From an uncultured Verrucomicrobiae bacterium (GTDB taxonomy: Bacteria; Verrucomicrobiota; Verrucomicrobiia; Chthoniobacterales; UBA10450), in assembly GCA_963834385.1 (NCBI GenBank), contig CAWIBO010000002.1, forward strand, positions 576,001 through 640,000: DNA of 64,000 nucleotides, written 5' to 3'. The position numbers were made by a program, and so were the translations under genes. Under the pieces are notes generated by a model. That model searched no databases. It had not been told where the DNA came from and saw nothing but the letters and a program-made list of their open reading frames with translations. This document shows positions 1-64,000 of the stretch, piece by piece (the first letter of the stretch is position 1; every line of letters starts with the position of its first letter).

Positions 1-800
1 AGCTCTTCGGCGGCGACCCCGGCCACATGGCCGAGGCCGCCCGCGCGGTGGTCGACTGGGTTCGCCCTGATTTCATCGACATCAATTTCGGTTGCCCGGT
101 GAACAAGGTGGTTTCCAAGAATGGCGGCTCGGCCCTGCTCAAGGATTGCCCGACCCTCGCAGCCGTGGCCGGCGCCGTGGTCAAAGCCGTCGCCCCTGTC
201 CCAGTCAGCGCCAAAATCCGGATTGGCTGGGACGAGCAGAGCGTGAACGCGCCGCGCGTCGCCCGCATCCTGGAAGAGTGCGGCATTGCCGCGGTGGCCG
301 TGCACGGCCGCACCCGCTCCCAGGGTTATTCCGGGGCGGCCGACTGGGACGTGATCGGGGAAGTGGCCGAGTCGGTCTCCGTGCCTGTGATCGGCAATGG
401 CGACATCTTCAGCGCGGCCGACGTGAAAAAACGCCGCGATCAAACCAAAATTGCCGGCATCATGATCGGGCGGGCGGCCATGACCGCCCCCTGGATTTTC
501 CGCGAGATCAAATCGTTCCTGGCCGACGGCACCCTGCCGCCGCCGCCTGCCCTCGAGGAAAAGTGGGCGCTCATTCGTCGCCACTGCGAAGCCACCGTGG
601 CGGCCTGGGGGGAGGAAGAGAAGGCGATGCGCTCACTCCGGGCCCGGCTCATGGCCTATTCCAAGGGGTTGCCCGAGAGCAAACAACTGCGCGAAAAATT
701 CCAGCAGGTCTCCTGGCTGTCGGACCTGGACCGAATTGCGGAGCAGCATCTCGCGCTGCACCGGGATGGGACCGCGACCGGCTACCCGGTCTTGGCGTAG
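1..800 (+). CDS. dusB: tRNA-dihydrouridine synthase (DusB-like), 5'-truncated by window edge
   Basis: Motifs QLFGGDP, IDINFGCP, KIRIGWD, VHGRTR, IGNGDI, MIGRAA; reading frame is open to the window start. Confidence 0.9.
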   Translation, partial: LFGGDPGHMAEAARAVVDWVRPDFIDINFGCPVNKVVSKNGGSALLKDCPTLAAVAGAVVKAVAPVPVSAKIRIGWDEQSVNAPRVARILEECGIAAVAVHGRTRSQGYSGAADWDVIGEVAESVSVPVIGNGDIFSAADVKKRRDQTKIAGIMIGRAAMTAPWIFREIKSFLADGTLPPPPALEEKWALIRRHCEATVAAWGEEEKAMRSLRARLMAYSKGLPESKQLREKFQQVSWLSDLDRIAEQHLALHRDGTATGYPVLA

Positions 801-1336
801 ACGCCGATGAGCGGATATTTGCAGCGCCACTTGCTTTTGTAGTCGCTGACGAATCCGTTCCGGGTCCGAATTTCCACGTGGCCGGCGCCGCCACTGCCCT
901 TGCCATAAACGAGGACCGACCCGAGCGGGGCGGAGTAGGGATCACGCACCGAAAGTTTCTTGAAGCCATGCTTCTGCACCAGCTCGGTCGCGGCCTGGTA
1001 GGCGTAGTTCGTTTTCGGGTAATAATCGACCACACCGGCGGCGAGCAGGGCCTGCTTCACATATTGCCAGCAGCGGGCCTTGGTCCGGGCATTGGCGCGC
1101 TCCTGCGCAATCGTGGCCGCCTTGAAGAGGCGCGGATCGATGCTTCGGTCCACCCGGGCCGGGGGACGCACCACCGGCACCCGGCGGTAAGTCCGGATGA
1201 TGTGGGCCGATCGAATCTGGCCCGGCCGAACCTCATAATAGAAGCGGCTCTTCGAGGGCTTGAGCCCGGCGGCGTTCGTGCCCTGGGCCAGGCCCAGGAG
1301 GAGAGAAAGAAGCAGGAGAGGAAAAATGCGACGCAC
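782..1336 (-). CDS. Secreted basic protein with Cys-His dyad, CHAP/NlpC-P60-like amidase fold (paralog 1)
   Basis: Signal peptide; RCWQYVKQAL...LVYG...GHVEIRT...FVSDY; closely similar to 1449-2027. Confidence 0.6.
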   Translation of the reverse strand: MRRIFPLLLLSLLLGLAQGTNAAGLKPSKSRFYYEVRPGQIRSAHIIRTYRRVPVVRPPARVDRSIDPRLFKAATIAQERANARTKARCWQYVKQALLAAGVVDYYPKTNYAYQAATELVQKHGFKKLSVRDPYSAPLGSVLVYGKGSGGAGHVEIRTRNGFVSDYKSKWRCKYPLIGVYAKTG

Positions 1337-1348
1337 GAGCCCTGTTTA

Positions 1349-1364
1349 TGCAAGCCGCGTGCCA
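1349..1364 (-). promoter_or_regulatory. Sigma-54 (-24/-12) promoter
   Basis: Minus strand reads TGGCAC-GCGGC-TTGCA, an exact match to the TGGCAC-N5-TTGC consensus, ending 12 nt before the GTG at 1336. Confidence 0.75.
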
Positions 1365-1448
1365 TTATGACAAGCGGTTTTCGTATTCGCCGGAAAATTT
1401 TATAAAGCCTGGGGGCCCCGGCTGGCCCGCGAGCCGGCTAAACCGGGA

Positions 1449-2027
1449 TCAGGCCTTGGTCAGGACGGCAATGAGCGGCCGGCGCGATGGCTTGGGCGAG
1501 CGGAAATCGCTCACAAAACCGGTCGGGGTGCGAAACTCGATGTGCCCGGCTGCGCGGCGCGAACCGTAGACCAGGACCGAGCCGACGGGGGCGGCGTAAG
1601 GGTCGCGAATGGGCAGCCGTTTGAAGCCGAAATCGCGCACCAGTTCATCAGCCGCCTGCTTGGCGTAGGCGGTCTTCGGGCGGGAATTGACCACGCCGGC
1701 GGCGATCAGCGCCTCCTTGACGTAGCGCCAGCAACGCGACTTGGACCGGGCATGGGCCCTTTCCTGGGCGATGGTGGCCGCGCGCATGAGGCGGGGATCG
1801 ATCCGGCGATCAACCCGCGCCACCGGGCGGGCAATCTTCCGGCCATGGTATCTCTCCACAATCGGCGCCGAGACGACCCGGCCACTCTGGTCCTTGAAGA
1901 CAAAACGAGCCGCGACGGGCTTTTTCTTGCTGGTTGTCGGCACCACACGGCTGGCGGCCTCCGCGAGAGGCGCCAAAAACAGGAGCAGAGAACCGCAAAC
2001 GATAGCTAGGGGGGTAGTTACTCGCAT
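1449..2027 (-). CDS. Secreted basic protein with Cys-His dyad, CHAP/NlpC-P60-like amidase fold (paralog 2)
   Basis: Signal peptide; RCWRYVKEAL...LVYG...GHIEFRT...FVSDF. Confidence 0.6.
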   Translation of the reverse strand: MRVTTPLAIVCGSLLLFLAPLAEAASRVVPTTSKKKPVAARFVFKDQSGRVVSAPIVERYHGRKIARPVARVDRRIDPRLMRAATIAQERAHARSKSRCWRYVKEALIAAGVVNSRPKTAYAKQAADELVRDFGFKRLPIRDPYAAPVGSVLVYGSRRAAGHIEFRTPTGFVSDFRSPKPSRRPLIAVLTKA

Positions 2028-2157
2028 TCGGAGCGCTCCTTATCGCGGTTATGAGAGCGAGACGCAACCGTTTTTTTGCTCGAAAAGTATGTTCCCCGGG
2101 TGGGGTATTTTACCGGCTTGCCCTGGTCGCCCGGTTCCGGGTATTCTGGCCGGTTAC

Positions 2158-3801
2158 ATGAAGAAGGTGGCGGCCTGGACTCTGTCCATTTTTCTTGTTT
2201 CCTCTGCCTGGCTCCCCGGGAAAGAGCCTCTCTATGAGGGCCTTGGAGCTTATGCGCGCAAAGTCACGACCGATTCGCGGGAGGCGCAGCGCTATTTCAA
2301 CCAGGGCCTGGCCTTCCTGCACGGATTCAACCACAGCGCCGCCATCCGTTCCTTCGAGGAGGCGGTCCGCCTCGATCCCGCCTGCGCCATGGCCCATTGG
2401 GGGATTGCCCTTGCCAGCGGCCCGCACATCAATTTCCCGCTGGTGCCCCCGGAAGCGGCCGCCCGGGCCTGGAAACATATCGAGCTGGCCCGGGCCCATG
2501 CTGATTCCTCCGCCACCCCGGTGGAACGTGACCTGATCGAGGCCCAGGCCCGGCGCTACGCCAATCCGCCGCCGGAAGACCGCGCCCTGCTCGACCAGGC
2601 TTACTCCGAGGCGATGCGGACGCTCTGGCAAAAATACCCGGACGACGCCGACGTGGGGGTCTTCTTCGCCGAAGCCCTCATGAACCTGCGACCCTGGGAC
2701 CAGTGGACCCCGGAAGGCCAGGCGCAACCCGGGACCGACGAGGTGCTGGCCACCCTGGAAACGGTCATGAAACTCAATCCGCGGCACCCGTTCGCCAACC
2801 ATCTTTACATCCATGCGGTGGAAGCCTCGCCCAACCCGGAGCGTGCCGATGCCGCGGCGGCGCGCCTGCGCGACCTGCAACCGGGCCTGGCTCACAACGT
2901 GCACATGCCGTCGCACATCGACATTCGGCGCGGCCGCTGGCACGAGGCCATCGCCACCAACGAAAAGGCGGTCAACGCCGACCGTTCCTACCGGCAGCTC
3001 TCGGCCAAGGCCACGGGGATGGTGCCGATTTACGCCGCGCACAACCGACACATGCTCGCCTACGCCGCGCTCATGACCGGCCAACGCGAACTCGCCCTTC
3101 GGCATATCCGTCGGCTGGTGGAGGAGATCCCGGCTGATTACCTGAAAGAGAATGCCGCCATGACCGAGGGGTTTGTGGCCATGCCGCTGGAGGTCCTGGT
3201 GCGGTTTGGGCGCTGGGACGATATTCTTGCCGAGCCGGTCAATTACCCCGATCACATGCCGTTTACCCGGGCCTTTCACCATGCCGCCCGGGCCACCGCC
3301 CTTGCCGCCAAGGGTGAACCGGGGAAGGCGCGCGCCGAGCAGGCCCTCTTCCGCGCGGCGCAAACGAAGGTGCCGGATGAGCATTATCTGGGGAACAATC
3401 CGTGCGCGGCCGTGCTCGCGGTGGCGGAGCGAATGCTCGAGGGCGAAATCCTCCTCGCGGAGAAGAAAACGGAGCCCGGCCTGGCCGCGCTGCGGGAAGG
3501 CCTCAAACTGGAGGACGCGCTCAAGTATGATGAGCCGCCCGGCTGGATGATTCCCCTGCGGCACGTCATCGGCGCCACCCTCTTGCGGCAGGAACGGTTT
3601 ACGGAAGCGGAGGATGTTTACCGGGAAGACTTGAAACGGTTACCCGGCAACGGCTGGTCGCTCTACGGCCTGAGCGAGGCGCTCCGCGGCCAGAAGAACA
3701 AGGCGAAGGAAGCCGGGCAGGTCAGCCGCCAGTTCCAGAACGTCTGGGCCAAGGCCGACATCAAGATCAACAATTCCTGCCTTTGCCAGCCGCGGGGCTG
3801 A
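2158..3801 (+). CDS. Exported TPR-repeat protein with conserved His motifs
   Basis: Start reassigned to the ATG at 2158 (MKKVAAW signal peptide); TPR-like helices; ANHLYIHAVEAS, HNVHMPSHI, C-terminal SCLCQP. Confidence 0.75.
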   Translation: MKKVAAWTLSIFLVSSAWLPGKEPLYEGLGAYARKVTTDSREAQRYFNQGLAFLHGFNHSAAIRSFEEAVRLDPACAMAHWGIALASGPHINFPLVPPEAAARAWKHIELARAHADSSATPVERDLIEAQARRYANPPPEDRALLDQAYSEAMRTLWQKYPDDADVGVFFAEALMNLRPWDQWTPEGQAQPGTDEVLATLETVMKLNPRHPFANHLYIHAVEASPNPERADAAAARLRDLQPGLAHNVHMPSHIDIRRGRWHEAIATNEKAVNADRSYRQLSAKATGMVPIYAAHNRHMLAYAALMTGQRELALRHIRRLVEEIPADYLKENAAMTEGFVAMPLEVLVRFGRWDDILAEPVNYPDHMPFTRAFHHAARATALAAKGEPGKARAEQALFRAAQTKVPDEHYLGNNPCAAVLAVAERMLEGEILLAEKKTEPGLAALREGLKLEDALKYDEPPGWMIPLRHVIGATLLRQERFTEAEDVYREDLKRLPGNGWSLYGLSEALRGQKNKAKEAGQVSRQFQNVWAKADIKINNSCLCQPRG

Positions 3802-3843
3802 TCCGCGCTTGACCGGGGCGCCTCCGAGCCGGGCCGGACGCCG

Positions 3844-5328
3844 TTATTTGGCCAGCTCGTGCAGGAACTCGACGAATGACATGACCGCCCCGTCGTATCC
3901 CTGGATCTTCGGGTTGGTCGATTCGATCAGGTAATATTCGTCCGGCGCGTGCGCGCCCCCGCCGTGCCCAAGGCCAAAATGGCCGGCCGCCAGGTTGAGC
4001 GGTTCGCCGGTGAAAACGTATCCGGGCCATGAGCCCGCACTGCGCGGCCAGAGCAGCGGATCGAGCCCGGCCTTTTTGTAAACCGCCACCGCCGCCTTGA
4101 TCAGCGGCGCGTCCGCCGGCGTGCTGTTCGGATCGTAGCCGCCCGTCATTTTCACCTCGATATCGCCATAGCCCTTCTTTGCCAGGTGCGCCTTGAGCGC
4201 GGCAAAGGCTTCCTCCGCCTTCATCTCGGGCACCAGCCGCAGATCGAGCTTGGCCGAGGCCTTGTGCGGCAGGATGGTCATTCCCCCGGGCCCGGTGTAG
4301 CCGCCGTAAATGCCCTCGATGTTCACCGTCGGCGCAGAGACCAAACGCTCGAGCGAGCCCGCGAAGTCGGCGTCACGCGCCCATTTTTCCACTCCCAGCG
4401 ACTTTTTCACGTCCGCTTCGTTCTGGCGTTTGGCGCCTTCCGCCACCATTTGCTTCTCCTCCGCGGTCATCGGCCGGACCTTTGTCGTCAGGCCCTCAAT
4501 GGCCGGCTCGTTGCCATCCTCCGAGACCAGGGTGTTCAACGCCTTCACCAGGTGCCAGACCGGGCTGTCGAGACGCGCCTTGTTCGAGGAATGCACCGTC
4601 TTTTTCGGTCCGCGCCCCCATTTCTCACCGCTGGCGGTCAGTTCCACCTCGATGACCCCCTTGGCCCCGAGGTTGACCGTGACCGCGCCATCGGGACCCT
4701 GCGTCGCCGAGGGCATGAAAACGCCGATGGTCTTCGCCAGGGCCGCCTGCACCTCCGGTTGGCGCACCACTTCCGGGAAATTGGGCGACCCGATCTCTTC
4801 CTCTCCCTCGGCCACGAACACCAGGTTCACCGGCGATTTCTTCCCAGCGGCCTTGAGCGCGTGCAGCGCCGCGAGGAGGGCCGACTGCGGGCCTTTTTGG
4901 TTCACCGCCCCGCGGCCCATCATCACCTTGCCGAACCCGGGCTTGTCCACCAGCTGCGCTTCCCACGGCGGCGACGACCATTCGGAGGGATCAACCTGCT
5001 TCACGTCGTACATGAAATAGATCCCGACGGTCTTCGGCGCGCCGGCATCGAGCGTGGCGAACACGCCCGGCTTGCCCGATGTCTTCACCTGTTCCGCTTT
5101 CTGGAAGCCCGCTTCCTTGAGCAGCTTGATCATGTGCTCGGCGCCCTCGGGGAACCCGCGATCCTCCGCCGCGATGGAAATTTGTTTAACCCAGTCCTGC
5201 AGCCGCTGGATGTTCGCGTCGTGCTGCTCCGCCACCTTCGCCTTGACCGGTGCGAGATCGGCTTCGGCCCCGAAAATCGGGCCCGGGAGAAAGGAAAGAA
5301 GAGCGACGCAAAAAAGAACAGGCTTCAT
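3844..5328 (-). CDS. Exported M20/M25/M40 family metallopeptidase (ArgE/DapE-like)
   Basis: Signal peptide; MYDV, GRGAVNQKG, EGEEEIGS, GAKG, AHAPDEY. Confidence 0.85.
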   Translation of the reverse strand: MKPVLFCVALLSFLPGPIFGAEADLAPVKAKVAEQHDANIQRLQDWVKQISIAAEDRGFPEGAEHMIKLLKEAGFQKAEQVKTSGKPGVFATLDAGAPKTVGIYFMYDVKQVDPSEWSSPPWEAQLVDKPGFGKVMMGRGAVNQKGPQSALLAALHALKAAGKKSPVNLVFVAEGEEEIGSPNFPEVVRQPEVQAALAKTIGVFMPSATQGPDGAVTVNLGAKGVIEVELTASGEKWGRGPKKTVHSSNKARLDSPVWHLVKALNTLVSEDGNEPAIEGLTTKVRPMTAEEKQMVAEGAKRQNEADVKKSLGVEKWARDADFAGSLERLVSAPTVNIEGIYGGYTGPGGMTILPHKASAKLDLRLVPEMKAEEAFAALKAHLAKKGYGDIEVKMTGGYDPNSTPADAPLIKAAVAVYKKAGLDPLLWPRSAGSWPGYVFTGEPLNLAAGHFGLGHGGGAHAPDEYYLIESTNPKIQGYDGAVMSFVEFLHELAK

Positions 5329-5448
5329 GCCGGGTTATTTCCGCCTCCTTGCTTCCCGCCGCAAGAAAAGAAGAGCCGGAAAACGCGGCCTCGGCCGGCC
5401 GCGATTCCTCTTTCACTTTCCGCGCGGGACCGCGCAGAATGCCGGCCA

Positions 5449-5976
5449 ATGAACGCGCCCGGTATTTTTGCCCTGGAACGGCCCGACCCCGACCTGATGA
5501 AGGTTTACCTGCTCCGGGCGCTGCTCACCGGTCCCGGCGTTATTTTTTTCCTGCCCTGGCTCTTCTTTCGCTATCGCACGCTGCGTTACAAGTTCGACGA
5601 GGAAGGCGTGCACATGCGCGTGGGCGTTCTCTCCCGCCGCGAGGTCAACCTGACCTACGCGCGCATCCAGGACATCCATCTCCATTCCGGCATCATCCAG
5701 CGCTGGTTCGGCCTGGCCGACCTTCAGATCCAGACCGCTTCCGGGGCCAGCGGCGCCGAGATGGTGATTGAAGGCTTCAAGAATTTCGAAGCCATCCGCG
5801 ACTTTCTCTATTCGCGCATGCGCGGCGCGCGCGGGCTCGAGACCGGGAGCCAACCGGCGGTCGCCCCCGAGGAAACGGCCGGACCGGGGGACCGGGAGAT
5901 GGTGGAACTCCTGCACGGCATTCGCGATGAGCTGCGCCAGGTGCGCCAGAATCTTGCCCCGCCGGCCGCTCCATGA
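5449..5976 (+). CDS. Membrane protein with bacterial PH (bPH_2) domain, YdbS-like
   Basis: Start at ATG 5449; TM helix followed by YxFDEEG..RIQDI..IQRWFGLADLQIQTASG. Confidence 0.8.
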   Translation: MNAPGIFALERPDPDLMKVYLLRALLTGPGVIFFLPWLFFRYRTLRYKFDEEGVHMRVGVLSRREVNLTYARIQDIHLHSGIIQRWFGLADLQIQTASGASGAEMVIEGFKNFEAIRDFLYSRMRGARGLETGSQPAVAPEETAGPGDREMVELLHGIRDELRQVRQNLAPPAAP

Positions 5977-6731
5977 TCTTTCGCCTTTACCGCGAGGGCG
6001 CGGAACAGCTCCTGCGCATCCCCGGACCGCCGGCACCGCCGCCCGGGGACGACGCTTCGGCCCGCGTGTTCCAGGCTTCTCCCCGGTTCTATTGGTACCT
6101 GCTGGTGACCTGGCTGCTCCGCACGGTGATCGCCGTTATCGCCATTGCCCCCATGAGCGCGGTTCCCATCTTCGGAAGATTCCTGCGCTCAGTGGATGAT
6201 TTCTCACCGAATTTCATCCCGGGCCCGCCCCTTTTCCTGCTTGGTCTCATCCTGCTCCAGCGTTTCTGGGCTTTGGCGCTGCTGCGGCTGGACTTTGAAA
6301 AGCGCTACTACCTCGCGACCGATCGCAGCCTCCGCGTGCGGGAAGGCGTGACCCACGTGCGCGAGATGACCATTACCTTTGCCAACATCCAGAACATCTC
6401 GATCTCGCAGGGACCGTTGCAGCGCCTCTTTCGCATCGCCGACCTCCAGGTCGATACCGCCGGCGGGGGCGCCGGGAAGAAGAGCGATGACGAAAAGGAG
6501 GGCTCGCATGGCGTCCGGTTCCGCGGCGTGGATAACGCCGCCCAGATTCGCGACCTGATCAACGAACGGGTCCGGCGGCTCAAGGACGCCGGGTTGGGAG
6601 ACGTGGAAGAGCGCCAACGCCCTCGCCCGACGGCGCCGCCCGCGGCTTCCGCCGGCCTGATGGCCGCTCTCCGCGAGGTGCGCGAGGAAGCGCGCCGGCT
6701 GCGGGAAACGAGTGCCGCGCGGCCGCGCTGA
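5973..6731 (+). CDS. Membrane protein with bacterial PH (bPH_2) domain
   Basis: ATGA overlap with the previous gene; two TM helices; NIQNISISQGPLQRLFRIADLQVDTAGG. Confidence 0.8.
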   Translation: MIFRLYREGAEQLLRIPGPPAPPPGDDASARVFQASPRFYWYLLVTWLLRTVIAVIAIAPMSAVPIFGRFLRSVDDFSPNFIPGPPLFLLGLILLQRFWALALLRLDFEKRYYLATDRSLRVREGVTHVREMTITFANIQNISISQGPLQRLFRIADLQVDTAGGGAGKKSDDEKEGSHGVRFRGVDNAAQIRDLINERVRRLKDAGLGDVEERQRPRPTAPPAASAGLMAALREVREEARRLRETSAARPR

Positions 6732-6734
6732 AGT

Positions 6735-6787
6735 TCCTATTGACATTCTATAGGAGAACCGCATTCTCCTATAGAACAACTATATGA
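6735..6787 (+). promoter_or_regulatory. PadR operator region overlapping promoter
   Basis: Two boxes, TCCTAT-N9-ATAGGA (6735-6755) and TCCTAT-N9-ATATGA (6767-6787); perfect 13-bp inverted repeat at 6746-6758/6764-6776; TTGACA at 6740-6745. Confidence 0.7.
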
Positions 6788-7119
6788 AACAGCCGTCGCC
6801 CACCGGTCTCCTCCAGGGAACCCTCGATCTCCTCGTCCTCCAGGCCCTTTCCCCCCAGCCTCGTCATGGCCTCGGCGTTTCCGATCGAATCCGCCAGATC
6901 ACCCAGGGAACTTTTGTGGTCAAGCCAGGCTCGCTCTTCCCGGCCCTGCACCGGATGGAAGAGGCCGGCTGGCTGACCTCGAAGTGGGGCGAATCGGAAA
7001 ACAACCGCCGGGCCAAATTTTACACCCTCACCCGCGCCGGACGCCGACAGCTCGAGACCGAAACGGCGGACTGGCAACGGATCTCGCTCGCGATCGGGCA
7101 GGCGCTCCGGGCCATCTGA
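6784..7119 (+). CDS. PadR family transcriptional regulator (acidobacterial ADOP-associated type)
   Basis: LLQGTLDLLVL..HG...GSLFPALHRME..GW..WGESENNRRAKFY.LT.AG. Confidence 0.92.
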   Translation: MKQPSPTGLLQGTLDLLVLQALSPQPRHGLGVSDRIRQITQGTFVVKPGSLFPALHRMEEAGWLTSKWGESENNRRAKFYTLTRAGRRQLETETADWQRISLAIGQALRAI

Positions 7120-7153
7120 TGATCCCGACCGTTTCCACCCACACCTGCAACGC

Positions 7154-9781
7154 GTGACTTTTCTGCCCCGCCTTCTCAGCCTTCTGCGCAACCTCGTCCG
7201 CCGCCGCATGGTTGAGCAGGATCTTCACGAGGAGGTGAACTCCTATGTCGAACTGGCGACCGCCGCGAAAATTCGTGACGGGTCTTCGCCCGCGGAAGCG
7301 CGGCGGGAGGCGCTCATGGAAGTCGGCGGCATGGAGCAGGCGAGGGAACAGGTGCGCCAGGCCCGCATGGGATATTTCCTCGAAAACCGCTGGCGTGATC
7401 TGCGCTTCGCCTTTCGCACTCTGAGCCGGGCACCCTTGTTTTCCTTTTCGGTTTTGCTCGTTCTCGGGCTCGGCCTCGGCAGCACGCTCCTCGTCTTCTC
7501 CATCGTAAACTCCCTCCTGCTGCAGGGGCCGCCTTTCCCCCAGGGCGACCGCCTCCAGATGCTTTGGCAGGATCTTCCCCTCGAAAAGCGGGTTTCATTT
7601 TCGCCCCGCGAGTTTCAAATCTGGCGACAGGAAACGCGGGCTTTTGCCAGCCTCGCGGCCCTGACCGGCACCAGCTACACCGTCACCGGCCGCGGCGAGC
7701 CCTACCTCGCTCCCGCGCTCCGGGTCACTCCCTCTTTTTTCTCCACCCTCGGCACGCGGCCTTTCCTCGGACGCGCCTTCTCGGAGGAAGAAGGCAAGCC
7801 CGGCCGCGAACGGGTCGCGCTCGTCAGTTACGCCTTCTGGCGCGACCGGCTTGGAGGGAGTCGTGATGTTCCCGGCACGGAGCTGCTCCTTGATGGCGAG
7901 AGTCACACCATCGTGGGCGTCATGCCGGAGCGGTTCGATTTCCCCGGCCGCCAGACGAGCGTCTGGGTCCCAGCCGTTCTCGAGACGCCGGCCTTTCAGG
8001 AGCATCTCGACGCTCACTTTCTCCGGGTCGTCGGACGTTTACGGCCCGGCGTCACCCCGGAGGAACTCCGGGCCGAAACGGAGTTGCTCGGTTCGAGGGT
8101 AAACGCGCCGGGGGATGACACGGTCAGAAATTTTTATCCGGTCAGTTTGCAAAAAATGATCCTGGGCGATCTCGAGCGGCCGTTGCTCATCCTCCTGGGC
8201 GCGGCCGGGCTGCTCCTGCTGATCGCCTGCGCCAATGTGGCCAATCTCATGCTGGCACGCGCTCACGCGCGGCGGGGCGAAATGGCCCTCCGCAGCGCCC
8301 TTGGCGCCAGCCACGGTCGACTTGTGGGCCAGCTCCTTACCGAGGCCGGCCTGCTCGCTCTGGGTGGAGGAGCGCTCGGTCTGGCTCTCGCCATGGCCGG
8401 CCTTGATCTCCTGCAGTTGTTCTCTGCGACCAATCTTCCCCAGTTGGCCCAGGCGCGCGTGGATGGATGGTGCCTTCTCCTGGCGGCGACCCTTTCCGCC
8501 GGCAGCGCCATTCTTTTTGGGGTGGGTCCGGCCTGGCATCTTCCCGCCAACACTTTCGAGGCGTGCAAGGGCACGACGCGATCCACCACGTCGCGCAGGG
8601 CGGAGCGCACCCGCCAACTTCTTGTTTTTGTGGAAGTCGCGCTCGCCTGCGTGCTGCTGGTTTCCTGCGGGCTGATGCTTCGAAGCTTTCTGGCCCTTCT
8701 CGCAACCAGCCCGGGATTCCAGCCGCGTAATGTCATTACCGCCGAGGTTTACCTGCCCAAGGAGCGCTACGCCGACAGAGCGGCCATGATCGATCTCTAC
8801 CAGAGTTCCCTGGATAAGCTGCGCGCTCTGCCGGCGGCCGGCGCGACGGCACTGGCCACGCATCTCCCTTTCGCGGGCAATAGTTGGGGGAACAGCTTCG
8901 AGGTTGAAGGCCATCCCATCGCGCCCGGCGATCAGCTCAATGCGCAAATCCGCCCGGTCAGCCCCGGCTACTTCAGCACCCTTGGCATTCCTCTCCGGCA
9001 AGGGCGCGATTTTAAGCAGACCGACAAGGAGGAGGCGCCCGGGGTCGCCATTGTTAATCATTCCTTTGCCCAACGCTTTTGGCCGGACCGAGATCCGCTC
9101 GGGCGCCGGATCCGCTACGCCGGGGCCTGGCTCGAGATCGTGGGGATCTCCGGCAACATCAAGCACGCTCAACTGGAAGCGGCGCCGGAGGCGGAAATCT
9201 ACGTGCCCTATCCACAGGTTCCGGCCGACGTGATTGAATTTGTCGGGCGCGGCTTGCATTACATTGTGCGCACGGAAACGCCCGTGGCCCTGGCGCCGTT
9301 GCTCCGCTCCTCTCTGCACACGCTGGATCCCGACATGGTCGTCGAAACCCGCGCGATGGAAACGTTGATTGCCGGCTCCGTGGCCCAGCCGCGTTTTCGC
9401 ACCTGGCTCATCGGGATTGTTTCGGGCTTCGCCCTGCTTCTGGCTTCTCTTGGCGTTTACGGCGTTATCGCTTACCTCGTGACACAACGTTCCCGGGAAA
9501 TTGGCATCCGGATCGCCCTCGGCGCCACCTACGGCAGTGTGGTGCGCCTTCTTCTGGGAAACACCCTGCGCCTGGCGGCCGCGGGGGTGACCGCCGGTCT
9601 TCTGGCCGCTTTCCTTCTCTCCCGCTTCCTCGGTTCCATCCTTTTTGGCATCGCGCCGCATGATCCGCTGACGTTCACCGCGGTACCCGTTTTCCTTCTC
9701 GCGGTGGCTCTCCTCTCGGGATACCTCCCCGCCCGCCGCGCCGCCCGGATCGACCCGGCCCTCTCGCTCCGGTGCGAGTAG
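7154..9781 (+). CDS. ADOP family duplicated MacB-like ABC permease
   Basis: N-terminal DLxFAxRxL prefix; LLIACANVANL; ExGIRIALGA; PARRAARIDPxxxLR; two MacB_PCD/FtsX halves. Confidence 0.92.
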   Translation: MTFLPRLLSLLRNLVRRRMVEQDLHEEVNSYVELATAAKIRDGSSPAEARREALMEVGGMEQAREQVRQARMGYFLENRWRDLRFAFRTLSRAPLFSFSVLLVLGLGLGSTLLVFSIVNSLLLQGPPFPQGDRLQMLWQDLPLEKRVSFSPREFQIWRQETRAFASLAALTGTSYTVTGRGEPYLAPALRVTPSFFSTLGTRPFLGRAFSEEEGKPGRERVALVSYAFWRDRLGGSRDVPGTELLLDGESHTIVGVMPERFDFPGRQTSVWVPAVLETPAFQEHLDAHFLRVVGRLRPGVTPEELRAETELLGSRVNAPGDDTVRNFYPVSLQKMILGDLERPLLILLGAAGLLLLIACANVANLMLARAHARRGEMALRSALGASHGRLVGQLLTEAGLLALGGGALGLALAMAGLDLLQLFSATNLPQLAQARVDGWCLLLAATLSAGSAILFGVGPAWHLPANTFEACKGTTRSTTSRRAERTRQLLVFVEVALACVLLVSCGLMLRSFLALLATSPGFQPRNVITAEVYLPKERYADRAAMIDLYQSSLDKLRALPAAGATALATHLPFAGNSWGNSFEVEGHPIAPGDQLNAQIRPVSPGYFSTLGIPLRQGRDFKQTDKEEAPGVAIVNHSFAQRFWPDRDPLGRRIRYAGAWLEIVGISGNIKHAQLEAAPEAEIYVPYPQVPADVIEFVGRGLHYIVRTETPVALAPLLRSSLHTLDPDMVVETRAMETLIAGSVAQPRFRTWLIGIVSGFALLLASLGVYGVIAYLVTQRSREIGIRIALGATYGSVVRLLLGNTLRLAAAGVTAGLLAAFLLSRFLGSILFGIAPHDPLTFTAVPVFLLAVALLSGYLPARRAARIDPALSLRCE

Positions 9782-9885
9782 TCGTCGGGGCGAGCTGGAG
9801 CAGAGCCGATTTTTTTGTTCCGATCAGATCGCTCCGCTCGTTGAACGTCGCGGAGCGCGGGGCGCGATCGCGCCAACCTCTCCCC

Positions 9886-12102
9886 TTAAAGCTTGAGAGT
9901 CGCCTGCGCTGAGCTGGTTTCGGCCGTGATGCCGCTGAACTTCTTCACCAGCTCGGCCAGCTTGCCGAGGTAGTAGTCGACGTTCTCGTCGCGGTTCTGC
10001 GGGTCAAAATCGCCGGCCAGCCGCGCGGCTTCGTAGGCGGCCACCTTCTTCGGCGTCGCCTTGATGTAATAGCTGACCTGGTCGCCCGGCTTGTAGGCGC
10101 GGCCGCTGGCCAGGGCCAGCTCGTAGGCCGCGGCCCGGTTTCGCGCCGAGCCGGCAATCTTCTGCCGGTATTTCTCCAGCGAATCCTGCAGGGTGTCGGT
10201 TTTCATCAGCATCTCGATCGGCATGCTCCCTTCCCGGATGCGTTTCTCGTAATCCGCCTGCAAGGCCGGGATCTCCCCCGCCTTCCCCTGCATGATCAAC
10301 CGGATCATTTCCTCGAGGAAAACGCGCTGGAACTTTTCCAGGCCGCGCGATTTGAGCGCGCCCCCCTTGATGATGACCTCGCCTTCCTTCGTCAGGAGCG
10401 CGTAATTCTTTGCCTTGTAGCTGAACATGGCCTCGAACTGTTCGTCGAACTCCACCTCGATCCCGGGCGGCAGTTCGCCGGCCAGGCCTTTTTGCAGCGA
10501 CTCGATCGAGCCCTTCCGGCCCGAGGGCGGGACAAAATAGATGCCGTCGGTATCGACCTCGATCACCTGCGCCCCTTCCGCCTCGAGCCAGGCAATCATC
10601 TTCTTAAGCAGGTCGCGCCCGATCTCCGTGACGCGCGCGGCCGCATCGAAATCGGCAAAATGTCCCTGGGCGAAGCCGAGGTAACCGTAAAAGCTGTTGA
10701 TCAGGATCTTGAAGGTGTTTTGCAGCGCGTGGAAATGCTGGCGGCTGCCCTCCTCCTTCGCTTTCTCGGCCTCGCGCATGCTCGCCTTGGCTTCGAGCCT
10801 GAAGGTGCGCAGATCCGTGAGCAGGCTCCGGAACATCTGCAGCCGGTCGCTCGCGGGCAGGCAATCAAACTGGAGCATGATGGACGGGTAAAGGGAGGCG
10901 ATGTCGCAATGCCAGACGTCGCGCGCCACCCCGGTGAAGAACACCGCGGTGTAGCCGCCCTCGAACCCGCGCACCATCGGCATCTCCGGAATGGAATGGC
11001 GCCGGCGCAGATACTCCCGGAGGAATAGGGCGTTGATACGGGTGGCGTTTCCGCGGACGATGACGTCCTGGTAATTGTAGGGAAAAATCTGCGCCTGGAT
11101 GAAATAACTCGGGCTGAGCAGTTCCACCAACGCGCGCGTTTCCCGCACGCCGCAGAAGGCCCGTTCCCGAAAGATCTCTTCACCCTTCCCGTAGGCCCGC
11201 TGCAGTGGCTTCCCTGTCAGCGCCGAGATCTCGGGCGCGGCGCAAAACCCGAAATGCCGAGCCACCTCCGTCCGCTCGAAGCCGGCGAGGGCCCTCATGC
11301 CCACGTCGTAAAAATGCGCCAGGAGGAAGGTGTCAACAAAGTGGCGCCCATCGACCGTGAACTTCGGGTAATCGATCGTCTTCTCCGCGATCTGGAGGCG
11401 CGACGGGCGGGACCGCAAAAAACCGCCGCTGCGGCCCCAGTCGAGCTTGACCTTGGCCTTGCGCGCCCGCGCCACCAGCAACGGCAGATCGAAACGAAAA
11501 AGATCGTGCCCTTCGATGGTGTCCGGGTCGCGCTCCCGGACGATGGCGGTCAGTCGTTTCAAGGCCGCCTTCTCCGATTCTTCCGGGGCCGCGGCCTCGA
11601 TCGTGATCAGCTCCTCCCAACCGGTCTGATCGGAGAGAACGATGGCCGCGAGCGGTTCCTGCGCCGCCACCGCCAGTTCGGTTTCACCGGTGGCGCTGAG
11701 GACGCTGACCTGAAGCCGCTTCAGTTCGGCGAACTCGAGCCCCTTGAATAGGGTGCGCCCGGTCCGGGTGAGATAATGTTGCACCGGATCGCTCAGGGCA
11801 AAGAAGCCGCGGCCGGCCTGCTTCAGGCCATTCCGGAGCGCGATCAGCTCCTTCCAGCTGCCGGCGGAGACGAGCCAGTTATAGCGCAGGTCGCCCTCGA
11901 GCTTCTCCGCCTCCGCCAGGCCGAGGTCGGAGACATCGCCATCGGCCCAGACAAACGGCTGAAACGGCTCGGTTTCCCGCCGGGTCTCGCCCCCGGCGAG
12001 CCGGCGATAAACGTTGATCGTGCCGGTCTCCCCGAGCTCCACCGCCACGATCCGTTCCGCCGGGTCGGCGCCAAAGAGCAGCTTGTTATCCTCGAAAGCC
12101 AC
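9886..12102 (-). CDS. polB: Family B DNA polymerase (Pol II-like) with degenerate 3'-5' exonuclease motifs
   Basis: Polymerase motifs DIASLYPSI, KILINSFYG, EVDTDG, KNYA and IKG are intact. Confidence 0.9.
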   Translation of the reverse strand: MAFEDNKLLFGADPAERIVAVELGETGTINVYRRLAGGETRRETEPFQPFVWADGDVSDLGLAEAEKLEGDLRYNWLVSAGSWKELIALRNGLKQAGRGFFALSDPVQHYLTRTGRTLFKGLEFAELKRLQVSVLSATGETELAVAAQEPLAAIVLSDQTGWEELITIEAAAPEESEKAALKRLTAIVRERDPDTIEGHDLFRFDLPLLVARARKAKVKLDWGRSGGFLRSRPSRLQIAEKTIDYPKFTVDGRHFVDTFLLAHFYDVGMRALAGFERTEVARHFGFCAAPEISALTGKPLQRAYGKGEEIFRERAFCGVRETRALVELLSPSYFIQAQIFPYNYQDVIVRGNATRINALFLREYLRRRHSIPEMPMVRGFEGGYTAVFFTGVARDVWHCDIASLYPSIMLQFDCLPASDRLQMFRSLLTDLRTFRLEAKASMREAEKAKEEGSRQHFHALQNTFKILINSFYGYLGFAQGHFADFDAAARVTEIGRDLLKKMIAWLEAEGAQVIEVDTDGIYFVPPSGRKGSIESLQKGLAGELPPGIEVEFDEQFEAMFSYKAKNYALLTKEGEVIIKGGALKSRGLEKFQRVFLEEMIRLIMQGKAGEIPALQADYEKRIREGSMPIEMLMKTDTLQDSLEKYRQKIAGSARNRAAAYELALASGRAYKPGDQVSYYIKATPKKVAAYEAARLAGDFDPQNRDENVDYYLGKLAELVKKFSGITAETSSAQATLKL

Positions 12103-12189
12103 GCCGCAACTGAAAGCGGATTAGGGCCGCAGGAAAGGCATAAAACTGGGGATTCCCTCGCGCGGCTTCCGCCGTTATGGTGGCGCCCC

Positions 12190-13530
12190 ATGAGCATTCG
12201 CCTTCCTGTCGGCCTTTTCCTGGTTCTTTTTTCCTTCTCCGCCCTGGCCCAGAAACAGAAGCCGCTGATTGAAGCGGAGATGCCGTCGCTCCTTGGCATC
12301 TACAAACATCTGCACGCCAACCCCGAGCTTTCCACGCAGGAAGCCAAAACAGCCGAGCTGATCGCCAAGGAACTTCGCGCGCTCGGGTGCGAAGTGACGG
12401 AGAAGATCGGGAAATACGAGGAGCCCGGACTCACCGGCTACGGCGTCGTGGGCGTGATGAAAAACGGCGCGGGCCCGACCGTGCTCGTGCGGGCCGACAT
12501 GGACGCGCTCCCGATGCCCGAGGAAACCGGGCTTCCCTACGCGAGCAAGGCGACCGGGCAGACGCCTGACGGCAAGACCGCTCCGATCATGCACGCCTGC
12601 GGCCACGATATTCACATGGCCGCCTTCATCGGGACCGCCCGGACCCTGGCGAAGATGAAAGATCAATGGAAAGGGACGCTCCTTTTCGTGGCCCAGCCGG
12701 CGGAGGAAATCGGGGCGGGCGCCAAAGCGATGCTGGCCGACAACCTCTACGGACGTTTCCCGAAGCCCGACTTCGCCCTGGCGTTGCATGACAACGCGGC
12801 GCTCCCGGCCGGCACCATCGGGCTCGCCGAAGGCTACGCCCTGGCCAATGTCGACACGATCAACATCACCGTGCGCGGCATCGGCGGCCATGGGGCCTAC
12901 CCGCACCTGACGAAGGACCCGGTGGTGGTGGCGGCGCAGACGGTGCTTGCACTGCAAACCATCGACAGCCGGGAGGTCAGCCCGCTCGAGCCGGTGGTCG
13001 TGACCGTGGGCTCGATCCATGGCGGCACCAAGCACAACATCATTTCCGACGAGGTGAAATTGCAGCTGACCGTGCGCACCTACAAACCCGAGGTGAGAGC
13101 GCAAACGCTCCAGGCCATCGAGCGCATCACCAAGGGAATCGCCCTGGCCGCCGGCATCCCCGAGGACCGCGCTCCCACCGTGGAACCGGAAAAGGGTCAG
13201 TCCACCGACGCCACTTTCAACGACCCCAAACTGACCCAGCGGCTGATCGAGGTCTGGAAGAAAACCCTTGGCCCCGACAACGTGAAAATGGTTGAGCCGG
13301 TCATGGGCGGTGAAGATTTCAGCGCCTTTAGCCTGGCCGACCACAGCATCCCGGCCTGCATCTTCTGGGTCGGCGCGGTTGACCCGGCCAAATTTGCCGA
13401 GAGCCAAAAACCGGGCGGGCCCGCGCTTCCCAGTCTGCACTCGAGCAAATTCGCGCCGCTCCCGGAGCCGACCATCCGCACCGGAATCATGGCCATGACG
13501 GCCGCGGTCCTCGACCTGGCCGGGAAATAA
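12190..13530 (+). CDS. Exported M20D amidohydrolase (hippurate hydrolase-like)
   Basis: Start at ATG 12190 with signal peptide; HANPELS, RADMDALP, MHACGHD, QPAEE, GGHGAYPH, MGGEDFS, LHS. Confidence 0.88.
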   Translation: MSIRLPVGLFLVLFSFSALAQKQKPLIEAEMPSLLGIYKHLHANPELSTQEAKTAELIAKELRALGCEVTEKIGKYEEPGLTGYGVVGVMKNGAGPTVLVRADMDALPMPEETGLPYASKATGQTPDGKTAPIMHACGHDIHMAAFIGTARTLAKMKDQWKGTLLFVAQPAEEIGAGAKAMLADNLYGRFPKPDFALALHDNAALPAGTIGLAEGYALANVDTINITVRGIGGHGAYPHLTKDPVVVAAQTVLALQTIDSREVSPLEPVVVTVGSIHGGTKHNIISDEVKLQLTVRTYKPEVRAQTLQAIERITKGIALAAGIPEDRAPTVEPEKGQSTDATFNDPKLTQRLIEVWKKTLGPDNVKMVEPVMGGEDFSAFSLADHSIPACIFWVGAVDPAKFAESQKPGGPALPSLHSSKFAPLPEPTIRTGIMAMTAAVLDLAGK

Positions 13531-13548
13531 CCGCGCTCGCGCCGGACC

Positions 13549-15021
13549 CTATTTCACCCGCACGTTTTTGCGGAGGAAAGTGGGGACGTCGAGGTCCTGC
13601 CCTTCCACGATGGTGGGCTCGCTTTTCTCAAAGCGGCCCCGGGTGATCGGCTCGAATTGCAGCACTTCCTGTTTCGCCACCACCTTCTTCGCCTCTTTCG
13701 CTGTCACCGGCGCCTGTTCCATAGCCGGCTCTGGCTCTGCCGGCGGGGCCGGCGGGGGCGGCGCGAAAATCTTCGGCGTCATGATCTTCTTTCGCGGCGG
13801 CCGGGCGGGCGCAGCCTCTTCCGGCGGCAGATCGGCCGTAGGCTCGTTCTCGGCTGCGGGTTCCGGCGGGAGGAAGGAATCCGTGGAACACTCGATCACG
13901 TCCGCGGCGGCAGGCTCCATCGGAATAGTCTCGGGAGCCGGCGCCGGCGGCGCCACGGGTTGCTGTTCCCAGATGGGCGGTTCCTTCGGCACCTTGGCCA
14001 GGGCCGGCCGCCAGATCTCGTTAGGTGAGTGCACAATCGTTCCCTCCGCCATGAGCGAACTGATCAGGGTCACGCTCAGGCGATTGCCCATGCGGCTGTC
14101 CACCGCCGTCCCGAAGAGGATCTGGGTGTGCTCGCTCACGTGCCGGTTCAATTCCTGCATCAGGATTTCGACCTCGGAAAGGGTCACGCCCGGGCCGCCG
14201 GCAATCTGCACCAGCAGGGTGGCGGCATTCTCGAGCATGCGCCCCTTGTCCATCAGCGGATTCTTCAAGGCAAGTGCCAGCGCTTCGTGCGCCCGGTTGT
14301 CCGAATCGGATTCGCCGAACCCGAAAAGGCAGCGCCCGTTGGGCGCGCGCAGCGCGGAGAGCAGGTCGTCGAACCCGATCCGGATCAGCCCGGGGCGCTG
14401 GATGAGGTTGACGATTGAGCGCACGCTCTGGCTGATGGTGATATCGGCCGCGGCGAAGGCCTGATGAATGCCGGCCTTGGGCGCGACCATGTCGCCCAGA
14501 CGGTCGTTCTCGAAACAGATGACCGCATCGGACTGCTCGCGCAGGCCGCTGAGGGCGATGGCGGCCTGGGCCGCGCGCCGTTTGCCCTCAAACCCGAAGG
14601 GAAGCGTGGCGAAGGTGACCACGAGCGCTCCCGTTTCCCGCGCGAGTTGCGCGATCACCGGGGCGGCGCCTGAACCGGTGCCGCCGCCGAGCCCCGCGCA
14701 GATGAAGATCATGCGCGCGTCAGTAAGGGCGCGCCGGATTTCCTCGGCGGATTCGTGCGCCGCATTGAACCCCAGCTCAGGATCGCCCCCGGTGCCGAGG
14801 CCGCGCGTGACCGAGCGGCCGAGCTGCACCTTGGTCGCGGCGACCGAGCTTGCCAGCGCCTGCGCGTCGGTGTTCATGACAATGAGATCGGCCCGCTCGA
14901 GGCCGTCGAGCACCACCCGGTCGAGGGCGTTGGAGCCGGCGCCGCCGATGCCGACGACCTTGATCGGGATGGATTCATCGCCCCGCTCGGGGAGACTGTA
15001 GTTTCGGCTGAGTTGGATCAT
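13549..15021 (-). CDS. ftsZ: Cell division protein FtsZ (long Pro/Glu linker, atypical T7 loop)
   Basis: IKVVGIGGAG, NTDAQAL, GLGGGTGSG, PFGFEG, C-terminal DVPTFLRK; last gene of the dcw cluster. Confidence 0.95.
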   Translation of the reverse strand: MIQLSRNYSLPERGDESIPIKVVGIGGAGSNALDRVVLDGLERADLIVMNTDAQALASSVAATKVQLGRSVTRGLGTGGDPELGFNAAHESAEEIRRALTDARMIFICAGLGGGTGSGAAPVIAQLARETGALVVTFATLPFGFEGKRRAAQAAIALSGLREQSDAVICFENDRLGDMVAPKAGIHQAFAAADITISQSVRSIVNLIQRPGLIRIGFDDLLSALRAPNGRCLFGFGESDSDNRAHEALALALKNPLMDKGRMLENAATLLVQIAGGPGVTLSEVEILMQELNRHVSEHTQILFGTAVDSRMGNRLSVTLISSLMAEGTIVHSPNEIWRPALAKVPKEPPIWEQQPVAPPAPAPETIPMEPAAADVIECSTDSFLPPEPAAENEPTADLPPEEAAPARPPRKKIMTPKIFAPPPPAPPAEPEPAMEQAPVTAKEAKKVVAKQEVLQFEPITRGRFEKSEPTIVEGQDLDVPTFLRKNVRVK

Positions 15022-15043
15022 GGTTTGGTTTCTCTTTTCGTTG

Positions 15044-16255
15044 TTAGCGCATGCTACTGAGAAGTCCGCGGATCATCCGGGTCAACCGGCCGCTGCGCGG
15101 ACGGTCGACCTGGACGGCCTGGGCGTATTTGATCAGCCCAATGGCGGCGGAGAACTGGGGGTTCTCGAAAGCGGAGGTCAGACCCGACATGGTCTGGGCG
15201 TGGGAGACCCGCGCGGGCAGGTCAAAAACCTCCCCGGCGAGATGGTCGATCCCGGAAAGATGGCTGCACCCGCCGGTGATGAAGATTCCCTCGCCGATGT
15301 AGTTCAGGAAATTTTCCTCCTCCAGCCGGCGCTTGAGCAGTTCGAAGGTCTCGCGCAGGCGCAGATGGATGATGGTGTTGAGGGTCTCGCGCTCCACCTC
15401 CTTGCCGGCGAAACCGGAGTCGTCCTTCAGGATGACCGTTTCGCCCGGGAGACAGTTGCCGAGGATGGCGCTGCCTTCCTCGAGCTTGAGCTTTTCCGCC
15501 CGCGTCATCGGGATGCGCAGTCCCATGGAAATATCGTTGGTGATATGGTCGCCGCCGACGGCGAGGACGCCGCTCTGCTTCACCGCGCCATCCACATAGA
15601 GGATGTAGTCGGTGGTGCCGCCGCCCATGTCGATGACGAGCGCGCCCAGGTTCTTTTGCTGCTGGGTCAGGACCACCTGCGCGGCCGCCAACGGACTGAA
15701 AACGACGTCCTCGACCTCGAGGGGCAGTTCCTTCACACAACGGATCGTGTTCTGGATGCGCGTGCGCACTCCATGGATGATGTGGAAGTCGGCCTCCAGC
15801 TTTTCGCCGAGCAGACCAACCGGGCTGAGGACGCCTTCCTGCCCATCCACGTGGTAATGCTGGATGATGGAATGGAGAAAGGCGTTCTGGGCCGGGATGC
15901 TGACCTCGCGGGCGTTCAGCTTCACATCCTCGATGTCCTGTTCCTCGATCTCGTCGCGGTCCTCGGGCAGGACCACCGTGCCCCGGTTATTGAAACTCTG
16001 GATATGGGCGCCGGTCAGGCCGATGTAAACGCTCCGGATCATGACGTCGCTCTTCTGTTCGGCGTCCACCACGGCCTCGTGCACGCATTTCATGGCCGTC
16101 TCGAAATCGACGATTTCCCCTTTGCGCACACCCCGTGATGGCGCCTGCCCCACCCCCAGGATCTTGACCGTGCCGTCCGGCCGGCTTTCCCCGACCACGA
16201 CACAAATCTTGGAGGTGCCTATCTCAAGGCCGACCATCAGATCGCTACTCGCCAT
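15044..16255 (-). CDS. ftsA: Cell division protein FtsA
   Basis: GLEIGTSKI, SRGVRKG, IDMGGGTTD, GGDHITNDI, ITGG; synteny. Confidence 0.95.
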   Translation of the reverse strand: MASSDLMVGLEIGTSKICVVVGESRPDGTVKILGVGQAPSRGVRKGEIVDFETAMKCVHEAVVDAEQKSDVMIRSVYIGLTGAHIQSFNNRGTVVLPEDRDEIEEQDIEDVKLNAREVSIPAQNAFLHSIIQHYHVDGQEGVLSPVGLLGEKLEADFHIIHGVRTRIQNTIRCVKELPLEVEDVVFSPLAAAQVVLTQQQKNLGALVIDMGGGTTDYILYVDGAVKQSGVLAVGGDHITNDISMGLRIPMTRAEKLKLEEGSAILGNCLPGETVILKDDSGFAGKEVERETLNTIIHLRLRETFELLKRRLEEENFLNYIGEGIFITGGCSHLSGIDHLAGEVFDLPARVSHAQTMSGLTSAFENPQFSAAIGLIKYAQAVQVDRPRSGRLTRMIRGLLSSMR

Positions 16256-16260
16256 TTTTT

Positions 16261-17346
16261 CTATCCTTTCGTTGCTGCGGTTTGACTGGAATGGCCCGGC
16301 GGACCGGCAAATCCGGTTCGTAGCGGGCGGAATTTTTGCTGAGACGGCGGCGGCGTTTGTCCCGCCACGGGAATGGCCTTCATGACCCGCGGCCCGACCG
16401 TGCTCTGGCCGACGGGATCGACCGTGGCGTTGATGACCTCGACCGCGGTCGGGGCAAAGGTGACGGGAATGTTGCGCTGCACCATCAGGTTGACCGTGGC
16501 GATCTCCTGCCGGTTGTCGTCGGCATGCACAAGAAAACGCTCGAGGCGCTCGATCTGCCGCTCGAGCTGGTCGAAACCGAAGGTGATCCTGGAGCCGTTC
16601 CGGTCGGTCACGACCAGGCAGTAACCGCGCGAAAGGTCGATCTGCCGGATCTGGAAACGGGTCTGCATGAAACTGCCCGTGCCCAGGCGCAGAAGCTCGA
16701 GGGCAGCGCGCGCGTCGAAGGAATCAACCACCCGGCCCGCCTCGAGCGCCTGGCTTTTGCAGCCGAGAATGACCGGGAGACCGAGATACTCCGGGAGAAG
16801 TTTCTTTTGCCGCATGAGCACGCCGCGGGCGTCGACCAGGAAGGCGCGCCCGGAAGTGAACGGGTCGGAGAACTCCTGCTCCGAGGTGATCCAGGCGACC
16901 GGTTTGCGCTCGATGATTCGAATGTCGATCTCCCGCGGCATCCGCCGGACCACTTCCACCTCGTCCACCTGCGGCAATTCCTGCAGGCGGTCGTGCACCG
17001 CGGAAAGGTTGACCCGGAAAATGTTGACCCCTTCCTCGAGCGCGGCCGCGCGAAGGATCTGTTCGCGCGCCAGGGTTCCGTCGGTGAAGACCGTGATGGT
17101 CTCGAGCCGGTAATCCGGGTTCTCGAAAAACAGGGTGCGGGCGGCATGGGAACCCCCGAGGTAAAGTCCGCCGCCGAGCGCGAGGAGGAGAACGATCTTC
17201 GAGAGTCCCACCATGATCCGGCGGTTGCGATGCTGGGTCGCGGTGCGCGACCGCACTTTCACCTCGAGAATGTTCTGCTGGCGGCGCTGCCGGCTGTTGG
17301 AAACCCGCTGGTTGCGCACGTTGACCCGCCGGTTGGTCGCTTTCAT
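16261..17346 (-). CDS. ftsQ: Cell division protein FtsQ/DivIB (POTRA)
   Basis: Start MKATNRR at 17346; basic N-terminus, one TM helix, POTRA-like LPQVDEVEVVRRMP..IxIxERKP; lies between ddl and ftsA. Confidence 0.85.
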   Translation of the reverse strand: MKATNRRVNVRNQRVSNSRQRRQQNILEVKVRSRTATQHRNRRIMVGLSKIVLLLALGGGLYLGGSHAARTLFFENPDYRLETITVFTDGTLAREQILRAAALEEGVNIFRVNLSAVHDRLQELPQVDEVEVVRRMPREIDIRIIERKPVAWITSEQEFSDPFTSGRAFLVDARGVLMRQKKLLPEYLGLPVILGCKSQALEAGRVVDSFDARAALELLRLGTGSFMQTRFQIRQIDLSRGYCLVVTDRNGSRITFGFDQLERQIERLERFLVHADDNRQEIATVNLMVQRNIPVTFAPTAVEVINATVDPVGQSTVGPRVMKAIPVAGQTPPPSQQKFRPLRTGFAGPPGHSSQTAATKG

Positions 17347-18275
17347 TTGGCCGACCTCGCTTCCAGGGAAAGCCTGATGATCCGCGCACAAAGCTCCGGG
17401 TAACCAATCCCGGCCACCCCGGCGGCTTCCGGCAACAGGCTCGACTCCGTCATCCCGGGAATCGTGTTCAACTCCAGGACGGTGGGCCGCCCATCCTCCG
17501 GGAGGATGAAATCGACCCGCGAATAAACCTGCAGGCCGAGGGCGCGATGGGCCCGCACCGCCAGGGCGCGAATTTCCTCCCCGAGACGTTCCGGCACTTC
17601 CGCGGGACAAACGTGCTGCGCGCCACCGCCCCCGGTCGGGTTCAGGAAGGGATACTTGTTGTTGAAATCGTAGAAGCCGCCTTTCGGGATGATCTCGAGG
17701 ATCGGCAGGGCCAGGTCGCCCAGCACGCCGACCGTCAGCTCGCGGCCCGGCATGAACTTTTCCACCAGGATGCGCTGGTCATACTCCGACGCGCCGGCAA
17801 GGGCAGCGTCGACTTCCTCCGGCGTCTTGACGATGTAAACGCCGACGGTCGAACCCTGGCGCGGCGCCTTGACCACGAACGGCAGCGTCATCGCGGGCCG
17901 TTCGCCGGGTCCGATCACCTCCCAGGCGGGCGTCGGGACGTCACCGGCATCAAACCGTTCCTTGGAAAGAATTTTGTCAAAGGCGATGCGGCTGCCTTCG
18001 ATCCCTTCGCCGGTGTAGGCGACCCCGCGCTCCTCCAGCAGCCGCTGGACTTCGCCGTCCTCGCCGAAAGTGCCGTGCAAAGCGATGAAGGCCAGCTCCG
18101 TTCCGGCCGGCAGCTCGAAATCGGGGCCTTTCACGTCGACCTCGGTCACGTCCAGTTCGAGGGCGCGCAACGCCTTCGCCACCCCGCGACCCGTGGCCAG
18201 GGAAACTTCGCGCTCGGCGCTCGGTCCGCCCATGAGCACCGCCACCCGGGAAGGAAGTTTTCGTTCGCTGCTCAT
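17343..18275 (-). CDS. ddl: D-alanine--D-alanine ligase
   Basis: VLMGGPSAEREVS, LHGTFGEDG, GSTVG, ELNTIPGMT; own ATG at 18275 overlaps the MurB stop. Confidence 0.93.
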   Translation of the reverse strand: MSSERKLPSRVAVLMGGPSAEREVSLATGRGVAKALRALELDVTEVDVKGPDFELPAGTELAFIALHGTFGEDGEVQRLLEERGVAYTGEGIEGSRIAFDKILSKERFDAGDVPTPAWEVIGPGERPAMTLPFVVKAPRQGSTVGVYIVKTPEEVDAALAGASEYDQRILVEKFMPGRELTVGVLGDLALPILEIIPKGGFYDFNNKYPFLNPTGGGGAQHVCPAEVPERLGEEIRALAVRAHRALGLQVYSRVDFILPEDGRPTVLELNTIPGMTESSLLPEAAGVAGIGYPELCARIIRLSLEARSAK

Positions 18276-20573
18276 GCCGGTTCCCCCACGATTTGCACTT
18301 CCGTCTCCAGTTCGATTCCCCGTTTCTCCCGCGCCACCGACTGCACCTGGTCGATCAGGGCCAGCATCTCCGCCGCGGTCGCGCCGCCATCGTTGACCAT
18401 GAAATTGCCGTGCACCTCGGAGACGCGGGCGTTGCCGACGCGCAGGTTCTTCAATCCCAGCTCGTCCACCAGGCGGCCGGCCGGGCATTCCTTCGGATTT
18501 TTGAAAATGCAGCCGGCGCTGCGGGCGGCCGGTTGCGAAGTGCGCCGTTTCTCCTGCGATTCCTCGAGCCGGCGCGAAATCTCCTCCACCGGCGCGGGCG
18601 GACCGGTGAAAACGGCCGAGACGGCGTAGCTTGTTCTCGAGCGAGGGGACATGGCGATAGTGCACCTCCATCTCCGCGGCCTTCTTCGTATGAGGATTCC
18701 CCTCCGCGTCGAGAAAGCGGACGCTCTCGACGTTATCAAATGTCTGCGCGCCCATGGCGCCGGCGTTCATCCGCAGCCCGCCGCCCACTTCGCCCGGGAT
18801 CCCTTCCATCCACTCCAGTCCGCCAATCCCTGCGCTTTTCCCGGCATAGGCGACCTGTTTCAGCTTGGCTCCCACGCCGGCGGTGATGGTGCCCTGGGAA
18901 ACTTCCACGCGGTCGAACTCCCCGCCCGAGGGATGCACGACCACGCCGCGGATCCCGCCATCGCGCACCAGGAGGTTGGAGCCCCGGCCGATGACAAACA
19001 GCGGAAGCTTTTCGGCGCGGCAAAACCGGATCACCCCGGCAAAAGCGGACTCATCGCGCGGCTCCACCCAGAACTGGGCCGGCCCGCCAACGCGCAGCGT
19101 GGTATGGCGGGCCAGCGGCTCATACAGGCGCACCTCGCCCTCTTCCCCCACGATTTCCTTGAGCCGCTCGGCCACCACGAGGTCGCCGGCGAGGATGGCC
19201 AGCTGTTCGTGGATGTTGCCGGCACCGAGGCTCAGGACGAGGTCGCCGCTCGCGAGCATGTTCCCCATTTCCCAGTGCAACCGGTCGAGCCGCGGCTGGT
19301 AAACCACCCCGGCATGCCCCCCGGCGGCCACTTCATCGACGATGGTCTGCCCGGTGATTCCCTCAATGGGACGTTCGCTCGCCGGATAGACATCCGTCAC
19401 CACCAGCCGGTCGGCATCACCAAAACACTGCCCAAACTCCTTCCGCAGCGCCTTGGTCCGTGAATAGCGATGCGGCTGGAACATGGCGAGCACCCGGCTG
19501 CGGCCCGCCGTGCGCGCCGTCGCCAGGGTGGCCCGAATTTCCGTCGGATGATGCGCGTAATCGTCCACGAGCATGAAACGCTCGCTCTGATACTTGATCT
19601 CAAAACGCCGGCGGGCATGCCGAAATTGCGCCAGCGAGGCCGCGATCTTTTCAAAGGGCACGCCCAGCTCCGTGGCCACGGCGATGACCCCGAGCGCGTT
19701 GCTCACATTATGACGCCCGGGGACGCTCAGGGTGGCCTCGCCCAGTTTCCGGCCGCGCTGGTGCACGCAAAAGACGGAGGCAAAATCCCGCAGCTCAATA
19801 TCCACCCCGCGGTAGTCGGCCGGCTCGCCGAACCCGAAGGAGACGGCCGCTCCGGAACGTTCCCGGCAAAGACGCGCCGCGTGCGCGTCGTCCGCGCAAT
19901 AAAACGTCTTCCCTTCCGTTTGCTCGAGCAACTGCCGAAAGACCGCCTCGATCGCGGAGAGATCGGCATAAAAATCAAGGTGCTCCTCCTCGATGTTGAG
20001 GATGAGCGCGTGTTCCGGCCGGAAAAGCCGGAGGGTCCCGTCGCTTTCGTCGCCCTCAGCGACAAAATATTCGCCACGGCGGTCCCAGTGCGCGTTCGAA
20101 CCGAGGATGGGAATTTCCGCGCCGACATAATGGGAGGGATGCAGGCCGCCCCCGCGCAGGACATGGGCAAGCATGGCCGAGGTGGTGGTCTTGCCGTGCA
20201 TCCCGGCGACGATCACCCCGCGTTTGCCGCGCATGATCGCGGCCAGAGCTTCGGCCCGCCGGATGGCCGTCTGACCGCTGCCCCGCGCCGCGGCCAGGAT
20301 TGGGTTGTCGTCCCGGATGGCCGAGGAAAAAACGATGAGCTCGGCGCCGGCGGCGTCTTCCGCCCGGTGAGCCCGATGGAACCGGAGTCCAAGCTGTTCC
20401 AACCGCTCAATCTCGAGCGTTTGCACCTTGTCGGATCCGCTCACGGTGTGTCCCAGCTCGAGCAGCAGCGCCGCGATCCCGCTCATGCCGCTCCCGGCCA
20501 CGCCGATCAAATGCACATGATGCTGTTCCTGCGTCAGCATCCGCGCGAGTTCCGCCTGCACGGTCGCGCTCAC
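18272..20573 (-). CDS. murC: MurC-MurB fusion (UDP-MurNAc-L-Ala ligase + UDP-GlcNAc-enolpyruvate reductase); apparent +1 frameshift near 18630
   Basis: MurC motifs GVAGSGMS, GMHGKTTT, EGDESD, DDYAHHP run in frame into MurB motifs HTTLRVGGPA, GRGSNLL, GIPG..GG..MNAGA; the MurB C-terminus (SAGCIFKNP, HGNF, ELETEV) is in the adjacent frame. Confidence 0.9.
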
Positions 20574-21661
20574 GCCTTCACCTCCGCGTAACGTTCCATC
20601 GTGTCGGCCACAGCCCGGGCGGCCTCGCGGGGCGCATGCTTGGCCGCGGCCGCAGCCATTCCCTGCAAGGAAACGGCGTCCCCGAGCAGGTCGGCCACGG
20701 TGCGTCCCAGCAGGTCGCCCGTGATGCTGCTTTCCGGGAGCAGCCGGGCCGCCCCCGACTGCACAAAGATCTCGGCGTTGCGCGTCTGGTGATCATCCGC
20801 GGCGTAGGGGAACGGCACCAGGACAGCCGGGAGCGAGAAGGCCGCAATCTCCGCCAGGCTGGCCGCGCCGGACCGGGCCACGGCCAGGTCGGCCGCGCTG
20901 TAAAGTTCCTCCATGCGATGATGAAAGGGCGCGACCCAGGCCGGCACGTTTTCGCGCCGGTAATTGTCGGCCACCAGGCGTTCGTCACGACCGCCGGTGA
21001 GATGCATCACCTGGAGTGGACGGCTTTTCAGCGCCGGCAAAGCCCGGATCATTGCCTGGTTCAGGCCGCTGGCTCCCTGGCTGCCGCCCATGACAAGAAC
21101 GGTGGGCAGGTCGGGCGAAAGGCCGAGACGATTCCGGGCGGCGGCGCGCTCCATGGGCTGCAAGTCGGGACGGATCGGCGTTCCGGTTACTTCCGTCCGA
21201 ACCCGCGGAAAAAACGGCGCGCATTCCTTGAAGCCGAGCAAGACCGCGCGGACCAGGCGGGCGGTGACCTTGTTCGCCTTGCCCGGGATGGCGTTTGATT
21301 CGTGAATGAAAGTCGGGATGCCGCGGAGACGCCCGGCCAGGACCGGTGCGGTGGAGGTGAATCCGCCCATGCCGAGGACCACATGCGGTTTGAACTGGCG
21401 ATAGATGCCGCGGCAAAGCGCGAGGCTGTGGGCGAAGCGCCGGAAGAAGGCGAGGATCGCGGGGGAAAAGGGCGAGGGCAGACCGATCGAGGGCAGTTTC
21501 TCGAACCGGAAATGTCCGTGGGCGGAAGCGGCCAGGGTATCGATTTCCTTTTCGGAAATGAAGAGCATGACCTCGTGGCCGCGGCCGCGCAGAACTTCCG
21601 CCACGGCCAGGCCGGGAAAGAGGTGGCCGCCCGTGCCACCGCAGGCGATGACAGCATTCAT
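20570..21661 (-). CDS. murG: Lipid II GlcNAc transferase MurG
   Basis: GGTGGHLFP, HESNAIPG, GGSQGA, RSGA, HQTRNA. Confidence 0.96.
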   Translation of the reverse strand: MNAVIACGGTGGHLFPGLAVAEVLRGRGHEVMLFISEKEIDTLAASAHGHFRFEKLPSIGLPSPFSPAILAFFRRFAHSLALCRGIYRQFKPHVVLGMGGFTSTAPVLAGRLRGIPTFIHESNAIPGKANKVTARLVRAVLLGFKECAPFFPRVRTEVTGTPIRPDLQPMERAAARNRLGLSPDLPTVLVMGGSQGASGLNQAMIRALPALKSRPLQVMHLTGGRDERLVADNYRRENVPAWVAPFHHRMEELYSAADLAVARSGAASLAEIAAFSLPAVLVPFPYAADDHQTRNAEIFVQSGAARLLPESSITGDLLGRTVADLLGDAVSLQGMAAAAAKHAPREAARAVADTMERYAEVKA

Positions 21662-21686
21662 GAGCAGTGGGTTTTTCCTTTCCTGC

Positions 21687-22829
21687 TCATATTCTTGGGG
21701 TGGCCCGGACCTGCATGGTGACGCGGCGGCGGGAAGCCGGCTCGAGCACGCCCTGGCGATAAACGCTCAGGAGCAGGCCCACGCCGAAAAGACAGGCCAC
21801 GAGGTTGGAGCCGCCGTAACTGATAAAGGGGAGCGGCAAACCCTTGTTCGGCAGGAGCGAGGTGGTGACGCCGATGTTGACCGCGGCCTGGAGAGCGACC
21901 AACGAGACCACGCCGCCGGCGAGAAGGAGACCAAAGCGATCCTTGGCGTGCAGGGCGATCAGGGTGCCGCAGACAATGATGACGACGAAGAGAAAAACCA
22001 CGAGGAGACTGAAGCGCAGTCCCAGTTCCTCACCCACGATGGGAAAAATGAAGTCCGTGTGGGCGTAGGGCAGATAGAGCATCTTCTGCCGGCCATTGCC
22101 GAGACCGAGACCTTCCAGGCCGCCGCTTCCCCAGGCCAGCAGCGCCTGCATCTGCTGGAGACCGGCATCCTCCTTGAATTTCTCCGGGTCCATGAACGCC
22201 ACCAGGCGTCCCATTCGCTCGGTCATCTGCGTGGCGACAAAGAGGAGACCGGCCACGCCGCTCAGGGCCACGCCGCCGAGCAGAACCGGGTTCGTCCCGG
22301 CGAGGAACATGACCACGAAGGCGGTGGCCCCGACGAGCGCGGTTGTGCCGAGATCGACCTCCAGGACGATGAGCAACAGCGGGAGAGCCACCACCAGCAA
22401 CGGCGCGAGAAAACCGCGCACCAGCTCGCCGCTCTGCTTCTCAAACCGGGTGAACCACCAGGCCAGGAAAAAGATCACCGCCAGCTTGGCCAGCTCCGAC
22501 GGCTGGAAAGTGAAACCGCCGCCGCCGATCCAGCGGTTTGAGCCGTTGATCCGCATGCCGATGCCGGGGGCAAAACAAAGCGCCAGCGCCGCCAAAGCGA
22601 GGCCGAACCAGAGCCACCACGTCCGCTGCCAGAAATGATAATCCACCGCCGCGGTCACGAGGCAGATGACAAATCCAATCCCCAGCCAGATCGACTGGCG
22701 CCTGATGAAAAAATACACGTCTCCGCGACTGTCCCGGGCAAAGGCGCTCGTGCTGAAGAGCATGACGATGCCGATGACGAGCAGGGCCAGAACGGCGAGG
22801 ACGAGAAGATAGGCGCTCTTGCGATGCAT
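21687..22829 (-). CDS. ftsW: Peptidoglycan glycosyltransferase FtsW (SEDS)
   Basis: NGSNRWI, FQPSELAK, AHTDFIF, GEELG, LPFISYGGS. Confidence 0.95.
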   Translation of the reverse strand: MHRKSAYLLVLAVLALLVIGIVMLFSTSAFARDSRGDVYFFIRRQSIWLGIGFVICLVTAAVDYHFWQRTWWLWFGLALAALALCFAPGIGMRINGSNRWIGGGGFTFQPSELAKLAVIFFLAWWFTRFEKQSGELVRGFLAPLLVVALPLLLIVLEVDLGTTALVGATAFVVMFLAGTNPVLLGGVALSGVAGLLFVATQMTERMGRLVAFMDPEKFKEDAGLQQMQALLAWGSGGLEGLGLGNGRQKMLYLPYAHTDFIFPIVGEELGLRFSLLVVFLFVVIIVCGTLIALHAKDRFGLLLAGGVVSLVALQAAVNIGVTTSLLPNKGLPLPFISYGGSNLVACLFGVGLLLSVYRQGVLEPASRRRVTMQVRATPRI

Positions 22830-22832
22830 CAG

Positions 22833-23385
22833 TTACCGTCCCGATTTTGCCGGTACCAGCAGTTTCTGCCCGATCTGGAGTTTTCGCGGGTCATCAATCT
22901 TGTTCACCTCAAGGAGCGCGTCGTAGGAGACACCGAGCTTGCGCGCGATCTTCACCGGGTTGTCGCCCTTGACCACGACGTAGGTCTTGCCGGACGTCGC
23001 CGCACGGCCCCCGGCCGGTTCGGCGCGCCGCACTTCCTTCCCGCTTTTCTCCACTTTGGTCGCCGGGCGCACCGCGACCAGGTCTTCCTTCGCCCCCGCC
23101 GATGCGGGCGCGTCCGTCGCCGGTGCCGTCTCCGCGGGCGAAGCGGGCGCGCTCACAGACGGCGGCCGTGGTGTCGCCGCCGCGATTCTTGATCGTGTTA
23201 AAGGCCAGGATGCCGGCCACGGCCACGACATGGAGCACGAGAACGATCAGGATCGCGCGGGAAAGCTTCATGTTGGGCTCGGACATTTCCTCGAACTCCA
23301 TGTCTTTCGGGAACGAGATGGAACGGCGCGCGGTGGAGGCGCGGAGTTTCTTGCGCAGCAGTTTGGGGAGTTTTGGTATTTTCAT
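22833..23385 (-). CDS. Membrane-anchored LysM protein; apparent +1 frameshift near 23160
   Basis: N-terminal frame has a TM helix (ILIVLVLHVVAVAGIL); adjacent frame has the LysM YVVVKGDNPVKIARKLGV...LQIGQKLLVP. Confidence 0.85.
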
Positions 23386-24713
23386 TTGGGGAGAGCCTGG
23401 ACAAGGGCACGGAACTGATCGCCGCGGTCGGCGTAGCTCTTGAACATGTCGAAAGAGGAGGTGCCCGGGGAAAAGAGAACCACTTCGCCGGGACGGGCCA
23501 CGCGGTGCGCCCGCTCCACCGCGTCAGCCAGGCTGGAGGCGATTTCGCACGGGACGGTTCCCTCCCAGTCCTGGGCGATGCTCCCGGCCATCTCGCCGAG
23601 AAGCACGGCCTGGCGGACCTTGCCGGCGAGCGCGGCCCGGACCGGCGCGAAATCGAAACCCTTGTCCTTGCCGCCGGCCACGAGGACGACCGGTTTCCCC
23701 TGGGCGAGGAGGGCCTTCTCCAGCGCGGCGAGGTTGGTCGCTTTGGAATCGTTGATCCACTCCACGCCGCCGACCTCGCGCACCATCTCGCAACGGTGGG
23801 GCCGGGGCTCGTAGGTGCTGAGCGACGGCACCATCTCGGCCGGGGAAAGTCCGCGGGCCATGCCGACCGCGAGGGTGGCCATCAGGTTCTCGATGTTATG
23901 CAGCCCCCGCAGCCTCGTCTCGGCCAGCCGCAGCAAAATCTCGCCGCGATGAATGATCGCGCCTTCCTCCAACCGAAAATCAGCCTGGTGGGAGTAGGCG
24001 CTGAACGTGACCTTGCGCGGGGCCAGCGCGGGCAGATCGTCGATGGCGTTGACCACCGCGACATCCTCCCCGGTCTGGTTTTCGAAAATGCGCAGCTTGG
24101 CGCTGCGATAGGCCGCGAGGGAGGGATAACGATCAAGATGGTCCGGGGCAAAGTTCAGCCAGACGCTGATGGCCGGGCGGAAACTGCGGATCGTCTCGAG
24201 CTGGAACGAGCTGACCTCCACCGTGAGGAGATCGAATTTTTCCTGTTCGCGCACGACCTCGGAGAAGGGCTCGCCGATGTTTCCGCAGGCGATGGTGCGC
24301 TGGCCGCAGGCGTTCAACATCTGCGCCAGCAACTCGGTGGTGGTGGTCTTGCCATTGGTCCCGGTGATCGCCACCACCGGTTTGGTGCAGGAACGCCAGG
24401 CCAGTTCCAGCTCGCCGATCATCTCGGTGCCGCGGGCGGAAAAATTCCGGGCCAGGGGCGAGACCGGGTCAATCCCCGGGCTGAGCACGACCAGGTCGTA
24501 GGAGGCGGAGTCGGCGTCGGCGGCCGAACCGCAGACCACCTCGATGCCGTCGCTCCGGAGTGAAGCGAGGCTGGACTGCAAGAGGCGCGACTCCTCGGCG
24601 CTGTCGAGCACCGTCACCGTTGCCCCTTCCGCACGGAGCAAATGGGCCGCGGCCGTTCCGCTGAGACCGGCCCCGAGCACCGCCGCTTTTTTTCCCTGGT
24701 AACGCGCGCTCAT
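23382..24713 (-). CDS. murD: UDP-MurNAc-L-Ala--D-Glu ligase MurD
   Basis: GAGLSG, SPGI, ITGTNGKTTT, EVSSFQL, DHLDRY, NDSKATN, SFDMF. Confidence 0.96.
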   Translation of the reverse strand: MSARYQGKKAAVLGAGLSGTAAAHLLRAEGATVTVLDSAEESRLLQSSLASLRSDGIEVVCGSAADADSASYDLVVLSPGIDPVSPLARNFSARGTEMIGELELAWRSCTKPVVAITGTNGKTTTTELLAQMLNACGQRTIACGNIGEPFSEVVREQEKFDLLTVEVSSFQLETIRSFRPAISVWLNFAPDHLDRYPSLAAYRSAKLRIFENQTGEDVAVVNAIDDLPALAPRKVTFSAYSHQADFRLEEGAIIHRGEILLRLAETRLRGLHNIENLMATLAVGMARGLSPAEMVPSLSTYEPRPHRCEMVREVGGVEWINDSKATNLAALEKALLAQGKPVVLVAGGKDKGFDFAPVRAALAGKVRQAVLLGEMAGSIAQDWEGTVPCEIASSLADAVERAHRVARPGEVVLFSPGTSSFDMFKSYADRGDQFRALVQALPK

Positions 24714-25810
24714 CGGAGTTTCAGCGTGGCCAGGCCGAGCAGGGCGAAAACGGCCGAGAGAATCCAGAAGCGGACAATGACGGTGTTCTCCTTCCAGCCG
24801 GTCAGCTCGAAGTGGTGGTGAATGGGCGACATCGCAAAAAGCCGTTTCCCGGTCAGCTTGAAACTCAGGACCTGCAGGATCACCGAGGTGGCCTCGATCA
24901 CGAAGACGCCGCCCACGACGGACAGGAGAAGCTCCTGTTTGCAGCAGATCGCGACCACGCCCATGAGGCCGCCGATGGCGAGCGAGCCGGTGTCACCCAT
25001 GAACATCTTGGCCGGGTAACAGTTGAACCAGAGAAACCCGAGGCCGGCCCCGATCAAGGCGGCGCAGATCACGGTCAGCTCACCGGTGAAGGGATAGAAC
25101 GGGACCTGGAGATATTCCGCGATCTTGAAGTTGCCCGCGGCATACGTCAGGAGCGCGTAGGTGAAGGCCACCGTGACGGTGCAGCCGATGGCCAGCCCGT
25201 CCAGCCCGTCGGTCAGGTTGACCGCGTTGGAGGAGCCGACAATCACAAGCGAGAAGAAGAGAAAGGTGAACGCGCCCATGTTCGTGATCATGGGCGTCTT
25301 GAAAAACGGCACATAAAGCGAACGCGCCTGCACCTCCAGGAGCGGGCTGGTCAGGAACACGGCCGTGACCAGGGCGGCCAGGCCGAGCTGGAAAATCAGT
25401 TTCACGCGGCCGCTGATGCCGTCCGATTTTTTCTTCGTGACCTTCAGGTAATCATCGGCAAACCCGAGCACGCCGAGATAGACCATGCTGAAGAGCGCGA
25501 GCCAGACGAAACGATTGTCGGGGCGCGCCCAGGCCAGGCTCGAAACGAGGACGGCGCCGATGATGAGCACCCCGCCCATGGTGGGCGTCCCGGCCTTGCT
25601 GCCGTGCAGCTCGGCCAGCCGGCGCACTTCCTCCTTGGTCCGGATCGGCTGGCCCACCTTGAGCGAGATCAGCTTGCGGATGACAAAACCACCGAAGGCG
25701 AGGGAGATGACAAAGGCGGTCACGGCCGCGGCGACCGAGCGGAAAGTGACATAGGAAAAGACGTTGAAGCCGATGAGCTCGTCGCTCAGCAGATGGAGGT
25801 AATACATCAT
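24710..25810 (-). CDS. mraY: Phospho-MurNAc-pentapeptide transferase MraY
   Basis: Start MMYYLH at 25810; GTPTMGG, DDYLK, NAVNLTDGLDG, FMGDTGS, PIHHHFE. Confidence 0.96.
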   Translation of the reverse strand: MMYYLHLLSDELIGFNVFSYVTFRSVAAAVTAFVISLAFGGFVIRKLISLKVGQPIRTKEEVRRLAELHGSKAGTPTMGGVLIIGAVLVSSLAWARPDNRFVWLALFSMVYLGVLGFADDYLKVTKKKSDGISGRVKLIFQLGLAALVTAVFLTSPLLEVQARSLYVPFFKTPMITNMGAFTFLFFSLVIVGSSNAVNLTDGLDGLAIGCTVTVAFTYALLTYAAGNFKIAEYLQVPFYPFTGELTVICAALIGAGLGFLWFNCYPAKMFMGDTGSLAIGGLMGVVAICCKQELLLSVVGGVFVIEATSVILQVLSFKLTGKRLFAMSPIHHHFELTGWKENTVIVRFWILSAVFALLGLATLKLR

Positions 25811-27195
25811 CGCGCCACCTCCTCGGCCGGGGCCAGCCGGCCGAATTCCTCCAGCACCTCTTCCATGCGCGCGGAACGACTGCCCTTCACCAGGACAAGA
25901 TCGCCGGGCACCACGGTGTCGCGCAGCAGCGCCGCCGCTTCCGCGGGCGTGCCCGCGAGACAAACGTCGGCCAGCCCGGCCCGGCGGGCCGCTTCGCCGA
26001 TCTGCGCGCCGATATCGCCGACCGCGACGAGGCGGTCGATGCGCAGGGTCGCGGCGGTCTCGCCCACTTCACGATGTCCGCGTCCGGATTCGGTTCCGAG
26101 CTCGCCCATCGCGCCCAGCACGGCCACGCGCCGGCCGTCCGTCTCCAATTCCACCAGCGTCCGCAGGGCCGCTTTCATGGAGTCGGGATTGGCGTTGTAG
26201 CTGTCGTCGATGAACTGCACGCCCTGGACTTCGCGCACCTGCAGGCGCGCCTTGGTCAGCGGCGCCGAGGCCAGCCCGGCCGCGCATTCTTCCAGCGTCA
26301 TGGCAAAGGAACGCCCGGCGGCCACGGCCAGGAGCGCGTTCTGCACCATGTGCAGTCCCGGCACCGGGAGCTGCGTCCGGCAGCGGTGCGCCCGCTCCAT
26401 CACGGTGAACTCGGAGCCGGCCGCGCTTTGGGAAACCTCCACCGCGCGCACCGAGCCCTGGTTGATTCCGGCCAGGACCACGCGGGCCTGCGTCCGGGCG
26501 GCGATCCCCTCGCTGAAAGGATCGTCGCCGTTGAGAATGACCGTCCCGGCAGGCCCGATCGCTTCGGCCAGCGCGCCTTTCTCCTGCGCAATCGCCTCCT
26601 GGCTGCCCATGAATTCGATGTGGGCAATGCCGATGTTGGTGATGATCCCGATCTCCGGCTGCGCCAGCCGCGCCAGGGCCGCGATCTCGCCCGGATGATT
26701 CATCCCCAGTTCCCAGACCGCGACCTCATCCTCCCGCCCCGCCTCCAGCATGGTCCGCGGCAGGCCGACATGGTTGTTGAAATTTCCCTGGGTCTTGGTG
26801 ACCCGGAAACGCCGGCCGAGGACGGCGGCGACAAAATCCTTCGTGCTCGTTTTGCCGTTGCTCCCGGTGATGGCGATGACGTGCAGGGAAAGCGTGGCGC
26901 GATACTTCGCCGCGATCTCCTGGTAGGCCACAAGGGTATCGGGCACGCGCAGGACCGGCACCGCGGGTTCCTCTCCCCGCCAGTCGGCCGCGACCACCAA
27001 TCCGGCCGCCCCGCGCTCGACCGCCTGCTCGAGGAAGCGGTGACCGTCGAAGTTCTCCCCGCGCAAGGCCAGGAAAAGGTCGCCCGGCTGCAGGGTGCGC
27101 GAGTCGGTGCTGATGCGTGTAACAGTTTCCGCCCCGCCGCGGGACCATTTCGCTCCGGCGAACCCGCCAATTTGTTCCAGTGAAGTCGGTTCCAT
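25807..27195 (-). CDS. murF: UDP-MurNAc-tripeptide--D-Ala-D-Ala ligase MurF
   Basis: STDSR, ITGSNGKTSTK, NNHVGLP, ELGMNHPGEI, DDSYNANPDSM, VKGSR. Confidence 0.96.
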   Translation of the reverse strand: MEPTSLEQIGGFAGAKWSRGGAETVTRISTDSRTLQPGDLFLALRGENFDGHRFLEQAVERGAAGLVVAADWRGEEPAVPVLRVPDTLVAYQEIAAKYRATLSLHVIAITGSNGKTSTKDFVAAVLGRRFRVTKTQGNFNNHVGLPRTMLEAGREDEVAVWELGMNHPGEIAALARLAQPEIGIITNIGIAHIEFMGSQEAIAQEKGALAEAIGPAGTVILNGDDPFSEGIAARTQARVVLAGINQGSVRAVEVSQSAAGSEFTVMERAHRCRTQLPVPGLHMVQNALLAVAAGRSFAMTLEECAAGLASAPLTKARLQVREVQGVQFIDDSYNANPDSMKAALRTLVELETDGRRVAVLGAMGELGTESGRGHREVGETAATLRIDRLVAVGDIGAQIGEAARRAGLADVCLAGTPAEAAALLRDTVVPGDLVLVKGSRSARMEEVLEEFGRLAPAEEVAR

Positions 27196-28676
27196 TATAA
27201 TTCCAGGGGACGATTCTCGAGCGCGCGCCGGGCCACCTGCATATCGTCGAACGGGACGGTGTGGTCGGCGAATTCCTGGTAGTTCTCGTGGCCTTTGCCC
27301 GCGATGAGGACAATGTCGCGCGGCTGGGCCAGGGCAATCGCGCGGGTGATCGCCTCGGTCCGGTCCACCACCTTCTCAAAGCGATCGCTCCGGAAGCCTT
27401 GCGCGACCGCGTCCATGATCGCCTCCGGATTTTCCTTCCGCGGATTGTCGGAGGTGATGATGCTGAAATCAGCGTGCGTATCGGCCACCGCGCCCATAAG
27501 GGGCCGCTTCTGTTTGTCGCGGTCGCCGCCGGCGCCGAAGACGACGAGAAGACGGCGCGGCGCCAGCTCGCGCAGCGTTTTCAGGACATTGAGCAGGGCG
27601 TCATCGGTGTGGGCGTAATCAACGAAGACCTGGAACTGCCGGCGCGCCGGCACCATCTCGAGGCGGCCCGGTACCTGCGGCGATTTGCCAAGGCTGAGGA
27701 CCGCGTCGCGCACGTTGATGCCGAGCGCGCTCGCCGCCGCCAGCGCGGCCATGGAGTTGGCCACGTTAAAGCGCCCGATCAACGGCACGCGCACCAGGAA
27801 ATTGCGGCCGCGGGCATCGAGCTGGTAGGAGGTGCCGCCGAATTCCATGCGATAACTGGAGGCGCGAAAATCGGCGTGGACGCCCAGGCCGTAGGTGATC
27901 ACGGGAATGTTCTCGCCCTTGAGCCGGCGCACGAGCTGTTCCCCGTAGCGGTCGTCGAGGTTGACCACCGCGGCGGTTTTCTTCTTCAGGGTTTGCCGGC
28001 CGAGCGAAAGAAAGAGGCTGGCCTTGGCCTCGAAATATTTCTCCATCGAGCCATGAAAATCGAGATGGTCCTGGGTCAGGTTGGTGAAGATGGCCACGTC
28101 CCACTCGAGGCCGCGGACGCGATCCTGGGCGAGGGCATGGGAGGAAACCTCCATCGCCACCGCCTTGCAGCCGGCGTTGACCATCTGCGAGAGGAGTTCC
28201 TGCAGCTCGAGGGATTCCGGGGTCGTGCGAACGGCCGGGAGAAGGCGGTCGCCCACCTCGTAACGCACCGTTCCGATGAGCCCGCAGCGGAGCCCGGCTT
28301 CCGTGCAAATGTGCTTGAGGAGAAAGGTGGTGGTGGTCTTGCCGTTGGTCCCGGTGACCGCCGCCATCTTGAGGCGCTTGACCGGGAGCCGGTAAAAGCG
28401 ACCGGACAGGTCGGCCAGGGCCGCGCGGGTGTCGTCGACGACGATGCAGGTGGCGCGGGCGCGGGGTTCGGGGCGGGTGGTGACAATCACCGAGGCGCCC
28501 TTTTCGACGGCCTGCTCGATGAACTGGTGGCCGTCGGTTTTCTCGCCAGACAAGGCAACGAAGAGGGCGTTCCTCTGCACTCGCCGCGAGTCATACGCGA
28601 TGCTTTCCACTTCGCGATCAAGCGGGCCGAGGACTTCGCGAGGTGTGATGGCAGGAAGGAGGCTTTTAAGTTGCAT
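27195..28676 (-). CDS. murE: UDP-MurNAc-dipeptide--diaminopimelate ligase MurE
   Basis: TGTNGKTTT, MEVSSHAL, DHLDFH, VDYAHT, SDNPR (DAP-type motif), AGKGHE. Confidence 0.96.
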   Translation of the reverse strand: MQLKSLLPAITPREVLGPLDREVESIAYDSRRVQRNALFVALSGEKTDGHQFIEQAVEKGASVIVTTRPEPRARATCIVVDDTRAALADLSGRFYRLPVKRLKMAAVTGTNGKTTTTFLLKHICTEAGLRCGLIGTVRYEVGDRLLPAVRTTPESLELQELLSQMVNAGCKAVAMEVSSHALAQDRVRGLEWDVAIFTNLTQDHLDFHGSMEKYFEAKASLFLSLGRQTLKKKTAAVVNLDDRYGEQLVRRLKGENIPVITYGLGVHADFRASSYRMEFGGTSYQLDARGRNFLVRVPLIGRFNVANSMAALAAASALGINVRDAVLSLGKSPQVPGRLEMVPARRQFQVFVDYAHTDDALLNVLKTLRELAPRRLLVVFGAGGDRDKQKRPLMGAVADTHADFSIITSDNPRKENPEAIMDAVAQGFRSDRFEKVVDRTEAITRAIALAQPRDIVLIAGKGHENYQEFADHTVPFDDMQVARRALENRPLEL

Positions 28677-28710
28677 GGGGCGGAAAATGAAGCGGGCGGG
28701 CGCAAAGGGC

Positions 28711-30468
28711 TCAACGCTGTTCCGTAGCTGAGGCCACTCGTGCTGTCATCTGTTTGGCCAGCAATTGCTCGTCGGGTTCAAGGTCAAGGTAGCGGGCCGC
28801 TTTCTCCGCGATCCGGGCAAAGATCGGCGCCGCCACCGTGCCGCCATAATTCAACTCGGGTTTGTCGGTTTTGGCGTCGTCCAGCACCACCAGGGCGACG
28901 ATTTCCGGACGATTGGCCGGCATGAAACCGGAGAACGAAACAATGTATTTGCCCGGCACGTAGCCCCCTTTCCCCGCCTTTTGCGCCGTGCCGGTCTTGC
29001 CCGCGACAAGAAACCCGGGCACCATCGCCTCCTGGGCCGTGCCCCGGGTGCTGACGACGTCGCGCAGGGCGAGGTTGATCTCGCGCGCGGTCTGTTCCGT
29101 GATCACCTGGCGCAGTTCGGTCGGTTTGAATTCGCTCACGACCTTGCCCTCATTGTCGGTGATCGACTTGACCAGCCGGGGGGTCATCAGCTTTCCGCCA
29201 TTGGCAATGGCCGCCATCGCCACCGTCATCTGCAGCGGGGTCACCCCCACCTCGTGGCCCATCGGGATGCGCGTGATCGAGATCTTGCTCCAGCTTTGCG
29301 GCGGACGCACGATTCCCTGGATCTCGCCGGGAAGCTCGATCCCGGTCCGTTCGCCGAAGCCGAAGCGGCGGATGTATTCGTAAAACTTCTGTTCGCCCAC
29401 GGTCAGGGCCAGCTTGGCCGCCCCGATGTTGCTCGACTTGATCAGGACGTCGCGCACGCTCAGGGACCCGTAGCCATGGTGATCGTGCAGGGCGCGCCCG
29501 CCATAGAGCCAGCGGCCGTTTTCGCAGAAGATATAGTTGTCGGGCCGGACCTTGCGCTCGTTCAGGGCCGCCGCCGCGGTCACGATCTTGAAGGTGGAAC
29601 CCGGTTCCATCATGTCGATGATGGCCCGGTTCTTTTTCTGCTCGGGCTTTGCGGTGGACCGCTTGTTCAGATCGTAATGCGGCCGGTTGGCCATGGCCAG
29701 GATCTCCCCGGTCTGCGGGCGCATCAGAATGATGGTTGCTTTCTCCGGGCGATACTGGCGCACGGCGGCGTCGATCTCGTTCTCCACGATGTTCTGGAGA
29801 TTGAGATCGATCGTGAGCTGCACCTTGTAGCCGTGGCGCGGCGCCCGTTCCTGTCCGCGGTAAAGGACAATTTCCTGCCCGGCCCGGTTATGCTCGATGA
29901 AGCGGTAACCATCGTGCCCGTGCAGGTACTGCTCCATGGAGGCTTCCACCCCCTGGATGCCGCGATGATGAAAGTCGGTGAACCCGATGGTGTGGCAAAG
30001 CATGGAGCCGTTCGGGTAAACACGGGTGGAATCCCGCTCGAAGTAGATGCCGCGCAGGTTTCGCTCGCGCAGTTTTTGCCGCAACGCCGTCGCCACCGCC
30101 TGCGGCACTTCGCGCTGCAGGACGATGTAGCGCCGGTCGGTCCGGAATTTTTCCGCCACTTCCGCGGCCGGCAATTCGAGGGCTTCGCTCACGAGGGCGG
30201 CCACGGCCGGGGCATCGTTGATGTGGGTGGCGTCCGCCACCACCGTGGCCCCCGGCACGTTGTGCGCGAGCACCTCGTTGTTCGCGTCCACGATCGCGCC
30301 GCGGTCGGCATAGATCGTCTGCTTGTAGACGTGTTTCTCCGCCGCCCGCCCGGCAAATTCCTCGTGTTTAACGAGCTGGAGATAAACCAGGCGGAAGGAG
30401 AAAAGGCTGAAGAGCGCCGTGAAGGCGAGGCAAACCAGGGCGCAACGTGTCCGGCCGTTCCATTTCAT
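28711..30468 (-). CDS. ftsI: Division transpeptidase FtsI / PBP3
   Basis: RGAIVD, EPGSTFK (SxxK), SSN, GKTGTAQ. Confidence 0.93.
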   Translation of the reverse strand: MKWNGRTRCALVCLAFTALFSLFSFRLVYLQLVKHEEFAGRAAEKHVYKQTIYADRGAIVDANNEVLAHNVPGATVVADATHINDAPAVAALVSEALELPAAEVAEKFRTDRRYIVLQREVPQAVATALRQKLRERNLRGIYFERDSTRVYPNGSMLCHTIGFTDFHHRGIQGVEASMEQYLHGHDGYRFIEHNRAGQEIVLYRGQERAPRHGYKVQLTIDLNLQNIVENEIDAAVRQYRPEKATIILMRPQTGEILAMANRPHYDLNKRSTAKPEQKKNRAIIDMMEPGSTFKIVTAAAALNERKVRPDNYIFCENGRWLYGGRALHDHHGYGSLSVRDVLIKSSNIGAAKLALTVGEQKFYEYIRRFGFGERTGIELPGEIQGIVRPPQSWSKISITRIPMGHEVGVTPLQMTVAMAAIANGGKLMTPRLVKSITDNEGKVVSEFKPTELRQVITEQTAREINLALRDVVSTRGTAQEAMVPGFLVAGKTGTAQKAGKGGYVPGKYIVSFSGFMPANRPEIVALVVLDDAKTDKPELNYGGTVAAPIFARIAEKAARYLDLEPDEQLLAKQMTARVASATEQR

Positions 30469-30833
30469 CGTCCAGGTCGCTGGTTGGCCACGGGTTGAAT
30501 TTCATCCTCGCCCGCGCCCTGCATTTTCGGGCCAAGCCGGACAATGCTCGACTCCGGAATCGGCACCATCTTGAGGTAACCCTCCTTCAGCCGCCGCTGC
30601 AGGGCGGAACGGGAGGTCAGGGCCGCGATCTGCACGCTGGCGACGTCGTTCTGGCTGCGCAGGCTGGCCAGTTCGTTTTCCAGGGCCTTCTTCTGGTCGC
30701 CCAGCCCGTAAAGCTGCACGGTCAGGTAGACATAGACCAGGCCGGTCATGGCCAGGAAGGCGGTGATCAGGACCCAGCGGACAAGGGCGGCGGCGTCCAT
30801 GCTGTTGACGGGCTGGCGGCGGCTTCGGCTCAT
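30465..30833 (-). CDS. ftsL: FtsL-like cell division protein
   Basis: One TM helix plus a leucine-zipper coiled coil; positioned between rsmH and ftsI. Confidence 0.65.
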   Translation of the reverse strand: MSRSRRQPVNSMDAAALVRWVLITAFLAMTGLVYVYLTVQLYGLGDQKKALENELASLRSQNDVASVQIAALTSRSALQRRLKEGYLKMVPIPESSIVRLGPKMQGAGEDEIQPVANQRPGR

Positions 30834-31831
30834 CGGATTTTCTCCGCCACCCGCAGGCGGGCGCTCCGCGCCCGGGGATTCTGGCGCTGTTCCTGTTCAC
30901 CCGGCTCCACCGGCTTGCCTGTGACCAGGCGCACCCGGTAGTCGGGATTTGGCTGCGGCTCGGGCCACTCCGGCCGGTCCAAAAATTCGCGGCTGCGATC
31001 GCGCAGGAAATTTTTCACCAGTCGATCCTCCAGCGAATGAAAGGAGATGACCGCGATGCGGCCCCCGATCTCGAGGCGTTCCAGCAGCACTTCCAGGCCG
31101 GTGCGCAGCGCGCCCAGCTCGTCGTTCACTTCCATGCGCAGCGCCTGAAAAACCTGCGTCGCCGGATGCCGCCGCCCATGCCGCCAGACAATCTTCTCCA
31201 CCGCCTTGGCCAGTTGCACGGTCTCGCGGAACGGCGCCGCCTTGCGCAGCTTCACCAACTGGCTGGCAATGCGCCGGGCCGCCGGTTCCTCGCCATACTC
31301 ACGCAGCACGCGCGTCAGCTCCTCCTCGCTGTAGCCATTGACGATGTCGGCGGCGCTCAGGTCGGCGCGCGGATCCATCCGCATGTCGAGCGGCCCGTTG
31401 CGCATGATGCTGAAGCCCCGGTCCGCGTTTTCGAGCTGGCGCGAGGAAACCCCGAGATCAAGGAGGACACCATCCACCCGGGCCAGGCCGAGTTCGTCCA
31501 GCACCGTGTCGGCCTCCTTGAAATTGGCCTGCCGCAGGGTCACGCGGCGGCCGAACTCCTCCAGGCGTTCCGCGGCAAAGGCAATGGCGTCGGGATCCTG
31601 GTCGAGCGCGACCACGTCGGCCCCGGTGCGCAGGATCGCCTCGGTGTGACCGCCGCCGCCGAGCGTGCCGTCGAGGATGACCGAGCCCGGCCGCGGCGCC
31701 AGCAGCTCGATCGCCTCGTGCACCAAAACCGGTCGGTGATAAATGAAATCTTCCACTTCGGCAGGCGTCTCCTCGATTTCCAGCGGACCGGTCGCGAACC
31801 AGACCGGCCGTTCCCATAGTAAAGCGTTCAT
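30830..31831 (-). CDS. rsmH: 16S rRNA m4C1402 methyltransferase RsmH (MraW)
   Basis: HRPVL, DGTLGGGGH, DLGVSSRQL, LDMRMD, FQALR, SFHSLEDR, NPRARSA. Confidence 0.96.
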   Translation of the reverse strand: MNALLWERPVWFATGPLEIEETPAEVEDFIYHRPVLVHEAIELLAPRPGSVILDGTLGGGGHTEAILRTGADVVALDQDPDAIAFAAERLEEFGRRVTLRQANFKEADTVLDELGLARVDGVLLDLGVSSRQLENADRGFSIMRNGPLDMRMDPRADLSAADIVNGYSEEELTRVLREYGEEPAARRIASQLVKLRKAAPFRETVQLAKAVEKIVWRHGRRHPATQVFQALRMEVNDELGALRTGLEVLLERLEIGGRIAVISFHSLEDRLVKNFLRDRSREFLDRPEWPEPQPNPDYRVRLVTGKPVEPGEQEQRQNPRARSARLRVAEKIR

Positions 31832-31843
31832 GGCCGCGGTCTG

Positions 31844-32299
31844 CTAGAGGCCCACCAGGTTGGCAACATGCCGGTAGGTCGCGGTCTCCTCCTCCGCCGC
31901 TCGTTTCCAGCGCGTCAGGTTCCAGATTTCAAAACGTCCGCGGCCGCCGATGAGGGCGACCTCCCCCTTGAGATTGAGTTTGCGGCAAAGATCCTCCGGC
32001 AGGACCAGCCGCCCCTGCCGGTCGGAGGAGCCATGCTGCGCGTGCGAGTGCAACTGGCGCAGAAACACCCGGCGTTCCCGCGCCGGGACCGAGGGTTCGC
32101 TTTCCACCGCCGCGCTCACCCGGTTGAATTCCTCCGTCGGCATAAGGACGAGATATTGCTGCTGGGGCTCGGGCAGGATGATGAATTCCTCGCTCTCGCC
32201 CCGGCGCCAGCGCGCGGGGATGGTGATCCGGTTTTTTTCGTCGATGGCGTGACGAAATTCGCCGGCGTAGGAAAAGGTAGAAAAAGTATCGGAAGCCAT
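31844..32299 (-). CDS. mraZ: Division/cell wall cluster transcriptional repressor MraZ
   Basis: IDEKNRITIPARWR and DRQGRLVLP repeats; FEIW; first gene of the dcw cluster. Confidence 0.93.
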   Translation of the reverse strand: MASDTFSTFSYAGEFRHAIDEKNRITIPARWRRGESEEFIILPEPQQQYLVLMPTEEFNRVSAAVESEPSVPARERRVFLRQLHSHAQHGSSDRQGRLVLPEDLCRKLNLKGEVALIGGRGRFEIWNLTRWKRAAEEETATYRHVANLVGL

Positions 32300-32318
32300 G
32301 CGCCGGTGGGTTGTTGGA

Positions 32319-32361
32319 CCATTTTACTCCACTTCGGCCCACTTTTAACCACCAGCGCCAC
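32319..32361 (-). promoter_or_regulatory. MraZ-binding direct-repeat array
   Basis: Plus-strand CCAT/CCAC at 32319, 32329, 32339, 32349 (exact 10-bp period) and 32358, i.e. (G/A)TGG boxes directly upstream of mraZ. Confidence 0.8.
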
Positions 32362-32427
32362 CTGTGGTCAACACTATTTCCTCACTATTTGCGCCCCCTC
32401 GCGCCCCCCTTACTTTCCCCTCACCCC

Positions 32428-32925
32428 ATGCGTTTCCCTCTCGCTCTCCTCCCCCTCTTTGCCCTCGCCGTCGCGCCGCTCCCCGCGCAACTCCCCTACG
32501 CCGCCCCCGCCAACGTCATGCGGGTCACCGTCACCATGAACACCGACGGTTCAAAAACGACCTACGAGACCGACCCGGTGGCGTTCAAGACCACCGCCAC
32601 CACCACCGAACCGAACGGCGGGTTGCGCGGCCGCATTGTCTATCGGCTCGACGCCGCGGGCCGGTTCGCCGCCGGGGAAGTCTTTGGCCGCGACGGCCAG
32701 CTCCGCTTCAAAACGGTCTACAAGTATAATAGCGCCGGTCAGCTCGAGGAGGAGAAGCAGTTTACCCCGGAGGAGAAGTTGATCGGGCGGATTGTTTACC
32801 GCTACGACGCGGCGGGCAAACCGGCCGGCTACGCCTCGTTCGACGGCAACGGCCGGCCGACCGGGGGGTCCCCGGCGCCGGCGAAAGGGGCGGCGGGCTC
32901 GCCCCGGCCGGGTGGTCGCCGCTAG
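32428..32925 (+). CDS. Exported protein with short YD/RHS-like beta repeats
   Basis: Start at ATG 32428 with signal peptide; repeats YRLDAAGR, YKYNSAGQ, YRYDAAGK. Confidence 0.6.
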   Translation: MRFPLALLPLFALAVAPLPAQLPYAAPANVMRVTVTMNTDGSKTTYETDPVAFKTTATTTEPNGGLRGRIVYRLDAAGRFAAGEVFGRDGQLRFKTVYKYNSAGQLEEEKQFTPEEKLIGRIVYRYDAAGKPAGYASFDGNGRPTGGSPAPAKGAAGSPRPGGRR

Positions 32926-32979
32926 CCCGCCCGCTTCGCGGCTTGCTCCCCGGGGGAAAGGGGGCTAGAAACTTTTCGG

Positions 32980-33645
32980 ATGCTTGATTACATCCAGAAG
33001 GGCGGTCTGCTGATGTGGCCGATCCTGGCCTGCAGCGTCATCTCGGTCGCAATCTTTGCCGAGCGCCTTTTCTATTTTCATCGCGCCTCCATCCATGTGG
33101 GCGAGTTTTTGCAGGGTCTGGCCAACCTGCTTCGGCGCCGGAATTTTGCCGAGGCGCTGCACGAGTCGGCCGGAACGCCGGGCCCGGTGGCGCGGGTGAT
33201 CCACGCCGCCATCATCCATCACGAGGCGCCGCGAGGAGAACTGCGTGAGATTGTGCAGGAAGCGGGGCAACTGGAAGTGCCGCGGCTGGAACGTTACTTG
33301 AGCGTCCTGGCGACCCTGGCGTTTCTCACGCCGTTGCTCGGGCTCCTCGGAACCGTCTCGGGCATGATCGACGCCTTCAGCACCATCATGGCGCGCGGCG
33401 GTTACGCCACCGTGACCGAGCTTTCCGGCGGGATCTACCGGAGCCTGCTCTCGACCGCGGCCGGCCTGGTCGTGGCCACGCCCACCTTCGTGGCCTACAA
33501 TTATCTTTCCGCGCGCGTGAACCGGATGATGCACGACATGGAACGCGCCGGAATCGAGGTGGTGCATCTGCTCACGGAACGCGATCATCCCACGGACATC
33601 ATCTCCTTTACGCCCGCGCCGCGGGTGCGTGACGGGGAAAAATAA
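32980..33645 (+). CDS. exbB: MotA/TolQ/ExbB proton channel protein
   Basis: GGLLMWPI, PLLGLLGTVSGMI, STAAGLVVA. Confidence 0.9.
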   Translation: MLDYIQKGGLLMWPILACSVISVAIFAERLFYFHRASIHVGEFLQGLANLLRRRNFAEALHESAGTPGPVARVIHAAIIHHEAPRGELREIVQEAGQLEVPRLERYLSVLATLAFLTPLLGLLGTVSGMIDAFSTIMARGGYATVTELSGGIYRSLLSTAAGLVVATPTFVAYNYLSARVNRMMHDMERAGIEVVHLLTERDHPTDIISFTPAPRVRDGEK

Positions 33646-33656
33646 TTCCGGGGCGC

Positions 33657-34058
33657 GTGAAAATCGAACGCACAAGCCAGATTCATTTCGGCTGGCTCCT
33701 GCTGGTCCCGCTGATCGACATCCTTTTCCTGCTCATCGCCTTCCTGCTTCTCTCCTCGAACTTCCTTCTCCAGCCCGGCATTGCGGTAGCCGCCCCGGTT
33801 TCCTCCTTCCTGCTCGCCCCGCAGCCCAACCAGGAAATCATTTCGATCACCGGCGGCGCGCCCGCGGCAATTTACTTTCGCGACCAGCGCGTCACCACCG
33901 AACAGCTCCAACGCATGCTCGAGGAGACCCGCCAGGCCGGCCGGCCGGTCGTGATCAAGGCGGATCGCCTTGTCCCCTACGAGGAAGTGATGCGCATCAG
34001 CAACCTCGTCCTCTCGCGCGGGATCTCCTCGGTTTCCCTCGCCACCACCCCGCCGTGA
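33657..34058 (+). CDS. exbD: ExbD/TolR protein
   Basis: PLIDILFLLI TM helix with the conserved Asp; VIKAD..VPY. Confidence 0.88.
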   Translation: MKIERTSQIHFGWLLLVPLIDILFLLIAFLLLSSNFLLQPGIAVAAPVSSFLLAPQPNQEIISITGGAPAAIYFRDQRVTTEQLQRMLEETRQAGRPVVIKADRLVPYEEVMRISNLVLSRGISSVSLATTPP

Positions 34059-34834
34059 ATGCGCCCGCTTCCACGCCCCGGCCGGAAACGATCTTCCGCT
34101 GGGACCATCCGCGGCGACCCTGGGGCGTCGTTCTTCTTTTCCTGGCCGGCTCGCTCGCGGCCCACGCCTTCTGTTTTTATCTCTTCCGCATTTCCTATCC
34201 GCCGGCCATGCCGCTCCTGCCCGCGCCGGCCCGGCTGCAGGTGATCGACGGGAACACGGAGGAAGGCCGCGCCTTTCTTCGCTGGCTCGAAGCGGAGGAT
34301 CCGGCGCTTGCTTCCACCACCCTGCGGCCGCCCGGGCAGAAGGCCTTTGCTCTCCCCTCCCCGGCGCATCAACCCTCCTACGCGGGCCGTATCCCGTCGC
34401 TGCAACTCCCGGAATACGGCGCCGCCCCGGCCAGCGCCCGCCCCGATCCCTTCCCGCCGGGCCCGGTGCCGCGCCCTTCGCTTTCCCGTGCGCCCGCGCC
34501 GGTCGCCGGCCCCACCTCCATTCTGCTCGGACCGGAAGCCGGCGGAGAGCGCCGCCCAGCCGGTCGCGTTTTTGCCAGCGCGCACCCGGGCACGCCGGCC
34601 AACGCCCGCTTCCGCTTCGCCTTTGATAACCATGGGATCATCCGCCACATCTTTCGGGAGGAATCCTCCGGCGACGCCGCCCTCGACGAACAGGCCCGGG
34701 CGCTCCTCGTCGGGCTTCGCCTGCCCGCGTCCGCGCCGGGCCGGGAAACGCTCATCTGGTCGGAAGCGGTTTTCCTCTGGGGCAACGACCTCCAGCCGGC
34801 CCTGCCCGCCGCGCCACCGGTGGGGAAACCATGA
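34055..34834 (+). CDS. TonB/TolA-like energy transducer
   Basis: GTG start overlaps the exbD stop; TM helix with SLAAH (SxxxH); Pro-rich linker; C-terminal SSGDAALDEQA resembles TonB_C. Confidence 0.6.
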   Translation: MNAPASTPRPETIFRWDHPRRPWGVVLLFLAGSLAAHAFCFYLFRISYPPAMPLLPAPARLQVIDGNTEEGRAFLRWLEAEDPALASTTLRPPGQKAFALPSPAHQPSYAGRIPSLQLPEYGAAPASARPDPFPPGPVPRPSLSRAPAPVAGPTSILLGPEAGGERRPAGRVFASAHPGTPANARFRFAFDNHGIIRHIFREESSGDAALDEQARALLVGLRLPASAPGRETLIWSEAVFLWGNDLQPALPAAPPVGKP

Positions 34835-35070
34835 TTCCGGTCAGCCTTTCGCTGCTGGTGGCGGTTTACCTTTTCCTTTTCCTTGCGGCGGTTTTCCTCC
34901 TCTGGATATTCGACGAGTGGAACCGACGGCGGCACGAACGCCGGGCTCTTCGCTACCGATTGCGCTGCGTCATCTGCGCACTCGAGTTTGAAGATCGGTC
35001 GCCGGAATTGCTTCCGCGGTGTCCACGGTGCGGGAGCCTGAACGAACGTTTAAAACTGGAGCGAATTTAA
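34831..35070 (+). CDS. Small membrane-anchored zinc-ribbon protein
   Basis: N-terminal TM helix; CVIC...CPRCG; overlaps the upstream gene and ends 1 nt before guaB3. Confidence 0.7.
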   Translation: MIPVSLSLLVAVYLFLFLAAVFLLWIFDEWNRRRHERRALRYRLRCVICALEFEDRSPELLPRCPRCGSLNERLKLERI

Positions 35071-35071
35071 G

Positions 35072-36250
35072 ATGGGAATGTGGATCGGACGAAACAGAAA
35101 GGCGCGGGTCAGCTATGGCTTCGACGAGATTGCCCTCGTCCCCGGGCGCATCACGATTAACCCGAACGAGGTCAACACGACCTTCCGGATCCCCCGCAAA
35201 ACGGGCGACCCGCTCCAGCTCAAGATCCCGATCCTGGCCAGCGCCATGGATGGCGTGGTCGACGTCCGTTTCGCCATTGCCATGAGCCAGCTCGGCGGCC
35301 TCGCCGTCCTCAATCTCGAGGGCGTGCAGACCCGCTACAAAAACCCGCAGGAAGTGCTGCAAAAAGTGGTCGAGGCGGACAAGGCCGAGATCACCGCCCT
35401 GCTCCAGAAGATTTACCTGGAACCGGTCCAGCCGGATCTCATCGCCGCCCGCATCCGCCAGATCAAGGACGCCGGCGGCGTGGCCGCGGTCAGTTCCATC
35501 CCGCAGCGGGCCGACGAGTTCGGCGCCATCGCGCAGGAAGCGGGGGCGGATGTCTTCGTGGTGCAAAGCACGGTCTCGACCGTGAAACACATCTCCTCGG
35601 AGTACAAGTCGCTCGACCTCGCCAAATTCTGCCGGGAAATGCGCATCCCGGTCATTGTCGGCAACACGGTCGGCTATGACGTGACCTTCGAGATCATGGA
35701 ATGCGGCCCCGCCGCCGTCCTCATCGGGGTGGGTCCCGGCGCCGCCTGCACTTCGCGCGGCGTTCTTGGCCTGGGCGTGCCCCAGGTCACGGCCACGGTG
35801 GATTGCGCCGCCGCGCGCGACGCCTATTTCAAGAAGACCTCGCGCTACGTGCCGATCATCACCGACGGCGGCATGAGCAAGGGCGGCGACGTCTGCAAGG
35901 CGCTCGCCTGCGGCGCGGACGCGGTCATGGTCGGGAGCGCCTTTGCCAAGGCGCACGAGGCCCCGGGACAGGGCTATCACTGGGGCATGGCCACCCCGCA
36001 CGCCAATCTTCCCCGCGGCACCCGCATCAAGGTGGGGGCCACCGGGTCGCTCAAGCAGATTCTCTTCGGCCCGGCCGAGGTGGACGACGGCAGCCAGAAC
36101 CTGGTCGGCGCCATCACCACCTGCATGGGGAACGTGGGCGCCCGCGACCTGCCCGAGTTCCAGCAGACGGAAATCATCATCGCTCCCTCGATCAAGACGG
36201 AGGGGAAACTCTTTCAGACCGTGCAGAGCGTGGGGATGGGCACCCGCTAG
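35072..36250 (+). CDS. GuaB3-family IMP dehydrogenase-related protein (no CBS domains)
   Basis: YGFDEIALVP, ASAMDGV, GGLAVLNLEG, GPGAACTSR (catalytic Cys), ITDGG, HWGMAT. Confidence 0.9.
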   Translation: MGMWIGRNRKARVSYGFDEIALVPGRITINPNEVNTTFRIPRKTGDPLQLKIPILASAMDGVVDVRFAIAMSQLGGLAVLNLEGVQTRYKNPQEVLQKVVEADKAEITALLQKIYLEPVQPDLIAARIRQIKDAGGVAAVSSIPQRADEFGAIAQEAGADVFVVQSTVSTVKHISSEYKSLDLAKFCREMRIPVIVGNTVGYDVTFEIMECGPAAVLIGVGPGAACTSRGVLGLGVPQVTATVDCAAARDAYFKKTSRYVPIITDGGMSKGGDVCKALACGADAVMVGSAFAKAHEAPGQGYHWGMATPHANLPRGTRIKVGATGSLKQILFGPAEVDDGSQNLVGAITTCMGNVGARDLPEFQQTEIIIAPSIKTEGKLFQTVQSVGMGTR

Positions 36251-36339
36251 GAGAGGAAACGCGGGTCCCGGCCGGGGCGCCGGGCGACCTGCTTTTGTTC
36301 ATTGAATTTGCGCCCCGAGCATTGAACCTTGGCCTCGCC

Positions 36340-37596
36340 GTGAACACCAGGAACCGCAGAGTCGTCATCACCGGCATGGGCGTCATCACGCCCGTGGGCA
36401 ACGATCTCGCCCAGTTCTGGCACAGCATCGCCAACGGCGTCAGCGGCATCCGCCCGATCGACGCCTTCGACACCTCACAGTACGACTGCCGCATCGGCGG
36501 GCAGGTGCGCGACTTCAATCCGGCTCTCTATTTCAAGAACCCCAAGGATGTCCGGCGCACCGATCGGTTCGCCCAGTTCGGCATGGCCGCGGCCAAGCTG
36601 GCCCTGCAGGACAGCGGCGTGGAAATGGACAAGGTCCGGCGGGACCGCTTCGGCGTTCTCGTCAGCAGCGGCATCGGCGGCCTGAAAACGCTCGAGGACC
36701 AGCACACCACGCTCATGAACAAGGGACCGCAGCGTGTCTCCGCCTTCACCATTCCCATGCTGATCAGCAACATGGCCAGCGGGCTGATCTCGATGGAATA
36801 CGGGCTGGAAGGGCCGAACATGTGCATCGTCACGGCCTGCGCCACTTCCAACAACGCCATCGGGGAATCGTGGCGCATGATCAAATTCGGCGATGCCGAC
36901 ATTTTCCTCGCCGGCGGCTCGGAGGCCTCCATCATCCCGATCGGCCTCGCCGGGTTCAGCGCCATGAAAGCTCTCAGCACCCGCAACGACGAGCCGGAAA
37001 AAGCTTCCCGGCCCTGGGACCGCGACCGCGACGGTTTTGTCATGGGCGAAGGCGCCGGGGTGGTCGTGGTGGAGGAACTCGAACACGCCCGGGCCCGCGG
37101 CGCGCAAATCTATTGCGAGCTGAACGGCTACGGCCTTTCCTCCGATGCCTATCACATGACGGCGCCTCCTCCCGATGGCGGCGGCGCGGCCCGGGCCATG
37201 AAAATCGCGCTCGACCATGCCCACATCAACCCGACCGAGGTTGATTACGTGAACGCGCACGCCACTTCCACGGGACTGGGCGACGTGGCTGAGACCAAGG
37301 CGATCAAGACCGTCTTCGGCGAGCACGCCAAAAACGGGCTCAGCATCAGCTCAACCAAGTCCATGACGGGCCATCTTCTCGGCGGCGCCGGCGCGGTCGA
37401 GATGGCCGCCTGCGCCCTTGCGATCAAGCACGGCGTGGTGCCGCCGACGATCAACCTCGATAACCCGGACGAGCAATGCGACCTCGATTACACGCCACAC
37501 GTGGCGAAAGAGCGTGCGATTCGCGTGGCGGTGAACAATTCCTTCGGGTTCGGCGGGCATAACGCCACCCTCATCGTTTCGAAGTTCGAGGGCTGA
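36340..37596 (+). CDS. fabF: Beta-ketoacyl-ACP synthase II
   Basis: GTG start at 36340; RRVVITGMG, TACATS, NAHATST, KSMTGHLLG, NSFGFGGHN. Confidence 0.95.
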   Translation: MNTRNRRVVITGMGVITPVGNDLAQFWHSIANGVSGIRPIDAFDTSQYDCRIGGQVRDFNPALYFKNPKDVRRTDRFAQFGMAAAKLALQDSGVEMDKVRRDRFGVLVSSGIGGLKTLEDQHTTLMNKGPQRVSAFTIPMLISNMASGLISMEYGLEGPNMCIVTACATSNNAIGESWRMIKFGDADIFLAGGSEASIIPIGLAGFSAMKALSTRNDEPEKASRPWDRDRDGFVMGEGAGVVVVEELEHARARGAQIYCELNGYGLSSDAYHMTAPPPDGGGAARAMKIALDHAHINPTEVDYVNAHATSTGLGDVAETKAIKTVFGEHAKNGLSISSTKSMTGHLLGGAGAVEMAACALAIKHGVVPPTINLDNPDEQCDLDYTPHVAKERAIRVAVNNSFGFGGHNATLIVSKFEG

Positions 37597-37629
37597 GCCC
37601 CGCTCTTCCCGGCGGTTTCTTCCGCGACC

Positions 37630-38106
37630 TTATTTCGTGTCGGCGAAGATCGGCGCGCCTTCGATGTCGCTGGCATCGAACTTGAAGCCATGTCCGCCGC
37701 CGTTGGCCGCGAGCGTCTTCAGGAGCTGCGCCACGTTCTGCGCGGCGGAGGAAGAGTAAAACCGGACCAGGCCCACGGTGGTGCGCCGGCCAAAGACCGT
37801 GATCATGATCGTGTCGTCGTCGACCGAGTTCATGAAGATGTGATTGCCGTTTCCCTGGTGGTAAAGAGCGTTGAACTCCACCTCGCCGATCCGGCGGGCC
37901 AGTTCCTTGGTCGCGGCAAACGAACCCGCCGCGAGCGCAGCAATGATGGTCACGTCCATCACCGTCATGTCGCCAAACTGGGAGATGACGTTGCCGCCCC
38001 GGTCGATCACGACCGTCAGTTCCGCCTCCGCTTTCTTCAGGAAATCGCCGAGGACGCCGTCGAGCGTGGCGACATCCTCGATGGTCAGACAGGGAATCGC
38101 GTTCAT
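37630..38106 (-). CDS. mglB: MglB, roadblock/LC7 GAP partner of MglA
   Basis: Start MNAIP at 38106; IDRGG, AALAAGSFAATKELARRIGE.EF..LYHQG and TVGLVR align with Myxococcus MglB. Confidence 0.9.
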   Translation of the reverse strand: MNAIPCLTIEDVATLDGVLGDFLKKAEAELTVVIDRGGNVISQFGDMTVMDVTIIAALAAGSFAATKELARRIGEVEFNALYHQGNGNHIFMNSVDDDTIMITVFGRRTTVGLVRFYSSSAAQNVAQLLKTLAANGGGHGFKFDASDIEGAPIFADTK

Positions 38107-38753
38107 ACGCCGGCCCCCTGCCTGGTCCCGCTTTCCGCCCGGGGCGGACCGCTGGCGGCCTCCCCCTGCTTGCTGAACTTGTGCAGGAGCACCTGCGAGA
38201 CCGCATTGAGCGCGGCGAAAACATTCTGGCCCGTGCTCGAAACCACCTCGAAACTCTGCACCCGCCGTTTCCGGTTGTTCAGCACGTACTCCATGTAATT
38301 GACCGGCGCGATGTTCGGGAGATCGCGTTTGTTGTACTGGAGGACGTAGGGAATATCGTCGATCGAGACGTTCTGCTTGGCCAGGTTGTCCTCGAGATTC
38401 TTGAAGCTCTCGACGTTCTCCTCCATCTTTTCCCACTGCGAATCGGCCACGAAGACAATCCCGTCCACGCTCCGGAGCACGAGCTGGCGGGTGGCGTTAT
38501 AGATGACCTGGCCCGGCACGGTATAGAGCTGGAACTTGGTCACGAACCCCTTGATCACGACCGCGTTCAGCGGCAGGAAATCGAAGAAAAGGGTGCGGTC
38601 GGCCGCGGTGGCCAGAGACACAAGGTCGCCCCGGTTTTCCGGGCTGATGCGCTGGTGAATGTAACCGAGGTTGGTGGTCTTGCCGCACAGCGCCGGACCG
38701 TAATAGACGATCTTGAACTGAATTTCGCGGCTCGCGTAGTTAATGATGGACAT
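38103..38753 (-). CDS. mglA: MglA small GTPase (group 1)
   Basis: INYASREI.FKIVYYGP.LCGKTTNL, DRTLFFDFLP (Arg finger), YTVPGQ, FVADSQ, YNKRDLP. Confidence 0.95.
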   Translation of the reverse strand: MSIINYASREIQFKIVYYGPALCGKTTNLGYIHQRISPENRGDLVSLATAADRTLFFDFLPLNAVVIKGFVTKFQLYTVPGQVIYNATRQLVLRSVDGIVFVADSQWEKMEENVESFKNLEDNLAKQNVSIDDIPYVLQYNKRDLPNIAPVNYMEYVLNNRKRRVQSFEVVSSTGQNVFAALNAVSQVLLHKFSKQGEAASGPPRAESGTRQGAGV

Positions 38754-40695
38754 GAGCAGTCTCCGGTTGCGAGTAGATCGCGGATAATTCCTTCACCATG
38801 GTGGCGAGCTCCTCGCGGATTCCCGTCGCGAGTTCACCGGCGGCATGCAGGGCGGCGAGGCAGATGTTTCCGTGCATGAAAAAGCTGACGGTCGAGGACG
38901 CGCCGTGCAGCGTCATCGCCTGAAATTCTCCGAAACGGGTCGCGACCATATGGGTGGCGACCTTCTGGAGCAGCGTTGGTGCCATCGCGCAAAGTCCTTC
39001 CGCCTCCAGTTCGTCGGGCAGGTTGCCCGCCAGGCTCAGGCCGTCCGCAAAGGAGATCGCGCAGGCTTTCACCCCGGCCAGCCCGCTCGCTTTCGCCACC
39101 ACTGCCTTGGCGTCCAGGCCCTCGGTTTTCGGCGCCGGGGCGGGCGTGGCCTTGGGGACGGGCTCGGTCGACGGCTTCTTTTCCGCCAGGACGGGCAGAG
39201 CCGGTTCTTTCGCGACGACCGGCTGGGTCGGCGAAGCCGTCAGCATCGGCGGCGTTTCCCGGGCGGGAGGAACGGGCGCGGGTGCCGCGGGCAGGCTCGG
39301 CTTCTCCACCTTCGGCGCGGGCGCAGCGGGAGCACCGCCACCGCTGAACCGCTTCGCATCCTCTTCGGCCGCGGCCGAGAACGGGGTGGCAAAGGTCTCG
39401 CCCTGGACCGATTCCTCCTGGTCGTCGCGCATTTTCAGCGTGGCCGAGGGGAGATTGATCAGGACTTCCTGCAACGGGAGCATGACCGGGGCGGAATTGT
39501 CCTCCGCGACAAAATATTCCCGGTATTCGGCAGGCAATCCCGCAGCGAAAACTTCCGGGGAAACCGAGATCTTTCCAGTCACCAGTTGCGGCTCGACCAG
39601 GGCGAGACCGATCTCAAACCTGGCTTCGGCCGGCACCGTGCCGGGATCACCTTTGCGCTGGAACTCGAGCAGATTCTCCAGCACCGCGCGCAGGCTGAGG
39701 GTGATCTTGCGGTCGTCCTTCGGCGCCGGGGTCAGGGCGACGGGCGCGGGCCCGGCTGCGTCGGCGCGCGGGCGCGCCGCCTCGCTCGGCGCCGCGATCT
39801 TGAAGGGAATGCGCGCCGGACCGCCGGCGGCCGCTTTTGAATCCACCGTTGGGACGGACGGCCCGCTCGAGGCTGGAACTATCTCGGGGGCGGACACGCC
39901 CGTCCCGTTCGGTGGAATTTGGAAAGCGATGCGCGTGGGGGCGGCCGGAGGATCGACCAGCGAAACGCGGCGCGGGGCGGCGGGAACGCTGGGTGCCTTC
40001 ACCTTGAGGGCGGCGGCGGCCGACTCCGGTTGTGCCTTGGCAATCGACTCGGCCGTGGCCGGCTCGAGGCAGACCGGCGGCATGTCCGAGGTCTCGATCG
40101 GCTCGTTCGGCAGCCCGAAACGTTTGTTGTCCTCGAGGGTCACATTCAGGAAGGGTGTTTCCACCTGCGGCACCATCTGGTCGCGGACCTGGTCGCGCCG
40201 GATCTTCATGTGCGAGAACGCCTCCAGCACTTTCTGGAACGGCAGCACGATCATGGTCGGGTCGGTCGGCGCGATCGTGCGCAGGAAAACTTCGGGCATC
40301 TGCCGGTGGATACTGGCGAGGGAGGCTTCCGGTTTGCCCGCGGCCATTCCCTTCTCGACTTCCGCGGCCTTGAACAGGACCGGCCGTTTCCGGTCGAGAC
40401 TTTCGATGGGCTTGGCCACGCCTTCCGGGAAAAGGGGATGTATCTCGGAGAGCGGAAGGGAGAGAACGCGCTCCACCCGCGGCTCGAGCGCGAGGGCCAC
40501 GGCCGGCGGAATGCCGCGTGATTCCTGGGCGCGCCCTTCGCCGTTTTCGCCGGGAGGACGAACCGCGCTGGGGAGGACGGTCTTGCTCAGCCGTTCGCTT
40601 TCCGGCTTGGTCGCCACGAGCGGCGGCGGAGGCTCCGCCACGGCCGCCGCGGTCTTCGGGCCGCGCTTGAAGAGATGCAGAAAGGGGATCGTCAT
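38740..40695 (-). CDS. Pro/Ala-rich protein with a duplicated ~120-aa domain and C-terminal roadblock/LC7 domain
   Basis: Internal repeat LPxQxVL..KxRxDQ..TPF..EDxKRF occurs twice; C-terminal GVKACAISFADGL..AEGLCAM roadblock pattern; overlaps the mglA start. Confidence 0.75.
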   Translation of the reverse strand: MTIPFLHLFKRGPKTAAAVAEPPPPLVATKPESERLSKTVLPSAVRPPGENGEGRAQESRGIPPAVALALEPRVERVLSLPLSEIHPLFPEGVAKPIESLDRKRPVLFKAAEVEKGMAAGKPEASLASIHRQMPEVFLRTIAPTDPTMIVLPFQKVLEAFSHMKIRRDQVRDQMVPQVETPFLNVTLEDNKRFGLPNEPIETSDMPPVCLEPATAESIAKAQPESAAAALKVKAPSVPAAPRRVSLVDPPAAPTRIAFQIPPNGTGVSAPEIVPASSGPSVPTVDSKAAAGGPARIPFKIAAPSEAARPRADAAGPAPVALTPAPKDDRKITLSLRAVLENLLEFQRKGDPGTVPAEARFEIGLALVEPQLVTGKISVSPEVFAAGLPAEYREYFVAEDNSAPVMLPLQEVLINLPSATLKMRDDQEESVQGETFATPFSAAAEEDAKRFSGGGAPAAPAPKVEKPSLPAAPAPVPPARETPPMLTASPTQPVVAKEPALPVLAEKKPSTEPVPKATPAPAPKTEGLDAKAVVAKASGLAGVKACAISFADGLSLAGNLPDELEAEGLCAMAPTLLQKVATHMVATRFGEFQAMTLHGASSTVSFFMHGNICLAALHAAGELATGIREELATMVKELSAIYSQPETAHVHH

Positions 40696-40696
40696 C

Positions 40697-42415
40697 CTAA
40701 TGGTCCTCCGCGGTCACGCGCCAGATTTCCTCGAGCGTGGTGACCCCTTCCATGGCCTTGTCGATGCCGACCATGCGGAGGGTTTTCATTCCCTCGGTCA
40801 CGGCCTGGTTCTTGATCACCGTGGCGGACGCCCGCTTAATGATGAGACGGCGGACGGACTCGCTCACCGGCAGCGCCTCGATGATGGCGGCGCGCCCGAG
40901 ATAGCCCCGGTTCTTGCAACGGTCGCAGCCGCTGCCCTGGTAAAAAATCTGGTCGGCGTTCGACTGCAGCCCGAGGCGTTCCATGATCTCCGGCCCAGGC
41001 TGGAACTCTTCACGGCAGTTCGTGCAGATGCGGCGGACAAGACGCTGGGCGCAGGTCAGGATGATCGAGCTCGAGATCAGGAACGGCTCGATGCCCATGT
41101 CGTCGAGACGGGTGATGGCGCCGGCGGCGTCATTGGTGTGCAGGGTGGAAAGGACCTGGTGACCGGTCAAAGCCGCTTTCACCGCGATGTCGGCGGTCTC
41201 GTTGTCACGAATTTCACCGACCATGACGATGTCCGGATCCTGACGCAGAATGGAGCGAAGGGCGGAAGCGAAATCGAGGCCGATGTCGTTGCGCACCGCC
41301 ACCTGGTTGATACCGGTCAGCTCGTACTCGATCGGGTCCTCGACCGTGACGATGTTATACTGCGGACTGTTCAGTTCCTGCAGGACGGAATAAAGCGTGG
41401 TCGTTTTGCCGGAACCGGTGGGACCGGTCACAAGGATCATCCCGTGCGGGGCGTCGATCGCGGCCTTGAACTTGGCCACAGTCCCCTCGTCCATCCCCAT
41501 CTGGTCGATGCTGCCGGTGAGCGCCGACTTGTCCAAAATACGGATAACGATCTTCTCGCCGTAGGCCGTGGGCAGAATGGAGATACGCAGGTCGACTTCC
41601 TTGCCCAGGACCTTGATGCGAAAACGGCCATCCTGCGGGATGCGGCGCTCGGCGATGTTCAGGCCGGCCAGAATCTTGATGCGGGAGGTGATGGCCAGTT
41701 GCAGACCCTTGGGCGGGGATTCCGCCGCGATCAGTTCGCCATCGATGCGGTAGCGCAGCTTGAGGGAGCGCTGGAAGGGCTCGATGTGGATGTCGGACGC
41801 CTTTTCCTTGATCGCCTGGACCAGGATCAGGTTGACGATCTTGATCACCGGGGCCTCTTCCGTGCCGGCGGCCAGGCGGTCGATGTCGATCTCCTCCCGG
41901 CCGGCGTTCTCCACTTCGACGCCGTCGCTGCCGACCTCGTCGGCCACCTGCTTGAGCATGTCCTGCATGTTGGCGCCGCCGCCGTGCGCCCCGGACAGGG
42001 CATCGGTGACCGCGCGCTCGGTCGCGATCATCGGCACCACTTCCATCTGGACCCGGCGCTTTACGTCGTCGATCGCGAGGACGTTGGTCGGGTCGGCCAT
42101 GGCCACGAAGAGCTTGCCGTCGAGGCGGGCAATGGGGACGAGCTTGTTCGTCTTCGCCATTTCCCGGGGCACGAGCGACAGCACGTCCTCGGGGACATGC
42201 AGCTTGCAGAGATTGATCGGGGCCGTGTTCAGGCAACGGCCCATGCTGAAGACCATGTCCTGCTCGGTGACAAAATGCTTGTCGGTCAGGATCTTGAGCA
42301 GTCGGCCGCCCTCGCTCTGCTGGATGCCGATCGCTTCCTCGAGCTGGTTCGGCAGGAGGAGACCGTCCTCGATCAGGACGTCGGCGATGCGTTCTCCGAA
42401 AGATTTGCTTCTCAT
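40697..42415 (-). CDS. pilB: PilB/GspE family extension ATPase
   Basis: MshEN-like N-terminus; ASDIHIEP, PQDGR, GPTGSGKTTT, TVEDPIE, LRQDPD, GHQVLSTLHTN, CxxC..CxxC. Confidence 0.92.
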   Translation of the reverse strand: MRSKSFGERIADVLIEDGLLLPNQLEEAIGIQQSEGGRLLKILTDKHFVTEQDMVFSMGRCLNTAPINLCKLHVPEDVLSLVPREMAKTNKLVPIARLDGKLFVAMADPTNVLAIDDVKRRVQMEVVPMIATERAVTDALSGAHGGGANMQDMLKQVADEVGSDGVEVENAGREEIDIDRLAAGTEEAPVIKIVNLILVQAIKEKASDIHIEPFQRSLKLRYRIDGELIAAESPPKGLQLAITSRIKILAGLNIAERRIPQDGRFRIKVLGKEVDLRISILPTAYGEKIVIRILDKSALTGSIDQMGMDEGTVAKFKAAIDAPHGMILVTGPTGSGKTTTLYSVLQELNSPQYNIVTVEDPIEYELTGINQVAVRNDIGLDFASALRSILRQDPDIVMVGEIRDNETADIAVKAALTGHQVLSTLHTNDAAGAITRLDDMGIEPFLISSSIILTCAQRLVRRICTNCREEFQPGPEIMERLGLQSNADQIFYQGSGCDRCKNRGYLGRAAIIEALPVSESVRRLIIKRASATVIKNQAVTEGMKTLRMVGIDKAMEGVTTLEEIWRVTAEDH

Positions 42416-42427
42416 GGTCTTCCGGGT

Positions 42428-43327
42428 TTAGGCACGCGATTCCAGGCGGTAGATATCCTGGAGCGACTTCACGATGGCGCCCGGGCGGGCCAGGTACCAC
42501 GAGACCGTGTAATCAAGCGACTGCTGGACGGCCTCGCGGCCCTCCACGTCAAAAGGATTGCAGCAGGCCACCATGACGGTGCGGCTGATCAGGTCGAAAG
42601 GGATAAAGAGGCGCCCAAGAGTGAGATGATCCGGGAGCATGCGCGCGAGCTGGCGATCGACGTCGTAATACTCGAGGGGCACATAGGAGAACTTGGTCCG
42701 GTCGATCACGGCCGAGAGGATCCGGTCGAGGCGATCGGTGTCCTGGCGGCAGACTTTTTCCAGGAGCGAGGCGGCCATGGCCTGCCCACTCAGGTCCTTG
42801 TTCAGGTGTTTGGTGGTGTCGAGCGCCTTGGAGACTTCGTCCTCGGGGGCAAGCTGTTGCACGATAAGAAACTTGGCCAGCTGATCGTCGCCCCGGTCCT
42901 GGAGGTCGTGGGAGCGGTTGGAGCCGCGGCCGCCCGGCTCAAGAAGCGAACCGTTGGCGTCGTAATTATGCTGCACCATCAGACCGGTCTTGGGGCCGGG
43001 CGTGGCCGAGATGGAGTGGCCGGCGGCCTGGAGCCGGGACTCGATTTCGCCCAGCATGGCGAGGATCTCGGGAGCGTTCGGCTCTTTCAGGAGCATGGCC
43101 TCGCATTCCTGCAGGGCGAGGGAATAGGAACCGACGTTGTAATAGGCCTCGGCCAGCTTGCGCGAGACCCGCAGATATTCCTCCTGCCGGCCGACCTTGT
43201 GATAGGCCTCCTTCAGGATCTCGAGAGACTGATAGTCGTCGGGTTGTGTTTGAGTGATGACCTCAAACATCTCGATCGTCTGCAGAATCTGACTATGTTC
43301 CTCGTCGGATAACGTGTGTTCCAGCAC
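42428..43327 (-). CDS. TPR protein fused to an ATPase-less PilB/GspE N-terminal domain
   Basis: N-terminal TPR-like helices; C-terminal YVPL...LARMLP...IPFD...VACCNPFD mirrors the PilB N2 domain; start placed at GTG 43327 (43375 also possible). Confidence 0.7.
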   Translation of the reverse strand: MLEHTLSDEEHSQILQTIEMFEVITQTQPDDYQSLEILKEAYHKVGRQEEYLRVSRKLAEAYYNVGSYSLALQECEAMLLKEPNAPEILAMLGEIESRLQAAGHSISATPGPKTGLMVQHNYDANGSLLEPGGRGSNRSHDLQDRGDDQLAKFLIVQQLAPEDEVSKALDTTKHLNKDLSGQAMAASLLEKVCRQDTDRLDRILSAVIDRTKFSYVPLEYYDVDRQLARMLPDHLTLGRLFIPFDLISRTVMVACCNPFDVEGREAVQQSLDYTVSWYLARPGAIVKSLQDIYRLESRA

Positions 43328-43342
43328 AGCGTGGCCACTAAA

Positions 43343-43358
43343 AGCTAGAAGTGTGCCC
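43343..43358 (-). promoter_or_regulatory. Putative sigma-54 promoter of the TPR-pilB-mgl operon
   Basis: Minus strand GGGCAC-ACTTC-TAGCT keeps GG-N10-GC and lies ~15 nt before GTG 43327. Confidence 0.5.
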
Positions 43359-43514
43359 CTAAGGTCGGCCGCCACGGTAAATCGCCCAGGGTCGCCCGAT
43401 TTTCACGGGGAACCGGTGAGCGCGCCGGCTCCGGCGACGACCCAAAAAAAGACCGGCCACCTGAACTTTCAGGGCTTACAGCCGGCCAAAATCAGGTAAA
43501 GTAGCCACCCGCCC

Positions 43515-44021
43515 GTGACCTGCCCTGTCCGTCGTCAAACCGCGCCCCGCGCCGCCGCTTTCACCCTCATCGAGGTCATGGTGGTCATGGCCATCATCGC
43601 CATCGCGCTGGGGTTGCTCCTGCCGGCGCTGACGCCGACCACCGCCCGCGCGGTCGACGGCGCGACCCGCCAGTTTTTGTCCGACCTGGAAACGGCTCGC
43701 CTGAGCGCCATTTCCAGCCGCACGCACACGCGCATCGTGGCGACGCCACAAACCTACCAGGTCTCCGTCCTGAACCGGGCCACCGGAAATTGGGAGACGA
43801 GAAGCAAGACGGTGCGGTTCCCCGATGGAGTGGCGTTTGACCCGCCGCCGACGCTGGAGTTCCTCGCCAATGGCAGCACCAGCCTTGATCCGGCGGCAAC
43901 ACCGCACCCCGTGATCATTCGCGATGCCGTGGTTGCCGGCGCCACCGTGGTGGCAAAGAATGCCAGCCTGGTCCGGCGCATCGAAATCGATCCGCTCACG
44001 GGCGGCGCCATTCTCAGGTGA
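43515..44021 (+). CDS. Prepilin, FimU/GspH-like (Verru_Chthon cassette D-like)
   Basis: Class III signal A|FTLIEVMVVMAII; ARLSAIS; LEFLANGS; IEIDPLTG. Confidence 0.85.
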   Translation: MTCPVRRQTAPRAAAFTLIEVMVVMAIIAIALGLLLPALTPTTARAVDGATRQFLSDLETARLSAISSRTHTRIVATPQTYQVSVLNRATGNWETRSKTVRFPDGVAFDPPPTLEFLANGSTSLDPAATPHPVIIRDAVVAGATVVAKNASLVRRIEIDPLTGGAILR

Positions 44022-44452
44022 AGCACTTCAACCGCGGCTTTTCCCTGATTGAGGTTGTCCTCGCCCTCGGCGTGGTCAGCTTTTCCGTGCTCGCGCTGCT
44101 CGGACTGCTGGTGGTCGGCAACGAGACAAACAAATCTGCGCGTGATGAAACCATGGCGGCGCAACTGGCCGCCAACGAATTTGCGCGCCTGCGCTCCCTT
44201 CCCGCCGCGACCTTCCCCACGGTCTACCAGACCCGTTTCTTCAACAATCAACTGAGGGACCTGGGGACAAGTAAGAGCTCCGCAGTCGGGCAGGGAGCGG
44301 CCTACGAGTTTCGCGTGAACATCGTCACCCCCGCTGCGCCCGCTCCGGCTGACCGGGTTTTCAACGCCGAGGTGCGGTTTCCCGCCGCGGCACCTGACAA
44401 CAATCAAACGGTCTATCGTTTCACCACCTTGATGAATCTTCCCGCCTCATGA
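44018..44452 (+). CDS. Prepilin, PilV/GspI-like (Verru_Chthon cassette B-like)
   Basis: G|FSLIEVVLALGVVSFSVLALLGLL. Confidence 0.85.
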   Translation: MKHFNRGFSLIEVVLALGVVSFSVLALLGLLVVGNETNKSARDETMAAQLAANEFARLRSLPAATFPTVYQTRFFNNQLRDLGTSKSSAVGQGAAYEFRVNIVTPAAPAPADRVFNAEVRFPAAAPDNNQTVYRFTTLMNLPAS

Positions 44453-45171
44453 AGACGAGAGCTTTCACCCTGGTGGAGTTGCTGATTGCGCTCACCATTA
44501 CCGTGATCCTTGTGGTGCTGCTGGCGAGCGCAGTCTCGGCCGCGCTGGGCATGTGGCGGCAGGGGCGAAATCGAATCGACACTTTCCAGGTCGCCCGGCA
44601 GGTCCTTCTGCGCATCGGCGACGAACTGAAAGGCGCGCGGGCCATTCCAGGCCGCCTGCAATTTCTGGAAAACTCGCCACAGTTGGGCGCCGGCGCCGCC
44701 TACGCCACCACGAACCATGAAAAGGAGAACTGTTTCTTCGTCGGCCCCTATCCCAATTTGCAGAATGGGGATCTTTGCGTTTTTGCCTACCGCCTCAACG
44801 TCGAGACCCTTGAACTGGAGCGCGCTTTCTTCCCAAGCGCCGACGCCTGGGCTCCCGCATCGGGGAGCCGTTATCAGATCGGAGGCTATACCTACACGAA
44901 CCCATCGACCAGCGCGCCGCTCTGGCATCCGATCGCTCAGGGCATCGTCGATTTCGAGGTGCGCGCTTTCGACGTCGATGGGCATACCATTATTTCCCCG
45001 TGGGACTCGCAGACGCAGGGACGCGCCCCGAAGCGAGTCGTCATCCGGCTTCGCGCGGTGGACGACACCACCGCGGGCCGGCTCCAGGTTTTGACCGCCG
45101 GGACGCCCGCCCATACCCAGACTTTGCTGGAAGCGGCACGAGAATTTTCCACCGAGATCTGGCTGCCCTGA
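44449..45171 (+). CDS. Prepilin, PilW/GspJ-like (Verru_Chthon cassette C-like)
   Basis: A|FTLVELLIALTI; C-terminal PKRVVIRLRAVD. Confidence 0.85.
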   Translation: MKTRAFTLVELLIALTITVILVVLLASAVSAALGMWRQGRNRIDTFQVARQVLLRIGDELKGARAIPGRLQFLENSPQLGAGAAYATTNHEKENCFFVGPYPNLQNGDLCVFAYRLNVETLELERAFFPSADAWAPASGSRYQIGGYTYTNPSTSAPLWHPIAQGIVDFEVRAFDVDGHTIISPWDSQTQGRAPKRVVIRLRAVDDTTAGRLQVLTAGTPAHTQTLLEAAREFSTEIWLP

Positions 45172-48098
45172 TGCGGACGCAAAAAAACGTTTCTCGTGCG
45201 GGCGTGGCGCTCGCCATCACACTGCTTCTCCTCGCGCTCCTGGCCGTGGTGGTGGTGGCGTATCTTGGCAACACCCGCGGCGACCGTGCCTCCTCAAACG
45301 TCTACGCCAACCGGTTGCGGGCAAAGATGATGGCCGAGTCGGGTCTTTCCGCGGCCACGCATCTCCTCCAGGAACACACCCGCTACGGCAATTACATCAC
45401 GGCGATGCCGGCGCCGACCGCAAGCCCGGCCGCCACGCCGATCAGGACCGAACTCTATCGTCCGCCGAATGCCGATGATTTCCTGACCCTGACCAACGGG
45501 ATCGGCGATGCGCTCGTCTCGCTTGCCACCGGAGGCAGCGGCCCCGGGGCGGATCCAAGGCCGACTCCAGCCACGGTGACGGCAAGCGGCAGCCCGGCAA
45601 GCTGGGGCATCCCCGATCCTGGACTGACCGCCGCGAACAGTTTCGATTTCAACGAGATCGTCCGTGTGGGGTCGAACGCGAACGGGCGGCTCGTGGCCCC
45701 GGGGCTGACCGGGTCGCCTCCTCCGGCCTATGGTCAGTGGGTCAATGTTCGCAATTCAGCCGGGGAATTGACCGGCCGCTATGCCTTCTTCATTGAAGAC
45801 GAAAGCATGAAGGTGAACGTCGATGTCGCAGGAAATGTATCCAGCGCGCGACCGAATGACCTGACGACGCCGGCGCCCACGACGCCTGCGACACAGGTCG
45901 AGGAAGTTGACCCGACCGGCGTTCTCACTTCAACGGCGCGTTCCGGCGCCGCTGCCACGCTCGCGGCCGCAGGCGCTTCCGGCGCCCGTTTTGCCAGCAA
46001 GGCCACGATCGGCCTGGTGCCGCAGTGGGAGGTTGCGGGCGCCGCGCCCAGCCTGGTCGACTACGTTCATCTCATCACGGTCCACTCGCGCGATGACAAC
46101 ACGACGGCGCGTGGCTGGCAGCGGATGAACCTGAACCAGGTGGTTGCGTCCGCCGCGGCCAATAATTCCGCCAAGGCCGGCGCGGCCCAGCAGATCGCTG
46201 ACTGGATGGCCGATGCCTGGACCGGGACAACGAACCTCTCCTCCCTGCAATCGCACCAGGTTTACGGCGATCCGCGGCTGCGGCTCCAGTTTGCCGCCAA
46301 CATTGTGGATTACATCGACGGCGACAACACGCCCACGGATCTCGGGGACATCGGCGGAGTTCCGGTTATTGGCATCGAGCGAATACCCTACCTTGTTGAA
46401 GTCGACGTGATCTATACCGCCGCGCACACTTCGCCGGCGGCGCCCGGACAGGCAGTCATCAGCACCACCATCCGCTTCAACTTTCTCAACATGTTCAATT
46501 CGGATCTCACGCTGGGAGATCATGTCAGCAAAATCCGGGTCAAGGGGATTCCGGTCATCGTCAAAAATGGCGCGGTTGTTCTCGATCGAGAGGCGCAAAC
46601 CTTTGAGCTTACTGTCGGCAGCAGCACCCTTGCCAACGGGGTCATCCCAGCCGGCGGAGATAACTCAGCCAGCGGCGTGGCCGGCGTTAAGACCTTTGTC
46701 TCGCAGGCAATCTTCTCGCAGCAAGTGTCGTATGTCAGCGGAGGCTCGCCCACACAGCTGGAGGCTGGTTTGCTCGAGGTGGAGATGCTGGGGCCAGGTG
46801 ATGAGCGCCTCGACGTGGTCAAGATCGCGCTGCGTGACTTGCAGGCCCGCTACTACAACAGCGGCGGCACAGCACCCAACGATTTTCTGGAGAACCCGAC
46901 CAAACCGCTGGCGACCACTTCCATTAATGCCTCTTATGAGGGCGTGGTCGGACCGAGCGGAACGGTCGTTCCCATTTCCTACGGGGACCCGAGATATCGT
47001 CCCCAGATTCCCACCCGGCGGATGTACAACCTGACCCGAACCGACACCAACCGATTCGCGACCAGCGACGACAAGGCGGAGATCGACTCCCGCGCATATG
47101 CGGTGGATTGGTACGATTACATCGGCAATCGGCCCCTTTTGTTCTTTCGAAACGGCCCGCTCCTGAGCGTTGGCGAACTCGGATTGATCTCCAACTGCGA
47201 GTACCCATGGCGTACTGTGTATTTCCAATATGCCGGGCGTCCGGAGAGCACGGTGGACGCAAATGTGATTCCCTCGGTGCAGGCCCGGCGCGGTTCCTCC
47301 GCCGCCGCGCAGTCGAATCCCAGCCTTCAACCACAGGATTATCTTCTCGCCGACATTTTCACCACGCGCAGCGAAACGACTCGCTCTGGCGGCATTAACC
47401 TGAACAGTCAGACGCATGTCCGAAACACGGCAGGAGCGGTCATACAAGGACCCTTCAATGCGCTCATGCTGGCCACGCCCGTTGGCCCGGTTAGGGATGG
47501 AACCGGCGCCAATATTGGCGGCAGCACCCTTAGCGTTTCCGCCTCCGAGACTCTCAGTACCGGACTCGCCGCACGACGAATCGAATTTGCGCCGGCGGCT
47601 TCCGGCGGCCCCGGCACTTCGGGAAATTCCCCCATCGATAATACTCCCCGTCGCCCTTTCTTTACCATTGGGGAGGTCGCCTCGGTCCTGAGCCGTCACA
47701 TCAATCAAAACAGCATGACACCTCCCACCACGAGCGGGAACGGACGCCAGCGCAGCACGGTGGTTTATAGTCTTCTGCGCGGGACTCCCACCAATCCCAG
47801 CGAGTGGAAACGCGATTATGGAACGGATATGCAGGTGGAGGAGCCATTCCGAAAGATCAGCGACTCCATTACCACGCGGGGCAACGTTTTCCGCGTGCTC
47901 TACGTCGGGCAGGCCATCAAGGATTTGAACAAGGACGGAATCGCGACAGACAATGAAAAGTTCGCCGAGTATCTGGCGGAAGCGTTCGTCGAACGACTTC
48001 CCACCTTTGCTCCTCCGGCCGTGGTCGGAAGCTCCACCGTAATAAAAACATCCGGTTCGAGTTATCGGATCGTTGCGCAAAGGGCCGTCACGGAATGA
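45171..48098 (+). CDS. Large PilX/GspK-like tip pseudopilin (Verru_Chthon cassette A-like)
   Basis: Start at ATG 45171; G|VALAITLLLL without Glu5; AESG, GRYAFFIEDES.KVNV, IVDYIDGD, GGINLN, ITTRGNVFRV..VGQ. Confidence 0.82.
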   Translation: MRTQKNVSRAGVALAITLLLLALLAVVVVAYLGNTRGDRASSNVYANRLRAKMMAESGLSAATHLLQEHTRYGNYITAMPAPTASPAATPIRTELYRPPNADDFLTLTNGIGDALVSLATGGSGPGADPRPTPATVTASGSPASWGIPDPGLTAANSFDFNEIVRVGSNANGRLVAPGLTGSPPPAYGQWVNVRNSAGELTGRYAFFIEDESMKVNVDVAGNVSSARPNDLTTPAPTTPATQVEEVDPTGVLTSTARSGAAATLAAAGASGARFASKATIGLVPQWEVAGAAPSLVDYVHLITVHSRDDNTTARGWQRMNLNQVVASAAANNSAKAGAAQQIADWMADAWTGTTNLSSLQSHQVYGDPRLRLQFAANIVDYIDGDNTPTDLGDIGGVPVIGIERIPYLVEVDVIYTAAHTSPAAPGQAVISTTIRFNFLNMFNSDLTLGDHVSKIRVKGIPVIVKNGAVVLDREAQTFELTVGSSTLANGVIPAGGDNSASGVAGVKTFVSQAIFSQQVSYVSGGSPTQLEAGLLEVEMLGPGDERLDVVKIALRDLQARYYNSGGTAPNDFLENPTKPLATTSINASYEGVVGPSGTVVPISYGDPRYRPQIPTRRMYNLTRTDTNRFATSDDKAEIDSRAYAVDWYDYIGNRPLLFFRNGPLLSVGELGLISNCEYPWRTVYFQYAGRPESTVDANVIPSVQARRGSSAAAQSNPSLQPQDYLLADIFTTRSETTRSGGINLNSQTHVRNTAGAVIQGPFNALMLATPVGPVRDGTGANIGGSTLSVSASETLSTGLAARRIEFAPAASGGPGTSGNSPIDNTPRRPFFTIGEVASVLSRHINQNSMTPPTTSGNGRQRSTVVYSLLRGTPTNPSEWKRDYGTDMQVEEPFRKISDSITTRGNVFRVLYVGQAIKDLNKDGIATDNEKFAEYLAEAFVERLPTFAPPAVVGSSTVIKTSGSSYRIVAQRAVTE

Positions 48099-48841
48099 AA
48101 ATTACTTGTTCAGCGCTCTTTCTCCTCCTTGCCAGCACCGGCCTTACTGTTGCTCAGCAGACTACGGCGGCTGCACCCAAGGTCGTCGAGACCATGCCCA
48201 AGCCCTGGCAGATCGACGCTCCGGCGTCGCAGGACCGGATCGCCATCACCTTCGACCAAAGGATGAGTCCTGCCTATACCGCATGGCTCGGTCGCAGCAG
48301 CGTCGTGGGGGAGGTCGATCTCGATTCGATGATGAGCCCCGACCGGAAGACCTTCAGTCTCAAGGCCAATCTTCAGCCCGGCCGAATCTATGTTTTCGCC
48401 CTGAACGAAAAGAATATCCCTGGAGTCGGTTTCCAGAATGATCAGGGCTTGTCAGCTCCGCCGTTTTTTCTCGTCTTCCAAACGACCGGTGCTCCGCCGC
48501 CGGAGTTGGCGGCACCGCGGGCGGTTTCTACGCTGCCGGCGCATGACACGCAGGCGATTGACCCAGCCCGCTTGAAATCGCTTACGGTCGTTTTTGATCG
48601 ACCCATGGCTTCCAAGAAGCACGGGTTGATCATGACGGAAAACAAGAAGCCGGTCGACCTGAGCAAGGCGCCGTTTCAGTATTCGACCGACGGCAAGACC
48701 TTCACCCTGGCTTATGACTTCAAACCGTCGTCGGTCTACGAGTTCGAGCTGAACAACACGCAGAACATCGGCTTCGCCAGCGCGCAGCGCATTCCGCTCT
48801 GGCCGGTCCGGCTGACCTTTTCCACCGGCCAACCGCAATAG
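48095..48841 (+). CDS. Exported protein with two Ig-like (Big_5-type) domains
   Basis: Signal peptide; repeats PKVVETMP..ITFDQRM..DRKTF and PRAVSTLP..VVFDRPM..DGKTF; ATGA overlap with the cassette. Confidence 0.7.
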   Translation: MKITCSALFLLLASTGLTVAQQTTAAAPKVVETMPKPWQIDAPASQDRIAITFDQRMSPAYTAWLGRSSVVGEVDLDSMMSPDRKTFSLKANLQPGRIYVFALNEKNIPGVGFQNDQGLSAPPFFLVFQTTGAPPPELAAPRAVSTLPAHDTQAIDPARLKSLTVVFDRPMASKKHGLIMTENKKPVDLSKAPFQYSTDGKTFTLAYDFKPSSVYEFELNNTQNIGFASAQRIPLWPVRLTFSTGQPQ

Positions 48842-48853
48842 CGGAGCCAGCCC

Positions 48854-49612
48854 TCAGGCGCTGCGTTCGTCGGCTTTCAGGACCTTGATGGCGTCGCGCA
48901 GCTCGGCGGCGCGCTCGTAGAGCTCGCCGGCGATGGCCTGTTCCATCTCGCGCTCCATTATTTCCAGCCGGCTCAGCGGGCGTTTCGCGCTCACTTCCTG
49001 CAGCCATTCCTCGAGGAAAGCCAGTTCGGAGCTTTTCTGCGCCAGCTCCGGGAAGTTCGATTCAGTGAAGAATTCCTGAATGGTGTCGCGCCCTTTCTCG
49101 ATCTCTTTCATCGCCTCGGCAAAGCGCCCGTCCCCCAGGAGGATCGAGGCCTTGGCCCGCGTGTTCATCATGAGCACATACGGCCGGAACTGCTGGAATC
49201 CCGCCGCCAGATCCTCGCGGCTGCTGTGCTCCGCCACGAAATCAAACAGGTCGAGGTTCCGCTGGGTGTCGCGGATCACCGCCGGAAAATCGTTCAACTG
49301 GAACAGGCTCAGGTAACGATGGTAATACTGGATCCCCTCCTGTTGCAGCTCGCTGCATTGCTCCGGCGTCAGCTCGTAGTCGTCCCCACGCGCCTCCGCC
49401 CGGGCCGCCCGGCGCTGATGATAAACCAGAAGCGACTCCGCGTTATGCGGGCGCTGCCCGTCCGGGCGCCCCTGCATTTCCATCTGCAGCACGCCCAGGT
49501 CGATGCGGAGCTGCAGTTTCTCGCGGCCATCCACGCCCAGGATCTTGCGAACTTTGATCGCGCCCGGTTCATGCGGCCAGTCCTTTAAGAGAGTGCTCAG
49601 GTCGAGGCTCAT
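48854..49612 (-). CDS. Conserved protein with C-terminal UvrB/UvrC (UVR) motif
   Basis: C-terminal MEQAIAGELYERAAELRDAI; N-terminal LQLRIDLGVLQME..GRPDG. Confidence 0.75.
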   Translation of the reverse strand: MSLDLSTLLKDWPHEPGAIKVRKILGVDGREKLQLRIDLGVLQMEMQGRPDGQRPHNAESLLVYHQRRAARAEARGDDYELTPEQCSELQQEGIQYYHRYLSLFQLNDFPAVIRDTQRNLDLFDFVAEHSSREDLAAGFQQFRPYVLMMNTRAKASILLGDGRFAEAMKEIEKGRDTIQEFFTESNFPELAQKSSELAFLEEWLQEVSAKRPLSRLEIMEREMEQAIAGELYERAAELRDAIKVLKADERSA

Positions 49613-49699
49613 GGTTTGTTAGTCATGTTCGGCCACCGCGCGTTCAATTGTCAATCGCGACCGGAGATTGCCGTGGGCCCCCTTTTCGGGGAATCTGCC

Positions 49700-50593
49700 G
49701 TGGTGGAGAAGCAGATCGACGCCTTTATTCGCCATCTCGCGGTCGAACGCGGCCTCTCCCGCAACTACCAGGATTCAACCCGGCGTTCCCTCACGGAATT
49801 CGCGCAGTGGGCCGCCCAGCGCCGCGAAGTGACGCGGCCGCGCGATGTCACCCTCGCCCTGGTGAGCGAATATCTCGGGGAACGGAAACAGGCCGGCCTG
49901 GCCGCTTCCTCCATCAAGCTGGTGGCGGTCGCCCTGAAAATTTTCTTCCGGCACCTCGCCGCGCGCGGCGAAATTCCGCGCGATTGCACCGAAGCCCTGG
50001 CCCTGCCCCGCCTCGAGCGTTACCTCCCGGAAACGTTGAACGAGCTGCAGGTGGAACAGCTCATGGAAAGCGCCGATTCCTCCCAGCCTCTGGGCCGCCG
50101 CAACCGCGCCATCCTCGAGCTGCTCTACGCGAGCGGGCTCCGCATCGCCGAGCTGGCCGGGGCGCGCCTGGAGAATTTCAACGCGGAAGAGCGGATGCTG
50201 CGCGTGACCGGCAAAGGCAGCAAGACGCGCCTCGTGCCGGTGGGCCGGCGCGCCTGCGCCGCCCTGCACGATTATCTCACCGGCGAGCGCCCCGACCTGG
50301 TCCGGCCCCGCAGCGGGAGCGAAATCTTTCTTTCCGCGCGCGGCAGCAGGCTGAGCACGGCCCGGATCTGGCAAATCGTGAAGGAATGCGCCCGCCGGTC
50401 CGGCCTGGAGAAAAACATCTACCCGCACCTGCTCCGCCACAGTTTTGCCACCCATCTCCTCGGGAACGGCGCCGACCTCCGCATCATCCAGGAAATGCTG
50501 GGCCACGCCGACATCTCGACCACGCAGGTCTATACCCACGTGGACCAGCAACGGCTCAAGGCGGTGCACCACAAGTTCCATCCCCGGGCCTGA
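49700..50593 (+). CDS. xerD: Tyrosine recombinase XerD-like
   Basis: ELLYASGLRIAEL, GKGSKTRLVP, PHLLRHSFATHLL, MLGHADISTTQVYTHV, HHKFHPRA. Confidence 0.85.
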   Translation: MVEKQIDAFIRHLAVERGLSRNYQDSTRRSLTEFAQWAAQRREVTRPRDVTLALVSEYLGERKQAGLAASSIKLVAVALKIFFRHLAARGEIPRDCTEALALPRLERYLPETLNELQVEQLMESADSSQPLGRRNRAILELLYASGLRIAELAGARLENFNAEERMLRVTGKGSKTRLVPVGRRACAALHDYLTGERPDLVRPRSGSEIFLSARGSRLSTARIWQIVKECARRSGLEKNIYPHLLRHSFATHLLGNGADLRIIQEMLGHADISTTQVYTHVDQQRLKAVHHKFHPRA

Positions 50594-50648
50594 AGAAAAG
50601 CCGGGCGCCATTTTGCGACCGACGCATCCGGCTTAGATTGCGCGCCTG

Positions 50649-52403
50649 ATGAGACGACTTCTTTTCCTTGCCGCCCTCACGGCCATCGTCATCGCCGCGG
50701 TGTGGTTTTCCCTCCAGGGATCGCAGGCCCACTCGACCAAGGCCATCACCACCCTGCTCCCGCGCGACACCATTGCCCTGGTTTACCTGCCCGATTTCAA
50801 GGAGGCGCGTGACGGCTGGCGGCAGACCGATCTTTACCGGCTCTGGCGTGAACCGGCCATGCAACAGTTCCTGGCCCGGCCGCTCGAGCGCTCGACGCGA
50901 CCAGGGGAGCTCCGGGCCGCCCTGGGACGGCTCGACCAGCTCGGGCTCCAGGCCGTTTTCGCCGCGCTCATCGCCTGGGACAAGGAGGAGCCGCGGTTTG
51001 CCGCCGGTTTTCGTTTCACCGGCGATCGCGCGGAGGTGGAGCAGTTCGTCGCCTCGTTCCGAGACCCGCTCCGCCGCCGGCTCGGCGCCCCGCCGGTCGA
51101 GACGATCGATTACGAGAAGCACAAGATCGAGGTGACGCGCGGAGAGGGAGCCGATCTGCTCGCGACCGTTTACGCTGGCGACTGGTTTTTCCTTTCCAAC
51201 GATCTCCCGCAAATCCAGCGCATGCTCGATCGCGTGGACGGCCGCACGGTGGACCAGAGCACCACCCTGGCGGTGGACAACGATTTCCAGGCGGCTCTCC
51301 GCCACATGCCGCGGCGTTACGCCTGGCTGGCTTATGCGCGCGCCGATCACCTGCTCGCGCGCTTCGCCCCGAAGACGGGTCCGACCGATCTGCGCGCCGT
51401 CGCCGCCGCCCTCGAGTTCGAGGATCGGCGCATGCGCGAGACCCTGTTCGTCGGAAGGCCAAAGGCGCAGGCCGGCCGCAAGCTGCAGCGGGTGGCCCTG
51501 CCGATGGCATCGGCGGACACGTTCCTGCTGGCGACCAGTCTTTTGAACCTCGAAGACAAGGGCGCCGCCTCCGGGCTGCGCACGCTTCCCATACCTTCCC
51601 GGTTCCTCAGCGGGGTGCTCGAGGCGTTCTCTTCACTCGGCCTGAGCGCGGCGGAATGGAAGGAAGCGTTCTCGGCCGAGGCCAGCCTGCTCGGCGAATG
51701 GCAGACCGGCCTGCCCTGGCCCGGTTTCGTCGTGACCGTGCCGGTAAAAAACCGGGAGCGGGCGGAAGCGATCCTCTCCCGGATCACCTCGCGCAACCCG
51801 GAACTGCCCTGGCGCAAGGAGGAGAAAGAGAAGACCACCTTTTATTCCCGCAACCTCTCCGCGGGGCCGATTGCCCTCGCCCCCACCATCGCTCTTTCCG
51901 ACCGCATGCTGGTCATGGCCCAGGACCGGCGCACGGTGGAAAACATGCTCGCCCCGTCCGGTGAGCGGCTGACCTCGACCGCCCTTTTCCGCGCGGCCGA
52001 GCGCACTGTCTCAAAACCTGACACCAGCTTCGTTTTCATCGATCCCGCGCTCTTTTACCGGCGTCTCGATGCGACCATCCGGCCCTTCCTTCTCATGAGC
52101 GCGGCTTTCGTTCCGGCCTTGAGCGAATCGGTCGATCTTTCCAAGCTGCCGGAGGCGGAAATGGTGGCTCAATACCTCACGCCGATCACCCTTTCCCAGC
52201 GCTACGAGAAGGACGGCTACGTCACCGCCTCCGTCGGCCCAATTACACTGTTCCAAGGGGCGGCGGTTGCGATTATCGCCGCGGGCGGCGCCGCGGCCAT
52301 CATGGAGCAACTCACACCGCGCCAACCCTTTCCATCAGGTCAGTCACCCGCCCAGGCTTCTCCTGCTCCCTTGCCACCGACGCCCACTCCGACGCCTCCG
52401 TAA
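50649..52403 (+). CDS. Membrane-anchored hypothetical protein (DUF3352-like)
   Basis: N-terminal TM helix, LLPRDT motif, C-terminal hydrophobic helix and Pro tail; family assignment is tentative. Confidence 0.55.
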   Translation: MRRLLFLAALTAIVIAAVWFSLQGSQAHSTKAITTLLPRDTIALVYLPDFKEARDGWRQTDLYRLWREPAMQQFLARPLERSTRPGELRAALGRLDQLGLQAVFAALIAWDKEEPRFAAGFRFTGDRAEVEQFVASFRDPLRRRLGAPPVETIDYEKHKIEVTRGEGADLLATVYAGDWFFLSNDLPQIQRMLDRVDGRTVDQSTTLAVDNDFQAALRHMPRRYAWLAYARADHLLARFAPKTGPTDLRAVAAALEFEDRRMRETLFVGRPKAQAGRKLQRVALPMASADTFLLATSLLNLEDKGAASGLRTLPIPSRFLSGVLEAFSSLGLSAAEWKEAFSAEASLLGEWQTGLPWPGFVVTVPVKNRERAEAILSRITSRNPELPWRKEEKEKTTFYSRNLSAGPIALAPTIALSDRMLVMAQDRRTVENMLAPSGERLTSTALFRAAERTVSKPDTSFVFIDPALFYRRLDATIRPFLLMSAAFVPALSESVDLSKLPEAEMVAQYLTPITLSQRYEKDGYVTASVGPITLFQGAAVAIIAAGGAAAIMEQLTPRQPFPSGQSPAQASPAPLPPTPTPTPP

Positions 52404-52488
52404 AGCGACAGAGTGTCCCGCTTTGAGGGCCGGTGTGGCCAAAAAATATGCATGCCAAACAGCCCGAACATGGTATCGTTCCCGCCCT

Positions 52489-52818
52489 ATGGCTATTCTC
52501 AAGAAAAACGCATTCTCGCGTCGCGTCCCCGACCTCGTGACCGAGGAACTGGTGGCGGTTCTTTCCCGGCGTTCGTCGTTCGAGTTTAAGCAACTCTTCG
52601 ACATTGTGCATGAGAATCTCCGGGCCCGGAACGCGGCCAGCGGCGGTGAAGAAATGCTTCGTCTGCGCGCCTACGAAAAGCTGCAAAACCTCGTCGCCCG
52701 GGGTGCGGTGAAAAAGAATGGCAAGAAGTACAAGGGTCTTCCCTCCGCGCTGGCGCAGGCGATCGCACCCCAGAACGGGCATATCCCGGCGCCGCGCGTC
52801 GCGGTCGCGGCCAAGTAA
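52489..52818 (+). CDS. Small basic hypothetical protein, possible winged-helix DNA-binding protein
   Basis: ATG at 52489 after TGgTATCGT; helical core plus a K-rich hairpin (GAVKKNGKKYKG). Confidence 0.6.
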   Translation: MAILKKNAFSRRVPDLVTEELVAVLSRRSSFEFKQLFDIVHENLRARNAASGGEEMLRLRAYEKLQNLVARGAVKKNGKKYKGLPSALAQAIAPQNGHIPAPRVAVAAK

Positions 52819-52847
52819 CGCTCTTTCCCGCTTTCGCGCATCCGCAG

Positions 52848-53219
52848 ATGATCAAGGAATATCTCCCGATCCTGCTGCAGATGGTGGTGGCGCTCGGCTT
52901 CGCCGTCTCGGCTTTGCTGATCAGCGTTGTGCTCGGCAAAGCCGGACGGCGCACGCCCACAAAGGACAGCGCCTACGAATGCGGCATGGTGCCGGAAGGC
53001 GAGGCGCAGCCCCGGTTCAGCGTGAAGTTTTACCTCGTGGCAATGCTCTTTATCCTTTTCGACCTTGAGATTGTCTTCATGTACCCGTGGGCCGTGGTCT
53101 ACCGGGAAGCCATCGTGGAAGGGACCACCATCTTCTGGAGCATGCTCAGTTTCGTGAGCATTCTCATGGTCGGGTATGTCTATGCGTTGAAGAAGGGCGC
53201 GCTGGACTGGAAAAGATAG
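52848..53219 (+). CDS. nuoA: NADH-quinone oxidoreductase subunit A
   Basis: AYECG, FSVKFYLVAMLFILFDLE, YPWA, KGALDW. Confidence 0.95.
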   Translation: MIKEYLPILLQMVVALGFAVSALLISVVLGKAGRRTPTKDSAYECGMVPEGEAQPRFSVKFYLVAMLFILFDLEIVFMYPWAVVYREAIVEGTTIFWSMLSFVSILMVGYVYALKKGALDWKR

Positions 53220-53314
53220 CCCTCCGCCCCTTTCCCCCGGAGTCGATGTGAGCCAGATTCCGCCTCCTTTCCCGCTTGCGCCAAGACTTGCCCCTGCCTA
53301 ATCCTTAATCCCCC

Positions 53315-53632
53315 ATGGTTCATCACATCGTGCTTTATAAGTTGAAGCCGGAGGTCACTCCCGCGCGCGTCGAAGAGATGATGATGAATACGCGGATGCA
53401 TCTGCTCAAGATTCCCGAGGTCCTCAGCATCAAGTGCGGCAAACGAATCAACCCGGAACTGCCCTGGCCCTTTTTCATCGCGATCGATTTTGAGTCGATG
53501 GACAAATACGAGATCTACCGGGAAGACCCCATCCAGGTGAAATTCATGGAGGAAGTGATCAAGCCGAACACGACGGAAGCGCTGACCCTCGATTTCGAGA
53601 TGGATCCGGGCAAGGACGTCCGGTTCAGCTGA
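53315..53632 (+). CDS. Dabb (stress-responsive alpha/beta barrel) family protein
   Basis: HIVLYKLK..KIPEV..G..DFES..Y..P...DFE pattern. Confidence 0.8.
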   Translation: MVHHIVLYKLKPEVTPARVEEMMMNTRMHLLKIPEVLSIKCGKRINPELPWPFFIAIDFESMDKYEIYREDPIQVKFMEEVIKPNTTEALTLDFEMDPGKDVRFS

Positions 53633-53657
53633 CCGCGCCGATCTTCCCGCCTTCAGC

Positions 53658-54938
53658 TTGAAGAGGGCAGCACCAGGCGGATCGAGCGGGCCCCCGGGCG
53701 TTCCCCGCCTCGGTTATCTCTACTCCCGCTACCCGGTCCTTTCCCAGACCTTCTGCGACGCCGAGATGCTGGAGCTGGAGCGCCGCGGCGCCGCCCTGGT
53801 GGTCGCCTCGCTTTATCCCCCCAAGACGCCGCTGCGCCACGGCTATCTCTCCCGGCTGCGCGCCCCGGTCCATTACGCCCCCGGGAAAGAGGTGCTCGAG
53901 GCCATGGCGCGGAAGGCCCGGAAGGAGGGACGCTGGCCGGCGGAGCTGGTGGCCCGGCATGAACGGCAATACGGGCCGGACTACAAGGCGGCTTTGCGCG
54001 CCCGAAACGCCCTCTTTTTCGACGATCTTTTCCGGCGCGAAAACGTGGCGCATTTTCACGTCCATTTTACCAACCGCGCCGCGCATACCGCCCTTTTTGT
54101 CCAGGCCCTCTCCGGTCTTTCTTTCAGCGTCACCGCGCACGGCCAGGACTTCATGCGCGACCTTGGGAACGATGAGCTGCTTCGGGAAATTTGCGCGGCC
54201 GCCGAATTCGTCGCGGCCGAGACGGAATTCAGCCGCGCGCTCCTGGCGCGGCGCTGCCCGGAGTCGGCGCAGAAGATCGTGCACATCCCCAATGGCCTTG
54301 ACCGCGCCAAGCTGCCGCGTCCGGTCGCGCGGGAGGAGAGGGAAGAATCAGCCCTCCGGCTCGTGAGTGTCGGGCGCCTGGTGGAGTTCAAGGGGTTCGA
54401 CGTCCTGATCCGGGCCTGCGCGGAGCTGAAGCGGAGCGGTCTCGCTTTTTCCTGCGAGATTGTGGGGGACGGGCCGCTCCGGGAAGAATTGCAGGCGCTG
54501 GTGGCGGCGCATGACCTTGCCGGCCACGTGCGCCTGACCGGGGAGCGAACGCAGGAGTATGTGCTCGAGACACTGGGCGCGTGCGACATTTTCGTCCTTG
54601 CCGCCACGGTGGACAGCCACGGCGCGAGTGACGTGTTCCCGACGGTCATCGCCGAGGCCATGGCGCTCGGCCGGCCGGTTGTCTCGACCACGGTGGCGGG
54701 TATCCCGGAGCTGGTCGTTTCCGAAGAAACGGGCCTGCTGGTGGAACCGGGCCAGGTCGCGGCCTTGAGCGCGGCCCTGGCGCGCCTGGCCCACGATCCC
54801 GCGGAGCGGGCCAGGCTGGGCGAGGCCGGCCGCATCCGGCTGGAGACAAATTTTCTCATCGAAACGACCATTGAACCGCTCTGGGAACGACTCGTCGCGG
54901 CCGGCAAAAATGCCCCGTCGCCGAGACCGGCCAGTTGA
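53658..54938 (+). CDS. Glycosyltransferase family 4 (WcaL-like)
   Basis: YPVLSQTF, HVHF, VTAHG, SVGRLVEFKGF, EAMALG.PVVST..GIPELV; start uncertain. Confidence 0.88.
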   Translation: MKRAAPGGSSGPPGVPRLGYLYSRYPVLSQTFCDAEMLELERRGAALVVASLYPPKTPLRHGYLSRLRAPVHYAPGKEVLEAMARKARKEGRWPAELVARHERQYGPDYKAALRARNALFFDDLFRRENVAHFHVHFTNRAAHTALFVQALSGLSFSVTAHGQDFMRDLGNDELLREICAAAEFVAAETEFSRALLARRCPESAQKIVHIPNGLDRAKLPRPVAREEREESALRLVSVGRLVEFKGFDVLIRACAELKRSGLAFSCEIVGDGPLREELQALVAAHDLAGHVRLTGERTQEYVLETLGACDIFVLAATVDSHGASDVFPTVIAEAMALGRPVVSTTVAGIPELVVSEETGLLVEPGQVAALSAALARLAHDPAERARLGEAGRIRLETNFLIETTIEPLWERLVAAGKNAPSPRPAS

Positions 54939-54986
54939 CCGCCCGCCAAACTCTGGCAGGAATGTGACAGCGCCCGACCGGCTCCC

Positions 54987-55880
54987 ATGAACAAAAAAGC
55001 CATCCTTCTCGCCGGCGGCGCCGGCACCCGCCTTTTTCCGCTGACGACGATCGTCTGCAAGCAGCTCCTGCCGGTTTACGACAAACCGATGATCTGTTAT
55101 CCGCTGGCCACCCTGATGCTGGGCGGTCTGCGCGAAATCCTGATCATCTCCACGCCGAAGGATGTCCCGGTCATCCGCGATTATCTTGGCGATGGCTCCC
55201 GGCTCGGCCTCCGCCTGGAATATGCCGAGCAGGCGAAGCCGGAGGGGATCGCGCAGGCTTTCCTGATCGGGGCCGATTTCCTGGACGGCGCCGGGGCTTC
55301 CCTCATTCTGGGCGACAACATTTTCTACGGAAAACTCGATTTCTACCGGGAAGCGCTCGCGCTCGAGCGGGGAGCGTGCGTTTTCGGTTACCAGGTGCGC
55401 GATCCGGAGCGCTATGGCGTGGTGGAGTTCGATCGCGCGGGCAAAGTCATCAGCCTGGAGGAAAAACCGGCCCGGCCGAAGAGCCATTATGCGGTGCCCG
55501 GCCTCTATGTTTATGACGACCGGGTGGTCGATTATTGCCGCGCGCTCAAGCCTTCCGCGCGGGGCGAGCTGGAGATCACGGATCTGAACCTGACCTATCT
55601 GCGGCAGAACGAGTTGAGCGTGAAGCTGCTCAGCCGCGGGATGGCCTGGCTCGACACCGGCACCCAGGCCAGCCTGCTGGAAGCCAGCAATTACATCGCC
55701 ACCATCGAGCACCGGCAGGGCCTCAAGATCGCCTGTCTTGAAGAGGTGGCCTTCCGCATGGATTTCATTTCCGAAAGCGAGCTGGCCCGCCTGGTCGACC
55801 GGCTGCCCAAGGGCGAATACCGCGATTATCTCCAGCTCGTCTGCGAGGAAGGGCCCACCGGGCCGCCGCCGGTCGGCTAG
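54987..55880 (+). CDS. rfbA: Glucose-1-phosphate thymidylyltransferase
   Basis: LLAGGAGTRLFP, KQLLPVYDKPMI, LGDNIF, EEKP, SARGELEITD, AWLDTGT. Confidence 0.96.
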   Translation: MNKKAILLAGGAGTRLFPLTTIVCKQLLPVYDKPMICYPLATLMLGGLREILIISTPKDVPVIRDYLGDGSRLGLRLEYAEQAKPEGIAQAFLIGADFLDGAGASLILGDNIFYGKLDFYREALALERGACVFGYQVRDPERYGVVEFDRAGKVISLEEKPARPKSHYAVPGLYVYDDRVVDYCRALKPSARGELEITDLNLTYLRQNELSVKLLSRGMAWLDTGTQASLLEASNYIATIEHRQGLKIACLEEVAFRMDFISESELARLVDRLPKGEYRDYLQLVCEEGPTGPPPVG

Positions 55881-56533
55881 TTCGCGGCCCCGGGCTGTTC
55901 CCGCAGGAGCTGCGAGGCATCGGCAAGGAGCTTGGTCACCGTGTCCGGGGCCAGGGCGTCATAATACCCGCGCACAGTCCCTTTCCGGTCCACCAGGACC
56001 AGGCGCGTGGTGTGGACCGGTCCCTCCGTGGTGCCGGGATCGAGCGCGAGTTTAAAGCCATGACGCGAGATGTTGTAGATGGCGGCCTCGGGCCCGGTCA
56101 GAAAAGTCCAGCGCGCCGGGTCGGCCTCCAGCCGCTGCGCGTAATCGCGCAACACCGCCGGCGTGTCGTTCGCCGGATCGACTGTGAAGGTGACGAGGTT
56201 GACGCCGGTTTCCCGCAAAGGCTTTTGCAGGTCGGCCATGCGACTGCTGATGAGGGGGCAGGGTCCGCGGCAATTGGTGAAAATGAAATCGGCGATCCAG
56301 ATTTTCCCTTCCAGATCGCTGCTGCCGAAAGGCTCGCCAAACTGATTGGTGAGGGCAAAGGAGGGCGCCTGCCCGAGCGCGGGCAGATCCCGGCTGGCCA
56401 GCTGCCGGACCTGCGCCTGACGCAGAGCGAACAGCCCGGCCGCGGTCAGGAGCGGAATCAGGAGAAGCGTCAGTTTCCAGGCCAGGGAACGCCTGTTCGT
56501 GCCGGTGGAAGGGATGGGCGTGGGCTCCGTCAT
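55877..56533 (-). CDS. SCO family copper chaperone
   Basis: TM helix; FIFTNCRGPCP (CxxxC); VDPANDTP; WTFLTG; conserved His in VHTT. Confidence 0.92.
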   Translation of the reverse strand: MTEPTPIPSTGTNRRSLAWKLTLLLIPLLTAAGLFALRQAQVRQLASRDLPALGQAPSFALTNQFGEPFGSSDLEGKIWIADFIFTNCRGPCPLISSRMADLQKPLRETGVNLVTFTVDPANDTPAVLRDYAQRLEADPARWTFLTGPEAAIYNISRHGFKLALDPGTTEGPVHTTRLVLVDRKGTVRGYYDALAPDTVTKLLADASQLLREQPGAAN

Positions 56534-57445
56534 CGCTTGGTGATCACCAGGGCGATGAGAATGACCGGCAGATAGATGATCGAGGCAATGAACAGACGCC
56601 GTGCGGCCGTGATGCTGCGCTGCCGGGCGAAAGCGACCGCCATTCCGGTGAAGACGAGACCGGCGACGATGCCAACGAGCAGCATGCCTGCGCCGTTGAG
56701 CCCGGCTAACACCGGCAAAAGGCTCGCCGCGGTCACGAGCAGGGCAAAGAGCACGCTCTGCCGCCCGCTTCGGCGTCCGTCGCCATCACTGCCCGAGAGC
56801 ATGCGAAACCCGGCCCGCTCGTAATCCTCCCGATACATCCAGGCGATGGCGTAGAAATGCGGCATCTGCCAGCAGAACAGGATGCCGAAGAGAGTGGCGG
56901 CCGGCCAGCTCAGGCTTCCGCTGGCCGCGGCCCACCCGATCAGGGGCGGGATCGCACCCGGGATCGCTCCCACCAGCGTGTTCAGGGTGCTCACCCGCTT
57001 CAGCGGCGTGTAGGCCAGGATATAGATGACGATGGTGGCGAGCGCGAGCAGGGCGCTCAGCCAGTTGCAGGCGAGCCCGAGATAAATCACCCCGCTCAGC
57101 CCAAGGAAATTTCCCACCAGGAGCGCGTCCCGCGGACTCATCCTGCCGGCCGGGATGGGGCGAAGCCTCGTCCGCAGCATGAGCGCGTCGTGCCGTCGTT
57201 CCCACCATTGGTTCAGGGCGGCGGCGCCGGCCGCGGCCAGGGCTGTGCCGAAGACGGCATGGAAAAGTGCGGCGTAACCAAACGGTCCCGTCGGCGCCAA
57301 GATAAAACCCGACGGTGGTGGTCAGCAGAACCAGCAGGGTCAGCCGGGCTTTGATCAGCTCCGCGAAATCGGCCACGGGGCGGGCCGTGGCCGTTTCCCG
57401 CAAAGCGCCCTCTTCCAGCGGCGAGACATTCAGGAGTGCCTTCAC
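56530..57445 (-). CDS. ctaB: Heme o synthase (protoheme IX farnesyltransferase); apparent +1 frameshift near 57287
   Basis: N-terminus (LIKARL) in one frame; D.LM.RT..RPIP.G, YTPLKR, WQMPHF, DY.RAG in the adjacent frame. Confidence 0.88.
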
Positions 57446-58484
57446 GCCGAGGCCTCTTCCATGTGGGGGAGAGATTCCGCGACCGCAGGGACATCGTTCT
57501 CCCGCCGCCACGCCAGCGCGGTCAGGGCCACCCCGCAGCCGAGGAGAAGCGCGCCGACGGCGACGTGCGCCGTGGCCACATCAGCCGCCTTGTTGCTCCA
57601 GATGGTCCAGGCGCCAAGGACGATCTGGATTCCAACGAGAACAACCCAGGCCAGGGCGAGGCGACGCAGAGGTCTGGCCGTGCCGGGCAAACCGCGGGTC
57701 AGAAGAAAGACGCGCACGACGCCAAGTGCGATGAGGAGCGCCATGGCCCGATGAGCCATCTGGAGCCAGATCTGCGCCGGTGTCACCGTGGTGAATGCGC
57801 GGGCCTCGCGCCACTGGTTGATCGCGGCCAGCCGCTCCGCGCCCGGTCTCGGGAATCCATTGGCCATAAGCGGTGGGAAAATCGAGGATGGCCAGGTCTT
57901 TGTGCTGATGCCGCATAGTCGCGCCCAGCCCGAGCGTGCCGTAGATCAGGGCCGTGGTCAGCGCCGCGGTCAGGGCAAGGGCACGGAGGCGCGGCTGAAA
58001 CCGGGACAGAGCTCCGTCGCGCCGCCAGGCGCGGGAAAGGGCGAGGGCGATAAAGACAAGCAGACCAAGAAACGCCTGGGCGAGAAGCGCGTGGAAGATT
58101 CCGATCTCATCTTTCAGCATCGTCACCCGCAACCCGCCGAGGACTCCCTGGAAGATGACCGCCCCGACCGCGACCAGACCCAGGTTGCGAAGCCAGCGCC
58201 GCGGCTCGGCCAGCCAGAGCCAGAGGGCCAGGATCAGGGTCGAGAAATCCGACCCCGGAGGCAATGAGGCGGTGCGAATGCTCATAAAAAACGCCGCCGA
58301 CCCAGCCGGAGACGGGAAAGAGAAACATGTTGTAACCGAAGGTGGTGGGCCAGTCGGGCACGGCGAGACCGACGCCCTTGCTCGTGACAAGACCGCCGCT
58401 GGCGATGAGCACCAGCGTGCAAACGGCGGTGAACCAGGCAAAGCGGCGCAGCCAGGGAGTCGGGGTGGCGTTATGTGCTCGCAT
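57442..58484 (-). CDS. ctaA: Heme A synthase COX15/CtaA; two apparent +1 frameshifts near 58241 and 57843
   Basis: GLAVPDWP, EHSHR, QGVLGG, FHALLA, QMAHR, QIVLGA, TAHV spread over three frames. Confidence 0.85.
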
Positions 58485-58518
58485 CCCTTGAGGCGGCCGG
58501 TCAAGGCCGCGCCCTCAT

Positions 58519-59409
58519 CTATCCGCCGGCGGGGGGTTGGGCCGCGGGCGAGCTGACCGGAGAAGTGACGCCGGGCGGCGGGACGCTGCCCTGGTCGGGA
58601 GCCGGGGAGGGTTCGCCGGGGGGGCGGTCAAGCGGCGCCGGGGCCACGGTATTGCCGGCCAGTTCGGCCTGCTCCTTCAGCCAGGCCTGAAAATTCTCCT
58701 CCGTATCGACAACGACGAGGCCCTTCATGGAATAATGGCCGAGACCGCAGAGCTGGCCGCAAACCACTTCATAGGAGCCCGTCTTGATCGGGGTAAACCA
58801 CATCGGAATGATCTGTCCGGGAACGGCGTCCTGCGCGATGCGCATGTGCGGCAGGGCGAAATTATGGATCACGTCCTTGGAGGAGAGCTCGATGATCACG
58901 GGGCGATTCACGGGAATATGAAGCTCGCCCACGACCACGAGGTCATCCTTCGAGGCCGGATCGCGTGAATCCAGGCCGATGGAATTGGCGGTGGAAACGA
59001 GATTGATGTCGCGCCGGCCAAAGATGCCGTCCGGACCCGGCAGATGATAATTCCAGATGAACTGCTGGCCGATGGCGTGAACCACGAGCGCGTCGGCGGT
59101 GTCGGGAAATTCGTTCACCCGCTTGGCCCAGAGCGGGATGGCAAAGCCGATGAGAAGGACGGCCTCGATCAGGACGACCGCGAACTCGAGGTGGGTGGAG
59201 ATGCCGCTCTTGACCCCGGCATAATTGGCCACGGGATTCCGGCGCCGGCGAAAGCGGATCAGGACGTAGACGAAGAAGGCGGACCAGCCGACGAAGAGCG
59301 CGGCCATGAACCAATGGCTGAACTCGATGAAATGATCGATCTGATAACCGTGGTCCGAGGCGTTCGGGGGCAGACCGAGAAACTCGTTAATCAGGGCCAG
59401 ACTATTCAT
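58519..59409 (-). CDS. ctaC: Cytochrome c oxidase subunit II
   Basis: Two TM helices; QQFIW; DVIHNF; DAVPG; CuA motif CGQLCGLGHYSM. Confidence 0.93.
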   Translation of the reverse strand: MNSLALINEFLGLPPNASDHGYQIDHFIEFSHWFMAALFVGWSAFFVYVLIRFRRRRNPVANYAGVKSGISTHLEFAVVLIEAVLLIGFAIPLWAKRVNEFPDTADALVVHAIGQQFIWNYHLPGPDGIFGRRDINLVSTANSIGLDSRDPASKDDLVVVGELHIPVNRPVIIELSSKDVIHNFALPHMRIAQDAVPGQIIPMWFTPIKTGSYEVVCGQLCGLGHYSMKGLVVVDTEENFQAWLKEQAELAGNTVAPAPLDRPPGEPSPAPDQGSVPPPGVTSPVSSPAAQPPAGG

Positions 59410-59662
59410 ATTTTGCCAGATCCTCCTGCGTCAGTTCCTGGTGCGGCTCGAGCGGAGTGCGGCTGTGCCGCCAGAGATGAACGCCGAAGAGGCCCACGCC
59501 GCCGAGGACGGCCATGACCGCGCCGAGCAGGAACCAGATCGCCACGGCCATGTTCTGGGACGACGTCGATTCCGGCGCGCCGGAGCAGACCGCGCAGGCG
59601 AGCGCCTCCCCGGCAAAGACCGCGCCCAAGAGAAGAATGAGAGAAAGAGTGCGCCCGTTCAT
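59402..59662 (-). CDS. Small exported/membrane protein with N-terminal CxxC, cox-operon associated
   Basis: Signal peptide ending ALA, then CAVC, then a TM helix; overlaps both neighbours. Confidence 0.65.
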   Translation of the reverse strand: MNGRTLSLILLLGAVFAGEALACAVCSGAPESTSSQNMAVAIWFLLGAVMAVLGGVGLFGVHLWRHSRTPLEPHQELTQEDLAKYE

Positions 59663-59868
59663 GTGATCAGGCGCAGCCGCTTCATTTTCCGGTAGAACCA
59701 GACGCCATAAACGACCAGGGCCACGGCGGCGAGGAACGACCCGATGGCGCCGGCGAGATAGACCGGGGCGCCCACGACCATGTTGACCCAGAGACACCAG
59801 GCCCCGCAACCGAGGGCGAGCAGGGTCGAGAAAACAATAAAGACGATATGGAAACCTTTAAGGGTCAT
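59659..59868 (-). CDS. Small two-TM membrane protein, cox-operon associated
   Basis: LKGFHIVFI start and two hydrophobic helices; translationally coupled. Confidence 0.7.
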   Translation of the reverse strand: MTLKGFHIVFIVFSTLLALGCGAWCLWVNMVVGAPVYLAGAIGSFLAAVALVVYGVWFYRKMKRLRLIT

Positions 59869-60218
59869 CAGTGCACAATCGGGTCGTACCAGGCGAGATA
59901 AGTCAGCCAGAAAAGGGCGAGCACAAAGGCAACGGTGAAAAGCAGGATGCGGTAGACCATTTTTCGCTCCGCGGAAAGGTGCATGAAGATGGCGGCGACC
60001 AGGCCGGCCTTGAAGGTGGCCACGAGCATGCCGACGGCGACGTTCGCCTTCATCGACCCGAGATCAACGTAGGAGAGGGCCACGGTGATGATGGTGAAGA
60101 TGAGCAGGAGCGCGCCGACCATGAGGTACTTGCGGACGTGCTTGCTGACATCGTGATGATCGTCGTGTGCCTCCGCTGCGGCGGCGCCTGGAACGGGAGC
60201 GTGAGTGTGTTCGTCCAT
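59868..60218 (-). CDS. Cytochrome c oxidase subunit IV (COX4_pro)
   Basis: His-rich N-terminus; three TM helices; KAGLV..IFMHL. Confidence 0.85.
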   Translation of the reverse strand: MDEHTHAPVPGAAAAEAHDDHHDVSKHVRKYLMVGALLLIFTIITVALSYVDLGSMKANVAVGMLVATFKAGLVAAIFMHLSAERKMVYRILLFTVAFVLALFWLTYLAWYDPIVH

Positions 60219-60220
60219 GA

Positions 60221-61098
60221 TCAAAGGAGGTAGAAGAGCGGGAAGACAAAGATCCAGACCAGGTCGACGAAGTGCCAGAAGAGTCCCGAGACCTCGACCC
60301 GGTTGGCCAGGTGCTCCGGGTTCTGCCGGTAGAGCTTCGTCCCGACCGGGAGCCAGAAGTAGAGGAAAACGATGACCCCGCCGAGGACGTGGAGGCCGTG
60401 CAGACCGGTGATGGTGAAGTAGGTCGCGAAATAGGTGCTGTGCGCGGGCACGAACATGCCGAAGTGCTGCACATCCTCCCTGGCGACGTGCACGATCTTG
60501 TCCGTGTGCTTGCGCGGCAGGAAGTGAGGGCGATCAAGCTCGGGATTGGTCGGGTCGGCGAAGACCGGGTCGACCGCGATCTCGAACTCCTTCACCTGCG
60601 GATCGTGCAGGGCCGCCTCGTTATGCAGATGACCGGTGATTTCGACCCGGGGCGGCAGGCCCTTTCTCCCGGAGCTGATTGTTCCCGAGGTATTGTTCGT
60701 ACTTCGGCGAGCGCCTCGGTTTTGATGAAGGCGCCGAAGTGATGGAACTTCTCGGGCCATTCCACCACCAGCTTCACCACCAGGAAGATGATGCCGCAGA
60801 GGATCGTGACCCCCATGTAGATCTTGTACTTGGTGAACTGCCGCATCTTCAGCGCCGCCCAGGCCAGCACGACCGTGACGGAGGAAAGAATCAGGATGGC
60901 GGTGTTCATTGTCCCGACCGGGACGTTGAGCAGGCCGTGGGGCCAGTGACCCGGGGGCGAGTCGAGCCGAAGGAAGATATAGGAGGAGAAGAGCCCGCCG
61001 AAGAGCATCACTTCCGAGGCAAGGAAAAGCCAGATGCCGATCTTGGCGTTCCACAGGCCGGTGTCGGGCCGGGCGGTGACCGTGTAGGGAATTTCCAT
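60221..61098 (-). CDS. ctaE: Cytochrome c oxidase subunit III with long soluble insert; two apparent +1 frameshifts near 60706 and 60661
   Basis: WLFLASEVMLFGGLF, NTAILILSS, YFTITGLHGLHV, GLFWHFVDLVWIFVFP. Confidence 0.88.
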
Positions 61099-61100
61099 CG

Positions 61101-62981
61101 CTAGTGGCCTCCGGCGGCGGCAGCGTAGGCGGCGCGATCGCTGTCGCGGATCGGCTCGCATCTGCATGGTGAAATCGCGTTTCCGGCCCGGCAGGCTGTA
61201 TTCGTAGGGACCGCGGTGCGCCACCGGCTCGACCGTGAAGTTGCCGTGGGGCGGCGGCGAGGGCGCGGCCCATTCCAGCGTGGTCGCCTCCCACGGATTG
61301 TCACCCACCTTTTTGCCGCGCCAGATGCTGTAGAAGAAGTTGATGATGAAAGGGAGCTGCGCCAGCGCGAGCGTCCAGGCCGCGATGGACATCGGCTTGT
61401 TCCATTCGAAACCGGTCAGACCCCAGACCTTCTCGCTGGCGAGTTCCCAGCCCTGCCCGCCGTCGTACCAGCGGCGGTGCATGCTCAGCATGCCCTGGAG
61501 GAACATCGGCAGGAAAATCAGGTTCATACAGATGAGCGAGGGCCAGAAATGGACCTTCCCCCAGAACTCGTTCATTATGTCGCCCGGTCACCTTCGGGAA
61601 CCAGTAATAGACACCGGCGAAAAGACCGAAGATGGTCCCGGGCGCGACGATGTAATGGAAGTGGGCGATGACGTAATAGGTGTCGTGCAGGTAAAGGTCG
61701 GCGGAATTGAAGGCGAGCGGGAGACCGGTGAGGCCGCCGATGCCGAACATGGGAAGAAAGGCGGTGGCAAAGAGCATCGGGGTGTTGAAACGGATGGAAC
61801 CGCCCCAGAGCGAAATGAAGAAGGCGCGTCAGGATGATGACCGACGGGATCGAAATGATCAGGGTGGTGGTCTGGAAGAAGGCGCTGACGACCGTGCCCA
61901 TGCCGGTGAGATACATGTGATGGGCCCAGACGATGAAGGAGAGAAAGCCGAGGACAAGGGCGGCGAAGACGAGTGACTTGTAACCCCAGAGCGGCTTGCG
62001 GGTGTTGTTGGCAATGACCTCGGCGACGATGCCCATGGCGGGGAGGATGAGCACGTAGACCTCCGGGTGGCCGAGGAACCAGAAGAGGTGCTGCCAGAGC
62101 AGCGGGCTGCCGCCGCCGCTGATGGCGGCGGGCGCGCCGTTGACGACCAGGCCGGTGGGCAGGAAGAAGCTGGTCCCGGCAGCGCGGTCCATCAGCTGCA
62201 TGACCGCGGCGGCTTCGAGGGGCGGGAAGGCGAGCAGGAGGAGAAAGGCGGTGACGAACTGCGCCCAGACGAAGAACGGGAGCCGCATCCAGGTCATGCC
62301 CTTGGCCCGGAGCTGGATGATGGTGGTGATGAAGTTGACCGAGCCGAGCAGCGACGAGGTGATGAGGAAAATCAAACCGATGAGCCAGAGCGTCTGGCCG
62401 TTCAGGAAGATGTAGTGCCCGGGACCGGTATCGGAAATCACGGCCAGCGGCGAGTAGGAAGTCCAGCCGCTCTTGGCCGCGCCGCCGGGAACGAAAAAGC
62501 TGAAGAGCATGATCACGCCGCCGACGGCAAAGACCCAGAAACTGGCGGCATTGATCTTCGGGAAGGTCATGTCGGGCGCGCCGATCTGGAGCGGGACCAC
62601 GAAATTGCCGAACGCGGCGAAGGCGAGCGGGACAATCCCGAGAAAGATCATGATGGTGCCGTGCATGGCCCCGAGGGAATTGTAGAAATCGGGCGTCATG
62701 ACCCCGTTGGGCATGCTCCCCTCCCACATCCAGTTCAGGAAAGGACCGATGACGGGGAGCGGCTGGCCGGGGTAAGCCAGCTGCCAGCGCATCAGCATCA
62801 TGAGACAGAAGCCGAAAAAGAGAAAAACGAGGCCCAGCAGGCCGTACTGGATGCCGATGACCTTGTGGTCGGTCGAGAAGATGTATTTCCGCCAAAAACC
62901 GAGCTCGTGATGGTCATGACCGTGGTCATGCGCGTGGGGATCGTGAGAGGGCGGCGGAGCGGCGTGGGTGGTGGCGTCCAT
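61101..62981 (-). CDS. ctaD: Cytochrome c oxidase subunit I (A1 type); three apparent +1 frameshifts near 61827, 61576, 61161
   Basis: STDHK, HGTIM, GWTSY, GHPEVY, WAHHM, HDTYYVIAHFHY, RR.Y, NPW.ATTLEW. Confidence 0.92.
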
Positions 62982-63079
62982 TGCGAAAAAAGTTAGCGGT
63001 TCAATATCCGGAGGGAAGCAATCTTTGCAAAGTAGGAATTGGTGATTTCAGGGTGAAAATGATGCCTCCGGGAGCTTTT

Positions 63080-64000
63080 TTAACATGAGGCCGTCGGGTG
63101 TTCCCGGGTCTCCGCCGCGGCCGCGCCGGGCGTCCCCTTTTCCTCCTCCGGGCGCGTTTGTTCCGTGCGCAATTGCGCCTCGCGGAAGAGGCGGAGCGAA
63201 TGGGAACGGATGTTCTCCTCGAAAAGGTCGCGGTTGATGGCCTGGGCCGCGGCGGCCCCCTGCCCGGCCGCGATGATCATCTGGCAATTGGCGGGAGTGA
63301 CGCAGCCGGCGGCATACAAGCGGGGCACGGAGGTGCGCAGGCAGTGATCGACCTTGATCTGCCCCTCTTCATCGAGCCCGGCCCCCAGTTGCTCGGCCAG
63401 GCCGGTGTGAAAAATGTCGCCCCGCGTGGTGAAAAGATAGTCGGTCGCGACGCGATCGCCGTTGGCCAGGACGAGCGCGAGAATCCGGCGGCGCCGATGT
63501 TCCACGTCGGTGATCCGTTCCCGCTCCACCGGGATCTTGTATTCCTCGAGGAGCGCCCCATGCGCGTCGTCCCAGGAAGTGGTCTCGCCGTTGGTGGCGA
63601 CGATGACGCAGGAAGAGTAGAGGAGCATCCCGAGCGCGTAATCGACCGCCTCGTTGTTGGCGCCGCAGATCACGATCCGTTTCCCGCGGACGCGGTAGCC
63701 GTCGCAGTCCTTGCAAAAAAACATGCTGTGCCCGAGACACTCCTTCACGCCCGGAATTTCCGGCGGCAGATGAAAGATGCCGGTGGCGAGAAGAAGACGG
63801 CGGGCGCGATAAGTCCGGGACCCTCCCTGAAGAACGAACTCCTCCCCATCCTGCCGCGCCGATTTGATTTCGTCGTCGGCGAACTCGACCTCATGTTTCT
63901 TCGCCTGTTTTTTTCCCTGCCGGAGCAGTTCCTCGCCGGAGACGCCCTTCGAAAAGCCGAGGTAATTTTCCACCTCCGGTTCCCAGACCGCCATGGAACG
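63080..64000 (-). CDS. Thioredoxin reductase-like FAD/NAD(P) oxidoreductase, 5'-truncated by window edge
   Basis: ENYLGF, LLATG, CKDCDG (CxxC), TSVPRLYAAG, AAGQGAAAA..IN. Confidence 0.85.
   Translation of the reverse strand, partial: RSMAVWEPEVENYLGFSKGVSGEELLRQGKKQAKKHEVEFADDEIKSARQDGEEFVLQGGSRTYRARRLLLATGIFHLPPEIPGVKECLGHSMFFCKDCDGYRVRGKRIVICGANNEAVDYALGMLLYSSCVIVATNGETTSWDDAHGALLEEYKIPVERERITDVEHRRRRILALVLANGDRVATDYLFTTRGDIFHTGLAEQLGAGLDEEGQIKVDHCLRTSVPRLYAAGCVTPANCQMIIAAGQGAAAAQAINRDLFEENIRSHSLRLFREAQLRTEQTRPEEEKGTPGAAAAETREHPTASC

Follow-up and report, generated by a model that had tools for sequence, protein, structure and literature searches.

The window analysed here is a stretch of 64,000 nucleotides (C2:576001-640000) whose minus strand carries an operon of five genes coding for a protein that combines TPRs with a copy of the PilB N-terminal domain (TPR-MshEN), the ATPase PilB, a repeat-roadblock protein, MglA and MglB (Table 1). 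The tight coupling attributed to these genes in the first-pass annotation is borne out by the successive junctions, which measure +12, +1, -14 and -4 nt. Four prepilin-like genes and a gene for a protein with Big_5 domains, all mutually overlapping, lie on the opposite strand, and the first of them starts 187 nt from the operon start, in agreement with the earlier description of four coupled prepilins and an Ig-like gene less than 200 nt away. The most likely start of mglB is ATG 38106 (158 aa) and not position 38436 of the longest ORF. The start of TPR-MshEN is most likely GTG 43327, a prediction based on the homologues, which start there, and on the sigma54-type site at 43343-43357, which falls between both candidate starts. 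No Rfam families were found between positions 37000 and 50000. The hairpin with a T run located 5' of the operon, not evident in relatives, was not retained as a terminator. Named matches belong to Chthoniobacterales/Spartobacteria.

Table 1. Features of the operon, of the neighbouring cassette and of the scattered pilus genes. Positions without prefix refer to the window; C1 to C5 prefix positions on contigs of the genome.
Feature	Position	Strand	Remarks
sigma54-type -24/-12 promoter site GGCAY-N5-TAGCT	43343..43357	-	motif in 73/76 upstream regions
TPR + degenerate MshEN/PilB-N protein, 299 aa	42428..43327	-	PilB-linked type IVa pilus factor
PilB extension ATPase, 572 aa	40697..42415	-	Walker/His boxes and Cys4 invariant
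repeat-roadblock protein, 651 aa	38740..40695	-	two ~125-aa domains, Pro/Ala linkers, C-terminal roadblock
group 1 MglA small GTPase, 216 aa	38103..38753	-
MglB, 158 aa	37630..38106	-	predicted GAP; E 4e-32 to Myxococcus MglB
cassette gene 1, GspH/FimU-like prepilin	43515..44021	+	Verru_Chthon D-like, below cut-off
cassette gene 2, GspI/PilV-like prepilin	44018..44452	+	Verru_Chthon B-like, below cut-off
cassette gene 3, GspJ/PilW-like prepilin	44449..45171	+	Verru_Chthon C-like, below cut-off
cassette gene 4, GspK/PilX-like, 975 aa	45171..48098	+	Verru_Chthon A-like, below cut-off; putative variable tip subunit
protein with two Big_5 Ig-like domains	48095..48841	+	apparent N-terminal leader
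pilM and three following genes	C5:567409
pilQ	C5:235744
pilC	C1:76180
pilT-pilU	C3:176693-178949		two further pilT-family genes in genome
three tandem pilA	C2:810398-811856		plus fourth copy
pilD	C2:686008

MglA aligns end to end with its Myxococcus counterpart (E 1.5e-69). According to the available text of a survey (PMC4316618), group 1 MglA proteins are defined by the Arg finger and the TVPGQ motif, and a small subset of them is coupled to two MglB. Both signatures are present here: the Arg finger stands beside the G2 Thr (R53/T54), the G3 motif TVPGQ includes the catalytic Gln (Q82), and these residues are, together with N141/K142/D144, invariant in 48/48 aligned homologues. The initial assignment to group 1, with intact Arg finger and catalytic Gln, is thereby confirmed. 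The downstream roadblock protein is, as judged from its sequence, a true MglB of the Myxococcus/Thermus type (E 4e-32 to 6h5b, 5e-23 to 1j3w) with a predicted GAP role; MglB switches MglA-GTP off. R115 alone is retained among the surface residues K14/R115/K120 involved in MglC binding.

The proposal that mglA is flanked by two roadblock genes is clear for MglB and also holds for the upstream protein, whose roadblock fold is recognized by a weaker profile match (E 2e-11 to the solved roadblock 7f8f). This second roadblock is not a stand-alone protein of ~120 aa such as MglC; it forms the C-terminal domain, aa 520-645, of a 651-aa protein, and its profile match to MglC (7ct3, E 0.09) is weak and poorer than to other roadblocks. 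With regard to the FDI/KRR surfaces of MglC, the repeat-roadblock protein contains an F-x-D-G-L motif, which may or may not correspond to them. The whole protein gave no Pfam match, the roadblock reaching E 0.03 in the genome scan. It includes two homologous unnamed domains of ~125 aa (aa 73-195 and 326-452, profile match 97%), and 1,897 representatives of this repeat domain were retrieved with an E of at most 0.001, the domain occurring in 2 to 7 copies per protein. A roadblock terminates 100/112 of the long repeat-domain proteins, and the distant repeat-bearing protein P0198 displays an N-terminal receiver domain; no genomic contexts were found for the multi-repeat proteins P0191 and P0198. 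The AlphaFold2 model of the repeat domain (pLDDT 83.6) consists of four short strand-helix units. No sequence match in the PDB and no Foldseek match in the PDB or viral sets was obtained, the best structural comparison among 48,161 chains reached Z 2.3, and the Atlas returned unnamed Verrucomicrobiota clusters only, below 0.9. The domain is thus predicted to fold confidently with no solved match, which does not in itself prove a new fold. The aromatic/basic N-terminus of the protein is conserved in 109/120 sequences; its hydrophobic moment (0.40) is near the background (0.33, 90th percentile 0.52), and a membrane anchor at this end is therefore a lead only. Outside the order Chthoniobacterales, the repeat domain was detected near mglA in 5/11 fetched loci, and the repeat-roadblock protein tracks MglA.

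PilB polymerises PilA via PilC/PilMNOP/PilQ, and PilT retracts the pilus. The ATPase of the operon has the features of a type IVa PilB, namely a T2SSE ATPase domain, an N-terminal MshEN domain, Cys4 and His boxes, and matches solved PilB better (E 8e-159) than GspE (4e-127). It falls just below both NCBIfam cut-offs, with scores of 632/676 for the PilB model (632.5 bits for a cut-off of 675.65 with TIGR02538) and 626/630 for the GspE model. These nearly equal scores and the H-I-J-K pseudopilin order of the neighbouring cassette would fit a GspE-like secretion ATPase serving either the T2SS or the Amuc_1098-1102 machine, with the switch gating secretion. This we hold to be very improbable, given that the T2SS is served by a separate gspD-gspE locus with only 38% identity, that a further pilB-pilB-pilC locus exists, that the closest structures are those of PilB, and that co-occurrence and promoter type track pilA/pilC/pilM/pilT, as detailed below.

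MshEN domains that bind c-di-GMP carry a tandem RLG...Q motif. In PilB this motif is altered: RIA replaces RLG, with A11 in 32/33 sequences, and the second half is degenerate. The score with the MshEN model NF053729 amounts to 36 bits for a cut-off of 38. Searches of the genome, which is 89.6% complete, revealed neither a GGDEF nor a CheA dimerisation domain. Neither the tandem motif nor a source of c-di-GMP was detected.

TPR-MshEN is composed of ~100 aa of TPR followed by the PilB-N/MshEN copy. It was detected in 35/251 genomes of the phylum, 25 of which lack mglA; conversely, 10 of the 14 mglA-positive genomes of the phylum possess it and 4 do not. Among 20 loci fetched from TPR-MshEN genomes devoid of mglA, 13 adjoin pilB and 2 more are near pilM, and mglA was found within none of the 20. 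TPR-MshEN tracks PilB, not MglA. Its neighbours in these loci designate it as a pilus factor first, and the 25/35 genomes without mglA imply that the type IVa pilus does not need MglA everywhere. They also weaken the earlier suggestion that the TPR protein is an SgmX-like MglA effector. SgmX is described in the available text of PMC11580455 with 14 TPRs in three functional regions, an organization that TPR-MshEN does not share; the same text reports that SgmX binds MglA via three C-terminal TPRs and that a direct SgmX-PilB contact is not known. A direct role could nevertheless be envisaged, in which TPR-MshEN would be a three-TPR counterpart of SgmX, receiving MglA-GTP and passing the signal to PilB, with the roadblock protein secondary. 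The three MglA-binding TPRs of SgmX, the combination of TPRs with a PilB-like N domain in one protein and its presence in 10/14 mglA genomes of the phylum sample speak for this possibility, which we consider somewhat unlikely: TPR-MshEN accompanies pilB and pilMNOPQ in genomes without mglA (13/20 loci beside pilB), and MglA binding therefore cannot be its sole role.

Synteny was established by tblastn and profile searches. MglA is encoded in 42/61 genomes, and loci were fetched from 38/41 mglA-positive relatives, the other three being two unpublished genomes and a case at a contig edge. The full gene order is found in 33 of these 38, belonging to several families, and one more is cut by a contig end. 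Two relatives split the operon, with TPR-MshEN-pilB apart from roadblock-mglA-mglB, and two genomes keep roadblock-mglA before exbB/exbD without TPR-MshEN, so that both halves appear as separable sub-modules; the type IVa pilus was not found in the latter two genomes. The order of the operon is also kept in all 59 loci with room downstream among 80 retrieved with the TPR-MshEN profile, which come partly from the same genomes as the 38 fetched loci. The linkage of pilB with mglA and mglB, expected at first pass for related genomes, is hence observed. Outside the order Chthoniobacterales, mglA is rare (14/251 phylum genomes): in 11 fetched loci, pilB adjoins mglA in two, and one full operon is present. 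The locus L085, from another class, displays a different arrangement of the same link (mglA-mglB-pilB-pilC-(sigma54 activator)-pilA), and in L068 a paralogue precedes pilin-pilT. Across the phylum, complete copies of the operon are thus rare.

These data bear on the possibility that the MglA switch is merely co-transcribed with pilB and acts elsewhere, for instance on an ExbB/ExbD-type motor, on adhesion or on cell asymmetry, while PilB operates independently. The two exbB/exbD loci in genomes without type IVa pilus, the 25 TPR-MshEN genomes without mglA and the absence of a nearby pilB at most mglA loci outside the order are in line with it. The 1-nt and overlapping junctions indicate, on the contrary, a tight coupling; the gene order is kept in 59/59 loci, the pilus genes of L085 and L068 repeat the association, and co-occurrence inside the order is near-complete. 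We accordingly regard an action elsewhere as unlikely.

Family searches combined with the annotation of 11 fetched regions revealed three filament machines in the genome. PilA, PilC, PilM, PilQ, PilT and PilD are all encoded (Table 1), pilN, pilO and pilP being assigned by position, with family matches weak or absent. The first-pass annotation had rightly placed pilC, pilT, pilMNOPQ and pilD outside the window, and they are encoded elsewhere in the genome. Genes of the T2SS are located on C3 (gspD-E) and C5 (gspG-M and gspF), and the Amuc_1098-1102 locus and a frameshifted pilB-pilB-pilC locus on C2. Co-occurrence was tallied over 61 genomes, including the unpublished G002, G007 and G014, and over a subset of 46 genomes at least 90% complete, which also includes G007. 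In this subset, TPR-MshEN agrees with pilM in 46/46, with pilA in 46/46 and with pilC in 45/46 genomes. The agreement of mglA amounts to 43-44/46 with pilM, pilA and pilC, to 30/46 with Amuc_1101 and to 31/46 with the cassette marker, the cassette tally being slightly high owing to weak TIGR02598 matches near gspF in G015 and G023, which are probably gspI. Kin are not independent in such counts; presence and absence recur in several families. The pilT-family genes are near-universal (57/61) and therefore do not discriminate. The pilC gene lies within ~4.5 kb of mglA in 7/39 relatives having pilC. The operon belongs with one scattered type IVa pilus among the three filament machines.

The consensus of promoters recognized by sigma54 consists of GG (-24) and GC (-12) with a spacing of ten bases, and the motif upstream of the operon fits it. 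The motif is located 13-17 nt 5' of the TPR-MshEN start in 73/76 upstream regions. The genome contains rpoN with an activator gene beside it (C2:695909), the product of which matches the activator encoded within the L085 pilus locus better than any other (50%); consensus, rpoN and activator together designate the site, on sequence, as a predicted sigma54 promoter. The genome contains 13 occurrences of the strict pattern, and 10 genes have it upstream, among which are the TPR-MshEN operon, pilT-U and a minor-pilin cluster at C2:253180. With a relaxed score of at least 6, reached by 71/2756 genes as background, pilA is included, and pilC carries a site after start correction; the cassette, Amuc and T2SS genes of the genome do not reach this score. 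In relatives, a score of at least 6 is reached by TPR-MshEN in 73/75 and, for 10 hand-picked relatives per gene, by pilT in 10/10, pilC in 10/10, pilA in 9/10 and pilM in 0/10, the last displaying a constant weaker variant with a score of 5 in 7/10; the cassette reaches it in 1/45. The operon thus shares its promoter type with pilA, pilT and pilC, and transcription by sigma54 is predicted. The pilus reading of the first pass is strengthened in that the remaining parts of a retractable type IVa pilus exist, co-occur with the operon and have its promoter type.

The four prepilin-like genes resemble the Verru_Chthon cassette (TIGR02596/02598/02599/02600), which likewise comprises four coupled prepilin-like genes, one of them coding for a very large K/X-like protein. 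They match the A, B, C and D models with E of 3e-16 to 1e-5, all four below the curated cut-offs, and differ further in being mostly single-copy in the host family and fixed beside the pilB operon. The Big_5 gene is found at the cassette end in 2/40 fetched loci. The cassette adjoins the operon in 21/25 host-family loci with room and in 45/56 loci with room among those retrieved with the TPR-MshEN profile. This adjacency and the usual single copy raise the possibility of one back-to-back system, in which the cassette would provide the priming/tip complex of the MglA-controlled pilus and would be swapped in order to change target. The median identity to relatives, 30-44% for the cassette compared with 68-89% for mglA, mglB, pilB and TPR-MshEN (42% for the repeat-roadblock protein), would fit a surface-exposed tip, and four genomes (G019, G024, G034, G036) keep an adjacent cassette with no Amuc_1101 or Amuc_1098 found. 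Several observations render this possibility improbable. Adjacency is seen in 0/6 loci of other families, and six loci have an empty cassette slot, with 159-218 nt to a uvr-domain gene. The promoter motif precedes the cassette in the single case out of 45 already mentioned. Three- or four-gene cassettes occur in six genomes (G037, G039, G044, G048, G051, G058) where mglA, pilA, pilC and pilM were not found. Two other minor-pilin clusters of the genome, at C2:250627/318611, are PilV/W/X-like with DUF7305, and their PilW-like gene, present in 18 genomes, is restricted to mglA-positive ones (18/18). Finally, unrelated neighbours (the uvr-domain gene, xerD, fabF and guaB) are similarly retained in the host family. 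The earlier view of operon and cassette as one compact module or one system is not supported, given the lack of adjacency in other families, the lack of the promoter motif and the cassettes of genomes where no mglA or type IVa pilus was found. The cassette looks like a hypervariable Verru_Chthon-like neighbour, not part of the operon unit; the T2SS platform, near-universal (57/61 including paralogues), cannot serve to assign it to a machine.

The reading we favour, and judge rather probable, is that the five genes form the operon for motor and control of a retractable type IVa pilus that is transcribed by sigma54 and has its remaining parts scattered in the genome (pilA in three to four copies, pilC, pilMNOP, pilQ, pilT/U, pilD and two separate pilV-W-X clusters), and that it functions through two sub-modules, [TPR-MshEN + PilB] and [repeat-roadblock + MglA + MglB]. 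The first would be a phylum-wide pilus unit in which TPR-MshEN, by means of its copy of the PilB N-terminal domain, would bind PilB and recruit or gate it. In the second, the repeat-roadblock protein would act as a scaffold positioning MglA/MglB, performing the job of Myxococcus MglC plus RomR. MglA-GTP would then license PilB locally, at a single site that is probably a cell pole, with no involvement of c-di-GMP or of a Frz/Che input. The operon probably controls where or when pili form, and the output could be twitching, attachment or cell contact. The cassette would represent a variable set of tip subunits that in the host family sits next to the promoter, and probably mainly the client of another filament machine. 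More tentatively, and with a lesser chance of being correct, a self-contained GTPase-gated pilus of the Chthoniobacterales may be envisaged, in which the repeat-roadblock scaffold, of unsolved fold, would replace RomR/RomX/MglC and pass MglA-GTP to TPR-MshEN, which would gate the motor by mimicking the PilB N-terminal domain. If true, MglA would reach PilB by means of five proteins, independently of c-di-GMP and Che, and polar twitching or contact would be implied for a group regarded as non-motile. Since the candidate links are small proteins encoded together and fall into two separable sub-modules, they lend themselves to well-defined tests of pairwise binding and GAP activity. Across Chthoniobacterales, retractable pili that are regulated as part of a sigma54 regulon are predicted, and the repeat domain offers a confidently folding model without solved relative.

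Literature searches on MglA/MglB, PilB, sigma54 and type IV pili in Verrucomicrobia, in which subscription papers are sparsely covered, returned no description of the operon; those on Verru_Chthon and on Amuc_1098 pilin/type II secretion, with the same coverage, returned nothing, and one on pili and motility of Udaeobacter gave nothing relevant in the available text. Type IV pilus genes were already published for a Chthoniobacteraceae genome, with twitching pili predicted, according to the available text of PMC11596606. The available text of the MglA survey (PMC4316618) places Verrucomicrobia in group 5 only and contains no link with pilB, whereas the operon described here is verrucomicrobial and of group 1. 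MglC connects RomR with MglB in Myxococcus, where PilB is recruited by SgmX through a route that is not known (PMC10329633, PMC11580455, available text); the role of RomRX as GEF has been questioned (PMC13408092, available text).

In comparison with the ATPases MshE and PilF, gated by c-di-GMP through MshEN, the fold is common and is found here both in PilB and in the TPR protein, but with the altered motif, the score below the NF053729 cut-off and no GGDEF domain found, as given above. The polarity module of M. xanthus, which consists of MglA/MglB with SgmX/FrzS/SopA, has in common with the present operon a group 1 MglA with R53/Q82, a true MglB, a second roadblock, a TPR protein and a type IVa PilB. 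Here, however, these functions are gathered in one operon with pilB and no CheA domain was found; the short TPR protein carries a fused PilB-N/MshEN copy, unlike SgmX with the 14 TPRs given in the available text, and the second roadblock terminates a 651-aa repeat protein. The operon resembles the MglC/RomR/MglB complex in a second roadblock beside MglA/MglB and in Pro-rich linkers as in RomR, but the profile matches MglC less well than 7f8f and MglB keeps only one of the three MglC-binding residues. The operon is a variant of the MglA-to-pilus theme, the parts themselves being of known kinds.

The repeat domain found in two copies in the repeat-roadblock protein of the pilB-mglA operon is also carried by larger proteins, with seven copies in a receiver-domain protein of 2283 aa (P0198) and six or seven in a protein of 1465 aa displaying a hydrophobic N-terminus (P0191); a look for the gene surroundings of P0198 and P0191 recovered none. 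The repeat-roadblock protein itself begins with a conserved aromatic/basic stretch, which could tentatively be read as a membrane anchor. Upstream of the operon promoter, a hairpin followed by seven T is present; this element is not evident on comparison with relatives. An additional prepilin precedes the usual four genes in some of the prepilin cassettes (loci L049, L051, L062 and L063), and the genes that lie beyond the cassette slot, from the uvrB/C-motif gene to the DUF3352 gene, are conserved neighbours.

Further pilus-type genes are encoded elsewhere in the genome under study (G000). The pilB-pilB-pilC-gspG-like locus is interrupted by several frameshifts, which may reflect either an assembly error or decay, and a tandem pair of PilT-family ATPase domains forms a single protein of 755 aa. 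Both PilV/PilW/PilX-like clusters contain DUF7305; in the first, PilX is split and there is a strong sigma54-type site, and the second lies head-to-head with a PATR-repeat gene. Within the division cluster of the window, the MurC-like protein of 1076 aa looks like a fusion, because it is matched by two separate genes in locus L088.

Features of the window and of other loci
Location	Strand	Feature
Window 17343-20573		MurC-like protein
Window 32980-34058		exbB/exbD genes
Window 40663-40695	minus	Aromatic/basic N-terminal start
Window 43444-43487	minus	Hairpin, then seven T
Window 48854-52403		uvrB/C-motif gene, xerD-like recombinase, DUF3352 gene
G000:C2:29880-35300 (L008)		pilB-pilB-pilC-gspG-like locus
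G000:C2:250627-253181		First PilV/PilW/PilX-like cluster
G000:C2:318611-321135		Second PilV/PilW/PilX-like cluster
G000:C3:242539-244806 (L006)		Tandem PilT-family ATPase domains
L068:8019-11527		Second mglA of G042

Other gene settings were observed for mglA. The second mglA of genome G042 is flanked by a DUF4388 + FGE-sulfatase gene on one side and by a prepilin-pilT pair on the other. In two genomes (loci L067 and L069), where the type IVa pilus co-occurring with the operon was not found, repeat-roadblock and mglA are immediately followed by exbB/exbD-like genes, and the same exbB/exbD genes are present in the window.
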